From positions 1 to 52,479 of the IMG/VR virus record IMGVR_UViG_3300027850_000083: 52,479 bases of DNA, one strand, 5' to 3'. Each line of letters starts with the position of its first letter. Within the stretch, counting starts at the first letter, position 1. The notes below the pieces were generated by a model. It made no database searches and was not told the origin of the DNA. It saw only the letters and a list, made by a program, of their open reading frames with translations. The position numbers and the translations under genes are program-made. Shown in pieces: positions 1 to 52,479 of the stretch. Source of the stretch: a virus (taxonomy: Duplodnaviria; Caudoviricetes).

Positions 1-60
1 TGTCACGATGATATCACATCTGCGAAGAAAGGTGTACCACCACGATGATATCCTTGCTGC

Positions 61-285
61 ATGAACGTCTACGAAGGTGTGGCGCGCCTCTCGAAGATCG
101 ACCGCATGATCTCCGAGTTCGACTCGTTGTGCGATCAGCTCGACATCGACAACGACGCCCGTGCTGGTGTCGCGCGCAAGTTCACGCCGATGATGTGCCG
201 CCAACTCGCCGAGATCACAGGGTGCCCTCCGCCTTCTGACACAACGTGGATGACGTTGTGCGCCGTACTGGCTAGACGATGCTGA
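61..285 (+). CDS. hypothetical protein (74 aa), probably leaderless
   Basis: ATG lies 6 nt after the extended -10 TGATATCCT (46-54); GC-rich third codon positions. Confidence 0.65.
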   Translation: MNVYEGVARLSKIDRMISEFDSLCDQLDIDNDARAGVARKFTPMMCRQLAEITGCPPPSDTTWMTLCAVLARRC

Positions 286-321
286 TACGGTTTCCGTAGC
301 CGCCATCGCGTCGGCTCCTTC

Positions 322-358
322 CGACGAGAGCCCGCCCTTCGGGGCGGGCTTCGTCGTT
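322..358 (+). terminator. GC-rich hairpin with C(UUCG)G loop, probable intrinsic terminator
   Basis: cgacga-g-agcccgccc-ttcg-gggcgggct-tcgtcg just after the stop of 61..285. Confidence 0.65.
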
Positions 359-376
359 GTCAGCTAGCTTCCGCGA

Positions 377-1045
377 ATGCCACCGATCGGGAAGAAGGAT
401 CTCAACGGGCGCGGGCTCGCTCACCCGGCTCCGTACACTCGCTCGATCGTCGAGCTGTTCGGAACGCTGGAACTGAGCGGACGTGTGCTCGACCCGTTCG
501 CCGGGACCGGGCTCATCCACGACCTCGGGCTCGAAGCCGTAGGGGTCGAGATCGAGCCGGAGTGGGCCGAGCTGCGGGAGGGGACCATCATCGGAGATGC
601 CACGCGGCTGCCGTTCCGGGATGTCTGCTTCGACGCTGTGGTCACGTCATGCACCTACGGCAACCGCTACGCCGATCACCACAAGGCGAAGGACGGATCG
701 CTGCGCCGCACGTACACCCACGACCTCGGGCGCGACTTGCACCAGCGCAACACCGGCAAGATGGCCTGGAAGGGTCCGGGCGTTGGGCCGTACTGCGAGC
801 TGCACGAAGAAGCGTGGAGTGAGGTCTGGCGCGTGCTCGCGCGCGACGGCCGCTTCGTGCTGAACATCAAGAACCACATCAAGGCGGGCGTCGAACAGAT
901 GGTCACGGAGTGGCACGCCGAGCTGCTCTCGACGATTGGCTTCAACATGGTCCAGGCGCATCAGGTGTTCACGCCAGGAATGAGAGTCGGAGCCAATCGC
1001 CAACGGGTCCCGTTCGAGTCGGTCCTGGTGTGGCGCAAGCCATGA
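377..1045 (+). CDS. amino (N4C/N6A)-type DNA methyltransferase
   Basis: SAM-binding motif I VLDPFAGTG, GVEIE, GDA, and FDAVVTSCTY where catalytic (S/D/N)PPY is expected; WRVL..GRFVLN. Confidence 0.75.
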   Translation: MPPIGKKDLNGRGLAHPAPYTRSIVELFGTLELSGRVLDPFAGTGLIHDLGLEAVGVEIEPEWAELREGTIIGDATRLPFRDVCFDAVVTSCTYGNRYADHHKAKDGSLRRTYTHDLGRDLHQRNTGKMAWKGPGVGPYCELHEEAWSEVWRVLARDGRFVLNIKNHIKAGVEQMVTEWHAELLSTIGFNMVQAHQVFTPGMRVGANRQRVPFESVLVWRKP

Positions 1046-1050
1046 TGGTG

Positions 1051-1059
1051 TGATATAAT
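1051..1059 (+). promoter_or_regulatory. extended -10 promoter TGATATAAT
   Basis: perfect TGnTATAAT in a high-GC genome, directly upstream of the structured region. Confidence 0.7.
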
Positions 1060-1061
1060 CG

Positions 1062-1460
1062 TGTTGTCGGAGGGGAGAGTCCCCGCCGGGAAGGAGTTCG
1101 CTTGACCAACAGGTGGCCCGGAGACGGGTGAGCCCCGCGAGTCAGGCGGGCGCCCTACGGACCGGAGCACGCGTTCCACCGTGCTGTGACCCCAGGCTCT
1201 GTCCGATCTACCGGTGAGCGTGCCGGTAGCACTCCTCTTGGGCATCCGTGGTGTGGGGGCCGTCTCGGTTTGCTGGTCCGAGCAGCACGAAGTCCAGGAG
1301 ATGACCCGAGAGGGGACAGGCTCGTGGGGCCGAGCGTGCAGCGGCCCGAGCAGGAAACTCCCTGGAGTTCGGATTCGCGGGAGTGTGTGACACGTCGGTC
1401 CGGGGGTGGCGCCCCATCAGTGACGCAGGCGTGAAGCGGCTCTCCCCGCCCGGTGACGGA
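1062..1460 (+). ncRNA. candidate large structured ncRNA (~400 nt), family unknown
   Basis: own promoter; 5'/3' closing stem 1072-1081/1438-1447; nested stems 1148-1164/1396-1414 and 1232-1246/1300-1315; hairpin 1208-1229; crossing helix 1134-1143/1372-1381; no credible CDS. Confidence 0.6.
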
Positions 1461-1523
1461 GTTGAGACCGAGTGGCCGACCAACCACTCGGGAGGCTCGC
1501 TTCGAAACCGGGCTCCTTCGCGA

Positions 1524-1571
1524 AACAACCGCCCAACGAAACGCCCTCGCGCGCGCTCGCGGGCGTACGTT
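1524..1571 (+). promoter_or_regulatory. 19-bp phage motif + 23 nt + -10 (TACGTT)
   Basis: AACAACCGCCCAACGAAAC at 1524-1542, TACGTT at 1566-1571, in-frame GTG 6 nt downstream. Confidence 0.6.
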
Positions 1572-1577
1572 GCGCGC

Positions 1578-2102
1578 GTGCTCGTATACGAGGACTTCGT
1601 CGAAGTAGCTCGACGATCAGCGGGACACTGGTGGGTGAAGCACACGAATCGCGGTCGACGATGGCCGTGGCTCGAACGTGCTGACGCCGAGAGCGAAGCG
1701 TGCGTAGCGCTCGTCAGGATCTGCGAGCTGTATGACGAGACCGTCGTCGTCGACATGCCACCTGAGCCGTTCGTCGCTCAACGGGTGCAGTGGGCGATGA
1801 TCGACTGGCACCGCCTCGTCTATGGCCGTGGTGATTGCCCGCCGCCTCCGCTGCATTTCGATTTCGATCTGTTCGCAGACGGCGGCTGGCTTGTTGATCA
1901 AGAAGTGATCGCCGAGTTCGAGCGGATCGAAGACCATGTCATGCTCGCCCAGATGATCGATGACCTCCCCGAGCGTGAGCGCGTGGTGATGCGTGGGCGC
2001 AGCCGGGGGCTCCGGTTGGCTGACATCGCTGACGACCTCGGGCTCACCGAAGGTCGGATCTGCCAGATCGAGAAGCAAGCGCTCGCTCGGCTCGCCTGCT
2101 AG
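1578..2102 (+). CDS. sigma-70 family RNA polymerase sigma factor (regions 2 and 4)
   Basis: region 2-like DAESEACVALVR..YD..FVAQRVQWAMIDWHR; region 4 HTH LPERERVVM..LRLADIADDLGLTEGRICQIEKQALARL; start re-called at GTG 1578. Confidence 0.8.
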   Translation: MLVYEDFVEVARRSAGHWWVKHTNRGRRWPWLERADAESEACVALVRICELYDETVVVDMPPEPFVAQRVQWAMIDWHRLVYGRGDCPPPPLHFDFDLFADGGWLVDQEVIAEFERIEDHVMLAQMIDDLPERERVVMRGRSRGLRLADIADDLGLTEGRICQIEKQALARLAC

Positions 2103-2160
2103 AAACGCGTTCCAAGGAACAGCTCGGGCACGGACGCCCTCTCAACCGGAGGCGTCCTTC

Positions 2161-2868
2161 ATGCCCATCGGGGCGCATCAGCCTGTCGGCAACGCAGCGC
2201 AAGGTGGTTGCCGACCGGGTGCGACGGCACTTCACCAATACATCATCGATCGGTGGGGTGCAGGCGTTGGCAGCTTCGGGTGCTACAACCCGAACAGCCG
2301 CGCCGGATCGGGCTGGTCGCTGCACCGCGAAGGCCGTGCGATCGACGTGAGCATCGCCTCCTGGGCGAAGCAGAAAGGCGACCAGATCTTCACCTGGTGC
2401 GTCGCCAACGCCGATCACCTCGGACTGCAAGAGATCCAGTGGTCCGGGCGGATCTGGACGTCACGCAGGAATCAAGAAGGCATTCGCATTGACACGAGCG
2501 CGGCACGCGGCCTGCACTTCGACCACATCCACGTCGGACTCGCGTACGGCAATTCGTTCATCCCACCCGGCGGTGGCGGCATCCCCGGTGGTGGCAGCAC
2601 GCCCCCACCCTCACAAGGAGCAGAGGACTTGGCACAAGTACCGCAAGCGGAGTGGGACGAGATCCGGAACAAGGTGCGCGAGATCGACAACACCATGCAC
2701 AACAACGTCTACGGCGTGGCGATGAAGACGAACTCCATCGAGACGCTCGCGATGACCCGCAAGATCCGCGACGCGATCTTCAACAACACCTTCGGCGTGG
2801 CGCTCCAGAACATCACCATCGACACGTGGACCAAGGTCGGCGCGATGTTCGCACGAATGAAGGCTTGA
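2161..2868 (+). CDS. M15/DD-peptidase-fold Zn peptidase, probable endolysin
   Basis: SLHREGRAIDV and HFDHIHV zinc motifs, Gly/Pro linker, short C-terminal repeats (NNVYGVA/NNTFGVA). Confidence 0.7.
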   Translation: MPIGAHQPVGNAAQGGCRPGATALHQYIIDRWGAGVGSFGCYNPNSRAGSGWSLHREGRAIDVSIASWAKQKGDQIFTWCVANADHLGLQEIQWSGRIWTSRRNQEGIRIDTSAARGLHFDHIHVGLAYGNSFIPPGGGGIPGGGSTPPPSQGAEDLAQVPQAEWDEIRNKVREIDNTMHNNVYGVAMKTNSIETLAMTRKIRDAIFNNTFGVALQNITIDTWTKVGAMFARMKA

Positions 2869-2921
2869 GATATGATCGTTTCAACGCTGCGTTCGGGGTT
2901 CTCCCGATCGTGAGCCTCCTG

Positions 2922-2951
2922 GCAGCCGGGGACCCCGCCCTCCCCGGCTGC
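2922..2951 (+). terminator. stem-loop (terminator or leader hairpin)
   Basis: gcagccgggga-ccccgccc-tccccggctgc, 11-bp perfect stem. Confidence 0.5.
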
Positions 2952-2973
2952 TTCCGCGCCCAAAGGAGTTTCG

Positions 2974-3249
2974 ATGGCTGATGACCTTTCCGCCCAGCAG
3001 ATGACACCGGGGATGCTGATCGCACCAACGGACATGGCGTTCGGTGGTGGCGTGGTCTCTCCGCCCGACCAGCCGCCACTGATCAACCTACGCATCGAGA
3101 CGCCGAACGGCAGCTTCGCCTTCTTCTTCTCGGTCGAGATGGCGAGCCGGATGCGCCAGATGCTCGACGACATGCTGGTCGCCGCAGGCGGGCTCACGAT
3201 TCCGTCGTTGGTGCTCCCACCGGATGCAGGACGGCCCAACGGAAGCTAG
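2974..3249 (+). CDS. hypothetical protein
   Basis: AAGGAG RBS upstream of ATG; typical codon usage. Confidence 0.7.
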   Translation: MADDLSAQQMTPGMLIAPTDMAFGGGVVSPPDQPPLINLRIETPNGSFAFFFSVEMASRMRQMLDDMLVAAGGLTIPSLVLPPDAGRPNGS

Positions 3250-3289
3250 GAGCGGCGGCGACCTCTGATCCCCGGTATCCTCGACTGAC

Positions 3290-3703
3290 ATGCAGGCGAT
3301 CGAGCAACCAACGCTGCGCAAGGCTCGGGAGCGATTGACCGAGATCGTGCCGGACGCGGTCGAGACGCTCGCCACACTGCTTGATGACGCTGATTCGAAG
3401 GTCCGCCTTGGAGCGGCGAAGGAAGTGCTGGATCGTGGCGGACTCCCGGCACGCATGGAGTTCGAGGCAACGCTCGACACGGCCGGGCTCGACGACGCCA
3501 TCGCGGGGCTCATCCTCAAGCTGGAGCGCAAGGGCACGATGCGACTCCTGCCAGACCTCGCTCCCGAGGAAGACGTCATCGACGCCGAGGTCATCGAGGA
3601 AGCAACGCTGGTCGTCGAGCCCCGTTCCCCGGAACTTCCACTCCCCGGTCTCGGTGACCTCGGGCACCCCAACGGCACCGGGAACGGCAACGGTCATGGC
3701 TGA
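3290..3703 (+). CDS. putative terminase small subunit-like protein
   Basis: helical motif DAVETLATLL..VRLGAAKEVLDRGG resembling many phage TerS-like proteins; TATCCT -10 box 8 nt upstream. Confidence 0.5.
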   Translation: MQAIEQPTLRKARERLTEIVPDAVETLATLLDDADSKVRLGAAKEVLDRGGLPARMEFEATLDTAGLDDAIAGLILKLERKGTMRLLPDLAPEEDVIDAEVIEEATLVVEPRSPELPLPGLGDLGHPNGTGNGNGHG

Positions 3704-4025
3704 TCACCACTACACGACGCGTGACGGCATCATGTTCGTCGCCGGGGTGCTGCTCGTTGTAGCGATCGTGCTCGCGTTCACGTCGTCCTGGCTGTTGGCG
3801 TTGATCCCGGTCCTCGCGTGCGCGGGGGCGCTCGCGGGCGCTCCGTACGTGCGCTCTCGCGTGCCTGGCCGCAAGGCGAAGGGTGTCGTCTGGTTGCTCC
3901 CGCCGACGGGCTATGGCGAAGACGACGCGACCGAAGAGGAGCCCGAGTTGATCGAGCCCCTCCCCGCTTCGATGGTGATTGGTGACGGGCTGTTCAAGCC
4001 CGACGAACGATCATTGCCTTCGTAG
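3696..4025 (+). CDS. membrane protein (2 predicted TM helices)
   Basis: start re-called at ATG 3696 overlapping the previous gene; two hydrophobic stretches. Confidence 0.6.
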   Translation: MADHHYTTRDGIMFVAGVLLVVAIVLAFTSSWLLALIPVLACAGALAGAPYVRSRVPGRKAKGVVWLLPPTGYGEDDATEEEPELIEPLPASMVIGDGLFKPDERSLPS

Positions 4026-4923
4026 GCCGCTTACCGAAGCCGAAGAACTCGTCGTCTCGGCTGCGGATGATGTCGGCGTTGAAGCTGATCGTGTCACCGA
4101 CTTCGGCGTCGGCGATGGCGTTGGGCTTGGTGAGCCAGACCCGCCAGCCACCCTCACCTTCGACCAGCATCTTGAACTGGATCCCGTAGTCGCTGTCCTG
4201 GGTCTTGAGTGACTTGATCACACCGACCACCAGAAGGCGCTTGCCCTCGGGGAGCGGAACCTTCGGAGTTGCGTTCAGCTCCCGCACGAAACGCTCTGCC
4301 TCCTTCTCACCGTCACGCTCGAACGCACGAGCGATGGCGTCGATCTGGCGGTCGGAGATGGAACCGTATCGCTCCAGCTTCCAACCGACATCCCGCACGA
4401 AGCCGTCGGAGAAGTGGCGAGTCCCGTTCTCGTACTCAACCTCGTACGCTGCGAAGAACTCACCGACACCGGGGCGCTCAGCGAGAAAGGCGACCTTCTC
4501 CTCGGCGATGCGCTTGCGCTCCATCGCCGTTGCGTACGCCTTCGCCAGCTTGTTCTGAGCGAGCGTGCGCTTGTCGGTGACACCGAAGTAGGTCCCGGCG
4601 CAAACCTGACCGATGTGCCAGGCGAGTCCATCGAGAGCGATGGCGACTGCCCCGTGGTTGAAGCGCGCCCCGCAGTGATCACAGGTGCGCTTGGCAACGT
4701 CGGCGTAGCGGCCGTCGTACCAACCGGCAGGAACAGGAGCGCCAACAGTGACGAATCGCTCAGCGTCAATGCCACGCTCGACGAGCGCCGCTTCGAGAGC
4801 GCGCTCTTCGGGTGCGTAGATCTTGGCCCACTCGTCGGAGCCGCCATCGTAGAAGTAGCCGATGACGTTCCAGTCAGCAGGATCGAAGTCTGCGATGTGT
4901 CGGCTGAGTTGGTTCACGGTCAT
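3994..4923 (-). CDS. hypothetical protein with Zn-finger-like (CDHC..C) motif and possible OB-fold C-terminus
   Basis: 309 aa; AAGGAAGGGAAG RBS and own TGATATAAT promoter on the - strand; the only convincing - strand gene. Confidence 0.75.
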   Translation of the reverse strand: MTVNQLSRHIADFDPADWNVIGYFYDGGSDEWAKIYAPEERALEAALVERGIDAERFVTVGAPVPAGWYDGRYADVAKRTCDHCGARFNHGAVAIALDGLAWHIGQVCAGTYFGVTDKRTLAQNKLAKAYATAMERKRIAEEKVAFLAERPGVGEFFAAYEVEYENGTRHFSDGFVRDVGWKLERYGSISDRQIDAIARAFERDGEKEAERFVRELNATPKVPLPEGKRLLVVGVIKSLKTQDSDYGIQFKMLVEGEGGWRVWLTKPNAIADAEVGDTISFNADIIRSRDDEFFGFGKRPTKAMIVRRA

Positions 4924-4947
4924 CTTCCCTTCCTTGGCTACGTACTT

Positions 4948-4999
4948 ATTATATCACATCAGCAAAGCGCCCGCACACCCTTTGTTCGTATGATATAAT
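4948..4999. promoter_or_regulatory. divergent pair of extended -10 promoters
   Basis: TGATATAAT on - strand (4948-4956) and on + strand (4991-4999); + strand ATG 6 nt downstream (leaderless). Confidence 0.75.
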
Positions 5000-5005
5000 G
5001 AAGAC

Positions 5006-5245
5006 ATGACTCAGGAACCCACCTTCGACGAACGAGTCGAACGACTCGTCCCGCTGACGGCTTACGGACCGACTTACAACCGGTTGGTGCGTGAGTCGCT
5101 GCTCGACGCGAAGCGTGAGCAGGACCGCGACAACGAGCAGTACGCCGAGCGGTGGCTGCTCAAGGCAGAGATGCACGCGAAGGTCATCACGTTCGAGGAG
5201 TACCAGGTACTCATCGCACAACGAGTAGAAGGGAAGCTGTTGTGA
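5006..5245 (+). CDS. hypothetical protein
   Basis: leaderless start; stop overlaps the next start (GTGA). Confidence 0.7.
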   Translation: MTQEPTFDERVERLVPLTAYGPTYNRLVRESLLDAKREQDRDNEQYAERWLLKAEMHAKVITFEEYQVLIAQRVEGKLL

Positions 5246-5421
5246 TCGACGAAGAGCGTTGCCCCGACTGCGGGAGCGACAAGGAGTACGTCGAGTTCGA
5301 TTCTGATCGCGAAGGCATCGTCGGCTTTGCCCGATGCAGCGCGTGCGGCGAGACCACGGTCGAAGGATCGCAGGTGTGGGCCGAGTGGCTCAAGGGTCAG
5401 CGCCCGTGGCAGGAAGCGTGA
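5242..5421 (+). CDS. small zinc-ribbon protein
   Basis: CPDC...CSAC; GTGA coupling at both ends. Confidence 0.65.
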   Translation: MIDEERCPDCGSDKEYVEFDSDREGIVGFARCSACGETTVEGSQVWAEWLKGQRPWQEA

Positions 5422-5801
5422 GCACCACGTCGGTGTATCCCGCCGAAGACACTGTGTTCGCCAAGAAGATGCGCGGGCGCGACGTCGGAATGTCGATGCG
5501 TGATTCGACTGAGTTGATCCATCGCTACGTCCCCGACTACACCGTGCGGCGCACCTCGGGAGCGTTCGCCGCAGCGGGCTGGTGCAACTACAAGAAGAAG
5601 ATCATCAGCTTGCCGCGTGATGCAGGACTGCCGTACGTGTTGCACGAACTCGCTCACGCTCTTGCTCGGGAGCACGGTCACGGGCTCGCGTTCCAGAACG
5701 CGTACATCGATCTCGTCGCCAAGGAGATGAGCCCGTGGTGGGCTCGACGCCTGCGCGCATCGTTCATCAAGCACAAGACGAAGGGATACAAGTCACTGTG
5801 A
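5418..5801 (+). CDS. SprT-like/zincin metalloprotease domain protein
   Basis: VLHELAHAL..HGHG..F motif. Confidence 0.7.
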   Translation: MSTTSVYPAEDTVFAKKMRGRDVGMSMRDSTELIHRYVPDYTVRRTSGAFAAAGWCNYKKKIISLPRDAGLPYVLHELAHALAREHGHGLAFQNAYIDLVAKEMSPWWARRLRASFIKHKTKGYKSL

Positions 5802-6121
5802 AGGCGCTCACGATCACGCTCGAAGGCGTCGGTTCCATCCGCAACGGGGACTCCGTGCGCGTGCGCCCGCGCAAGGCTCGCGGGCGAGACGGCTTCACCG
5901 GGATCTTCCGAGGTGCTGTTCTTGACGACGCCGGTTCAGTACGGTGGCTCGAAGTCTTCGGCGGGCGCAACGGTGGATTCAACGCCGTGACCCCTGAGCG
6001 AATCGAGTGGGCCACCAGTGCAGGACGAGATCACGGTACTGACGCCGACGTTGCCCGACCGGAAGGATCTGCTGGAGCAAGCAAGAGAGTCCGTCGCCGT
6101 TCAGCTTCACGCCGCCGCTGA
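5798..6121 (+). CDS. hypothetical protein
   Basis: GTGA-coupled start; 3' end overlaps the next gene by ~100 nt. Confidence 0.5.
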   Translation: MKALTITLEGVGSIRNGDSVRVRPRKARGRDGFTGIFRGAVLDDAGSVRWLEVFGGRNGGFNAVTPERIEWATSAGRDHGTDADVARPEGSAGASKRVRRRSASRRR

Positions 6122-6551
6122 CCACGTCGTCATCACCGACGACGTCCAGGCAGGACCGGCGAAGACCCGCAACGCGGGGCTGGAGCACGTCTCCACACCG
6201 TGGACGGCGTTCCTCGACGACGACGACCTCATGGATCGTGGGCACCTCAAGCTGCTGATCGCTGAGGCCGAACGCTCCGAGGCGACCGTCGTTTGGAGCT
6301 GGTGCCGCCGCATCGACGGCGGGCCGGAGATTCCTCGGGCAGCGTTCTTCGATCCGATCGAGCTGCGCCAGGACAACTTCATCCCGATCACCGTGCTCGC
6401 TCAGACGGACGCTGTGCGCGCGGTTGGTGGGTTCGACCCAACGGCCGAACACGAAGATCACGATCTCTGGCTGCGGATGCTGGACAACGGGGCTAGGTTC
6501 AGCGTTGTACGGGCCGTGACATGGAGCTATCGGGGCCGGGAGAACGAGTGA
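6018..6551 (+). CDS. glycosyltransferase family 2
   Basis: ITVLTPT, RNAGL, WTAFLDDDD, VGGFD, HEDHDLWLRM. Confidence 0.85.
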   Translation: MQDEITVLTPTLPDRKDLLEQARESVAVQLHAAADHVVITDDVQAGPAKTRNAGLEHVSTPWTAFLDDDDLMDRGHLKLLIAEAERSEATVVWSWCRRIDGGPEIPRAAFFDPIELRQDNFIPITVLAQTDAVRAVGGFDPTAEHEDHDLWLRMLDNGARFSVVRAVTWSYRGRENE

Positions 6552-6817
6552 CGCCGTGGATCATGCTGGCTGTGGCAGCCGCTGTGCTGATCTTCCTCTT
6601 CCTCGTACTCGCGATGTTGCACACGTCGAAGGGCGCCGATGATCGAGTACGACGACTGCGACCCCCTTCCGATTTCGGTGTGCGTGCCCACCATCCAAGC
6701 CAGGGCGGACCGCTTGCTTCGCCGGGCGATCGAGAGCGTGCTGACCCAGCAGCGGCTACCGGCCCAGATCGTGGTGGTCCCGGATCGGGATCGCATGGGA
6801 GCGGGCCACACCCGTAA
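6548..6817 (+). CDS. possible small membrane protein
   Basis: GTGA-coupled start and a strong N-terminal TM helix, but long overlap with 6639..7262. Confidence 0.35.
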   Translation: MTPWIMLAVAAAVLIFLFLVLAMLHTSKGADDRVRRLRPPSDFGVRAHHPSQGGPLASPGDRERADPAAATGPDRGGPGSGSHGSGPHP

Positions 6818-7262
6818 CCGCTCCATCGATCTTGCTGATCAGGAGTGGACGGCGTTCCTCGACGACGACGACCTGCTGTACCCGATGCATTTGCGCGTGC
6901 TCTACGAGTGCGCGATGGAGTCGGGCGCCGACATCGTCTACCCGTGGTTCGACTGCACCGCTCCGTTGATGATCGAGCGTCACTTCCCCGACCGTGAGTT
7001 CGAGGTCTGGGACAACGACTATCCGCAGATCATCCCGGTCACCGCTCTGGTGCGTTCCGAGTTCGCCAAGCAGGCGCGCTTCGGCGTCGTCACGCGCGAG
7101 AGCATCAAGGACGGAAGCTGGGATGGTGATGACTGGCCGTTCTGGCGTGACTGCATGAAGCTCGGAGCGAAGATCGTTCACCTCCCGCTGCGCACTTGGC
7201 TTTGGGTCCATCACTACGATCGAACCGGATCGAACACGTCCGGGCTCCCCTGGCGGTGGTAG
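6639..7262 (+). CDS. glycosyltransferase family 2 (paralog of 6018..6551)
   Basis: ISVCVPT, AIESVLTQ, TRN, WTAFLDDDD, DDWPFW. Confidence 0.85.
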   Translation: MIEYDDCDPLPISVCVPTIQARADRLLRRAIESVLTQQRLPAQIVVVPDRDRMGAGHTRNRSIDLADQEWTAFLDDDDLLYPMHLRVLYECAMESGADIVYPWFDCTAPLMIERHFPDREFEVWDNDYPQIIPVTALVRSEFAKQARFGVVTRESIKDGSWDGDDWPFWRDCMKLGAKIVHLPLRTWLWVHHYDRTGSNTSGLPWRW

Positions 7263-7273
7263 GAAACACTTTC

Positions 7274-7927
7274 GTGATCTCAATCGTGTTTCCCTATCGA
7301 TCCGACGGCGGAGAGCGTGACCGCATCCTGACCTGGGTCGAAGCGCGCTACCGACACCAGCTCCCCGATGCGGAGATCGTCTACGGCTGCGACCACGGCG
7401 ATCCGCAGTTCAACCGAGGCCAAGCCATCAACGACGGCGTCGAACAGTCGACCGGCGACATCTTGGTGATCAGCGACATCGACGTCTTCGTGCGCACGGT
7501 GAACATGCGAGGAGCCATCCAAGTCGCAGCTCGGGACATCGACAACGCCTGGGTGATCCCGTGGTCGACGTTCTACGTGCTGACCAAACCAGCGAGTGAG
7601 CACGTTCGCTACGCCAACCCCGTCGATGACATCTTGGTCGAGAACCTCGACTGGGAAGACCGTCTTCCGCCCGTTCCTCAAGGCATGTTCGTGGTCGGGC
7701 GATCGGCGTTCGAGCGTACTGGCGGCATGGACGAAGGCTTCATCGGATGGGGGTTTGAAGACAACGCGTTCGCTCACGCAGCGCGCAACACAGCGAAGCT
7801 ACGCCTCTCGACACTGCCGGGCGGGTGTGGGCACATCTGGCATCCACGCACGGTCAACGATGGGTTCAGTCAGCCCAACATCGATCACAATCGTCAACGC
7901 TGGGAGACACTCAGATGCGGGTCTTAG
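7274..7927 (+). CDS. GT-A glycosyltransferase with GT7-like (galactosyltransferase) C-terminus
   Basis: IVFPYR, FNRGQAINDG, SDID, GGMDEGFIGWGFED, HIWH. Confidence 0.85.
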   Translation: MISIVFPYRSDGGERDRILTWVEARYRHQLPDAEIVYGCDHGDPQFNRGQAINDGVEQSTGDILVISDIDVFVRTVNMRGAIQVAARDIDNAWVIPWSTFYVLTKPASEHVRYANPVDDILVENLDWEDRLPPVPQGMFVVGRSAFERTGGMDEGFIGWGFEDNAFAHAARNTAKLRLSTLPGGCGHIWHPRTVNDGFSQPNIDHNRQRWETLRCGS

Positions 7928-9141
7928 TTGCTGGGCTCGGCAAGTTGGGCGCTCCTCTCATGGCCGTGCTCGCCAACAGCGGAGTCGAGGCGATCGGTTA
8001 CGACCGCAACCCGAAGACTGTCGCCTTGATCAACGACCGCATCGCCCCCGTGGCTGAGCCTGGTCTCCAAGAGCTGATCGAGTCAGCGCCGTTCTTCACT
8101 GCCACGATCAACCCAGCAGCAGCCGAGATGTGCGACTACGTCTTCATCGTCGTGCCAACGCCATCGACGAAGCAGTCGCGACGCTTCTCGAACCGCTACG
8201 TGCTCGAAGCGATCGACGCCGTTGGGCCACACCTACAACCCGACACCGTCGTCGTCGTCAATTCGACGGTGATGCCGGGCTCGATGTCGGGAGTCATCCG
8301 ACAGTCGCTCCGTGACAGCACGCATCACGACGAAGAGTTGGGTCTCTGCTACAACCCCGAGTTCATCGCACTGGGCGAGGTCATCGACGGAATCCGTCAT
8401 CCGAGCTTCGTGCTGATCGGTGCAGAGCAGCAATGGGCTGCGGACCGCCTTACCGACCTCACGCGCAAGTTCGTCTCTCCGGTCACGACTCCGGTCAAGA
8501 TCATGTCGTCGATCGATGCTGAGATCACGAAGCTGGCGCTCAACAACTACGTCACAATGAAGATCAGCTTCGCCAACGCCATCGGCGAGCTGTGCGATCG
8601 CAACTACGGCGCTGACGCCGAGACGGTGCTCAACGCAGTCGGGCTCGACTTCCGAGTGGGTCAGCCCTACCTGCGACCGGCCACGGCCTACGGCGGACCG
8701 TGTTTCCCGCGCGATGTTCGAGCGTTCCAGGCATTGGTCGATGACGACCACATCCTTGGAGCGTTCGCTCGCGCGACCGAATCAGTCAACGACCACCAGA
8801 CTGAACGCATGATCACCAAGCTGCTCGCTACCGGCAAACGCACCTTCGCTGTCCTGGGTGTGAGCTACAAGCCGGGGACGGCTGTCGACGACGAATCGCC
8901 AGGGCTCCACCTGGCGGCGCGACTCGTCGAACAAGGCATGACAGTGTTCGTTCACGAACCGGCGCTCGGGCACGAGAATCCGTGCGACCTGATTCGCCAA
9001 GCTGATGTCGTCGTCGTGATGACTCCGGATCAACGCTTCCGCGGGATCGAAGAGTTCGGTGAGAAGCGGCTGTTGCTGGATCCGTGGCGGATCATCAAGG
9101 GTGACCAGTGGGATCGGATTCCGTGGGGAGGAACAGCGTGA
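7915..9141 (+). CDS. UDP-glucose/GDP-mannose 6-dehydrogenase family protein
   Basis: GLGKLG Rossmann motif, VPTP, STVMPG, YNPEF, catalytic YGGPCFPRD, GVSYKPGT..ESP. Confidence 0.92.
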   Translation: MRVLVAGLGKLGAPLMAVLANSGVEAIGYDRNPKTVALINDRIAPVAEPGLQELIESAPFFTATINPAAAEMCDYVFIVVPTPSTKQSRRFSNRYVLEAIDAVGPHLQPDTVVVVNSTVMPGSMSGVIRQSLRDSTHHDEELGLCYNPEFIALGEVIDGIRHPSFVLIGAEQQWAADRLTDLTRKFVSPVTTPVKIMSSIDAEITKLALNNYVTMKISFANAIGELCDRNYGADAETVLNAVGLDFRVGQPYLRPATAYGGPCFPRDVRAFQALVDDDHILGAFARATESVNDHQTERMITKLLATGKRTFAVLGVSYKPGTAVDDESPGLHLAARLVEQGMTVFVHEPALGHENPCDLIRQADVVVVMTPDQRFRGIEEFGEKRLLLDPWRIIKGDQWDRIPWGGTA

Positions 9142-9929
9142 GGGTCACCTACAGCGCTCTCGGGAAAGTCGGTCGCCTCGGAAACCAACTGTGGCAGATT
9201 GCGTCGACAGCAGGCATCGCTGAGCGGCGCGACGCTGTGCCGATGTTCGACCCTGGCTGGATCTACCGCCCGTGGTTCTGCATCCCTGATGAGTTCTTCG
9301 AGTACGACGGCAAAGACGACATCGTCGACTCGACATGGATGTGCGAAGAGCTGGACCTTCGCGCGCGCCCGTACCTCCAGCGATACTCACTCATGGAGCC
9401 TGTTGCCGCTCAAGTGCGCGAGTGGTTCCAACCGAGCGATCTAGCGATGGAGCTGATCAACAAGCACCGCGGACTCATCCCCGGACCAGGACTCACCACG
9501 GCAGTCCACGTCCGCCGCGGTGACAACTTGCTGCCTGATCACGACGGCTACTACGAGGTCCCCGGTGAGAGCTACTACCGGCGTGCGCTCGGGCACTTCG
9601 ATGGCTACCCGGTGTTCTTCTCCGACGACATCGACTGGTGCATGAAGACGTTCCAGGATCTCGACGCTGTGTTCATCGTGCCGAACATCCTCACGGTTCC
9701 CGAGGATGGAATCGGAGAACGCGTCACTCCGGCGCTCGACTGGCTCGACATGCAGCTCATGGCACTCTGCGACTACCACGTCATCTCGAACTCGACGTAC
9801 TCATGGTGGGGAGCGTTCCTCAGTGGTGATGCTGTCGTAGCGCGTCCGAAGTGTTGGTTCGGTCCGAAGATCGACTGGACCAACGTCGACTTGATGATGC
9901 CGAAAGGATGGTTCGACGTTCCGTGCTGA
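9138..9929 (+). CDS. alpha-1,2-fucosyltransferase family (GT11)
   Basis: GRLGNQL, AVHVRRGD, FFSDDIDW, ISNSTYSWWGA. Confidence 0.9.
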   Translation: MRVTYSALGKVGRLGNQLWQIASTAGIAERRDAVPMFDPGWIYRPWFCIPDEFFEYDGKDDIVDSTWMCEELDLRARPYLQRYSLMEPVAAQVREWFQPSDLAMELINKHRGLIPGPGLTTAVHVRRGDNLLPDHDGYYEVPGESYYRRALGHFDGYPVFFSDDIDWCMKTFQDLDAVFIVPNILTVPEDGIGERVTPALDWLDMQLMALCDYHVISNSTYSWWGAFLSGDAVVARPKCWFGPKIDWTNVDLMMPKGWFDVPC

Positions 9930-10600
9930 TGAACTTCAACGAGCTGGTCACCAAGCACAACATGCGAATCAAGAGGGTTCTGCATGTTGGTGGGCACCTT
10001 GGTGAAGAAGCGAACGACTACCGACACAATGGCGTTCGTCACGTCACTTGGGTCGAAGCAGATCCGATCGTCGCTCGCGATCTTGAACGAGCGGTGCGAC
10101 GCTTTCACCACCGAGTGATCAACGCACTCGTCACCGATCAAGACAACGTCGAGATGGAGTTCTACGTCACGAACGAGCAGAGCCTCTCGTCGTCGGTGCT
10201 GCATTTCGGTACGCACGCGAAGACGTCGCCGGACATGGTCGTCGAAGAAACGAAGGTGCTCACGTCACGCACGATCAACTCGCTGATGGCCGAAGGATCG
10301 CAGCGAGACTGGCGAGAGATCGACCTCCTGAACATGGACGTGCAAGGTGCTGAGCTGATGGTGCTGCGTGGGGCGACAGATCTGTTGCCTCAACTTCGCT
10401 ACGTGCTCAGTGAAGTCAATCACCAAGACGTCTACCAGAGCTGCGCTCAGATCGAACAACTCGACGCACTGTTGCTTCCGTACGGACTGGTGCGCATGGA
10501 CACGTACTTCACGATGGACGGCTGGGGCGACGCGCTCTGGGTCAAGCGAAAGGAACTCGCGAGTGATCAAGGTGCTAGTGACGGGCTACAACTGCCCTGA
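9929..10600 (+). CDS. FkbM-family methyltransferase
   Basis: LHVGGHLGEE, VEADP, SSSVL, LLNMDVQGAELMVLRGA, WGDALW. Confidence 0.88.
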   Translation: MNFNELVTKHNMRIKRVLHVGGHLGEEANDYRHNGVRHVTWVEADPIVARDLERAVRRFHHRVINALVTDQDNVEMEFYVTNEQSLSSSVLHFGTHAKTSPDMVVEETKVLTSRTINSLMAEGSQRDWREIDLLNMDVQGAELMVLRGATDLLPQLRYVLSEVNHQDVYQSCAQIEQLDALLLPYGLVRMDTYFTMDGWGDALWVKRKELASDQGASDGLQLP

Positions 10601-11318
10601 GTGGATCGGAAGGGGACTGGCGAGCGTTCGTGACCAAGATCTCGATGAACCGTTCGAGGTCTGTATGGTCGACGATGGATCGACCGACCCAGCGCAACGT
10701 GAAGCAATGCTGGCTGTGCTCGACACTGTCCCAGAAGTTCAGACGTGGCATCTGCTGCTCCGAGGATCGAACCGCAAGGCGACGTTCTCCGTGCAGCAGG
10801 CGATGATCATCCTTGACCCCGACCCCTACGACATTGTCGTGCTGCTCGATGGTGACGACTACCTCGCCCCGTGGGCGCTCTCGTACTTGCGCGACATGTA
10901 CGAACGCGATGCCAACTGTTGGCTGACCTACGGACAGTACGAGCCCGTCCCACACAACACCGGGCAAGTGCTTGCGTCCGCGTACCCGCGTGAGGTGCTT
11001 GATCGTCGCACGTTCCGTCAGCACCCGATCGTCTTCAACCACCCTTACAGTTTCCGCTACTTCCTCTTCTCGAAGGTGCGGATAGCGGACGCGCAAGACG
11101 CATCGGGAAACTGGTTCCGCGCTGGGATGGACCAGGTGTACCTCTACCCGATGTTGGAGATGGCTGGGAAGCACCACATCCGGTTCATCGACAAGACGCT
11201 CTACTACTACAACGCTGTGAACCCGCGGAGCGAGACACACATCCAAGACGAGGAGCCGAATCCAGGAGAGCTGATTCGGTCCCTTCCGAAACGCGAATTG
11301 CTTCGACACCGCCCGTAA
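10563..11318 (+). CDS. glycosyltransferase family 2
   Basis: GYNCPEWI..LASV..Q, VDDGSTD, LLDGDDYL, LYYYN. Confidence 0.85.
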   Translation: MIKVLVTGYNCPEWIGRGLASVRDQDLDEPFEVCMVDDGSTDPAQREAMLAVLDTVPEVQTWHLLLRGSNRKATFSVQQAMIILDPDPYDIVVLLDGDDYLAPWALSYLRDMYERDANCWLTYGQYEPVPHNTGQVLASAYPREVLDRRTFRQHPIVFNHPYSFRYFLFSKVRIADAQDASGNWFRAGMDQVYLYPMLEMAGKHHIRFIDKTLYYYNAVNPRSETHIQDEEPNPGELIRSLPKRELLRHRP

Positions 11319-11329
11319 AGTCACGCTCC

Positions 11330-12292
11330 ATGTGGGCAGTGACCGGGGCCGGGGGCTTCATCGGCGGGCACATGGTGAAGCGACTCATCGCGATGGGCGA
11401 AGACGTTGTCGGCATCGACCAGAAGTCGATCATGGACTGGTATCAGGTGCCGAGCGGCGAGGCGTGTCGCGCTGGCGTGAACCTCAGTCACGTCGACGAC
11501 GCTGTGAAGGCACTGCACGGTGCCAAGCATGTGATCCACCTCGCCGCTGACATGGGCGGGATGGGCTTCATCGAGACGCACAAGGCCGAGTGCATGTTGA
11601 GCGTGCTCAGCTCGACGGCGGTGCTGATCGGAGCGGCCCGCAACCAGGCTCACGGGCTCTTCTACGCCAGCTCGGCGTGCGTGTACCCCGGCTACCTCCA
11701 GGACACCACGGGGGTGGCTGATGGGCTCCGTGAGGCTGATGCCTACCCGGCGATGCCCGAGGACGGCTACGGGTACGAGAAGCTCTTCTCTGAGCGGATG
11801 TCCCGGCACTTCATGGAAGACTTTCACCTTCCGACTTTCGTGGGCCGCTACCACAACGTCTACGGACCGCACGGGACGTGGGAGGGCGGGCGCGAGAAGG
11901 CGCCAGCGGCAATCTGTCGGAAGGTGATCGAGGCGAAGCTCAGCGGGATCCACGACATCGAGATCTGGGGCGACGGTGAGCAGACCCGGAGCTTCATGTA
12001 CGTCGACGACTGCGTCGAAGGCACGCTGCGCCTCATGCGCTCGGACTTCCATGACCCCATCAACATCGGGTCCGATCGGCTAGTGACGATCAACGAGCTG
12101 GTGACGATCGTGGAGAAGATCGCGGGGATTTGGCTGGACAGGCACTACAAGCTGGATGCACCGTTGGGTGTGCGCGGCCGGAACTCCAACAACGAGCTGA
12201 TCCGTGCGACGCTCGGGTGGGAACCCAAGGTCTCGCTCGAAGACGGGATGGCCGAGACGTACGACTGGATCTACTCTCAGATCACTCAGTGA
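11330..12292 (+). CDS. NAD-dependent epimerase, GDP-mannose 3',5'-epimerase-like
   Basis: TGAGGFIG, HLAADMGGMGFI, SSACVYP, YGYEK, GGREKAPAAICRK, GVRGRNSNN match GME signatures. Confidence 0.85.
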   Translation: MWAVTGAGGFIGGHMVKRLIAMGEDVVGIDQKSIMDWYQVPSGEACRAGVNLSHVDDAVKALHGAKHVIHLAADMGGMGFIETHKAECMLSVLSSTAVLIGAARNQAHGLFYASSACVYPGYLQDTTGVADGLREADAYPAMPEDGYGYEKLFSERMSRHFMEDFHLPTFVGRYHNVYGPHGTWEGGREKAPAAICRKVIEAKLSGIHDIEIWGDGEQTRSFMYVDDCVEGTLRLMRSDFHDPINIGSDRLVTINELVTIVEKIAGIWLDRHYKLDAPLGVRGRNSNNELIRATLGWEPKVSLEDGMAETYDWIYSQITQ

Positions 12293-12314
12293 TCGTTGAC
12301 GGAAGGAAGATCCT

Positions 12315-13412
12315 GTGCGCGTGAAGATCTTCCCTGCTGATCGAAGCGGGTGCGGCTACTACCGCTGCATCTTCCCCGCCCGAGCAGTGCAAGCGTCGGG
12401 TAACGAGCGAGTCGAAGTGTTCGTCGTCGATGACGACGAGAACCAGGACATGATCCTCAACGCGAAGTTCGGTGGAACGGTCGGTCGACCGCAGATCTTC
12501 GAGATCGACAATCCCGAGTGCGACGTGTTGGTGTTGCAGCGTCCGATGGACCGCAAACTCGTCGAAGCGATTCCGCTCATCCAAGCACATGGAACGGCCG
12601 TGGTGGTCGAGATCGACGATGACTTCGACACGCTCTCGCCGAAGAACCCGGCGTTCCGTGCAGCGAGTCCACGATTCAGTCCCGAGTCCAACTCGATGTG
12701 GTTCGGGCTCGCTCTCCAGACGTGTGACTACGTGATCACCTCGACCGAAGCGCTGCTCAAGCGCTACGGCCAACGTGGCAATGCCTGCTCGATCTCCAAC
12801 TACGTCCCCGAGAGCTACTTCAAGACCGAGCCGTACACCAAGGGGATTCGAGAGGATCTCTGGATCGGCTGGCCGGGCAACCCGTTCTCGCATCCTGGTG
12901 ATCTCGAAGTGGTGTCAACGTCGGTTCGCGACGTGATGCGTGAGCACGACAGCACCTGGCTCTACACCGTTGGTCACGATTCCACGATCAGTCGCTTCCA
13001 GTGTGATGAGTTCACTCCCGCGCGCACGCACGTAGCGCACTGGTCACCGTTGCTGGAGCATGCTCAATCAACATGCGAACTGGATGTCGGACTTGCTCCA
13101 CTATCTCGCGTCCCGTTCAACACGGCGAAGAGCTGGATCAAGCCGTTGGAGTACGCAGCGCTCGGGGTCCCGTTCGTTGCATCGCCCACGCGAGAGTACC
13201 GGCGACTCCAGAAGCTGACGGGCGTTGGTGAGATGGCCGAATACCCGATCGACTGGAAACTCAGTCTGGGCAAGCTCGTCAGTGATGATGACTACCGAGC
13301 TGAACGTGCGGCGCTCCAGCGCGAAGCTGTGCGCACGCTGACCTACGAAGAACACCTCGACGAATGGGTGAACGCGTGGTCAATGGCTATGGCATATCGA
13401 TCGGCCCGGTGA
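12315..13412 (+). CDS. GT-B glycosyltransferase (GT4-like)
   Basis: GCGYYR, VLQR, EIDDDF, DVGLAPL..FN..KSWIKPLEYAALGVPFVASP. Confidence 0.85.
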   Translation: MRVKIFPADRSGCGYYRCIFPARAVQASGNERVEVFVVDDDENQDMILNAKFGGTVGRPQIFEIDNPECDVLVLQRPMDRKLVEAIPLIQAHGTAVVVEIDDDFDTLSPKNPAFRAASPRFSPESNSMWFGLALQTCDYVITSTEALLKRYGQRGNACSISNYVPESYFKTEPYTKGIREDLWIGWPGNPFSHPGDLEVVSTSVRDVMREHDSTWLYTVGHDSTISRFQCDEFTPARTHVAHWSPLLEHAQSTCELDVGLAPLSRVPFNTAKSWIKPLEYAALGVPFVASPTREYRRLQKLTGVGEMAEYPIDWKLSLGKLVSDDDYRAERAALQREAVRTLTYEEHLDEWVNAWSMAMAYRSAR

Positions 13413-13678
13413 GCGGACGAGATTGGGTCCCACACCGGGGTGGGTGGTGTTTCGGCAGCTTCGTGCGCGTGTACGGAGGCCGCGACTTCGAGGTCGCCGT
13501 TGTCCACGTCGAAACCGGAATCTACTTCCGGATCACGGCCGGTCCTACGAGAGACGACGTCGTGGCCGCAGCGCATGACGGGATCGACCGAGAGCTTGAT
13601 CGTCGGGCTCGAAAGCTCGGAGAACCCGACTGCGAGGTCACGGTGCTGACCAAGATCACTCGTAGGATGGTCGTGTGA
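13409..13678 (+). CDS. hypothetical protein
   Basis: GTGA-coupled at both ends. Confidence 0.55.
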
Positions 13679-13905
13679 CCATCCCAACGAACCCCGTGCT
13701 CTGCTGGGCGTGCAGTCGCTACGACCGGTCTTCGTCTGACCTCATCCAGACATGTGAAGCGTTCCCCGATGGGATCCCCGTCGCGATCAACCCCTTGGGT
13801 GCTGATCATCGTCAGCCCGTAAAGGGAGATCACGGGCTGCAATTCGTTCTTCAAGATGGGTACAGCGAGTTGTTGTCTGACTACGAGGATGCGCAAGGCG
13901 GATAG
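13675..13905 (+). CDS. small Cys/His phage protein (CxxC..CxAFPxGIP..DH..GDxGxxF)
   Basis: recognisable small phage protein motif; TAGGAT -10 box 6 nt upstream. Confidence 0.65.
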
Positions 13906-15210
13906 ATGGCTGCGCTCGACAACTGGCGCGAGTGGGATCCCGACAACAAGGCCGAGCTGCTCCGCCGTCTTCGACACGACTGGAAGTTGTGGGCGCGTGA
14001 CGATCAGCTCCCGCCAACTAACGACGAGTGGCTCGTCTGGATGCTCATGGCCGGGCGTGGATCGGGCAAGACGCGCGCGGGAGCTGAGTACGCACGCGAG
14101 AAAGCGGAGTCGCACCCGAAGTGGCGCGTTGGTGTCATCGCACCAACGCATGGCGACTGCCGTGATATCTGCTTCGAGGGCGAGTCCGGGCTCATGGAGA
14201 TCATCCCACCCGGCAACATCGAGCACTACAACCGATCGAATCTGGAGCTGATCCTGCGCAACGGCAGCCGGTTCAAGGGCTACTCCGCTGAGAAGCCTGA
14301 CCGCCTCCGTGGTCCTCAGCACCATCTGCTGTGGTGCGAGGAAATCGCAAGTTGGCAATTCCCCGAGACGTACGACCAGGCGCAGTTCGGTCTGCGCTTG
14401 GGCGAGCGCCCGCGCACGATCATCACCACTACGCCGCGACCGACGCAGTTCATCAAAGACTTTGTCGAACGCTCCGAAGAGGAACCGAACTATGTCGTCA
14501 TCTCGCGAGCGTCGACGTTCGACAACGCTGAGAACCTCCCGCAATCTCAACTTGACGAGCTGCGTCGTCGATACGCCGACACCTATCTTGGTCAACAAGA
14601 GCTGTATGGCGCACTCATCGACGACATTGAAGGCGCACTTTGGAAGCGAGCGGTGCTCGACGAGACGCGCATCACGCTCGCGCAACAGCCGCAGATGTCG
14701 CGTGTGGTGATCGGTGTCGACCCCGCAGTCACGTCGAACGAGAAGTCAGACGAGACCGGCATCATCGTGTTGGGCAAGGGGGTTGATGGTCAGGGCTACG
14801 TGCTTGGCGACTACTCACTCCGAGGCACACCCGACCAGTGGGCGCGCAAGGTTGTCGAGGCGTATCACGCGCATCGTTGCGACCGCGTCGTCGCCGAGGT
14901 CAACAACGGTGGCGAGATGGTGAAATACACGCTGCGAACGATCGAGTCGTCACTGCCGGTCAAGACCGTCACGGCCACCCGTGGCAAGGCCGTGCGTGCC
15001 GAACCGATCAGTGCGATGTACGAGCAGCGCAAGGTGCATCATGTCGGAATCTTCGGGGCGCTTGAAGATCAGATGTGTAGTTGGATTCCTGGTGAGACAG
15101 TCGGGCGCCGTGTCAAGAGTCCTGACCGCGTTGACGCTCTCGTCTGGGCTGGTCACGAACTTCTTCTCAAGTCTGGCGTGCCCAGCATGGCGGTCGCCCG
15201 ACCCCGATGA
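13906..15210 (+). CDS. terL: terminase large subunit
   Basis: Walker A AGRGSGKT, LRGPQ, Walker B LWCEE, TTTP, nuclease GVDPA..DETG, EVNNGG, SPDRVDA. Confidence 0.95.
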   Translation: MAALDNWREWDPDNKAELLRRLRHDWKLWARDDQLPPTNDEWLVWMLMAGRGSGKTRAGAEYAREKAESHPKWRVGVIAPTHGDCRDICFEGESGLMEIIPPGNIEHYNRSNLELILRNGSRFKGYSAEKPDRLRGPQHHLLWCEEIASWQFPETYDQAQFGLRLGERPRTIITTTPRPTQFIKDFVERSEEEPNYVVISRASTFDNAENLPQSQLDELRRRYADTYLGQQELYGALIDDIEGALWKRAVLDETRITLAQQPQMSRVVIGVDPAVTSNEKSDETGIIVLGKGVDGQGYVLGDYSLRGTPDQWARKVVEAYHAHRCDRVVAEVNNGGEMVKYTLRTIESSLPVKTVTATRGKAVRAEPISAMYEQRKVHHVGIFGALEDQMCSWIPGETVGRRVKSPDRVDALVWAGHELLLKSGVPSMAVARPR

Positions 15211-15225
15211 TATCGTCGCCGCTTC

Positions 15226-15432
15226 GTGGATAGCGAGATCAGCTTCAAGATCAAGGGGCACGCCGGTGCCGGTTGGTGGTGCGAAGAAACCACTGACAAG
15301 GAGCGAGTTCTCCGGGTGATGTCCACGCGCCTGAAAGACCGCACTGGGGCCGGTGAAGTCCTGATCGACGTGCAATGCTCGGAACTTCCTAGCCCGGAAG
15401 GTGATCGTGGCAACGACGCTCAACAAGCGTGA
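15226..15432 (+). CDS. hypothetical protein
   Basis: TGATATCGT promoter-like box just upstream; fills the gap. Confidence 0.45.
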   Translation: MDSEISFKIKGHAGAGWWCEETTDKERVLRVMSTRLKDRTGAGEVLIDVQCSELPSPEGDRGNDAQQA

Positions 15433-15595
15433 GACGATCCTCCACACAGCACAACGCTCGAAGTCGGGCGTGGCGTTGGAGGACATGGTCGATCGATGCG
15501 ATGCGTCGTTGACCTACGTGCGCGCGGTGTTGCGTGACGCTGGTTACACGCCGACCGGGAAGCTGCGTTCCGGCAAGATCGTTTGGTCTCGCTGA
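15401..15595 (+). CDS. small HTH-like hypothetical protein
   Basis: LEDMVDRCDASLTYVRAVL resembles an HTH; GGAAGG upstream. Confidence 0.5.
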   Translation: MIVATTLNKRETILHTAQRSKSGVALEDMVDRCDASLTYVRAVLRDAGYTPTGKLRSGKIVWSR

Positions 15596-15682
15596 CGTAA
15601 CGAACCGTCGACGTACGCCGACGGCTGTCATCGGAGCGTGTGATCACGCCACGTTCCGGATCCCCCCATCAGGAGAAACTGT

Positions 15683-16288
15683 GTGCCGTTTGCTACCCAG
15701 AAGAGTTTCGTTGCCACCTTCATCATCTGCGTAGCGGCGCTCATCGCGATCGCTGCGATGAGCACTACCGCTTCAACAAGAGAGCCTGTTCGAGCACAGC
15801 TCCAGGTTCGCAGTACCCAACCCTGCTCGATCGGTTGTGAGTGGGGGCCAACAGTTGCAGCGTCGTTGCAGCAGAAGCAAGACGTTCGCGATGCTGTGTT
15901 CGCCGCCATCGTTGAACAACAACGACTCGCTGCTGAACAGGCTGCGGCGGAAGAAGAAGCTGCGGCAGAAGCTGCGAAGCGAGCATCCCGCTCGTCGTCC
16001 ACACGATCCACAACGTCATCCACAATGTCATCCACAATGTCATCCACAGAAGGTGGAACGGCGTGCGCGATTCCCGCGTACATCTGTGACCGCGAGTCGG
16101 GTGGTGATCTGACCGTCTACAACCACCAGGGCTCAGGGGCGTCGGGGAAGTACCAGTTCATGCCAAGAACCTGGAACGGCTACGGCGGCTACGCGAACGC
16201 TGCGGATGCTCCCGAGGCAGTGCAGGATGCGAAGGCAACGGAGCTATGGGCCGGTGGAGCAGGTTGCGGCCACTGGTCCGCCTGTTGA
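15683..16288 (+). CDS. secreted/anchored Rpf-like lytic transglycosylase
   Basis: N-terminal signal/TM segment, Ala/Ser linker, C-terminal ICDRESGG..ASGKYQF..TW..APEAVQDAKA..W. Confidence 0.8.
   Translation: MPFATQKSFVATFIICVAALIAIAAMSTTASTREPVRAQLQVRSTQPCSIGCEWGPTVAASLQQKQDVRDAVFAAIVEQQRLAAEQAAAEEEAAAEAAKRASRSSSTRSTTSSTMSSTMSSTEGGTACAIPAYICDRESGGDLTVYNHQGSGASGKYQFMPRTWNGYGGYANAADAPEAVQDAKATELWAGGAGCGHWSAC
15995..16048 (+). repeat. 12-bp tandem repeat (TCATCCACAAYG) within the Rpf-like gene
   Basis: five TCCACA-containing 9-mers starting at 15995, 16004, 16016, 16028, 16040. Confidence 0.85.
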
Positions 16289-16376
16289 TCGCGAAACAGG
16301 CGCGCGGAGCCGCGCGCGCGTGAACCCTCAGGTCTAGGATCGGCGACACTCCGGTCACAGTCTTGAAGGGGCTCAG

Positions 16377-19022
16377 ATGGCAGATACACACGTTTCCTCC
16401 CCGCTCCGCCGACACTTCTCGGTGAGCGGGGAGGATCCGTACGCGCAGGTTGAGTGGGAGATCAGCACTGCGCAGGTCGGCACGTTCGTGCAGGAGAACG
16501 TGTGCTTTCCGAAGACGTGGTCAGCCGATGCTCGCAACATCGTTGCTCAGAAATACTTCCGGGGAACGCTCGGCACACTGGAGCGTGAGACGTCACTCCA
16601 GCAGGTGATCGAGCGCGTCGTCACGACGATCGTGAAGTGGTCGTTGGCGGACCGCGGCTCCCTCTCCGACCCTCAGATCGAAGATGTGCTCGCTGACGAA
16701 CTGCGCACGCTCATGCTCGATCAGCGCATGGCGTTCAACTCGCCGGTGTGGTTCAACCTCGGTGTTCCCGGTGAGGTGCAACAGGGCAGTGCGTGCTTTA
16801 TCCTCTCCGTTGACGACGACATGGACTCGATCCTGAACTGGATCCACGAAGAGGGCCGGATCTTCAAGCACGGATCCGGTGCTGGTGTGAACCTCTCCAA
16901 GATTCGTGCGAGCAGTGAACACCTCAAGGGCGGAGGCACCGCGAGCGGGCCGGTGAGCTTCATGCGGGGCGCTGACGCGTCGGCCGGGACGATCAAGTCA
17001 GGCGGCAAGACGCGCCGCGCCGCGAAGATGGTCCTGCTCGACGTCGATCACCCCGACGTCGAAGAGTTCATCTGGTGCAAGGCGAAGGAAGAGCGCAAGA
17101 TCCGTGCGCTCGAATCGGCGGGCTTCGACATGGGGCTCAACGGCGAAGATGCTCACTCGGTGCAGTACCAGAACGCCAACAACAGCGTGCGCCTCAGCGA
17201 CTCATTCATGGAGGCAGCAACGGCCGCTGGAGATGCCCCGTGGACGCTCACACCCAGGGTCAACGGTGACAACACCCAGGTCTCAGCGCACGACCTGCTC
17301 CACCAGATCGCTCAGGCAGCCTGGGAATGTGCTGATCCCGGCGTGCAGTTCTCGGGCACGATCAACGGGTGGCACACGCTCAGCGCCCACAGCCCGATCA
17401 ACGGCTCGAACCCGTGCAGCGAGTACCTCTCGATCGACAACTCGGCGTGCAACCTCGCCTCGATCAACCTGCTCAAGTTCCTGCACACCGACTCCACCTT
17501 CGACATCGAAGGTTTCCGCCAGGCTGTGCGGATCACCATCACCGCGATGGATGCGATCGCCGGGAATGCCGACTACCCGACCGAAGCAATCGGCGAGAAC
17601 ACCCGCAAGTTCCGCCAGCTCGGTCTCGGCTACACCAACCTCGGTGCGCTGCTCATGGCCGTCGGCGTGGCGTACGACTCCGACGACGGGCGCGCCATCG
17701 CCGGTGCGATCACCTCGTTGATGTGTGGACAGGCGTATCTCCAGTCGAGCGTGCTCGCAGAACGCACCGAACCGTTCTCGGAGTGGGACAAACACAAGTC
17801 AGCGACAATGGGCGTGCTACACCGACACACCGACGCAGCGAAGCTCGAACACCAGACGCAACGTGCGCGTAACGGAGCTGCTCATCCGCTCATCGCTCCG
17901 GTGTTCCGCGCAGCAGTCGACGACTGGGAGTCAGTCGTCATCGAAGCTGATCGCGTGGGCGTGCGCAACGCTCAAGCGTGCGTGCTTGCTCCCACGGGGA
18001 CGATCTCCTTCTTCATGGACGCAGACACGACTGGCATCGAACCCGAGTTCGCGTTGGTGAAGACGAAGACGCTGGTCGGTGGCGGCACGATCGAGACAGT
18101 CAACCGAGGCATGGTGCAAGCGCTCACGAATCTTGGCTACAACCACATCGAACGAGACACCATCTACGAGTACCTCTCGACCCGTGGCGAGTTGGGCGGG
18201 CTGATCCGAGACGAGCATCGCGAGATCTTCGCCACGTCTGTCGGAGCGGACGCCATCCACTACAGCGCTCACGTCAAGATGCTCGCCGCCGTGCAACCGT
18301 TCCTCTCTGGGGCAGCGAGCAAGACCGTGAACCTCCCCGAAGACGCCACGGTTGCGGACTTCATCGACGTAATCACCACGGCGTGGGAGACCGGCGTCAA
18401 GTGCTTGGCGCTCTACCGAGACAACTCGAAGGCGACCCAGCCTCTCAACATCGGCATCGAGAAGACAACCGCGGTGCTGGCCGAGCCCGCACGCAAGAAG
18501 CTCGAAACTCAGCGTCGGGCGCGCACGTACAGCTTCCATGTTGGCGAGTGCAAGGGCTACATCACGGCGGGAGAGTACGACGACGGCAAGCTCGGTGAGC
18601 TGTTCATCAAGGTGGCGAAGAACGGATCGACGCTCGCCGGGATCATGGACAGCTTTGCTATCAGCGTCAGCCTCGGACTCCAGTACGGAGTTCCGCTCGC
18701 TGCGTACGTCGACAAGTTCATGCACACTCGCTTCGAGCCGATGGGCATGACCAACGACTCCGACGTGCGCATCTCCAGCTCGATCGTCGACTACGTCTTC
18801 CGGCGCCTTGCTCTCGACTACCTCAGCTCCGACGAGCGAGAGACGCTCGGCATCGTCTCGACCGGTGAACAGATTCAGCAGATGGTTGCTCAGGACATCG
18901 AGAGGCCCTCGGCGGCTCAATCACTCGGCGTTGTCTGCACCGAGTGCGGGTCTGGGATCCTCCGCCGTGCAGGTTCGTGCCTCTCATGCGAAAGATGTGG
19001 CGCGAGTACCGGTTGCGGGTGA
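16377..19022 (+). CDS. nrdJ: class II (adenosylcobalamin-dependent) ribonucleotide reductase
   Basis: QKYF, FNSPVWFN, SACFI, GGKTRRAAKM, NPCSE, ACNLAS, APTGTISF, C-terminal TSCPD-type domain and Zn ribbon. Confidence 0.95.
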   Translation: MADTHVSSPLRRHFSVSGEDPYAQVEWEISTAQVGTFVQENVCFPKTWSADARNIVAQKYFRGTLGTLERETSLQQVIERVVTTIVKWSLADRGSLSDPQIEDVLADELRTLMLDQRMAFNSPVWFNLGVPGEVQQGSACFILSVDDDMDSILNWIHEEGRIFKHGSGAGVNLSKIRASSEHLKGGGTASGPVSFMRGADASAGTIKSGGKTRRAAKMVLLDVDHPDVEEFIWCKAKEERKIRALESAGFDMGLNGEDAHSVQYQNANNSVRLSDSFMEAATAAGDAPWTLTPRVNGDNTQVSAHDLLHQIAQAAWECADPGVQFSGTINGWHTLSAHSPINGSNPCSEYLSIDNSACNLASINLLKFLHTDSTFDIEGFRQAVRITITAMDAIAGNADYPTEAIGENTRKFRQLGLGYTNLGALLMAVGVAYDSDDGRAIAGAITSLMCGQAYLQSSVLAERTEPFSEWDKHKSATMGVLHRHTDAAKLEHQTQRARNGAAHPLIAPVFRAAVDDWESVVIEADRVGVRNAQACVLAPTGTISFFMDADTTGIEPEFALVKTKTLVGGGTIETVNRGMVQALTNLGYNHIERDTIYEYLSTRGELGGLIRDEHREIFATSVGADAIHYSAHVKMLAAVQPFLSGAASKTVNLPEDATVADFIDVITTAWETGVKCLALYRDNSKATQPLNIGIEKTTAVLAEPARKKLETQRRARTYSFHVGECKGYITAGEYDDGKLGELFIKVAKNGSTLAGIMDSFAISVSLGLQYGVPLAAYVDKFMHTRFEPMGMTNDSDVRISSSIVDYVFRRLALDYLSSDERETLGIVSTGEQIQQMVAQDIERPSAAQSLGVVCTECGSGILRRAGSCLSCERCGASTGCG

Positions 19023-19033
19023 TCGTCCACTGA

Positions 19034-19064
19034 TACCCTCCCCGTTCAGGAGGGCGGAGGGGTA
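19034..19064 (+). terminator. imperfect hairpin after nrdJ
   Basis: taccctcc...ggaggggta inverted repeat. Confidence 0.35.
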
Positions 19065-19078
19065 CGGAGGACGTCCGG

Positions 19079-19429
19079 TTGGACGTGGTGATCAAGGGGG
19101 ACCTGGAGCAGTCTGAGCTGTCCTGGTTCGAGCGAGGTGCGTGTCGTGGCCGCGGCCCTGATAGCTGGTACGTGGTCGATGAGAGCGACCCCGACGAGTC
19201 CCGAGAGACTCCCCAGCGGTACGAGCGCGCCGTCAGCATTTGCGACGTCTGCGTGGTGAAGACAGCGTGCCTCGACTACGCGTTGGAGCACCGGGAGTGC
19301 TGCGGCATGTGGGGCGGGAAGACCCGCTCGCAGCGGTTCTCGATCATTCGTCGACGGCGCAAGGCGGCGAAGAAGGCGGCGAAGATCGAGTTCGCCGAGA
19401 CCGCTCCCGGCGTCTTCGAGATCCGATGA
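19079..19429 (+). CDS. whiB: WhiB family transcriptional regulator
   Basis: W..RGAC, ICDVCVVKTACLDYAL, GMWGG, basic C-terminal tail; GGAGG RBS. Confidence 0.92.
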   Translation: MDVVIKGDLEQSELSWFERGACRGRGPDSWYVVDESDPDESRETPQRYERAVSICDVCVVKTACLDYALEHRECCGMWGGKTRSQRFSIIRRRRKAAKKAAKIEFAETAPGVFEIR

Positions 19430-19710
19430 TCGACGGGATCACTTTCGTCGTGCTCGCTCTTGGAGCATTCCGCATCACGCGTCTCATCGTCGTAGACACG
19501 ATCCTCGATGACGCTCGGGAGGCCACAGTCGGTCGGCTTGACCCCGATGGGAAGCTGGCCGAGCTGTTCGGATGCCCGTGGTGCATCGGATTCTGGATCT
19601 GCATCGTCATCGCGATCATCTGGATGTTGGCCCCAATAAACACCGAGCGAGTCATGTTGCCCTTCGCACTGTCGGCCATAGTGGGGCTCGTCGCGACCAA
19701 CTTGGAGTAG
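19426..19710 (+). CDS. DUF1360-like membrane protein
   Basis: RITRLIVVDTI..R, CPWCIGFW, TM helices; start re-called at ATG 19426. Confidence 0.75.
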   Translation: MIDGITFVVLALGAFRITRLIVVDTILDDAREATVGRLDPDGKLAELFGCPWCIGFWICIVIAIIWMLAPINTERVMLPFALSAIVGLVATNLE

Positions 19711-19713
19711 CCC

Positions 19714-22239
19714 GTGGCGTTGAACCCGTTCCGGAGACGAGCTGATCCGTCTCCGCGCGTCATCCGAGCTGCCGCCCAGCAAGTCTCCATCGGGGACTTT
19801 CAACAGGCACAGCAGCTTGCACTGACGCGCCAAGCGTGGCAACCGCGAGCGTGGGGCTACTACCACAGTGTTGGCGAGATCCACTACGCCGCGCAGTTCG
19901 TCGGCAACGCACTCAGCCGCATCCGTCTCGTCGGAGCGGAGATGGAACCGCCGACCAACAAGGAAGACGCTCCCGAGCCCATCCCCACGAAGGACAAGAA
20001 AGTTCAAGAAGCCGTCGACGCATTGCAGTCTGAGCGCGGCGGTCAGTCGTCGTTCATGCGCAACCTTGGGATCAACCTCTTCATCCCCGGCGAAGCGTGG
20101 TTGCTCGGTTACGAGAACGATGACGGCGACACTGTGTGGGAAGTGCTGTCGATCAACGAGCTGATCATCCAGCCCGGCGACTCCAGCGCGTACCGCCGTC
20201 ACACGCCCAACTCTCCACCGATGCCGCTCAACAAGGACGCGTTGCTGATCCGCGTGTGGCAGGAAGATCCGCAGTGGTCGTACCTCGCCGATTCAGCGAT
20301 GCAGACGATCATGGACGAGTGCGAGAAGCTCATCGCACTCACGAAGGCTGACAAGGCGATCTCGCGCTCGCGATTCGCAGGTTCCGGCTTGCTGTTCATC
20401 CCGAACGAGCTGGTGCCTCCGGCTGAGCAGCCCGACGGATCCGGAACCGATGTCGACGCCGCAGAGAACCCGCTCTTCAAGCAGCTCACCGAAGCGATGA
20501 TCGAGCCGCTCAAGAACGAGGGCCACCCGTCGTCGGTCGTCCCCGTGGTGTTGTTCGGCCCGAGCGAGTACGGGGAGAAGATCAAATACTTCTCGTTCGA
20601 GCGCGAGGCCGACAAGGCGAGTGAGCAACGACGTGACGCAGCGATCACGCGCATCGCCACGGCGATCGACCTCCCGCCCGAGATTCTGCTCGGCAAGGGT
20701 GACGTCAACCACTGGACGGCGTGGCAGATTCACGAAGAGACGTTCCAGGCACACCTGGAGCCGCTCGTCCAGATGATCTGCTCGGCGCTCACGCAGGGCT
20801 ACCTCCAACCCGCACTCAAGCGCGCGGGCGTGAAGGATCCCGAGAAGTACGTTGTCTGGTACGACGCTTCCAAGCTGATCGCCCGACCCGACCAATCCGA
20901 AACTTCGCAGCAGCTCCACGCCGTCGGAGCGCTCAAAGCGTCGTCGATGCGACGTGCGAACGGCTTCGACGAAGACGATGAACCCGACGACGAGGAGTAC
21001 GCCAAGCGCGTTGGTCTGTTGCTCCAGGTTCCTGAACTGGCGCTCACCGGCAAGATGCCTGATCCGCCTCCAGCTCCCGAACCCCCGCCTCAGTTCGGCG
21101 GCAAGCCACCCGAAGTCGATGAAGACGGCAATCCTCCCGATCCTGCTGATCAGGAGAAGCCCGCAGAGGGCAAGGCCAGTCCCGGCAACGTCACGAAGGG
21201 GACACCCGACTCGAAGACGCCGGGAGCTGATGCCCCTCCCAGCCCGAACGGCAGCGGCAAACAAGCCAAGAAGGGCACCACGGCAGCAGCCAGCCAGCGC
21301 GGGCACAAAGTCCCGATCGGCCAGCAGCTCGCTCAGCTCGACATCGACCTGATGACGCGCTTGCGCACGCAGATGGACGCCGTGCTCACGGAAGCGCTCA
21401 CGCGCGCTGGCAACCGTGTGCTGAATCGTGCGTCCAAGGACCAGCGGTACAGCGACATCGTCACTGGAGTCCCGAAGGAGAACGTCGCAGGACGACTTGG
21501 TCCGGCGATCGTCGCGTCACTCAACCTCAACGACGATGATCTGCTCAAGGGCAGCTTCACAGCGTTCACGGCTCAGGCAGCGGAGACCTTCAAGGCAGCA
21601 CAGCGGAGGCGTAACGAGCTGATCGCTCGCTACCTTCGAGAGAACGACGAGCGCGACTACGCCGAAGCGGACCAGCTCGACGAGACCTACGCCGAGCGCG
21701 ATCGCACTGCTCGGGACTTCGGGGTCGCTGCGCTTGGGGTCGCTTTGCTCACGCTCGCATCGAAGCGGCTCTACGACCCGCTTGCTGATGCCCCCACAAC
21801 TCAGGGCGAGTTCGATGGTGTGACCGTCCCCGGCGACATGGTTCGTCGCATCATTGAGTCGGCCGGAGGAACGGGATCGGGACTCCACGTCTTGAGTGAC
21901 CAGACACTCACCGAGACAGCAGGCGGCATCGGAACTGGCGCCGTAGCGCGCGACATCCTCGCTGACAACGGAGTGCGGACGGCCAACTACCAATGGGTCT
22001 ACGGACCGGCGATCCGCTCCACGTTCGAGAGCCATGCTGATCTCGACGGCGAAGAGTTCTCCGGGTGGGACGACGAAGCTCTCTCGGTGCAGCCGGGTGA
22101 CGAGTGGCTCGGCGTTGAGTATTACCACCCCGGTGATCACAAGGGCTGTCTCTGTTCGGTCGCCCCCGTGTTCGACGGGATGCTTGCAGACTTCGACACC
22201 CAAGAAGCGATCACGGCCAGCCCCAATGGTCACCGCTAA
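19714..22239 (+). CDS. portal protein with C-terminal MuF-like extension
   Basis: actinophage portal-like N-terminus (AWGYYHSVGEIHY, GEAWL, DLPPEILLG..NHWTAW), Pro-rich linker, MuF-like end YQWVYG..H..LDG..HPGDHKGCLC. Confidence 0.85.
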   Translation: MALNPFRRRADPSPRVIRAAAQQVSIGDFQQAQQLALTRQAWQPRAWGYYHSVGEIHYAAQFVGNALSRIRLVGAEMEPPTNKEDAPEPIPTKDKKVQEAVDALQSERGGQSSFMRNLGINLFIPGEAWLLGYENDDGDTVWEVLSINELIIQPGDSSAYRRHTPNSPPMPLNKDALLIRVWQEDPQWSYLADSAMQTIMDECEKLIALTKADKAISRSRFAGSGLLFIPNELVPPAEQPDGSGTDVDAAENPLFKQLTEAMIEPLKNEGHPSSVVPVVLFGPSEYGEKIKYFSFEREADKASEQRRDAAITRIATAIDLPPEILLGKGDVNHWTAWQIHEETFQAHLEPLVQMICSALTQGYLQPALKRAGVKDPEKYVVWYDASKLIARPDQSETSQQLHAVGALKASSMRRANGFDEDDEPDDEEYAKRVGLLLQVPELALTGKMPDPPPAPEPPPQFGGKPPEVDEDGNPPDPADQEKPAEGKASPGNVTKGTPDSKTPGADAPPSPNGSGKQAKKGTTAAASQRGHKVPIGQQLAQLDIDLMTRLRTQMDAVLTEALTRAGNRVLNRASKDQRYSDIVTGVPKENVAGRLGPAIVASLNLNDDDLLKGSFTAFTAQAAETFKAAQRRRNELIARYLRENDERDYAEADQLDETYAERDRTARDFGVAALGVALLTLASKRLYDPLADAPTTQGEFDGVTVPGDMVRRIIESAGGTGSGLHVLSDQTLTETAGGIGTGAVARDILADNGVRTANYQWVYGPAIRSTFESHADLDGEEFSGWDDEALSVQPGDEWLGVEYYHPGDHKGCLCSVAPVFDGMLADFDTQEAITASPNGHR

Positions 22240-25200
22240 CCAGCGACTGGTCGTCGAGCTGGGCGACTACCCCGGCCACCCGTTCCGCGGAAACCAGTGG
22301 ACGAAGGTTGACGCCGATGATGGTGATGGGTTCAGTGAACTCAAGAACGGTGTCGACCTCACCGATCATCATTACGCCGCCGACAAGGCTGGGTCCAAGT
22401 CCCCGCTGCTCGTCAACGACGAACGCATTCAGACGGGCGTGCCGATCAAGCTCACCGGGCTCCACGTTGCCGAGAACCGCGGAGCTGAAATTGTGAAGAA
22501 TGGGTTCACCGACCCGATGCGCAGCGGTGGCAAGGCAGGAGCGGGAACGTACCTGCACATCGCCGGGGATCGCAGCGGTGACTACGCACACTTCGTGCGC
22601 GCCGGAAACGAATCCGCAGCGAAGAACCCGAATGCTCGCCAGATCAGTACCGACGTCACGCTCCAGAACCCCGTGGTGATTCGCCTCGGACTCGGTGCCA
22701 AGCTGGAGAACGAAGACCTGTACGACGCTCTCGCCTCGGCGCGCAACGAGCCACGGGACAAGGTGTGGGCCGACTCGACGACGCTCTCCAAGACGCTCAC
22801 ACGCGATGAGAACTTGGCGTCACCGATCGACCGTGCAATCACGAAGATGTTCCAGGAAGCCGGACACGACGGGCTTGTGATCCTCAAGCCGTCGGGCAAC
22901 GGCGGGCACGGTTCGATGGCGGTCGTGTACGACCCCGAGAACATCACCATCAGGGATTCGAAGCCGCTCGGAGCCGGGAAGGACAAGACGCTCGCCGCGG
23001 CACTGGAGTTCGGCGACTACCCCGGCCACCCGTTCAGAGGGAACCAGTGGACGAAGGTTGAGGGTGAAGGGAGCAAGGAGTCAGGCTCCAGATTCGGTGA
23101 TCAGACGACTCGTTTGATGTCCGAGGGCGGTCCTGCGCACGCTCCGTACATCCGCAGGATGAGCGAGCAGCTCGCCAAGTTCTCGAAGGTCACCGGCATC
23201 GCTCCAACGATCACGCGCGCCACTGGCAACATCGCTGACCGCCGCGGCGCACTCGCTGTCACGTCGCTCACCGAGAAGTATGGATTGCGAATCGACCTGA
23301 ACCCTGAACTGCTGACGAAGGAGAACCTCGACGGGCTGTCCGACAAGAAGTTCTTCTCTCCGGGGACGAGCACTCCCGAAGGATTGATCACGCACGAATG
23401 GGCGCACGCTGCTGTTGCGCAGATGACGCACGACGGCGAGTTTGACAGCAGTTTCGGCGCTGGTGGGCGCTGGGACAGGTCCCCATACCCCGACACCGGT
23501 GACGTGTGGCGCCCATCGACTATTGCTGTTCTCGACGCATTCAGCAATGAGACCGGACAGTACGAGAAGTGGGAGTCCGCTGCGAACGATGTTTCGAGGT
23601 ACGCGAAGACGAACGCGTCAGAGTTCCTCGCCGAGACCTACACCGACGGCAAGCTGAACCCCGGAGCTTCTGAGTACGCCAAGCAGTTTGCAGACTGGTT
23701 CGACGGGCGCGTCGCCGAGCATGCAGTCAACAACGATCCGATGATCAAGCAGACCCGCGAGTCGATCGCAGCATCTATCGATGGTGATTGGCAGCCTCAG
23801 TGGTTGGAGTTCGGCGATTACCCAGGCCATCCGTTCAGAGGGAACCAGTGGACTGACGGCGCTGGCGAAGAGAAGATCGACGTTGAGAAGTTCATCGCCG
23901 AGCACCCGCGCAAGGACGGCGAAGAGCTGTTCACCTGGCAAGGACGGGTTGTTGCCGACCTCTCACCGCAGCAGCAGAGCGACGTGCTGTTCCACGTTCG
24001 CGAGCGATACGAACCGAGCCCGGTCGTTGCCGAAGGGCTCAAGCGGTTCATCGAAGAGAAGGGTTTGCCCACCGACATCATCGACTCGATCATTGACACG
24101 CCTGTCGCTGTGCAAGAAGCCGACGCTGTTGCGCGCTACTTCGAGCGCACGCCCGATCAGTCCGATGATCCGAAGGTGATCGCTGCGTACGAGGATTTCA
24201 AGCGCCAGTCCGCAGAACAGTGGGACTTCATGGTCAAGCCTGAGTCCGAGGGTGGCATGGGCATCAGGGTCGAGTTCACCGACAAGGTCAACCCGTACGC
24301 CACGGCAGCGGACCAGGCGCGCGACATCAACGAGAACCGGCGAGTGGTGATTGAGTCCGGGCTCGGTGGGGCGCACGACGCCACGATGACGACTGAGGAA
24401 TACGACCGCTTCCGAGCCGTGCATGACGTGTTCGGCCACGCTGGAATCGGTGGTGGTTTCGATCGACACGGCGAGTACCAGGCGTGGCTTGTTCACGCCG
24501 CCATGTACGAAGGCGCCGGACGCGACGCCATGTCGACCGAGTACCACGGCGTGAACTCGGCGTCGTGGTCTGGAGCAGAAGGGTCCCCAGGGACGGGCAA
24601 GAGCTTGCTGCTTCCCGAGAAGTGGTCGAACCCTCCGTGGGATCGCGAGGGGCTCACCGCTGCGGGAGTTCGTTCAACGAAGGCCGCAGAGAAGATCGCC
24701 TCCGCACTCGATCTCGACGCTGCGTTCGCTCGCCGATTCGACAAGCTCCCGTGGCACCCGCTCCCCAAACGCAAGAGTGCGGAGTTCGGCGACTACCCCG
24801 GCCACCCGTTCCGCGGGAATCAGCACACTGACGCAGCCGGGGGTGACAAGGAAGACAGCGGCTTCGCCGAAGCCAAGAAGCCGAGGGGGAACTCCGATGT
24901 CGAGCGCCCGGAAGGAACGTCATCGTACGAGTGGGAGTACGACCTCCGCTCGTTGGAGAATCCCGACATCGCCGGGGGCACGCAGGGCAACCGCTCGCAC
25001 CTCATCACGCCGATCATCAAGAACGCTGGCTATGACCCCGGAGACTGGGTTGATGAAACGACACAGCTAAACGAGTACGGCGACGAGCTGTGGCCGACGA
25101 AGCATCTCACCAAGGACTTCTTCGATGAGTACCCCGCTGTCAAGGCGAAGCTGGAAGAAGTCGCCAAGCAGCCGTGGACAGCCGAAGCGCACGGCACAAC

Positions 25201-26239
25201 GGTGCGCGAAGGCGTCTTCGGCTTCATCAGACTTGCTGATCGGCTCTACGAACTCGGATCGAAGACAGCGTCCGGAATGGAGTTCGGCGACTACCCCGGC
25301 CACCCGTTCCGCGGAAACCAGTGGACGGATGGTGAAGGCGGCTCGTCGCTCGACGTCTTCAAGGGACCAGCGCGCACGAACGAAGCGACGATGTCAGCCT
25401 TCTCGAAGGAGATTCAGGACAAGATTTCTTCGAACCTAGAGAAGAAGTTCGGTGTCACCGCAGCGCAGGGCAAGGCGAACATCGAAGCGTTGCTCGACCG
25501 TGCGAAGGGCACAGCGGTGTGGGCAGCAGGATCGCAGTGGTATCAGAAGGCGAACGATGACGCAACGGAGATTGCAGCGCAGTTCGGACTGTCCGAGGAG
25601 ACGATCGTCGGAGCGTTCGCTGCGATTAGTCCCGGAAAGTATTGGGACGAGGAAGAAGTCGAAGTGCGGGCGATGGCCGAGTATGTCGGCAGTGACCAGC
25701 CGCTCAATCTCTCGGACGACCGCATGGAACTGCTGAACGCTCAGCTCGAAGCGATCGGTGAGCGTGCGGAGAACGGAACGAAGTTCTCCGAGTTCAGCGA
25801 TCGTGGCGCTGTGTTCGCCATGCGTCAGCAGTACCTCGATGACGGCGGCGCTGGCTGGGGGATCGGCAAGAGCTACGACAACTACGAGAAGGGCGTGTCG
25901 ATTCTGCGGGGGGCCGATCCCGACGACGTGCTGAACGGTGTCAAGGTTCGCAGCTTCTACAACAACATCGGCAACCCGGACGACCCGAGTGACGTCACGG
26001 TCGACATTCAGATGGTGCAGGCGTTCGCCAACGACAAGCAGGCTGAGAACAGTTCGTCCGTGATGGGCGCCCCGTCCATCTCCCGCAAGGGTGAGGGCAA
26101 GACCGAGATCGGTCCGACCCCGCTCGTCGCTGATGTCTTGCGGGAGGTCGCTAGTTCCTATGATATAATTCCGCAACAGGCTCAAGCGATCGCCTGGATG
26201 CAGTGGAAAGCCGAGAACCCTCCGGCGTCGAAGCGATGA
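22226..26239 (+). CDS. repeat-delimited multi-effector polyprotein A (5 modules: ART-like, zincin, HDxxGH domain, unknown, HhH-GPD-like)
   Basis: start re-called at ATG 22226 overlapping the portal stop; five copies of E(F/L)GDYPGHPFRGNQ(W/H)T separate unrelated domains. Confidence 0.85.
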   Translation: MVTANQRLVVELGDYPGHPFRGNQWTKVDADDGDGFSELKNGVDLTDHHYAADKAGSKSPLLVNDERIQTGVPIKLTGLHVAENRGAEIVKNGFTDPMRSGGKAGAGTYLHIAGDRSGDYAHFVRAGNESAAKNPNARQISTDVTLQNPVVIRLGLGAKLENEDLYDALASARNEPRDKVWADSTTLSKTLTRDENLASPIDRAITKMFQEAGHDGLVILKPSGNGGHGSMAVVYDPENITIRDSKPLGAGKDKTLAAALEFGDYPGHPFRGNQWTKVEGEGSKESGSRFGDQTTRLMSEGGPAHAPYIRRMSEQLAKFSKVTGIAPTITRATGNIADRRGALAVTSLTEKYGLRIDLNPELLTKENLDGLSDKKFFSPGTSTPEGLITHEWAHAAVAQMTHDGEFDSSFGAGGRWDRSPYPDTGDVWRPSTIAVLDAFSNETGQYEKWESAANDVSRYAKTNASEFLAETYTDGKLNPGASEYAKQFADWFDGRVAEHAVNNDPMIKQTRESIAASIDGDWQPQWLEFGDYPGHPFRGNQWTDGAGEEKIDVEKFIAEHPRKDGEELFTWQGRVVADLSPQQQSDVLFHVRERYEPSPVVAEGLKRFIEEKGLPTDIIDSIIDTPVAVQEADAVARYFERTPDQSDDPKVIAAYEDFKRQSAEQWDFMVKPESEGGMGIRVEFTDKVNPYATAADQARDINENRRVVIESGLGGAHDATMTTEEYDRFRAVHDVFGHAGIGGGFDRHGEYQAWLVHAAMYEGAGRDAMSTEYHGVNSASWSGAEGSPGTGKSLLLPEKWSNPPWDREGLTAAGVRSTKAAEKIASALDLDAAFARRFDKLPWHPLPKRKSAEFGDYPGHPFRGNQHTDAAGGDKEDSGFAEAKKPRGNSDVERPEGTSSYEWEYDLRSLENPDIAGGTQGNRSHLITPIIKNAGYDPGDWVDETTQLNEYGDELWPTKHLTKDFFDEYPAVKAKLEEVAKQPWTAEAHGTTVREGVFGFIRLADRLYELGSKTASGMEFGDYPGHPFRGNQWTDGEGGSSLDVFKGPARTNEATMSAFSKEIQDKISSNLEKKFGVTAAQGKANIEALLDRAKGTAVWAAGSQWYQKANDDATEIAAQFGLSEETIVGAFAAISPGKYWDEEEVEVRAMAEYVGSDQPLNLSDDRMELLNAQLEAIGERAENGTKFSEFSDRGAVFAMRQQYLDDGGAGWGIGKSYDNYEKGVSILRGADPDDVLNGVKVRSFYNNIGNPDDPSDVTVDIQMVQAFANDKQAENSSSVMGAPSISRKGEGKTEIGPTPLVADVLREVASSYDIIPQQAQAIAWMQWKAENPPASKR
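26161..26169 (+). promoter_or_regulatory. intragenic extended -10 TGATATAAT
   Basis: identical to the intergenic promoters at 1051 and 4991; encoded by AT-rich codons atypical for the gene; 66 nt before ATG 26236. Confidence 0.5.
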
Positions 26240-27321
26240 AGACCATGAAGAGACTCGATCCGTTCAAGGGTGTGGACCCTGAGAACGACCCCACGCCCGA
26301 GAATCTCTGGCTGACTGAGTTGATGAATGCCACCACTCCTGGAGAGGTAGAGCGCATTCGCGGGCGCAAGCCCATCACTGCTGCTGCTGCTGCTGATGGT
26401 GATTGGACGCCCCCGTTGGAGTTCGGCGACTACCCCGGCCACCCGTTCAGAGGGAATCAGTGGACGGATGGCGGCGGATCCAAGCAGAGTGCTCTCACGG
26501 CTGACCAGTTTGCCAAGAAGCTCGGGAATCAGACTGGCCCTCGACTCTTCAAAGCGCGTGATGCTGGACCTGCGATGGTGAAACTCATGGATGGTCGTCC
26601 CGAGTTGAAGGAGCAGATGGATGCGTTGTTAGCGCAACCAGGGACCAAGGACCGTCTCGACGCGTACTGGGAGAGCAACCAGCGTGGTCCGCGCCCAGAC
26701 GACTACACGGCACTCGCGACCGAACGAGCTGACAACTACAAAGTCGAGTGGGATCGCTTCGGGTCCAACGAGCTGGGCGTCACGACGGTAGCGATTCAGC
26801 AGGCCACGGCGGACGAGTTCAGCGCAGTCTCTAGTGGGTTCAACAACTACCGCAAGGATGCTCTCGATTCAGAGACCAACCGAGAAGCGACCGACCTCAC
26901 CTCATCCGAAGGAGAGATAGCGCGCGCGTACGTTCGAGCGGAGTACGACGCAACGCAGTCGTACTTTGCTGATCGTGGGCTCAAGCCAGACGACGAGGTC
27001 ACACTGCTTCGTGGGACATCGCTCACTGATTCAGATGGCAACGAGCTTCCGATCCCAGCGGGATTTCCTCCCCGTGGTAGCGACACGGAGTCCAAGGTCG
27101 ATACGACGTTGAACCCAGCATCGTCGTTCACCTTCGATCCGAAGGTTGCTGCGATGTTCGCCGATTCTTCTGCGGGCGGGTGGGTGTTGCGCGACACGGT
27201 GAAGGTGAGCGACATGCTCTCCATCCCGAAGATTGGCCGTGGCGTGGGCACCGAGGCAGAGGTTCTCGTCAAAGGCGGAACGCGTTCACTCGACGTGAAG
27301 TTCCGACCAGCAGAGTTCTGA
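26236..27321 (+). CDS. effector protein B: tag + R-S-E type ADP-ribosyltransferase
   Basis: ATGA coupling; one tag; LLRG...ASSFT...FA...EAEVLV pattern. Confidence 0.75.
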   Translation: MKTMKRLDPFKGVDPENDPTPENLWLTELMNATTPGEVERIRGRKPITAAAAADGDWTPPLEFGDYPGHPFRGNQWTDGGGSKQSALTADQFAKKLGNQTGPRLFKARDAGPAMVKLMDGRPELKEQMDALLAQPGTKDRLDAYWESNQRGPRPDDYTALATERADNYKVEWDRFGSNELGVTTVAIQQATADEFSAVSSGFNNYRKDALDSETNREATDLTSSEGEIARAYVRAEYDATQSYFADRGLKPDDEVTLLRGTSLTDSDGNELPIPAGFPPRGSDTESKVDTTLNPASSFTFDPKVAAMFADSSAGGWVLRDTVKVSDMLSIPKIGRGVGTEAEVLVKGGTRSLDVKFRPAEF

Positions 27322-28907
27322 TGGCCTTCTACCTCGACGACCCGAAGATCCAACGCCGGAGTCGCAACCTCGCGCTCGCGTGGATTCCTCCGTGGGAACG
27401 AACGGAGTTCGGCGACTACCCCGGCCACCCGTTTCGCGGGAATCAGCACACTGACGCAGCCGGGGGCCGTCAGGCGACGAGTGACTACCACGATTCTGAT
27501 GAGCCAGGCCCATACGGTAACGGGAAGGTGCTGCAAGCGAAGCACGACGGGAAGGTCGTCGGTGAGCTGGAACACAAGATCAGCGGTCGCACGCTGACGC
27601 TCTACAACATCAAGGTCGACTCCTCCGTGCGGCGCCAGGGCGAAGCGAGCAAGATGCTTGATCACCTCGTCGAGCGACACAACGTGGCTCGGGTGCAGGT
27701 TGCCACGACGTTCACTGATGATGGTCACGGTTGGATGCTCGATTGGGAACGGAAGCACCCAGATCTCATTGCCCCGAAGGACGACTGGGCGAAGCTGCAC
27801 GACCGCATGTACGAGCGGAGGATGGCGGAGAAGACATCGGCGTCACTCACCGTCTTCGCGTACGAGACGTTCGGCGACTACCCCGGCCACCCGTTCCGCG
27901 GAAACCAGTGGACTGACGCAGCCGGGAACAGTGTCGCTGAGAAGAGCAACGACCCGCCCGAAGGGGCGAGACCCGAGTTCAAGGAGGGTGACGACTACGA
28001 CAAGTACCGCCCGCGTGATCAGGCGTGGAAGGCGCAGATGGAGCGTGCGCTCTCGATGGGCACGATCACCGAGAAGGATGCCGAGAAACGCGGGTTCTAC
28101 TCGACGTACTCCACCGACGGTTGGAAGCCGCTTCCCGACACGCTGTATCACGTCACGACTGCGAAGGACGCTGTCGAGCGCGACGGGCTCAAGACACGCG
28201 ACGAACTGGACATGGGCAGAGGAGCTGGGCTCGGCGGCGGTGAGTCGGACACGATCAGCTTCACGACCGATCCAGACATCGCAGCAGCGGTTGAGTACGG
28301 ACTCCGCGAGATGCACCAAGCCGCCAACGGTGAGATCACGCCCGCTGAGCTGATCGCACGCGCTGAACGCCCCGACGCTGACGAAGCACCGAAGCCGTTC
28401 GTCACGGACATGATGCAGTACCACGACAGAAACTGGCAGCCAGGACAGCCGTATCCCGAAGGCGTGCGCAACCTGCTCTCTGGTGAGAAGCGACTCAGCT
28501 ATGCCGAGGGCGGCAGCATAACCAAGCCGACCACGGAAACAGAAGCGGCGGAGAAGGGCTGGCGTCCGGCTGACTCAGCAATACCGATCGTTGGTGGCGA
28601 CGGCATCGAGCGTTACATGAACTGGGTCCGACCGATGACGCCTGACGAGAAGACCGAAGCAGAGGTCGACTGGTACAAGCACTATTCGTACTGGCGAGAC
28701 GCAGCAGGTGGGCGCACCGATCCGTTGTTCTTCACCTCGGACACCAAGGCGCTCGCAGCGATGAACCCCGACCAGTTCGCCACGTTGAAGTTCACGCCAG
28801 CACCAGGAGCCCAGGGCTACCAGACAAGCGGCATGGCCGAGTGGCGCACCAAGACGGGCGACGCAGTTCAGCTCGATGGAGTTGCCGCAGCGTTGGAGTT
28901 CGGCTAA
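27321..28907 (+). CDS. effector polyprotein C: tag + GNAT acetyltransferase + tag + ART-like domain
   Basis: TGATG coupling; IKVDSSVRRQGEASKML (GNAT motif A); LYHVTT..DGLK..ISFTTD; ends AAALEFG-stop. Confidence 0.78.
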   Translation: MAFYLDDPKIQRRSRNLALAWIPPWERTEFGDYPGHPFRGNQHTDAAGGRQATSDYHDSDEPGPYGNGKVLQAKHDGKVVGELEHKISGRTLTLYNIKVDSSVRRQGEASKMLDHLVERHNVARVQVATTFTDDGHGWMLDWERKHPDLIAPKDDWAKLHDRMYERRMAEKTSASLTVFAYETFGDYPGHPFRGNQWTDAAGNSVAEKSNDPPEGARPEFKEGDDYDKYRPRDQAWKAQMERALSMGTITEKDAEKRGFYSTYSTDGWKPLPDTLYHVTTAKDAVERDGLKTRDELDMGRGAGLGGGESDTISFTTDPDIAAAVEYGLREMHQAANGEITPAELIARAERPDADEAPKPFVTDMMQYHDRNWQPGQPYPEGVRNLLSGEKRLSYAEGGSITKPTTETEAAEKGWRPADSAIPIVGGDGIERYMNWVRPMTPDEKTEAEVDWYKHYSYWRDAAGGRTDPLFFTSDTKALAAMNPDQFATLKFTPAPGAQGYQTSGMAEWRTKTGDAVQLDGVAAALEFG

Positions 28908-28967
28908 AAACCGCCTGACGATCCCTAAGGTCACCATCGCCGAGCTGGGCTAAAAACCGCCTGACGA
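28896..28967 (+). repeat. direct repeat GGCTAAAAACCGCCTGACGA (2 copies)
   Basis: exact 20-mer at 28902-28921 and 28948-28967, preceded by GAGTTC and GAGCTG respectively. Confidence 0.9.
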
Positions 28968-28999
28968 AACCAGGTGGCGCCAAATCTCGCCGGTATCGT
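28952..28999 (+). promoter_or_regulatory. 19-bp motif + 23 nt + -10 (TATCGT) upstream of the protease
   Basis: AAAAACCGCCTGACGAAAC 28952-28970; TATCGT 28994-28999; ATG at 29008. Confidence 0.65.
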
Positions 29000-29007
29000 C
29001 CGCGGTC

Positions 29008-30501
29008 ATGGTCTCTATCGTTGCGCGCCGTGGGTACGAGCAGTTCTTGATCGACGCTGGTGAAGGCCGAGGGCAGGTCTTCGACGCCGTCCAGAATCGC
29101 CTCTTCGAACCGTTCGCCATCGACGACATCGTCGCCCGTGGCTTCTGGATCCCGACGACGACCTCGCTCATCGAGGCGAGCGTCATGGAGAAGATCGAAG
29201 CCGCGTTGCCGTTGGACACGGTCACCGCTGCGGGCAAGTCCGGCATCAAACGCGGCAAGGGTCCGGGTGAGTTCACGCTCACGCTGATCGACGAGGCCGA
29301 ACCGACCATCGATGGTCGCGTGTTCGATGGCGACGCTGTGACGTGGCGGGACCCCCCGCTCTCGCTCATGTACCTCACCGAGAACGTGCGCGACGGGCAC
29401 AAGGGCGCCAAGGTCGGGGGTTCGATCCAAGAGATCTGGCGCGAGGGTTCGAAGATCCTCGGCCGCGGCACGTTCGAGTCCGGTGACAACGGCCAGGAGC
29501 TGCGGCGGCTCATGGATGAAGGAGCGCTCACGGGTGTCAGCTCCGACGTCGGCGGCGCACTCGTCATCGACGAACTGAGCGAAGACGGTTCGAAACAGAG
29601 TCGGATCACCACGGGCAAGATCATGGGCGCCACCGTGTTGCCTTTCCCGGCGTTCGACGACACGCGCGCCGCCATCGCTGCTGCTGCGGTCATCGTTGCT
29701 GCGATCCCGGAGAACCCTCCGGCCGAGTGGTTCGAGAACCCGAAGCTCTCCGGACCGATGCCGTTCACCATCGACGAGATGGGGCGCATCACCGGACACG
29801 CAGCGCTCTGGGGTACGTGTCACATCGGCACGACCGGCCAGTGCATCACGCCGCCGAACTCGCGTCACGACTACGCCTACTTCCACACCGGCGAGGTGTT
29901 CTGCGCCGACGGGAAGCGTCGAGCCGTCGGAACGGTCACGCTCGGCACCGGTCACGCCAAGCTCGCACTCGGCTACCGACCTGCTGCGGAGCACTACGAC
30001 AACACTGGCACCCAGGTTGCTGATGTCGTCACCGGTGAAGATGCTCATGGCGTCTGGGTCGCCGGAGCGCTGCGACCGAACGTCTCGCCGGAGCGCCTAC
30101 GCGAGCTGCGTGCATCAGCACTGTCCGGCGATTGGCGATCGGTTGGCGGCGGACTGGAGTTGGTTGCGCTGCTCGCCGTCAACACGCCTGGCTTCCCGAT
30201 CCCGCGCACGCGGGCGAGCTTCTCCGACGAGGCCCCGCTTGCGATGGTCGCAGCCGGGATCCCCGGCACCGAGCACACCCACGAACAGGAGACGCCCGTG
30301 GCCGAAGATGAAGCGACGACCGCCAGCGCCAACTCGAACTGCAACTGCGGTTCGGGTGAGGCGGAGCTGGCCGTCGAAGAGATGAGCGTCGAGGAGATGC
30401 AGTCCCTCAGTGATCGCCTCGACGGCATCGAGACGGCACTCACTGCCATCGCGACGCACGTTGCTGAGCGCACGCTGCGGGAAGCTCCGAGCTTGGTCTG
30501 A
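29008..30501 (+). CDS. capsid maturation (prohead) protease, two-domain actinophage type
   Basis: domain 1 TIDGR..GHKGAKVGG..GVSSD..GATVLPFPAF; domain 2 GHAALWGTCH..GTGHA..HYDN..GEDAHGVWVAG..LSGDWR..AVNTPGF. Confidence 0.8.
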   Translation: MVSIVARRGYEQFLIDAGEGRGQVFDAVQNRLFEPFAIDDIVARGFWIPTTTSLIEASVMEKIEAALPLDTVTAAGKSGIKRGKGPGEFTLTLIDEAEPTIDGRVFDGDAVTWRDPPLSLMYLTENVRDGHKGAKVGGSIQEIWREGSKILGRGTFESGDNGQELRRLMDEGALTGVSSDVGGALVIDELSEDGSKQSRITTGKIMGATVLPFPAFDDTRAAIAAAAVIVAAIPENPPAEWFENPKLSGPMPFTIDEMGRITGHAALWGTCHIGTTGQCITPPNSRHDYAYFHTGEVFCADGKRRAVGTVTLGTGHAKLALGYRPAAEHYDNTGTQVADVVTGEDAHGVWVAGALRPNVSPERLRELRASALSGDWRSVGGGLELVALLAVNTPGFPIPRTRASFSDEAPLAMVAAGIPGTEHTHEQETPVAEDEATTASANSNCNCGSGEAELAVEEMSVEEMQSLSDRLDGIETALTAIATHVAERTLREAPSLV

Positions 30502-30505
30502 GGTC

Positions 30506-31060
30506 GTGTCCACTCCGAAGACACGCTCTCTGGAGGTCTACCAGGGGGACGACTTCGCCAAGGAGCTTCGCTTCGCGCGTGCGTTCGTCGAAGCGGATAT
30601 CACCACCGGGTCCGACATCATCAGGAGCACTGGATGTCTTGGCCGGTTCGAGACGTACTACGCAGGCTCGGTGATCCGTGGCTACGGAGTCCCCAACGGC
30701 ACGACACTGATCAGCGCAGCACTCACCGAAGCGCAGATGTCGGCCGTAGCCACCGAAGACGTTCCCTCAGTTGATGTGAAGCGATACCAGTACGCGATCG
30801 CTCCGTTCGATCTCACTGGCTACACCTTCCTCGCCCAGATTCGTGCGCAACCGCGTTGGGCGAGTCCACCGCTGCTGACCTTCTCGATGGGACTCGCTAA
30901 CGCAGCAGTCGGTGAGATCACCATGACGGCGAATGACACTCAGACGACAGTGCTTCCGACGAATGGGTGGTGGGACTTCCAAGCAACGCTCAACGGGATC
31001 ACCACGACGTGGATGCGCGGCCCCGTGATTTCAGGGCGCGAGATCTCGCGAGTCCCATGA
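30506..31060 (+). CDS. putative virion structural protein
   Basis: [30 protein letters not shown] pattern common in phage structural proteins. Confidence 0.6.
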
Positions 31061-31815
31061 CCGACGTCCTGCTGATCCAGGTCGACGCGTCGAGCCCCGC
31101 CGACTTCGATGTCGCTCTTACTCAGGGCGAGTTCGACATCTTCGAGGGCGGTCCCATCGGACCTCAGGGACAACAAGGCCCAACTGGCCCAACTGGCCCC
31201 GCGGGCGTCACCGGAGTGACCGGAGTGACCGGCGCAACTGGCGTCGGCACGACGGGTGCAACTGGTCCTCAAGGCACAACCGGCGCAACTGGCGTCGGCA
31301 CGACGGGTGCAACTGGTCCTCAAGGCACAACCGGCGTCACCGGCCCAGCGGGTGCGGGCGTGACCGGCGTCACCGGCGCAACGGGCGTGACCGGCGTCAC
31401 CGGCGTCACCGGCCCAGCGGGTGCGGGCGTGACCGGCGTCACCGGCGTGACCGGCGCAACGGGTGCGGGAGTGACCGGCGCAACTGGCGTCACTGGCCCC
31501 GCGGGTGCTGGCGTCACCGGCGTGACCGGAGTGACCGGCGTCACCGGCGTGACCGGCCCGGCGGGTGCGGGAGTGACCGGCGCAACGGGAGTGACCGGCC
31601 CAGCGGGTGCGGGAGTGACTGGCGTCACCGGCGTGACCGGCGCTGGAGTGACCGGCGCAACGGGCGTCACCGGAGTGACCGGCGTGACCGGCGCAACAGG
31701 TCCGACAGGTCCGACGGGTGTCACGGGCGTCGGCGTCACCGGCGTCACCGGAGCAACGGGTGCTGGTGGGACTGCTGGTTCGTACAAGACTCAACTACTC
31801 CTGATGGGCGGATGA
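31057..31815 (+). CDS. collagen-like protein with G-X-T repeats
   Basis: ~200 aa of [12 protein letters not shown] triplets; start at ATG 31057 (ATGA overlap). Confidence 0.9.
31147..31765 (+). repeat. 9-bp-period coding tandem repeat (GGC GTC/GTG ACC)
   Basis: collagen region with longer duplicated blocks. Confidence 0.9.
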
Positions 31816-31816
31816 C

Positions 31817-32146
31817 ATGCCAGCCACGTTGAAAGTGCTCGGCCAGGCGGCTCCACTCGCCGCGACCGAGACGGATCTCTACACGGTGCCGGGAGCTACC
31901 TCGACGGTCGTCTCGACGGTGATGATCTGCAACCGCAGCGCTACACCGACGACGTTTCGGCTTAGCATCGCGGTTGGCGGTGGAGCAACAACAAACCCGG
32001 ACTACATAGCGTTCGACGCTCCGATCGGAGCGAACGACGTCATCGGTCTCACCATCGGAGCGACGCTCGCCGCCACCGACAAGATCAGATGCTACGCGAC
32101 GCTTGCGACCGTGTCGTTCTCGGCGTTCGGTGAAGAGAACACCTGA
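31817..32146 (+). CDS. small putative virion protein
   Basis: KVLGQAAP..TDLYTVP..ICNRS..FSAFGEE, beta-rich. Confidence 0.7.
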   Translation: MPATLKVLGQAAPLAATETDLYTVPGATSTVVSTVMICNRSATPTTFRLSIAVGGGATTNPDYIAFDAPIGANDVIGLTIGATLAATDKIRCYATLATVSFSAFGEENT

Positions 32147-33156
32147 TGGCGGTCGAGACGCTCGCTCCCTCGACCACCGGCGCGTCGGGTGCATCAGGAC
32201 TTGCTGGTGCGACGGGCGCGAGTCCGACCGGACCAACAGGCCAAGGTGGCGAGCGTGCAGTGGCGGCGCTCGGGTTCTTCGGTGATGGAAGCGACGGGGC
32301 ATGGAATCCGGACGGCACGGACGGAGCGCTCGCGTTCTACACGTACGGGGTGTTCTTAGGGTTTGGCGTCTACACGCTCACGCGCGACATCTATCTCACG
32401 TCGTTCACGTCATCGATCTCCATCATCGCCCCTTCGGGCTTCCGCATCTTCTGCACCGGGACATTGACTCTCAGTGCTGATTCATTCATCGTCCGCACCG
32501 GAAGCGCCGCTAGCGGCCAAACCGCTGGCGCTGCTCTCGTTGCTGGAACAATCGGCGGTAGCGGAGCGGGGAGTAATGGAGGGTCTGAGGGCACAGCACT
32601 TTCGGCATCAGCGATCTTTCAATCGATCGGAGCTGACTCTGGTGCAGGTGGGTCTTCGGCAGGCGGCGGGGGCATCGGCGGAGGTGCGACGGGTGCGAAC
32701 GTCAACCGGCCAACTGCGGCGGAAGGCGGCGTCCCCAAGACTCCTGTCATGGCGACCCTCGCGCGAGTCGTTGGCGCTACCACCCTGGTCAGGGGTGGGT
32801 CGGGTGGTACGGGGGGCAATGCGACCGCTGGCGCTGGGAGCCTTGGCGGTGGCGGCGGTGGCGGAGCGGGCATCGTGTTCATCGCTGCAAATGTGCTCAT
32901 CATCAACGGCGCAATTCAAGCCATTGGTGGAGCAGGAGGCAACGCTGCTCTCGGAGCGGGAACTGGAGCAGGCGGCGGCGCAGGTGGCGGCGGCGGTGCG
33001 CTCATTCTGATCTACCACATCCGTGGAGGCTCAGTGACGCTCTCCCCCGGATTGAATTGCGCCGGAGGAGTGGGCGGGAATCCAGTTGGGACGGGAAACT
33101 TCGGCGGAGCAGGCAGCCCTACGGTTCCAGGCACCATCACCGAGATCGTCGTATGA
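32146..33156 (+). CDS. glycine-rich putative virion fibre protein 1
   Basis: short collagen-like N-terminus, FGDGSDG, GGGGGGAG tracts. Confidence 0.75.
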   Translation: MAVETLAPSTTGASGASGLAGATGASPTGPTGQGGERAVAALGFFGDGSDGAWNPDGTDGALAFYTYGVFLGFGVYTLTRDIYLTSFTSSISIIAPSGFRIFCTGTLTLSADSFIVRTGSAASGQTAGAALVAGTIGGSGAGSNGGSEGTALSASAIFQSIGADSGAGGSSAGGGGIGGGATGANVNRPTAAEGGVPKTPVMATLARVVGATTLVRGGSGGTGGNATAGAGSLGGGGGGGAGIVFIAANVLIINGAIQAIGGAGGNAALGAGTGAGGGAGGGGGALILIYHIRGGSVTLSPGLNCAGGVGGNPVGTGNFGGAGSPTVPGTITEIVV

Positions 33157-34139
33157 GCACGCAACGCCTAGCACCGACGAGCGCTGGAGCGACCGGAGCA
33201 ACCGGCCCAACGGGCACGACGGGCGTCACCGGAGTGACTGGCGCAACGGGTCCAACGGGTGTGACGGGTCCAATCGCTCTCGGCGTATTTGGCGACGGAT
33301 CAGATGGTGGTGTCACCTTCGATGGGTCGAACGCGGTAGCTGGAACGACGCGCTCGGGCTCGACGTACACACTGACCCGCGACGTCTACTACATCGACGC
33401 CACGGTGAACTCGGGAAGCATCATCGTCATGGCGGGATTCCGGATGTTCTGCACCGGGACGCTGTGGGTCAAGAGTGGCGGTCTCGTCCACGGCGATGGC
33501 AACGCATCAGTCACGTCAACCGGCGGCGGCACGCTTAGTGGTGGCACGCTTGGTGCGGCGGGCAACGGTGGCAACGGAGCGGCCGGAGGGGCGGGTGGTG
33601 TTGCCGGAGGAGTTTCAAACGCACTCGGAGGCAACGGTGGTGACGGTGGCGCTGCGACCGGAGGTGGTGTCGGTGGTGGCGGAGCGGGAGCAACAGCGAC
33701 GGCGCCTACGGCAGCAAGTGGGCTCCCGCGTCACCTCGTATCGCTCATCACTGCGACGATTCAAGCGGCCGTGACCATCTACACCGGAGCAGCAGGCGGG
33801 CGCGCTGGTAACGCTTCGGCTGGCACTGGCCTCGGCGGTGGCGGTGGCGGTGGGGCTCGTGTGATCGGCCTCTACGCCAACGTGCTGATCTGTGACGGGA
33901 CGATCCGGTGTCTCGGTGGCGATGGTGGCCCCGCAGTCGTCGGCTCATCGGTGAACGTCGGCGGCGGCGGAGGAGGAGGCGGAGGGGCGATCATGGTCGC
34001 GTACCGCACCAAGTCGGGGACGAACTCGACGTTCACGGCCGCTACCGTCTGTGCGGGTGGCGCAGGTGGCGCACCCGCCGGAACCGGAGCGACTGGTGCT
34101 GCGGGTTCGGTCGGACACGTCTACGAGGTGCCCTGTTGA
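33153..34139 (+). CDS. glycine-rich putative virion fibre protein 2 (paralog)
   Basis: G-X-T N-terminus, FGDGSDG, YTLTRDVY, GFRMFCTGTL; ATGA coupling. Confidence 0.75.
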   Translation: MSTQRLAPTSAGATGATGPTGTTGVTGVTGATGPTGVTGPIALGVFGDGSDGGVTFDGSNAVAGTTRSGSTYTLTRDVYYIDATVNSGSIIVMAGFRMFCTGTLWVKSGGLVHGDGNASVTSTGGGTLSGGTLGAAGNGGNGAAGGAGGVAGGVSNALGGNGGDGGAATGGGVGGGGAGATATAPTAASGLPRHLVSLITATIQAAVTIYTGAAGGRAGNASAGTGLGGGGGGGARVIGLYANVLICDGTIRCLGGDGGPAVVGSSVNVGGGGGGGGGAIMVAYRTKSGTNSTFTAATVCAGGAGGAPAGTGATGAAGSVGHVYEVPC

Positions 34140-34957
34140 GCGTCGAGAAGCTGTCGGGTGGTCCCACTGGTCCGATTGGGCCAACTGGCGCTATGGGTCC
34201 GACTGGTGCAACGTCGACGCTGAACCTGACCGTGATCGAACAAGATCTCGGTTCGCTGTTGCGTTACTCCGGGACGTTCGACATCGCCGGACTGTCCGGA
34301 CTCAGCGCGGGGACCTCGGTGCTCGTTGTGCAGCTTGCAGGTGCGTACACCGGCAAGGGTGACCGTTACGACGAGGTCGAAGACGACATGGTCACCGCCA
34401 CGGGGGTCGCCGTGGACGCTACGACGATCCGCGTGTTCTGGCAGTCGGTCGAAGCACCAGTGAGCGGGAACATCCGGTTCGGCTACAGCGTCAGCAATGC
34501 AGGCACTGTTCTCGCAGTCGGGTTGCGGCGCTTCGCTGTTGGTGGGATCGAACCTGCGAATGCTGTTTCAGGATTCACTGCGCAGTCTGATGCTTCAAGT
34601 CCGACTCCTGGATACCGTGGATACGCCCAAGCAGTAGTGCAGAACTCGACGATTGACTACGAGCTGCTGTTGGAATCTGGCACCTGGTCGTTCACGATCA
34701 CTTCACCGAAGAACAACAACGCCGCGATCATCAGCACGCTAATGAAGCTGGACGGTGGGGCGTTTGGTGCGACCGTTGCCGACTTCGATCTTTACAACGC
34801 AGGTCTCACCTATGACAACATCTCTACTGTGACCGGTATTGTCATAGCGACGACCGGGCGTTATACGATCCGTCTCACGAACGCTACGAAGAACGCGTCA
34901 TCATCTGACTTCTCAGCGTACTTTGCGATGTTCGTCGGTGCCCGCACGGGCGCATAG
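34136..34957 (+). CDS. putative virion protein with short collagen N-terminus and beta-sandwich C-terminus
   Basis: TTGA-coupled start, GPTGPIGPTGAMGPTGAT, GRYTIRLTNATKNASS. Confidence 0.65.
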   Translation: MSVEKLSGGPTGPIGPTGAMGPTGATSTLNLTVIEQDLGSLLRYSGTFDIAGLSGLSAGTSVLVVQLAGAYTGKGDRYDEVEDDMVTATGVAVDATTIRVFWQSVEAPVSGNIRFGYSVSNAGTVLAVGLRRFAVGGIEPANAVSGFTAQSDASSPTPGYRGYAQAVVQNSTIDYELLLESGTWSFTITSPKNNNAAIISTLMKLDGGAFGATVADFDLYNAGLTYDNISTVTGIVIATTGRYTIRLTNATKNASSSDFSAYFAMFVGARTGA

Positions 34958-34972
34958 GAACAGGGAGCAATC

Positions 34973-35641
34973 ATGGGTGTCATCCAATCCGGCGCAACCG
35001 TCGACCTCTCAACCGTCGACCCGACCTCGAAGGCACTGCGCGTATCGCAGCGGCCGATCGAAGGCGAGCAATACCGTCTCGCAGCTACCTCCGGCCTCCT
35101 CACCGCTGTCGCTGCCGGTACCGCTACGGCTGGATACCTGTTCGCCTTCCGATGGGGTTCCGCAACGGAAGCGTGCTTGTTGCACCGCGTCATCGCGAAG
35201 TGGCGCACCATCGCCGGGTTCACCGCAGCACAGGAGATCAACCTCGACATCATTCGAGCGACGGGTTTCAGCGCGTCAACTACCGGCGGCACTGCGGCAA
35301 CCCTCACCGGGAACAACACGCTCAAGCGCACATCGCAGAACGTGACTCAGCTCACCGACGCCCGCATTGGGACAACCACAGCACTGACTGCGGGCACGCA
35401 GACGCTCGACACGATGTCGATGGCGTTCGATGGTGCGTCGGAGATGGCTACAGGTGCAGCTATTCCGAGGACGTCATTCGAAGTCGAAGCGGACTTCACC
35501 GTTGTTCGTGGTGGACCGCTCGTGCTGTTGCAGAACGAAGGTTTCATCGTCCGCAACTTGATCCTCATGGGTGCTGGCGGCACGGCGCGTGTGAGCGTTG
35601 AGGTCGACTGGTCTGAGGTGGGAACCGGCACCAACTGGTGA
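34973..35641 (+). CDS. putative virion protein
   Basis: GGGAG RBS; Thr/Ala-rich; lies in the structural operon. Confidence 0.65.
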   Translation: MGVIQSGATVDLSTVDPTSKALRVSQRPIEGEQYRLAATSGLLTAVAAGTATAGYLFAFRWGSATEACLLHRVIAKWRTIAGFTAAQEINLDIIRATGFSASTTGGTAATLTGNNTLKRTSQNVTQLTDARIGTTTALTAGTQTLDTMSMAFDGASEMATGAAIPRTSFEVEADFTVVRGGPLVLLQNEGFIVRNLILMGAGGTARVSVEVDWSEVGTGTNW

Positions 35642-36762
35642 CACTGCATCTCTGCGCACTCCCGCACACTCAGATCACCGACGAATACCTCACCTGCGCG
35701 TACACGCAGAAGATCGCGAAGTTCTGTCGGATGTTCCCCGACGACGTCGTGCTCTACGCCCCCGAAGGTTCGGAGGCTCCGTGCAAGGAGCACGTCGTCA
35801 CGATGACGCGCGACGAACAGCTCGGGTGGTTCGGAAAGTGGGACGCCACGCAATCTCCCAACGTCGACTGGGACTCGACCAAGCCGTGGTGGACGCAAGC
35901 GAACGTCACATCGATCCTGGGCATTCAGCGACGACACGAAGATGGTGATCTTGTCCTGATCACGGCCGGGCTCTCGCAGAAGCCCATCGTCGACGCTCTT
36001 CCCGGCGTGCTTCCTGTCGAGTGGGCTGTTGGGTACAAGGGCATCCTCACCAGTGGTCATCGGATCTTCGAGAGCTACGCGTGGATGCACCACATCTACG
36101 GGCTGAACGGCATCGAGGACGGTGCCTTCTTCGATTCGGTCGTTCCCAACTTCTTCGACCCGGACGAGCTGCCGCTTGGCGACGGCGACGGTGAGTACGC
36201 CGTCTGGCTCGGGCGTTGGACCGAGCGCAAGGGCTTCGAGACAGCGATCGCCATCTGTCAAGAGGCGGGCATTGAGCTGATCATGGCCGGGCCAGGCTTT
36301 GATGGGCGCGAGCTACCCGACGGCGTGCAGCACATCGGTCCCGTGGGTGTCACCGAGCGAGCAGCGCTGCTCGGCGGAGCGCAAATCGGCTTCGTGCCCA
36401 CCGGCTACATCGAACCGTTTGGCGGAGTCGCCGTCGAGATGATGCTCTGCGGCACGCCGGTGATCAGCACCGATTGGGGCGCTTTCGCTGAGACGGTCGA
36501 GACCGGAGTGACCGGTCATCGGATCCGCACCCGTGGCGAAGGGGTCGATGCGATCCGACGATGCCAAGAGATTCCGCGTGCCAGCGTGCGCGAGCGTGCG
36601 TTGGAGCGATACTCGCTCGATGCCGTCAAGCCGCAGTTCGAGGCTGTCTTCGGGCGCCTCACTGAGCTGTGGACCGATGGGTGGTACACGAAGAAACCGC
36701 TCCACGAAACGCGTTTGGTCGATGTAGCGCCGGTATCTTCCGACGCACGGGCAACGACATAG
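35638..36762 (+). CDS. glycosyltransferase family 4
   Basis: VVPN, LGRW..RKG, EPFGGVAVEMMLCGTPVISTDWGAFAETV..GVTG. Confidence 0.9.
   Translation: MTLHLCALPHTQITDEYLTCAYTQKIAKFCRMFPDDVVLYAPEGSEAPCKEHVVTMTRDEQLGWFGKWDATQSPNVDWDSTKPWWTQANVTSILGIQRRHEDGDLVLITAGLSQKPIVDALPGVLPVEWAVGYKGILTSGHRIFESYAWMHHIYGLNGIEDGAFFDSVVPNFFDPDELPLGDGDGEYAVWLGRWTERKGFETAIAICQEAGIELIMAGPGFDGRELPDGVQHIGPVGVTERAALLGGAQIGFVPTGYIEPFGGVAVEMMLCGTPVISTDWGAFAETVETGVTGHRIRTRGEGVDAIRRCQEIPRASVRERALERYSLDAVKPQFEAVFGRLTELWTDGWYTKKPLHETRLVDVAPVSSDARATT
36692..36739 (+). promoter_or_regulatory. 19-bp motif + 23 nt + -10 (TATCTT) upstream of the major capsid gene
   Basis: AGAAACCGCTCCACGAAAC 36692-36710; TATCTT 36734-36739. Confidence 0.65.
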
Positions 36763-36840
36763 TCGTCGCCGGGGGCACTGAGGACGCAGTCCTTGAGGGC
36801 CAGTGAACGTCCGCTGTCTCTCGATCAAAGGACCACTCAG

Positions 36841-38556
36841 ATGCAACTGCCCAAGCTGACCGAACTCACCAACGAGCAGCTCATCGAGCTGCACGCTTCG
36901 TTGGGCGAGCTGTTCCAGACCCGCAAGACCGAAGAGCTGTCTGTCTCCGGCGTGACCGAGCTGGCCGAACTGACCGCCTCGATCGAATCCGTCGTCGCCG
37001 AGATGCGCACCCGCGAAAAGAGCCGCAGCGATCTGGCGAACCAGGTCAACGCACTCGTCGAGCGCGTCACCACGGCTCCCGAAGCAGCCGAGCTGGCGAC
37101 CAAGGACGAAGCCCCGGCTGAGCCCGAAGCCGAAGCAGCCGAGCTGGCGACCGAGACCGAAGCTCCGGCTGAGCCCGCTCCCGAAGTTGCCGAGCTGATG
37201 CACGACGACTCGAAGACCAAGGACGACAAGGAAGAAGACGAAGACGCCATGACCGCCGCATCACTGAGCCCCGTGGGACTCAACAGCCCGGATCTGGCGA
37301 AGGCTGCTGCGGAGCAGTCACCCGCTGTCATCGTCGCCGCCGCGGACATCCCCGGCGTCCCGGTCGGCAAGGAGATGGAGTCCTGGAGCGATGTTGCTCA
37401 GGCGTTCATTTCTCGTCGCGCTGGCTTCCGTGGGGTGAGCCCGTCCGGTGACGGCGATCAGGTGATCGTTGCTTCCGTGCGCGGGAACTACCCCGAAGAA
37501 CGGGTCCTCGAAGAGAGCAACCTCCAGCGGAACATGGACAAGATCGACACGGTCGCGTCCCCGACAGCGATCACCGCATCCGGTGGTCTCTGTGCTCCGC
37601 TGACTCCGTACTACGGGCTCCAGGTGATCAGCGACGCTTCTCGCCCGGTGCGCGACTCCCTTCCGCAGTTCCAGGCTGACCGTGGCGGCGTGCGCTTCAT
37701 CGCTCCGCCTCGCCTTTCGGACGTGACCGCCGCCATCGGCGTGACCACGGCCGCACAAGACGAGGGTCCGTACGGGAATGGTGGAGGCGACACCCCGTTC
37801 AAGCCTTGCCTGCACGTCACCTGCGGCACCGAGGAAGACGTGACCATCACGGCCATTCACCGTTGTCTCACCTTCGGCAACTTCGGGGCGCGTACGTTCC
37901 CCGAGCAGGTGGAAGCGTGGCTTGCGCTCACGCTCGCATCACACGCACGTCGTGCGGAGACGCTGCTCCTCGACGCCATCGCGGCGGCGAGTACGGCGAC
38001 AACCGCAGCGCAGACGTATTCGGCGGTGCGCACGCTGCTCCCGCAGATCGACCAGGCGGTCGCTGCATACCGGAGCCGCAACCGCACCAGCGAAGGCATC
38101 GCTCTTCGAGTGATGCTCCCAAGCTGGGCGCGTCAGCTCATCCGTGCCGACCTTGCCCGGTCGTACCGCGGCGACGATCTCGACTCGCTCATGGTGAACG
38201 ATGCGCAGATCATGTCGTGGTTCACGGCACGCAACGTCAACGTCACCTGGTACATCGACTCGGCCACGGGTGCGAACCAGGTGTTCGGTGCGCAGGGAGC
38301 GGGTGCGCTCACAGCGTTCCCGACGACTGTGCAGTGGTTCCTCTTCGTCGAAGGCAGCTTCGTCTTCCTCGACGGCGGAACGCTCGACCTCGGACTCGTC
38401 CGGGACTCCACGCTCAACTCGACGAACGATTACCAGATCTTCGCCGAGACCTTCGAGAACGTCGCCTTCTACGGCGTCGAGTCGATCAAGGTGACGAGCA
38501 CGGTCTGCCCGAACGGCGTCTACGCACCGGCAGCCACGGCCAGCGCACCCTGCTGA
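36841..38556 (+). CDS. major capsid protein with N-terminal scaffold-like region
   Basis: coiled-coil/acidic N-terminus, ITASGGLCAP, RGGVRF, KPC, LDGGTLDLGLVRDSTLNSTNDY..FAETFE; followed by a strong terminator. Confidence 0.88.
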   Translation: MQLPKLTELTNEQLIELHASLGELFQTRKTEELSVSGVTELAELTASIESVVAEMRTREKSRSDLANQVNALVERVTTAPEAAELATKDEAPAEPEAEAAELATETEAPAEPAPEVAELMHDDSKTKDDKEEDEDAMTAASLSPVGLNSPDLAKAAAEQSPAVIVAAADIPGVPVGKEMESWSDVAQAFISRRAGFRGVSPSGDGDQVIVASVRGNYPEERVLEESNLQRNMDKIDTVASPTAITASGGLCAPLTPYYGLQVISDASRPVRDSLPQFQADRGGVRFIAPPRLSDVTAAIGVTTAAQDEGPYGNGGGDTPFKPCLHVTCGTEEDVTITAIHRCLTFGNFGARTFPEQVEAWLALTLASHARRAETLLLDAIAAASTATTAAQTYSAVRTLLPQIDQAVAAYRSRNRTSEGIALRVMLPSWARQLIRADLARSYRGDDLDSLMVNDAQIMSWFTARNVNVTWYIDSATGANQVFGAQGAGALTAFPTTVQWFLFVEGSFVFLDGGTLDLGLVRDSTLNSTNDYQIFAETFENVAFYGVESIKVTSTVCPNGVYAPAATASAPC

Positions 38557-38573
38557 TCGTGATTGCGGGGCTG

Positions 38574-38618
38574 AGCCCCTGGAGTGGTGAGAGCGCTCTC
38601 ACTGCTCCAGGGGCTTTC
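38574..38618 (+). terminator. long hairpin terminator after the capsid gene
   Basis: agcccctggagtggtgaga-gcgc-tctcactgctccaggggct followed by tt. Confidence 0.8.
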
Positions 38619-38626
38619 CCTGTGCC

Positions 38627-38674
38627 AGAAACCGACCGACGAGAGCAGGTTCACCAGATGACCGCTGCAAGGAT
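38627..38674 (+). promoter_or_regulatory. 19-bp motif variant + 23 nt + AAGGAT
   Basis: AGAAACCGACCGACGAGAG; ATG 38681 is 6 nt after the hexamer. Confidence 0.5.
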
Positions 38675-38680
38675 CAACGC

Positions 38681-39535
38681 ATGAGTCTTGGCCCCGGCAC
38701 CGTCGTCCCTGCACCACCCGCAACACCACCGACCATCTCGCTGCTCACTGCGGCTGGAGGTGGCACCGAAGAAGCTGATCTTCGATGGGAGAACGGGATC
38801 GGCTTCGCTCCCGAGGGCTGCGGAAGCGGACAGGTTGTCTCGACATGCGCTGGGACGACGAAGACCGTTCCCGAGAACGCTGCGATCGAAGAGTGGGTCC
38901 CGTACGGACTCGTCGCTGCTGATCGCTGCTCTGCGTTCGGATGGCAATCACATGACTATGTCGCGCGCGCCACGCGCAAACTGCTGGCGTGTGAATCGAA
39001 GATGCTTGCGGGCGAGTTGTGGACTGCGCTCGTCGAGACCGCGAACGCCGACTACGCATTCATCAACGCTGCTGAGCTGATCACCGCTGTCTGGTCACCG
39101 ACTGCTGCCATCGCGCAGCTCGAACAGGCCAGTGGCGGAACGTGTGGATGTGGCGGTCGCAAGATGATCCACATGCGCCCACGGATCTTCGAGCGGATTC
39201 TCGCTACTGCTCCATCAATGCTCCGCCGTGAAGGCAACCGGTGGCTCACGGGGATGGACAGCATCATCGTTCCCGACTACGGCTACCCCGGCACCGGTCC
39301 TGGCGCCGCCGCCGCCACTGTTCTTGCCGTCAACGCTGCGACCGAGTTCATCTACATCACCAACCCCGTGGATGTTCGGCATGGTCCGGTTGATCCGTTC
39401 CCTGGAACGCTCGGTGAAGCGATGGACCGAGCGACGAACACCGTCACGTACTACGCCGAGCGAATTGGCGTTGCGTCCTACGACGTGTGCTGCGCGTACG
39501 CCATCGAAGTCAACCCAACTCTGACCGTAGCGTGA
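38681..39535 (+). CDS. capsid-associated (minor capsid-like) protein
   Basis: position after MCP; RWENGI, DYGYPG, ATNT..YAER. Confidence 0.6.
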   Translation: MSLGPGTVVPAPPATPPTISLLTAAGGGTEEADLRWENGIGFAPEGCGSGQVVSTCAGTTKTVPENAAIEEWVPYGLVAADRCSAFGWQSHDYVARATRKLLACESKMLAGELWTALVETANADYAFINAAELITAVWSPTAAIAQLEQASGGTCGCGGRKMIHMRPRIFERILATAPSMLRREGNRWLTGMDSIIVPDYGYPGTGPGAAAATVLAVNAATEFIYITNPVDVRHGPVDPFPGTLGEAMDRATNTVTYYAERIGVASYDVCCAYAIEVNPTLTVA

Positions 39536-39539
39536 TTCG

Positions 39540-40322
39540 ATGAGCGCGTTTCTGCTCGCGAACGCGTGCAGCCCGTGGACAGACGTCGAAAGCGTACGCG
39601 GCTGTTGCGGAGGAGTCGCCACCACCAACGACGATGTCGTCGAAGACTCAATCAATCTCGCGACAGATCTGCTCTTCACTCTCTCGGGCAAGCAGTTTCC
39701 CGGAACTTGCACCGAGACAATCCGTCCTTGCACGACGGGCCAGACATGCTTCTACGCATGGTGGCTGCGCGATCCCGATTCGTTTCCACTACGAGTGTGC
39801 GGGTGTGCATGGACTCCGCAGCGCGACCTCGGGAAATGGCCGGTCACCGACGTGACCGAAGTGCTGATCGACGGCGTCGTTCTCGCGCCGTCGAAGTACC
39901 GCATCGATGAGTACCGCTACCTCGTGCGCATGGCCGGACCAGCACCCGACTACGTGAACGATGGCTGGCCGCGGTGCCAACATCTCGATCGACCGACGAC
40001 CGAAGAAGGAACGTGGAGCGTCACGTTCGAGTACGGACTGGCAGTGTCTGCGGGCGCTGAATCAGCCGTGCGCACGCTCGCTTGCGAACTGGTGAAGGCA
40101 TGCACACCAGGGACCAACTGCGAACTTCCGGGGCGTGCGACTCGGGTCGATCGTCAAGGCGTCAGCGTCACGCTGATGGATCCCAACCTGCTCGCTCAGG
40201 GACTCACCGGGCTCTACCTGGTCGACCTCTGGCTCAAGGCCGTCAATCCCGATGGGCATCGAGGCTCCGCTCGCATTTGGAGTCCCGATCTCTCCGTGGG
40301 CGGACGTCGGGCAGGGACGTGA
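39540..40322 (+). CDS. head-to-tail adaptor
   Basis: ATDLLFTLSGKQF, TIRPC, WPRCQ, LACELVKAC, RQGVS, TGLYLVDLWL..VNP. Confidence 0.78.
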   Translation: MSAFLLANACSPWTDVESVRGCCGGVATTNDDVVEDSINLATDLLFTLSGKQFPGTCTETIRPCTTGQTCFYAWWLRDPDSFPLRVCGCAWTPQRDLGKWPVTDVTEVLIDGVVLAPSKYRIDEYRYLVRMAGPAPDYVNDGWPRCQHLDRPTTEEGTWSVTFEYGLAVSAGAESAVRTLACELVKACTPGTNCELPGRATRVDRQGVSVTLMDPNLLAQGLTGLYLVDLWLKAVNPDGHRGSARIWSPDLSVGGRRAGT

Positions 40323-40369
40323 GAAACAGCTCGGCGAAACCATTCGCCGCCAAAGTCGGAAGGTAGGTT
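40322..40369 (+). promoter_or_regulatory. 19-bp motif + 23 nt + -10 (TAGGTT) upstream of the major tail gene
   Basis: AGAAACAGCTCGGCGAAAC 40322-40340; TAGGTT 40364-40369; ATG 6 nt later. Confidence 0.65.
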
Positions 40370-40375
40370 CGCTAC

Positions 40376-41044
40376 ATGGCTCAGACAGGGTGTTTCCAGT
40401 CGTTCATGGTGTGCGCCATGCGGGTCGGGCGTCTCAGCGCCACTGGGACCCCCATGACGGGCGCCGAGATGGGTTACGTCGCCAAGGCTCCGGTCGAAGT
40501 GACGATGACGCCTGACTACCAGGCGGGCGTCGAGCTGACGTCGGAGAACGGATGCGGTTCGCTGTGCGGGTACTTCAAGGCGCCCGACCAGCTCAAGAAG
40601 TACGACATCTCCTTCACGTTGTGCGACCTCGACGCCGAGCTGATCAACATCCTCACCTCGGACGAAGCCGAAGTCATCACGGCGGGAGGCAACTCGATCG
40701 GGTACGCATTCCCACGGGCGACGTCGTGCTCGGGAGCTGCTGCACCGAACGGAGTGTCGCTGGAGTTCTGGTCGCGTCGTTGGGACGCTTGCTCGACGCC
40801 GTCGGGCAACGAGGGTCTCTACTGGCGCTGGTCGCTTCCGCGTGCGTACCTGAACGTCGGGGCGATCACGTTGGGCAACGACTTCCTCAAGGTGCCGATC
40901 GAAGGCTTCCTCCAGGAGAACGGCAACTGGAACCGCGGACCGTTCGGGGACTTCCCCATCGGTGGTGCGCCACTGCTCGCCGTCGGTGCCGTCACCGAAG
41001 ACGACGCGTTGCCGACCGTCGAGTGTGGCTGGGTCAGCGTCTGA
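40376..41044 (+). CDS. major tail protein
   Basis: synteny; MRVGRL..G.P, ENGCGSLC, FTLCDLD, SLEFWS, YWRW.LP. Confidence 0.72.
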   Translation: MAQTGCFQSFMVCAMRVGRLSATGTPMTGAEMGYVAKAPVEVTMTPDYQAGVELTSENGCGSLCGYFKAPDQLKKYDISFTLCDLDAELINILTSDEAEVITAGGNSIGYAFPRATSCSGAAAPNGVSLEFWSRRWDACSTPSGNEGLYWRWSLPRAYLNVGAITLGNDFLKVPIEGFLQENGNWNRGPFGDFPIGGAPLLAVGAVTEDDALPTVECGWVSV

Positions 41045-41062
41045 TCGAAGGGTGATCGCCCG

Positions 41063-41476
41063 GTGATCAACGGGCTGCGTGAGATCGTTGAGGAGTACGC
41101 CTCGGCCGTTGTTCGTGAAGCGGCCGAGGCACTTCTCGATGCGGCCGAAGAAGCTGCACCCGAAGACAGTGGTGATCTCAAAGCGTCTCGACGAGGCCCC
41201 GAGTACGCGGACACGGGGACATCACGCATCACGGCGCTCATCTTCTTCGACGCCGAGTACGCGACGTACACCGACGAAGGGACGGAGCCGCACCAGATCC
41301 GCGCCAAGAACTACGAGTTCCTGCGCTTCCAGTGGGAGAACGGCCCGGACACAATGCGATCGCCGGACGGGTTCTTCTACTTCAAAGAGGTCAACCACCC
41401 CGGCACCACGGGGACCAAGTGGTTCACTGAGACAGTCGAGAAGTGGATGGACTTCGTGCAGGAAGCAGCTCAATGA
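41063..41476 (+). CDS. HK97 gp10-like tail completion protein
   Basis: AP.DSGDLKAS, YATYTDEGT.PH.I, VNHPGT. Confidence 0.75.
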   Translation: MINGLREIVEEYASAVVREAAEALLDAAEEAAPEDSGDLKASRRGPEYADTGTSRITALIFFDAEYATYTDEGTEPHQIRAKNYEFLRFQWENGPDTMRSPDGFFYFKEVNHPGTTGTKWFTETVEKWMDFVQEAAQ

Positions 41477-42030
41477 CGACGACCGTGCGCACGCTCGACA
41501 AGGATCAGCTCGGAGACTTCCTCACGCACGTGCTCGACACTGCTGTCCGCTTCCTGGAGCGCAACGACATCCCGGTTCCCGATCGGCGCATCATCAGCCA
41601 CACCGATCCTCCGGCCGACTGCTGCGACCTGCTCGCCGTCAGCTACGAGTTCGGAAAGCCGACGACGCAGGCGCCGCTCCCGCAATTCGCCGGGCTCCAG
41701 TGTGCGGCGCGCACGGCGATCTCGATCACGGTCACGATCATGCGTTGCGCTCCCAGCCTGCATGACGGGACATCAGTCGCAGCGGTGACGCCAACGGCCG
41801 AAGAGCTGAGCAACTCGGCGCTGGAGCTGGCTCAAGATGCGTGGGTGCTGTTCGAAGAGTTCCTCGAAGCGTTGGTGCGCGGCACGATCTTCAACGACTG
41901 TGACAACTGCTGCCAGAACGGCGGGTGCCAAGTGACGAGCTTCGCCGGAGTCAACCCGATCTCCCCCCGTGGCGGATGCGCTGGGAACAGGCTGACGTTC
42001 TCCGTGACGATGGACCCGGTTCGGAGCTAA
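41473..42030 (+). CDS. putative tail terminator
   Basis: synteny; PADCCD, IMRCAP, P.GGCAG. Confidence 0.55.
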   Translation: MTTTVRTLDKDQLGDFLTHVLDTAVRFLERNDIPVPDRRIISHTDPPADCCDLLAVSYEFGKPTTQAPLPQFAGLQCAARTAISITVTIMRCAPSLHDGTSVAAVTPTAEELSNSALELAQDAWVLFEEFLEALVRGTIFNDCDNCCQNGGCQVTSFAGVNPISPRGGCAGNRLTFSVTMDPVRS

Positions 42031-42071
42031 GGTGCCGATCGTTCAGCGGGCGCTACGGGGAGAGAGGCACA

Positions 42072-42461
42072 TTGGCCGACGACTTCGACCTACGGCGAGA
42101 CGGCACAGCCGTCTTCAAGTTTCAGCACAACGAGAACGAGGTCACTCGAACACTCCGCCGACCAGTCCTAGAGGAGTACCGGGATCTGACCGGCGATCTG
42201 ATGGATCTGCGGGACGATCTCGCAGAGGACATGCGCCCGGAAACTGGCGACACCGAACTGGAAATAGCAGCTCGGGTGAACCGCGCCCAGCTCGAACGCC
42301 AACAAGACCGGATGCTGGATTGGCTCCGCAAGGTCTTCTCGGCGCTCGGCAACGAGCCACTGCCCGAGATCGGGTTGCCCCCGTGGATCATGTCTCCCGA
42401 GGTGGCGACCGATCTGATCAGCCACTGGCAGTCCGTCCCTTCTCGCCGTGGAGGCAAGTAG
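42072..42461 (+). CDS. tail assembly chaperone (first frame)
   Basis: GGAGAGAGG RBS, TTG start, upstream of the tape measure gene. Confidence 0.6.
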   Translation: MADDFDLRRDGTAVFKFQHNENEVTRTLRRPVLEEYRDLTGDLMDLRDDLAEDMRPETGDTELEIAARVNRAQLERQQDRMLDWLRKVFSALGNEPLPEIGLPPWIMSPEVATDLISHWQSVPSRRGGK

Positions 42462-42862
42462 CGGGCGAAGGCCCCTCCGAGCCTCCCGTCCCGATCACCA
42501 CCGATGACCCGCTCTACCCATTGCGAGAAGTCGGCGTGCTCTTCCAGTGCGCCTTGGTGTACCGCGAGCTGGTGAAGATCAACATCGCTCCACCCGTGGT
42601 CGACAAGATGGAGTTGTGGCAGATCGCTGCGCTCATGGGTGATCGGGCGAGCGAGGGCGACAGTGTTCCAGCGAACGCTCCGCCAGGATCACCACCATCT
42701 GTTGCGCCAACTGGCACACTGACAGGCGACGCTCTGCTCGAAGCGCGTGTGCGAGCTGCACGGGAAGGCCGAGAGTTGGACGTCGAGTCCATCGCTGGGT
42801 TCACGCCGGAGAGCATGGTCGCCCAGTTCCGTCAACGGGCTGTTGACCGGAGAACGCAGTAA
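42437..42862 (+). CDS. tail assembly chaperone extension (-1 frame, probably frameshift-expressed; start approximate)
   Basis: open -1 frame overlapping the previous stop and ending at the TMP start (TAATG). Confidence 0.5.
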   Translation, partial: PFSPWRQVAGEGPSEPPVPITTDDPLYPLREVGVLFQCALVYRELVKINIAPPVVDKMELWQIAALMGDRASEGDSVPANAPPGSPPSVAPTGTLTGDALLEARVRAAREGRELDVESIAGFTPESMVAQFRQRAVDRRTQ

Positions 42863-45800
42863 TGGCTTCCGCTGAGGGTGAACTCGAACTCGATATCCAG
42901 CCAGCGCTCGATGCGCTGGACAAGCTCGATGAAGCTTTCAACGAGATCGTCTCGAACTTCGGCGACACCCTCGCGAAGACTCTCGACGATGTCTTCGATG
43001 AAGCTCTTCGATCACTCGACTCTGGGTTTGACTCGTCTGTCAACGCGTTCGCAACGTCGCTCTCGGAAACCTTCGATTCGATCAGCACTCAACCGATCGA
43101 GTTGACGATCAGCGATGGGGCGCTGCAAGAATCGCTCACCGAACAGATCAATGACGCGATCCAACCGTCACAGTTCGACCCGATCGAGTTGACAGTCAAC
43201 GAAGATTTGCTCGTAGCTAGCATCAGCGACGCTATCGAGTTTGCCGTCAACGATCCGGTCACACTGTTGATCGACGAAGACGCACTCAGCGAGAGTTTGG
43301 CCTCAGCGTTTGAATCAGCGATCAGCGAAGCGACTGGTGGCATAGATGCAGCGGCCGGAGCCGGAAGTCAGAGTCTCTTCGATCAGTTCGCTGGAGCTGG
43401 CGGGATTGCTTCTGGACTGCTCGACACCGGAGCAGCGGCAACGATTGCGACGAGGCAGATCAATGGGACAGCAATAGCAACCACAGGTCTTGCCACCGCA
43501 TCTGCTGGAGCAACGGGGGCGTTCGGTGCGCTGATCACGCGAGCGGTCCCTGGGCTTGCGGTATTCACTGGCGTCACGCTCGCTGTGAAGTCTCTCGCTG
43601 AACGCGCTGAACAAGCGCAGCTCTCCAACGAGCGGTTGAACAGTGTGCTCGGCAAGAGCGCTGCTGCGTTCGACAACATCACCATCGGCACCGTCACGAA
43701 GTCGTTGGCGGAGTTCAACAAGCAGACCGGTTCTAGTGGAACTCAACTGCGGTTGGCGATTGCGAACTTCGCTCAGCTTGGTGTGTCCGCAGGTAAATCG
43801 CAGGGGCAAGTGGCGAACCAGACCAAGGGACTCATCGCTCTGTCACAGACGTTGTCGGTCTCGAACCCGTCGCTCGGAACTGCTGATCGCATCTTCACGC
43901 AACTCCAGCGCGGGCTCGCGCGAGGTGGACCGATCTTGAACCGGTTCGGCATCTCGCTCACCCGTGCGCAGATTCAGCAGGAAGCGTTCAACCAGACTGG
44001 AAAGACGACCGTCAGGGAACTCACGCAGTATGAACTGGCGGTAGCTGGTTCAACGCTTGCTACAGGTCAGCTCGGGAAGGAGTTCGCGAACTTTGACGAG
44101 AACTCGAAGTCGACCACGGTCCGACTACGCGCTCTCCGTCAAGAAATCGCCGCGGGACTGACAGTGGCGGCAGCACCATTGCTTGAACCGTTCTCGAAGA
44201 TCGTCGAATCGCTGACACCAATCGGAGTTGCGATCTCGAAGATCTTCGTTGGTCTTCTCGCTGCTGTTGTGCCGATCGCTGCGGCGATCGCGGTAGCACT
44301 GGCTGGGATCATCAAGGCGTTTGAGCCGTTTCAGGATGACTTCTTCAAGGGCGTCACCGACGGGATCAAGGAGTTCTCTCGCGCTGTGGACGGAGCCATC
44401 AGCGGCATCACGGGGGCACTCACACCAGCGTTGAAGCAACTCGACACTGTCCTGGGGACGGGCTTCTTCGGTGCGATTCTCAAGGACTTCGGCAAGTTCG
44501 TTGGGTTCGCCGGTGGCGCTGCTGTGTCGGTCCTTCTTCTCAAGGGTGCGTTCGCACTTCTGATTCCGGTGGTCGGCAAACTCCCCGCACTGTTCGCGTT
44601 GATCTCGAAGAATCCTCTTGTGGTCGGCATCACCGCTGCGGCCATTGCAGTCTCATTCCTGACATCGAAGGTCGAGTTCCTCGACGACCTTCTCGGAGGA
44701 GACGCAAGCACGACGATCATCATCACTGCGGCAGCGTTCCTCGGGTTGACTCAAGTTCTTGGGTTCTTGGCACCAGCACTCGTTGCGGCTACTCAGGCCG
44801 TGCTCGGGTTCAGTGCGGCGACGCGCGTGGCGGCAGCGCTCGCTGGTCCGATCGGCATAGCGCTCGCTGCTGCCGGAGCGCTCGCTATCGGCTTCGGGTT
44901 GTTCGGTGGGAGTGCGAAGGAAGCGAGCACCGACACCGCTGAGTTGTCCGACCAGATCTTCAAGGTGGGGAAGACATCGGCGAACGCTCTCCCATCGGTC
45001 GAAGCGCTGACCGAGAACATCGCGAAGTTCATCACCAAGAGTGGAGAAGCCAAAGGGTTGCGCGACTACTCCGACGGGTTGAACCGAATTGGTGTCTCGC
45101 AAGCTGATGTGGTCAAGGCGATCATCAACGGATCGTCCGCTCTCCCGCTCTTCGACAAGCGGATCAGCGAGTCGAAAGCTAGGGAGGTCATTGGGAGTCT
45201 CAACGAGGTCTTGCGCGAATCGCTCGACGAAACGCTAACTCTTAGGGACGCCGCTAACCAACTAGGAATATCGTACGAGACTGTCAGAGCGGCGCAGGAC
45301 CGGCTATCTCCGGGCGCAGATGCCGGAGTGCAGTCGTACAAGAAAACACGCGAAGCAGTTCGTGGCGCTGCCGACGCGACGCTGGCACAAGGTGTTGCGC
45401 TTGATTTGATCACGCTGAAAGAAGCCAACAACATCAAGGGGACGAGAAATCGTCTCATCGCTGCGCAGAAGGTGAAGGTAGCGATCCAGGAGCAGGCTGC
45501 TGCAACCGAGATCGCATCTCAGGTCGAGGCGGTGCAGAACCAGCAACAGTCGATCACCACGTCGGCGCTCGGAAAGCATGCGGATGCGTGGCGATTCCTT
45601 GCGGCCAACATCGCAACGGGGGCCACGACTCTCGCTGATGCCGCGACAGTGTCGGCACAGTTCGGTATCGGCGTGCAGGACGTGTCGAAGTTCATCGACC
45701 AGGTGAATCAGAGCCTTGACGCGTTTGTGCAAGCGGCGCTCTCGAAACTCCCAACTGTGTCTGACGCTCTGAACGCGTTGGGAAACCCGGCCGGTCTGCA

Positions 45801-47274
45801 AGAGGCTGTTACCTCTGCTCAAGAGGATCTCGCGAAGCTGAGTAGTAACGCTGATTCGACGGCCGAAGAGATCGGAGCGGCAAACCAGAAGGTCATCGAC
45901 GCCCAAGAAGCGCTGAAACGCAGCATCGATCCACAGGCGTTCGTCGATCAACTGCTCAAGCAGCAAGCAGAGGTCGGAAAGTTCCTCGACAACATCGCGG
46001 AACTCTCTGCACGCGGGAACAGGAAGTTGGCGCAGTTTCTCGCAGAACAAGGACCATCTGCGGCTGGGCAAGCGCAGGCGTTCATTGACGCTGGGAAAGA
46101 CGCTGCGGTAGTGAAGGCTGCTGAAGATTCTCTCGGTCCCGCAGGGGATGCGCTCACCGCACGGGCGAAAGAGATCTACAAGCAGGTCGGTGTTGTCTCC
46201 GTCGATGGTGCAACTCAAGCGTCGGGGATGTACGGAATCCAATTCGTCAACGGCATCGCGACAGCGACAGCGACTGGTGTCGGTGCAATCGCTCCCGCTA
46301 TCGACAATGGACTTGGTGCAGCGCTCGTTGCGGCTGCGGAAGCTGGGATCAAGATTCGCAAGGCAACAGCAGGTGACGTTTCGTTGCTCCCCGCTGACCT
46401 CGCGCAGATCCTCATCGACTCTGGCGTCGCTGTGAAGCTCAGCTCGGCCACGGTCATCGACGCTGCTGGGAACGCCAGCGAGCGGACCCAGGTCAAGTTC
46501 AAGGAGAACTTCAATCCAGCGACCGCCGTGGCAGATGGCATGGGGAAGATCCCTTCCGCAATCACTGAGCAGCAAGCTCCGGCAGAGGCCGCGGCAGCAA
46601 CAGTGGGAACAGCAGTCGGCAAGAAGCTCACCGTCACGGTCGCAAGCGGAATCCACGACAACCGAAGCGTGATTCGCGAAGCTGCTGAGCATGATCTCTC
46701 GGTAGCACTCCGCAACTCCACGGGGGTAGCGACACTGCAAGGGGTCGCTCTTGGATTCGCCATCGACTCTGGGATCGCGGCAGGAATCCTGATCAACGCC
46801 GGAGTCGTCAACGCTGCGGGGAAGGCGTTGATCGCCGGGCTCGACAAGAATGTCCGCAAGCTCTTGGGCATCGCATCACCGTCGAGGGTGATGGCCGACC
46901 GGGTGGGCTCGCCCATCGCGCAGGGCATCGCTCTCGGGATCCGCGAAGCGACCCCTGACGTGATCTCGGCCATCAACGACCTGAACAGCGCTGCGCTGAA
47001 CGCAACGCTGGCTGGGAGCGTGGGACAGGTCTCTTTGGACACGCCTCAGGTGAGCCTCGCGGGCGCTGTAGCGGGCAACGCCGTGGGAACGGCAGCGGGT
47101 GTCATAGGATCCGGCCCTGGATTAGCTCCGGCGACGGGCGGGGTCGGGCTGGCTGGAGTGACCGGTGGCGTCAACATCGAGAACCTCAACGTGACGGGCG
47201 TGAAGAACGAGGTCCAGGCAGGCTTCGAAGCCGCACGCCAGCTCCGGGCCGAATCGTTCCGGAGTGGGCGCTGA
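42862..47274 (+). CDS. tape measure protein (1470 aa)
   Basis: long Ala/Gly-rich helical protein with central hydrophobic segments and LGIASPSRVM motif. Confidence 0.92.
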   Translation: MASAEGELELDIQPALDALDKLDEAFNEIVSNFGDTLAKTLDDVFDEALRSLDSGFDSSVNAFATSLSETFDSISTQPIELTISDGALQESLTEQINDAIQPSQFDPIELTVNEDLLVASISDAIEFAVNDPVTLLIDEDALSESLASAFESAISEATGGIDAAAGAGSQSLFDQFAGAGGIASGLLDTGAAATIATRQINGTAIATTGLATASAGATGAFGALITRAVPGLAVFTGVTLAVKSLAERAEQAQLSNERLNSVLGKSAAAFDNITIGTVTKSLAEFNKQTGSSGTQLRLAIANFAQLGVSAGKSQGQVANQTKGLIALSQTLSVSNPSLGTADRIFTQLQRGLARGGPILNRFGISLTRAQIQQEAFNQTGKTTVRELTQYELAVAGSTLATGQLGKEFANFDENSKSTTVRLRALRQEIAAGLTVAAAPLLEPFSKIVESLTPIGVAISKIFVGLLAAVVPIAAAIAVALAGIIKAFEPFQDDFFKGVTDGIKEFSRAVDGAISGITGALTPALKQLDTVLGTGFFGAILKDFGKFVGFAGGAAVSVLLLKGAFALLIPVVGKLPALFALISKNPLVVGITAAAIAVSFLTSKVEFLDDLLGGDASTTIIITAAAFLGLTQVLGFLAPALVAATQAVLGFSAATRVAAALAGPIGIALAAAGALAIGFGLFGGSAKEASTDTAELSDQIFKVGKTSANALPSVEALTENIAKFITKSGEAKGLRDYSDGLNRIGVSQADVVKAIINGSSALPLFDKRISESKAREVIGSLNEVLRESLDETLTLRDAANQLGISYETVRAAQDRLSPGADAGVQSYKKTREAVRGAADATLAQGVALDLITLKEANNIKGTRNRLIAAQKVKVAIQEQAAATEIASQVEAVQNQQQSITTSALGKHADAWRFLAANIATGATTLADAATVSAQFGIGVQDVSKFIDQVNQSLDAFVQAALSKLPTVSDALNALGNPAGLQEAVTSAQEDLAKLSSNADSTAEEIGAANQKVIDAQEALKRSIDPQAFVDQLLKQQAEVGKFLDNIAELSARGNRKLAQFLAEQGPSAAGQAQAFIDAGKDAAVVKAAEDSLGPAGDALTARAKEIYKQVGVVSVDGATQASGMYGIQFVNGIATATATGVGAIAPAIDNGLGAALVAAAEAGIKIRKATAGDVSLLPADLAQILIDSGVAVKLSSATVIDAAGNASERTQVKFKENFNPATAVADGMGKIPSAITEQQAPAEAAAATVGTAVGKKLTVTVASGIHDNRSVIREAAEHDLSVALRNSTGVATLQGVALGFAIDSGIAAGILINAGVVNAAGKALIAGLDKNVRKLLGIASPSRVMADRVGSPIAQGIALGIREATPDVISAINDLNSAALNATLAGSVGQVSLDTPQVSLAGAVAGNAVGTAAGVIGSGPGLAPATGGVGLAGVTGGVNIENLNVTGVKNEVQAGFEAARQLRAESFRSGR

Positions 47275-47741
47275 TGGCCGGGCTCAACTGCACTGGTTGC
47301 GGTGGCGAGTTGGTGATCGAGGGCTTCGAAATGAACACGGCTGCGTGGTGCCTGGTCGATCTGGTCCCGCTCTGGTTCAACACCGAGACCCGTGGCAGCA
47401 ACGTGCTCATCCCCGGAGCCAGCGGCCAGCGGGCTTACCCGATCCGTGTTGATGAGACTCGTCACTCGCTTCCGATGATCATCACCGGCGAGGTCAATGA
47501 GTTCTGCGTTCTCTACAATGACCCGATGATCGGACTGGAAACCAATCTCGCTCTGATCGTCGCTGCTGTGGTGAACCCACCGGCAGCTCCTACCGCAACG
47601 CAGACGGCGACACTCACGCTTCCTTCGGGAGCAACGCGTACTGCGGAGATTCAAGTCAACGGACTCACACCGGGCGAGCATGTCGGTCCGTTGCTCAAAG
47701 CGACGTTCGACATCACCATCCCTCTGGGGAAGTTCTCGTGA
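47274..47741 (+). CDS. distal tail (Dit-like) protein
   Basis: immediately after TMP; RGSNVLIPGASG. Confidence 0.6.
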   Translation: MAGLNCTGCGGELVIEGFEMNTAAWCLVDLVPLWFNTETRGSNVLIPGASGQRAYPIRVDETRHSLPMIITGEVNEFCVLYNDPMIGLETNLALIVAAVVNPPAAPTATQTATLTLPSGATRTAEIQVNGLTPGEHVGPLLKATFDITIPLGKFS

Positions 47742-48142
47742 GCAGCGCCGTCTACCCGAAGGCCCTCGCCGCAGCGTTGCAGGGCAACCTCAACCTGACG
47801 GGCACGGTGAAGATCCGCGCTCTCGACAACACCCAGCTCTACGACGCGACAGATGAGTTCCTCGCCGACCTCGACTCGGGTGCGTTCCTCGGCTCGACGG
47901 GCACCCTCGCATCGAAGACGTACACGGGCGGGGTGTTCACCGCCGCAACGGTCGCTATCGCAGGCGTGAGCAGTCCAGATGTTGTGACGGCCTACGTCAT
48001 CTACATCGACACCGGCAGCGCAGCCACGTCGCGCTTGGTTGTGTATCTCGATACCGCTGCTGACACGACACTCATCAGCGTTACGGGCAACGGGGCCGAC
48101 ATCTCGGTGAGCTGGCCGCTCGGCGCAATCGCGAGCATCTGA
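47738..48142 (+). CDS. minor tail protein
   Basis: coupled gene; YIDTG..ATSRLVVYLD..NGADISVSW. Confidence 0.6.
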   Translation: MSSAVYPKALAAALQGNLNLTGTVKIRALDNTQLYDATDEFLADLDSGAFLGSTGTLASKTYTGGVFTAATVAIAGVSSPDVVTAYVIYIDTGSAATSRLVVYLDTAADTTLISVTGNGADISVSWPLGAIASI

Positions 48143-48145
48143 GTC

Positions 48146-50665
48146 GTGAGCTACGACTCCGAAGTCGCGGCTGACACCCCGCGCGTCTGGTGGAAGCTCG
48201 ACGAAACGACGGGCACGGCCGTCGCCGACTCGTCGGGCAACGTGAAGCCGGGCACGAACAACGGCACACCGTCGTGGGGCCAGCCGCCTCTTGTCACCGG
48301 TGGACTCACGGCCGTCAAGCCCGGCACCTCCGATGTCGCGGTCATCTCGAACGACAACGGCGCCTACTACGCGACGGCCACCTTCGCGGTCGAAGCATGG
48401 TTCGAGATCGAACCTGGGACGAACTTCTTTGGAGGGCGGTTCGGCATCGCGGCCGTCCAGGCCAACGCAGGGGGGCTCAACCGGTGGGCGCTTGTTGCCC
48501 GCCCGGCGGCAACCGAGATCGACGTGGTGCTCGATACGACCCTCGACGTACTCACGTTCACGCAGACGTTCGTCGAGGGCGAGACGTACCACGTCGTTGC
48601 TGAGTACGACGGCACCGACGTCAAGGTCTACGTCAACGGCACGTCGCTCGGAGCGCACGCTTTCACCTACGGAGCGGCCGTGAACCCACGGTTCCGTGTC
48701 GCCGAGTACGTCGCGGGTAGCTGGTCGAACGACCCCGGCGTGATCTTCCAGCACTTCGCCCTCTACAACGCTGTGCTCGGCGCGACGCGCGTCACGGCGC
48801 ACTACGACGCTGGGTTGATCGGTCCCAGCTCCCCGGTGCAGCCGGTACTCCGACAGGCGATCCCCTACGGTCCGCGTTCGACATTCGATGGTGAAGTCGT
48901 CTCGGACATCGTGGCAAAGCTGACAACGATCAGCACTGCAATGAGTGGAGCGCCGATCGTTGCAACGCTCAACGACACTCTCTCCCGACAGTGGGTCGAT
49001 CCGCTCAATGAGACGGGCAGTGGACAGTTCACGATCCAGAACGACGACCCCGATCTCGCTCTGATCATCGGTGACGGCAACGATCTCGTCCGATTCTATT
49101 ACAAGGGCTACGCAGCGTTCACGATGATCTGCGAAGCCTACGAGGCGACGATCATCGCCCAAGGTGAAGAAGCTGACGAAGCGACGGTGTGGTCGGGGCG
49201 CGGACATCTCGCGTTACTCGAACGGGCGCTCGTCTACCCAGCGCGCGGGGTCACCAACGAAGACACCTGGTACCTCGCCGACTTCGACGACACGTTCTGG
49301 CCCGTCGCGACCGTCGTCCTAGCGAACGCTGGCGGCACAGTTCCTAGCTTTCCCTCCGCGACTGCTGACTGGATCTGGGGAATACCGGGCGACACGACGT
49401 ATGCTCCGCCGGGCGAGTGTTGGTTTCGAGTGTCGTTCAACCTCGCGGCGCCCGAAGCGATCGACTTCTACTTCTCGACCGACGACTTCGGCACGGCGTA
49501 CCTCGATGGCGTGGAACTGATTGATCTTCCGCAGCCTCCGACCGGGTTCGCATTCTTCACCGGGATCAACAACGTCTCGCTCGCAGCAGGCGACCATGTG
49601 CTCGCCGTGAAGGTCGTCAACCGGTTCGACGGGCGCCCACCTCCCGGCAATCCCGGTGGACTCATCGCTGCTGTGCGCAACTCTGCGAACGCGTTCATCG
49701 TGGAGTCCGACGCGACGTGGAAGGTTCGTGCCTATCCGGCGCACGTCGCGGTGTACCCGATCGAGGAGGACCGCACGTTCACGTGGTCGTCGCTCGGGTT
49801 CGATGACTCCGGGTGGGGGCCAGCCGTTGAGATCACCACGGTCGGTGTGGCGAAGATCTCGTGGCCGATTCCGTGGTCAACAGAGTTCCCTGATGACACC
49901 GCCCGAGTGCTGTGGGGGAACGGTTCGTCGATCATTGACGCTCCGCAAGGCAACTGCTACTTCCGCAAGACGTTCACGGTTGCATCACCGGGGAAGTACC
50001 TGATCTACGCCTGCGCTGACAACGGAGCGAGCATCTACATCGATGGCGGTTTGTTGCTGAACATCGCTGGCGGTGGCACATACAACGACCTCGGTGCGTT
50101 CACGAAGGTCCACACTGAGAGCGTGTTGCTCGATGCTGGAGAGCACCTGATCGCAGTGTCTGGGTTCAACTACTTTGACGTCGGCGGTCCTGGGCTCAAC
50201 CCCGGAGGTATTGCAATCGCTGTGTATTCGACCGACATCGACGGTTCGACAGCGCTCGCTCTCATGCTGCACACCGACGCTTCATGGCTCATGGTCGACT
50301 ACCCGGTGATTCCACCGGGCATGACGCCCGGCCAGGTCATGCGCATCGTGATCGAAGAGTTCCAAGCGCGCGGTGTGCTACCTGGTCTCGTGCTCCACTG
50401 CACTGACGGGGCGGACTCTGCGGGCAACCCGTGGACCGTCGTCGCCGACATAGCGACGAAGGTCGGCACCGACGTGCTGACATTCTTCCGAGAGATGAGC
50501 GGGACCTACGTCGACTTCTGGATGGCGCCGGGCGGACTCGACCTCTACGCGTGGATCAAAGACAAGCGGGGCCGCGCGTCGGGTGTCGTACTCACCGGTG
50601 CGACCAACCCGACCGACCCTGATTCGGGGAACCTGACTGCGTTGATCTTCAAGGGGTCGACGTGA
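48146..50665 (+). CDS. minor tail/hub protein with LamG-like and two carbohydrate-binding-like domains
   Basis: WKLDETTGT..DSSGN and YHVVAEYDG..VYVNG (LamG); LNETGSGQFTI (hub-like); two FDD..W..C.FR.F..D..Y.DG..L.AG.H..NPGG repeats. Confidence 0.78.
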   Translation: MSYDSEVAADTPRVWWKLDETTGTAVADSSGNVKPGTNNGTPSWGQPPLVTGGLTAVKPGTSDVAVISNDNGAYYATATFAVEAWFEIEPGTNFFGGRFGIAAVQANAGGLNRWALVARPAATEIDVVLDTTLDVLTFTQTFVEGETYHVVAEYDGTDVKVYVNGTSLGAHAFTYGAAVNPRFRVAEYVAGSWSNDPGVIFQHFALYNAVLGATRVTAHYDAGLIGPSSPVQPVLRQAIPYGPRSTFDGEVVSDIVAKLTTISTAMSGAPIVATLNDTLSRQWVDPLNETGSGQFTIQNDDPDLALIIGDGNDLVRFYYKGYAAFTMICEAYEATIIAQGEEADEATVWSGRGHLALLERALVYPARGVTNEDTWYLADFDDTFWPVATVVLANAGGTVPSFPSATADWIWGIPGDTTYAPPGECWFRVSFNLAAPEAIDFYFSTDDFGTAYLDGVELIDLPQPPTGFAFFTGINNVSLAAGDHVLAVKVVNRFDGRPPPGNPGGLIAAVRNSANAFIVESDATWKVRAYPAHVAVYPIEEDRTFTWSSLGFDDSGWGPAVEITTVGVAKISWPIPWSTEFPDDTARVLWGNGSSIIDAPQGNCYFRKTFTVASPGKYLIYACADNGASIYIDGGLLLNIAGGGTYNDLGAFTKVHTESVLLDAGEHLIAVSGFNYFDVGGPGLNPGGIAIAVYSTDIDGSTALALMLHTDASWLMVDYPVIPPGMTPGQVMRIVIEEFQARGVLPGLVLHCTDGADSAGNPWTVVADIATKVGTDVLTFFREMSGTYVDFWMAPGGLDLYAWIKDKRGRASGVVLTGATNPTDPDSGNLTALIFKGST

Positions 50666-51186
50666 TTGTCAACGTGATGTTGGTGCGATGGGTCGGCGGC
50701 TGGTCCGAAGTGTCGCGCGGTCCTTCGATCACCGACTTCGGGCGCGTCGAGGGGTTGCTCGGGCTCGGCGCTGTCGGCTCCCAGCCCGAGATGTACCGCG
50801 TCGCTGCCGGTCAGCTCGACGTGTACCAGAACCCACGCGAGGAAATCGACACGGGCCTCGAACCCGTCGACGACACCGACTCGCCGTACCTAGCGTTCCT
50901 CGTCGGCGACACCGTCACGTTGCCGGGTCGCGAGTTCGGCACGTTGACGGAACGGTGTGTGGAAATTGCGGTGAACGAGGACAACTCAACTGGGCGAGCG
51001 ACACTCAACCCAACGTTCAAAGACGTAGTGCTGAACGCTCAGGAACGGTTCTCGCAGTCGATCAAGAAGATGACGAACGGCACGCTCGGCGGAACAAGCA
51101 AGGTCGCGACACCCATCGACCAGATTGGTGGTGGTGATCGCGTCGTGTGCTGTCCACCGCCCGTTGCTCCACCACCATGCAGTTGA
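50662..51186 (+). CDS. minor tail protein (hub C-terminal-like)
   Basis: GTGA coupling; FGRVEGLL, PYLAFLVGDTVT. Confidence 0.6.
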   Translation: MIVNVMLVRWVGGWSEVSRGPSITDFGRVEGLLGLGAVGSQPEMYRVAAGQLDVYQNPREEIDTGLEPVDDTDSPYLAFLVGDTVTLPGREFGTLTERCVEIAVNEDNSTGRATLNPTFKDVVLNAQERFSQSIKKMTNGTLGGTSKVATPIDQIGGGDRVVCCPPPVAPPPCS

Positions 51187-51746
51187 CCATTCATCGGTAC
51201 TGGTGCGGACCTGACCGAGCCCCCCTCCCGTGGCTTGCTCAGTATCTCCGTCACGTGCATGGTCTCGGCGAAGTTGAGGTCGTGGATTGGACCGACCACA
51301 AATTGCCAGGTGAGTTGCTGCGGTTGTGTGACACTGCTGATCGGCTCGTTGTGTCCAGTGATCGCTGGCGCCACCGAGCGAACATCGTGCGGTGGTGGCT
51401 GCTTCGCGAGCACGGTGGTATCTGGCTCGACCATGATGTTGTGCCGTTGAGTCGTGTAGATCAGCTCGCTGAACGATGGACAGCGGCAGCGCGCAACTAT
51501 CGCGTGACTTGCGCTCTCGGATTTCCGAAGGGCGATCCGCTTCCGATCAGGATGCTTGCTCGTCTCGATGTGTTCCTCGAAGCGATGAATCCACCGATGC
51601 ACTCAGCGACTGTTGTAGGAAGCCGCGCTCTCGACGATCTCGTAGATCCCGGCGTCGAAGCGATCAATCTGCTCGTTGATGGTCACGGCGACCTTGTCAA
51701 TGCCCGTTCACCACTGCTTCATCTGTGGGCGCACCACGGGCTCTAG
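51177..51746 (+). CDS. DXD glycosyltransferase (GT32/capsular polysaccharide synthesis-like)
   Basis: IHRYW.G, WTD, ANIVRWWLLREHGGIWLDHD, HLW. Confidence 0.8.
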   Translation: MQLTIHRYWCGPDRAPLPWLAQYLRHVHGLGEVEVVDWTDHKLPGELLRLCDTADRLVVSSDRWRHRANIVRWWLLREHGGIWLDHDVVPLSRVDQLAERWTAAARNYRVTCALGFPKGDPLPIRMLARLDVFLEAMNPPMHSATVVGSRALDDLVDPGVEAINLLVDGHGDLVNARSPLLHLWAHHGL

Positions 51747-51792
51747 AAACAGCCCGACGAGACGCAGTTCGCAGTGAACTGTGAGGGAGAAT
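51745..51792 (+). promoter_or_regulatory. 19-bp motif + 23 nt + GAGAAT
   Basis: AGAAACAGCCCGACGAGAC 51745-51763; ATG 6 nt after the hexamer. Confidence 0.55.
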
Positions 51793-51825
51793 CGAAAGAT
51801 GCTCGTCGCGATTGGTGGCTGGTGA

Positions 51826-52152
51826 ATGCTCGCCGCCTCAGACATCCCCCCGTTCATCTACGGGGGCGCGGGCCTCGCTGCGCTCATCGCGATCGGTGGG
51901 CTCATGCTCCGGCTGTTCTCCTACCAGGGCACGACGTTGCGGGAACTCATCAAGGATTCCACGCACCGCATCAGCGAACTGGAGAAGTCGAACGACTCGC
52001 TGACGAAGCAGCAACGGTGGTGCGACTGGCGGTTCACGGAACTGGCGATCGCGTTCCGCGAGGACGGCAAGCACATCCCCGCCGAGTTCTTGCAGAACGA
52101 ACCGCCGCCGATGCCGTGGCCGACGATCGGAGACATCCGTGACCGCACTTGA
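51826..52152 (+). CDS. membrane protein with coiled coil (possible lysis accessory/holin-like)
   Basis: one N-terminal TM helix then a coiled coil; located after the tail genes. Confidence 0.6.
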   Translation: MLAASDIPPFIYGGAGLAALIAIGGLMLRLFSYQGTTLRELIKDSTHRISELEKSNDSLTKQQRWCDWRFTELAIAFREDGKHIPAEFLQNEPPPMPWPTIGDIRDRT

Positions 52153-52479
52153 CGGGCTGCCGTCCGACGGGCAGGCAGGCGCTGACGAGCTACTCATCCG
52201 CGAGTTGCAGGGCGAACTCGACCGTGCTCGGGCTGCCCGTGACCGCTGGCAGGAAGCCTCACTCGACCTGTTGCAGAAGTTCCGTCTCGGCATCGGGCTC
52301 GGGGTGGCACTCGTCATCTTGACGTTCGGTGCGCTCGTCGGTGCCTACTTCAATGGGCAGACCGTCTCGGACCTCACCACCGTCGAGCGGTACCAGCAGC
52401 GGATCGGAGATGCGAACGCCTGCCGTCAGGCCGTCGCCCAGGCACACCAGTCGGCGCTCGGCACGTTCGCTGTCACCGA
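52139..52479 (+). CDS. membrane protein, truncated by the window end
   Basis: my translation from GTG 52139 stays open to the end (VTALDGLPS...LGIGLGVALVILTFGALVGAYF...); absent from the ORF track because it has no stop. Confidence 0.6.
   Translation, partial: MTALDGLPSDGQAGADELLIRELQGELDRARAARDRWQEASLDLLQKFRLGIGLGVALVILTFGALVGAYFNGQTVSDLTTVERYQQRIGDANACRQAVAQAHQSALGTFAVT

What the first reader, a model, noticed from the sequence alone, without database searches (positions are those of the whole stretch)
1051..1460. Candidate novel ~400-nt pseudoknotted ncRNA upstream of the phage sigma factor
Seen: a perfect extended -10 followed by a region with no credible CDS but extensive pairing. Closing stem: GGGGAGAGTC(1072-81)/GGCTCTCCCC(1438-47). 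Nested stems: GGGCGCC(1148-54)/GGCGCCC(1408-14), CGGACCG(1158-64)/CGGTCCG(1396-1402), 1232-46/1300-15. Hairpins: CCCG-GAGA-CGGG (GNRA loop, 1117-28) and CTACCGG..CCGGTAG (1208-29). A 10-bp helix CCCGCGAGTC(1134-43)/GATTCGCGGG(1372-81) crosses the 1148/1414 stem, implying a pseudoknot or switch. I cannot assign it to tmRNA, RNase P, Ms1/6S or an intron. Caveat: high GC inflates chance pairing.
Basis: partly seen in the sequence, partly recalled or inferred. Interest (0 to 1): 0.8.

Follow-up and report, generated by a model that had tools for sequence, protein, structure and literature searches.

The report
Long untranslated leader before phage sigma gene
A 532-base gene-free stretch behind a strong phage promoter most likely serves as a long leader of the phage's own sigma-factor gene, and the elaborate 400-base RNA fold proposed for it is no better than chance apart from one central 150-base hairpin element.

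Summary
The sequence facts hold. Window 1046-1577 is non-coding. It lies between a DNA methyltransferase gene (377-1045) and an ECF-like sigma factor gene, whose likely start is GTG 1578. It opens with the extended -10 TGATATAAT (1051-1059), a motif present exactly 4 times in the 52 kb window (0.54 TATAAT expected). The other 3 copies each lie within about 60 nt upstream of an ORF.

The claimed 400-nt pseudoknotted fold is not supported.
- Fold z-scores are -1.6 to -1.75 (6-7 of 100 shuffles fold as well).
- There are 8 helices of 10 bp or more, against 4.8±2.3 in shuffles.
- The closing helix is matched by 8% of shuffles.
- No terminator bounds the RNA.

One sub-element stands out, a Y-shaped imperfect palindrome at 1183-1335. 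Its z-score is -2.4 on the + strand and -4.1 on the - strand, and -3.65 with Watson-Crick pairs only.

There is no Rfam, tRNA or tmRNA match. The sigma factor and the leader are orphans, with no homologue in any collection searched, so covariation cannot be tested. No RNA run holds the stretch.

Best reading (0.5): a long 5' leader of the sigma gene. A free-standing novel ncRNA: about 0.1.

The parts
377..1045 (+). DNA methyltransferase gene (upstream neighbour). Its stop TGA 1043-1045 lies 5 nt before the promoter motif.
   Evidence: Pfam N6_N4_Mtase 5.9e-6 and Methyltransf_11 4e-6. Strong codon-position GC signal.
1051..1059 (+). Extended -10 promoter TGATATAAT with no recognisable -35. The inferred transcription start is about G1066.
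   Evidence: TATAAT occurs 4 times in 52,479 bases on both strands (0.54±0.77 expected; 0 of 100 shuffles reach 4), and all 4 read TGATATAAT. The other three lie upstream of ORF starts: 4956-4948(-) before ATG 4923, 4991-4999(+) before ATG 5006, and 26161-26169(+) before ORF 26203. The start site is inferred from the 7-nt spacing at ATG 5006.
1066..1577 (+). Untranslated leader of about 512 nt. GC is 0.689 and the part 1066-1457 is G-rich.
   Evidence: No coding signal. No terminator-like site. GC lies at the 98.5th percentile of 512-nt windows; G 0.388 against C 0.304 in 1066-1457.
1063..1081 (+). 5' strand of the long-range closing helix. It pairs with 1438-1457 as 8 bp, an internal loop, then 10 bp.
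   Evidence: Predicted pair probabilities 0.90 and 0.99, but the helix is not better than chance (8.2% of 500 shuffles).
1091..1131 (+). AAGGAG, a 5-nt spacer, then TTG 1102 opening a 9-codon ORF (MTNRWPGDG, stop at 1129-1131). It overlaps the GNRA-loop hairpin 1116-1129.
   Evidence: Shine-Dalgarno scan. Hairpin pair probability 0.998. Function untested; possibly chance.
1183..1335 (.). Y-shaped imperfect palindrome: outer stem 1183-1204/1314-1335, side hairpin 1208-1215/1222-1229, inner arm 1234-1246/1300-1313 with a variable tip.
   Evidence: z -2.44 on + and -4.13 on -. Ranks 112 and 3 of 5232 windows. 35 Watson-Crick pairs are shared by both strands. Watson-Crick-only z is -3.65 and -3.02.
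1438..1457 (+). 3' strand of the closing helix.
1458..1577 (+). C-rich distal leader (C/G about 1.4) holding the hairpin 1468-1475/1484-1491. There is no Shine-Dalgarno sequence before GTG 1578.
   Evidence: Composition. Fold z -0.60, with 45 of 200 shuffles as good.
1578..2102 (+). Sigma factor gene (174 aa, ECF-like: region 2 plus region 4).
   Evidence: Sigma70_r4 1.3e-9. PHROG 351 sigma factor 2.8e-10. The N-termini of 11 distant relatives align at about residue 60-75 of ORF 1383-2102. The upstream extension 1383-1577 scores 0.04 per codon against 0.41 for 1578-2099.

Best explanation
The stretch is a long (about 512 nt) untranslated 5' leader of the phage's own sigma-factor gene.

Shown:
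- An extended -10 promoter, TGATATAAT at 1051-1059, is one of four identical copies in the window. The other three each sit just upstream of an ORF.
- There is no coding capacity between that promoter and GTG 1578.
- There is no terminator-like hairpin in between.
- Inside the leader lies one statistically unusual element, a ~150-nt Y-shaped imperfect palindrome at 1183-1335.

Inferred:
- The host RNA polymerase starts near G1066 and reads through the leader into the sigma gene, so sigma is made early.
- The G-rich, heavily self-paired first 390 nt keep the naked RNA folded. This would hinder 5'-end-dependent decay and Rho loading.
- The long quasi-continuous helix of the central element (outer stem stacked on the inner arm, about 30 bp) is the most likely functional part. 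It could be a double-strand-specific processing site (RNase III type) or a binding or stability element that sets how much sigma mRNA is translated.
- The C-rich, weakly folded last 120 nt, without a Shine-Dalgarno sequence, is where translation or Rho-dependent attenuation of sigma would be decided.

For: Promoter: 4 of 4 TATAAT in the window are TGATATAAT, with 0.54 expected. The 3 other copies lie about 7 to 60 nt upstream of ORF starts on the same strand.

Non-coding: flat codon-position GC, codon scores 0.04/-0.30/0.04 against 0.41-0.70 for real genes, and no family match for the gap ORFs.

Sigma start at 1578: alignment with 11 relatives.

No terminator in 1060-1577, while classic hairpin-plus-U terminators exist at 322-360 and 38574-38620.

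Central element: z -2.44 and -4.13, ranks 112 and 3 of 5232.

Composition: GC 0.689 (98.5th percentile); C/G 0.6-0.9 over most of 1066-1457 and about 1.4 in 1466-1577.
Against: No RNA data: none of the 2 listed runs is RNA, so neither the start site nor read-through is shown.

The whole-leader fold is not significantly stable (z -1.75).

The central element is stronger on the antisense strand and equally strong with Watson-Crick pairs only. It could therefore act as DNA, or be a neutral palindrome.

The start codon region is only weakly paired in the predicted folds, so translational occlusion is not evident.

No homologue exists to show that the leader is conserved at all. Between two lake populations the leader differs by only one 3-nt deletion, which is too little to tell.

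A GC of 0.69 is also what neutral DNA would drift to in a phage with GC3 of about 0.77.
Confidence: 0.5

Rival explanations
1. Functionless spacer. The gap is a recombination scar, a decayed gene or an inserted palindromic (MITE-like) element, transcribed passively on the way to the sigma gene. Its pairings are by-products of high GC.
For: Fold and helix statistics are within chance. The methyltransferase occurs in unrelated contexts in 5 other viral contigs, so it is a mobile gene beside a junction. The sigma gene is an orphan. A 5-bp direct repeat CGTGC (1180-1184 and 1335-1339) flanks the palindrome (read). GC 0.69 fits neutral drift towards the phage's GC3.
Against: Phage genomes are compact, and 532 nt directly behind one of only four perfect promoters is an unlikely place for junk. 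No second copy of the palindrome was found in the window, in G001, in viral contigs by pattern or in 401 sampled Actinomycetota genomes. No protein remnant is detectable.
Confidence: 0.27
2. One reading: a free-standing, novel ~390-nt structured RNA. Its 5' end is closed on 1438-1457, and it is released by processing and acts in trans, for instance on RNA polymerase in the manner of 6S or Ms1 RNA while the phage sigma takes over.
For: Own promoter. No coding. The closing helix starts within 3 nt of the inferred start site and has predicted probability 0.9-0.99. The IGR is unusually GC-rich. It lies next to a sigma gene. It belongs to no known family, so it would be new.
Against: z is only -1.6. 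The closing helix is matched by 8% of shuffles. The inner stems have probability 0.011 or less, and the crossing helix competes with a better 12-bp partner. There is no terminator near 1460. The predicted fold is multi-branched, not the rod with a central bubble of 6S. There are no homologues and no RNA evidence.
Confidence: 0.1
3. A DNA-level element. The 150-bp imperfect palindrome acts as double- or single-stranded DNA, for example as a protein binding site, a cruciform, or a replication or recombination site.
For: The signal is strand-symmetric. Watson-Crick-only folding gives z -3.65 (+) and -3.02 (-), and 35 pairs are shared by both strands.
Against: There are no iterons or AT-rich unwinding stretch. 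No replication or recombination gene lies next to it. Any RNA helix made of Watson-Crick pairs gives the same symmetry.
Confidence: 0.07
4. Leader-peptide or nut-like control. The strong ribosome site AAGGAG-N5-TTG (1091-1104) and its 9-codon ORF ending at the GNRA hairpin (1116-1129) form a translated sensor. Alternatively the hairpin is a protein-binding antitermination site about 50 nt from the start, as in lambdoid early leaders.
For: It is the best Shine-Dalgarno-plus-start combination in the gap. The same AAGGAG-N5-start layout opens the real gene at 2974. Hairpin probability is 0.998.
Against: AAGGAG occurs 19 times on the + strand, only 9 of them have a start codon 3-10 nt behind, and few of those open a sizeable ORF, so the motif alone is weak evidence. 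No arrest motif or antiterminator protein was identified, and nothing is conserved to compare.
Confidence: 0.06

Closest known systems
Long 5' leader of the E. coli rpoS (sigma S) mRNA (recalled knowledge: a leader of several hundred nt that folds back on the ribosome site and is opened by small RNAs with Hfq)
   Same: A several-hundred-nt untranslated, self-paired leader sits directly in front of a sigma factor gene, so sigma output can be set after transcription starts.
   Different: There is no sequence or model similarity. Occlusion of the start region is not evident in the predicted folds. No small-RNA partners are known. This is a phage gene, not a host gene.
Phage lambda PL-nutL-N leader and the T7 early RNase III sites (recalled knowledge)
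   Same: An early promoter is followed by a long leader carrying a small GNRA-type hairpin near the 5' end and a large irregular hairpin before an early regulatory gene. The outer stem plus inner arm here give about 30 bp of near-continuous helix, enough for a double-strand-specific nuclease.
   Different: No N-like protein was identified, no box consensus was tested, and cleavage is untested. The regulated gene is a sigma factor.
6S RNA and Ms1 RNA (RNA-polymerase-binding RNAs)
   Same: A non-coding RNA of a few hundred nt linked by position to sigma and RNA polymerase biology.
   Different: No covariance-model match at E up to 10. The predicted fold is multi-branched rather than a rod with a central bubble. 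There is no terminator.
GOLLD and ROOL large ornate RNAs of phages and lake metagenomes (PMC12286853: search listing and the start of the abstract seen)
   Same: A large non-coding stretch in a phage from fresh water.
   Different: No Rfam match. It is much shorter, has no conserved relatives and no significant fold.
Miniature palindromic repeat elements (MITE or Correia-like; recalled knowledge)
   Same: A ~150-bp imperfect palindrome that folds on either strand, with a 5-bp direct repeat at its edges.
   Different: No other copy was found in anything searched. The host genome is unknown.

Membership tests
Any Rfam 15 family (including 6S, Ms1, RNase P, tmRNA, GOLLD, ROOL, HEARO, introns, riboswitches) | Covariance-model score at or above the family's gathering threshold | tested here: not met
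   0 matches in the whole window. At E up to 10 in 900-1800 there were only Afu_190 (14 bits against 35) and DUF3800-XI (12.3 bits against 37.8), both on the - strand.
tRNA / tmRNA | ARAGORN detection | tested here: not met
   0 genes in the window.
Free-standing small or medium ncRNA gene | Own promoter | tested here: met
   TGATATAAT 1051-1059, one of 4 identical copies.
Free-standing small or medium ncRNA gene | Defined 3' end (terminator or processing site) before the next gene | tested here: not met
   No terminator-like site in 1060-1577. Hairpins 1208-29 and 1468-91 lack U tails. Canonical terminators exist elsewhere in the phage. Processing is not testable here.
Free-standing small or medium ncRNA gene | Fold more stable than shuffles, or covariation | tested here: not met
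   z -1.62, -1.65 and -1.75. Covariation is untestable because no homologues exist.
Regulatory 5' leader of the downstream gene | Promoter, then no ORF and no terminator up to the regulated gene on the same strand | tested here: met
Regulatory 5' leader of the downstream gene | Structure that occludes or exposes the translation start, or a conditional terminator | tested here: inconclusive
   GTG 1578 lies in a weak 4-6-bp hairpin. A 14-nt 79% complementary pairing 1541-54/1572-85 is possible. The C-rich distal segment could load Rho. None of this is tested.
Regulatory 5' leader of the downstream gene | Transcript demonstrated to run from leader into gene | not testable with these tools
   No RNA run holds the stretch.
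6S-like RNA polymerase decoy | Long rod-like helix with a large central bubble that mimics an open promoter | tested here: not met
   The predicted MFE and centroid folds are multi-branched with a three-way core.
MITE-like palindromic repeat | Multiple copies in a genome | tested here: not met
   Single copy in the window. None in G001. 0 pattern hits in viral contigs. 1 chance hit in genome contigs. The host genome is unknown, so this is not conclusive.

The most novel reading that the evidence does not exclude
The first ~390 nt after the promoter form one RNA domain whose first transcribed bases are clamped to 1438-1457. Built around the Y-shaped core 1183-1335, this domain is a new, so far single-member class of phage RNA. 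It would control the phage's own sigma factor in cis, or act on RNA polymerase in trans after being cut from the mRNA.
Probability: 0.12. Interest if true: 0.7.

Novelty: new member of a known kind. Interest (0 to 1): 0.25.

Why it matters
If the leader is functional, it would show that a phage regulates its take-over sigma factor after transcription through a very long leader. That is known for host sigma factors (rpoS) but, as far as I know, not described for phage ones. My two literature searches turned up nothing on this, but they were not exhaustive. As it stands, the practical value is a cautionary one. In a 69% GC sequence, ten-base helices, 'closing stems' and apparent pseudoknots arise by chance. 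Only the 150-nt central palindrome and the promoter family deserve follow-up.

Tried and rejected
Homologue hunting. All searches were blank or chance-level.
- blastn of 1000-1700 against phages: no match.
- blastn of 1060-1460 at E up to 10: 7 records with 27-36-nt chance matches. Plasmids: none.
- Sigma protein in viral contigs: 7 pattern stretches, 0 relatives. In phages by tblastn: none.
- Sigma protein in metagenome contigs: 81 stretches, 3 relatives, matching region 4 only.
- Word-indexed protein search: only P0001, 99% identical, among 115 candidates.
- Exhaustive HMMER search: 133 hits at E up to 1e-3; the best non-self hit is 36% identical at E 1.9e-10.
- Methyltransferase relatives L002-L006 (42-50% identity) share no DNA with the leader.
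- Terminase relatives reach at most 54% identity. The 309-aa early protein has none.
- The endolysin-like gene led to the 136.5-kb phage record G001 (83% identity). G001 has GC 0.507, shares only that gene, a glycosyltransferase cluster and two short fragments, and has neither sigma nor leader.
- A pattern for the palindrome arms gave 0 hits in viral contigs and 1 in genome contigs, a Dactylosporangium contig. On alignment it shares only the 15-mer and a local hairpin.
- In 401 sampled Actinomycetota genomes, 3 had 26-58-nt matches at E about 5e-4, in low-complexity GC runs. One of the three (G003) is an unpublished genome; nothing rests on it.

Sequencing runs. No RNA holder is listed. Two freshwater DNA runs hold the stretch. 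The second differs in 1046-1577 by one 3-nt deletion at 1524, which gives no variation usable for covariation.

Other points.
- A 15-nt identity of 1087-1101 with 44073-44087 lies inside the tape-measure gene and is chance.
- Small ORFs 1214-1390, 1186-1434 and 1113-1217, and the sigma ORF extension 1383-1577, are rejected as genes.
- A covariance model of the element was not built.

Full report
**Setting.**
The window is a 52,479-base IMG/VR virus record (CheckV estimate 43% complete). Its GC is 0.62, and it is held by two freshwater metagenome DNA runs. Nearly all genes run on the + strand. The finding lies between two genes.
- Upstream is a DNA methyltransferase gene, 377-1045 (Pfam N6_N4_Mtase and Methyltransf_11).
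- Downstream is a sigma factor gene (Sigma70_r4 1.3e-9; PHROG 351 'RNA polymerase sigma factor' 2.8e-10).

**Is the stretch non-coding, and where does the sigma gene start?**
The longest sigma ORF runs 1383-2102. Three results place its start later.
- The codon-position GC signature of this phage's genes (GC3 0.7-0.95, GC2 0.3-0.5) only sets in at about 1620. From about 1050 to 1600 all three positions sit at 0.60-0.75.
- A codon log-odds score trained on 16 long ORFs of the window gives 0.41 per codon for 1578-2099. The extensions 1383-1577 and 1431-1577 score 0.04 and 0.02. The gap ORFs 1214-1387, 1186-1431 and 1155-1487(-) score 0.04, -0.30 and -0.38. Real small genes score 0.41-0.70.
- The N-termini of 11 distant sigma relatives align at about residue 60-75 of the 239-aa ORF.

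The likely start is therefore GTG 1578 (174 aa), and the non-coding gap is 1046-1577, 532 nt. None of the gap ORFs matches Pfam or PHROGs, and the stop-to-stop frames look like translated high-GC noise.

**The promoter is real.**
TATAAT occurs only 4 times on both strands of the window. Dinucleotide shuffles give 0.54±0.77, and 0 of 100 reach 4. All four read TGATATAAT.
- Two copies form a divergent pair at 4956-4948(-) and 4991-4999(+), between a - strand gene (ATG 4923) and a + strand gene. That + strand gene's ATG at 5006 lies 7 nt behind the -10, so its mRNA is probably leaderless.
- The fourth copy, 26161-26169, precedes ORF 26203-27321.
- By the same spacing, transcription from 1051-1059 should start near G1066. 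This is inference.

A related motif, GATATGATCGT, follows the stop of the gene ending at 2868. One-mismatch copies face outward at the left end of the record.

**Is the claimed fold more than chance?**
- MFE against dinucleotide shuffles:
  - 1051-1460 + strand: -201.6 against -189.95±7.2, z -1.62, 7 of 100 as good.
  - 1051-1460 - strand: z -2.20, 1 of 100.
  - 1063-1457: z -1.65, 6 of 100.
  - 1066-1600: z -1.75, 6 of 100.
  - 1458-1660: z -0.60, 45 of 200.
- In a GC-adjusted scan of the whole window with 400-nt windows, the region ranks 19 and 32 of 261 on + and 161 and 151 on -.
- Maximal helices (G-U allowed) in 1063-1457: 34 of 8 bp or more, 16 of 9 or more, 8 of 10 or more, 1 of 12. In 200 shuffles the means are 30.7, 12.3, 4.83 and 0.75. 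Shuffles reach the real counts in 31.5%, 19%, 11% and 55% of cases.
- Several helices compete for the same strand. The 'pseudoknot' strand 1134-43 has a better nested partner at 1319-30 (12 bp, probability 0.98). A fold forced to contain them is 5.5 kcal/mol worse than the MFE.
- The closing helix (1063-70/1450-57 plus 1072-81/1438-47) is predicted with probability 0.90 and 0.99, and it begins almost at the inferred start site. Even so, the 5' 18-mer's best duplex (-26.1 kcal/mol) is equalled in 8.2% of 500 shuffles of the rest, and by 13% of 165 other 18-mers of the leader.

**What does stand out.**
A local scan singled out 1181-1340, and the fold tool confirmed it.
- The - strand gives -74.1 against -56.6±4.2, z -4.13, 0 of 200 shuffles, with an MFE ensemble frequency of 0.105.
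- The + strand gives -79.1 against -68.8±4.2, z -2.44, 5 of 200.
- Among 5232 windows of 160 nt across the phage, it ranks 3 (-) and 112 (+).
- The fold is a three-way junction. The outer stem is 1183-1204/1314-1335, the side hairpin is 1208-15/1222-29, and the inner arm is 1234-46/1300-13 with an ambiguous tip. 35 Watson-Crick pairs are common to both strands.
- With G-U pairs forbidden, z is -3.65 (+) and -3.02 (-). The signal is therefore that of an imperfect DNA palindrome, and it does not say which strand, or whether RNA or DNA, is the active form.
- In the full-length fold the outer stem competes with 1132-43/1319-30.

The other top loci of the scan include classic terminators: 322-360 after gene 61-285, and 38574-38620 after the gene ending at 38556. 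The scan therefore does find real elements, about five loci per 52 kb. One of them falling in a given 530-nt gap has a chance of roughly 0.07 (my estimate).

**No end, no family, no relatives, no RNA data.**
- No terminator-like hairpin lies in 1060-1577. The two clean hairpins, 1208-29 and 1468-91, have no U tail. A transcript from 1066 should therefore run into the sigma gene.
- Rfam gives 0 matches at gathering in the window and only two chance-level matches at E 4.2 and 6.6, both on the - strand. ARAGORN finds nothing.
- Every homologue search was blank or chance-level.
- The one phage record that shares a neighbouring gene at 83% identity (G001, 136.5 kb, GC 0.507) has neither the sigma gene nor the leader.
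- The second lake population differs in the gap by a single 3-nt deletion at 1524.
- Covariation, the decisive test, cannot be run. No RNA run holds the stretch.

**Other features of the leader.**
- GC is 0.689, at the 98.5th percentile of 512-nt windows. The part 1066-1457 is G-rich (G 0.388, C 0.304). The last 120 nt are C-rich, with C/G about 1.4.
- High GC in a long intergenic region is a classic pointer to structured RNA. In a phage with GC3 of about 0.77 it is also what neutral drift would give.
- A strong ribosome site, AAGGAG-N5-TTG (1091-1104), opens a 9-codon ORF that ends right after the GNRA hairpin 1116-1129. The same AAGGAG-N5-start layout opens the real gene at 2974. Most AAGGAG in the window are not gene starts, so this may be chance.

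**Reading.**
- Best supported (0.5): a long 5' leader of the sigma gene, driven by one of the phage's four perfect extended -10 promoters. The central palindrome is its only candidate functional structure. It could be a processing, stability or binding site (inferred). The C-rich distal part, which lacks a Shine-Dalgarno sequence, is the place where translation or Rho-dependent attenuation would act (inferred).
- Functionless spacer, scar or inserted palindrome: 0.27.
- DNA-level element: 0.07.
- uORF or nut-like control: 0.06.

**Comparison with what is known.**
In how it would work, the nearest parallels are the long rpoS leader, and the lambda N leader and T7 RNase III sites. These are recalled knowledge, not tested here. 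It is not a member of any curated RNA family.

**Verdict.**
- Observation: partly confirmed.
- Novelty: at most a new, orphan example of a long regulatory leader.
- Interest: 0.25.

Noticed in passing
window 4948-4999, 26161-26169, 1051-1059, 8-16(-): A phage promoter family: four exact TGATATAAT and one one-mismatch copy. It includes a divergent pair whose + member sits 7 nt before ATG 5006, so that mRNA is probably leaderless. No -35 is recognisable.
   Followed up: partly
window 322-360 and 38574-38620: Textbook intrinsic terminators (perfect GC hairpins with U-rich tails) lie after gene 61-285 and after the gene ending at 38556. The simple terminator scan missed the first one.
   Followed up: partly
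window 2307-2600 (inside gene 2161-2868, peptidase/endolysin-like): Both lake runs carry alternative contigs with 19 differences in 2359-2425 and a diverged 95-nt block at 2459-2555. This is a hypervariable patch inside one gene. The same gene is 83% identical (protein) to a gene in a 136.5-kb phage of GC 0.507 (G001) that is otherwise barely related, which suggests horizontal transfer.
   Followed up: partly
window 16395-16435: A very strong hairpin (about 17 bp) sits just inside the annotated start of the 881-aa ORF 16377-19022. It is the top + strand locus of the 160-nt fold scan. The true start may lie downstream, or the hairpin may be regulatory.
   Followed up: no
window 6018-12292 against G001 49.4-58.2 kb: A glycosyltransferase / sugar-modifying gene cluster is shared at 27-59% protein identity with phage record G001.
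   Followed up: no
window 1091-1131: A strong Shine-Dalgarno sequence plus TTG opens a 9-codon ORF (MTNRWPGDG) that ends at a GNRA-loop hairpin about 50 nt from the inferred transcription start.
   Followed up: partly
window 1578-2102: The sigma factor is an orphan. Among 1.84 billion representative proteins, the best non-self hit is 36% identical (E 1.9e-10).
   Followed up: yes
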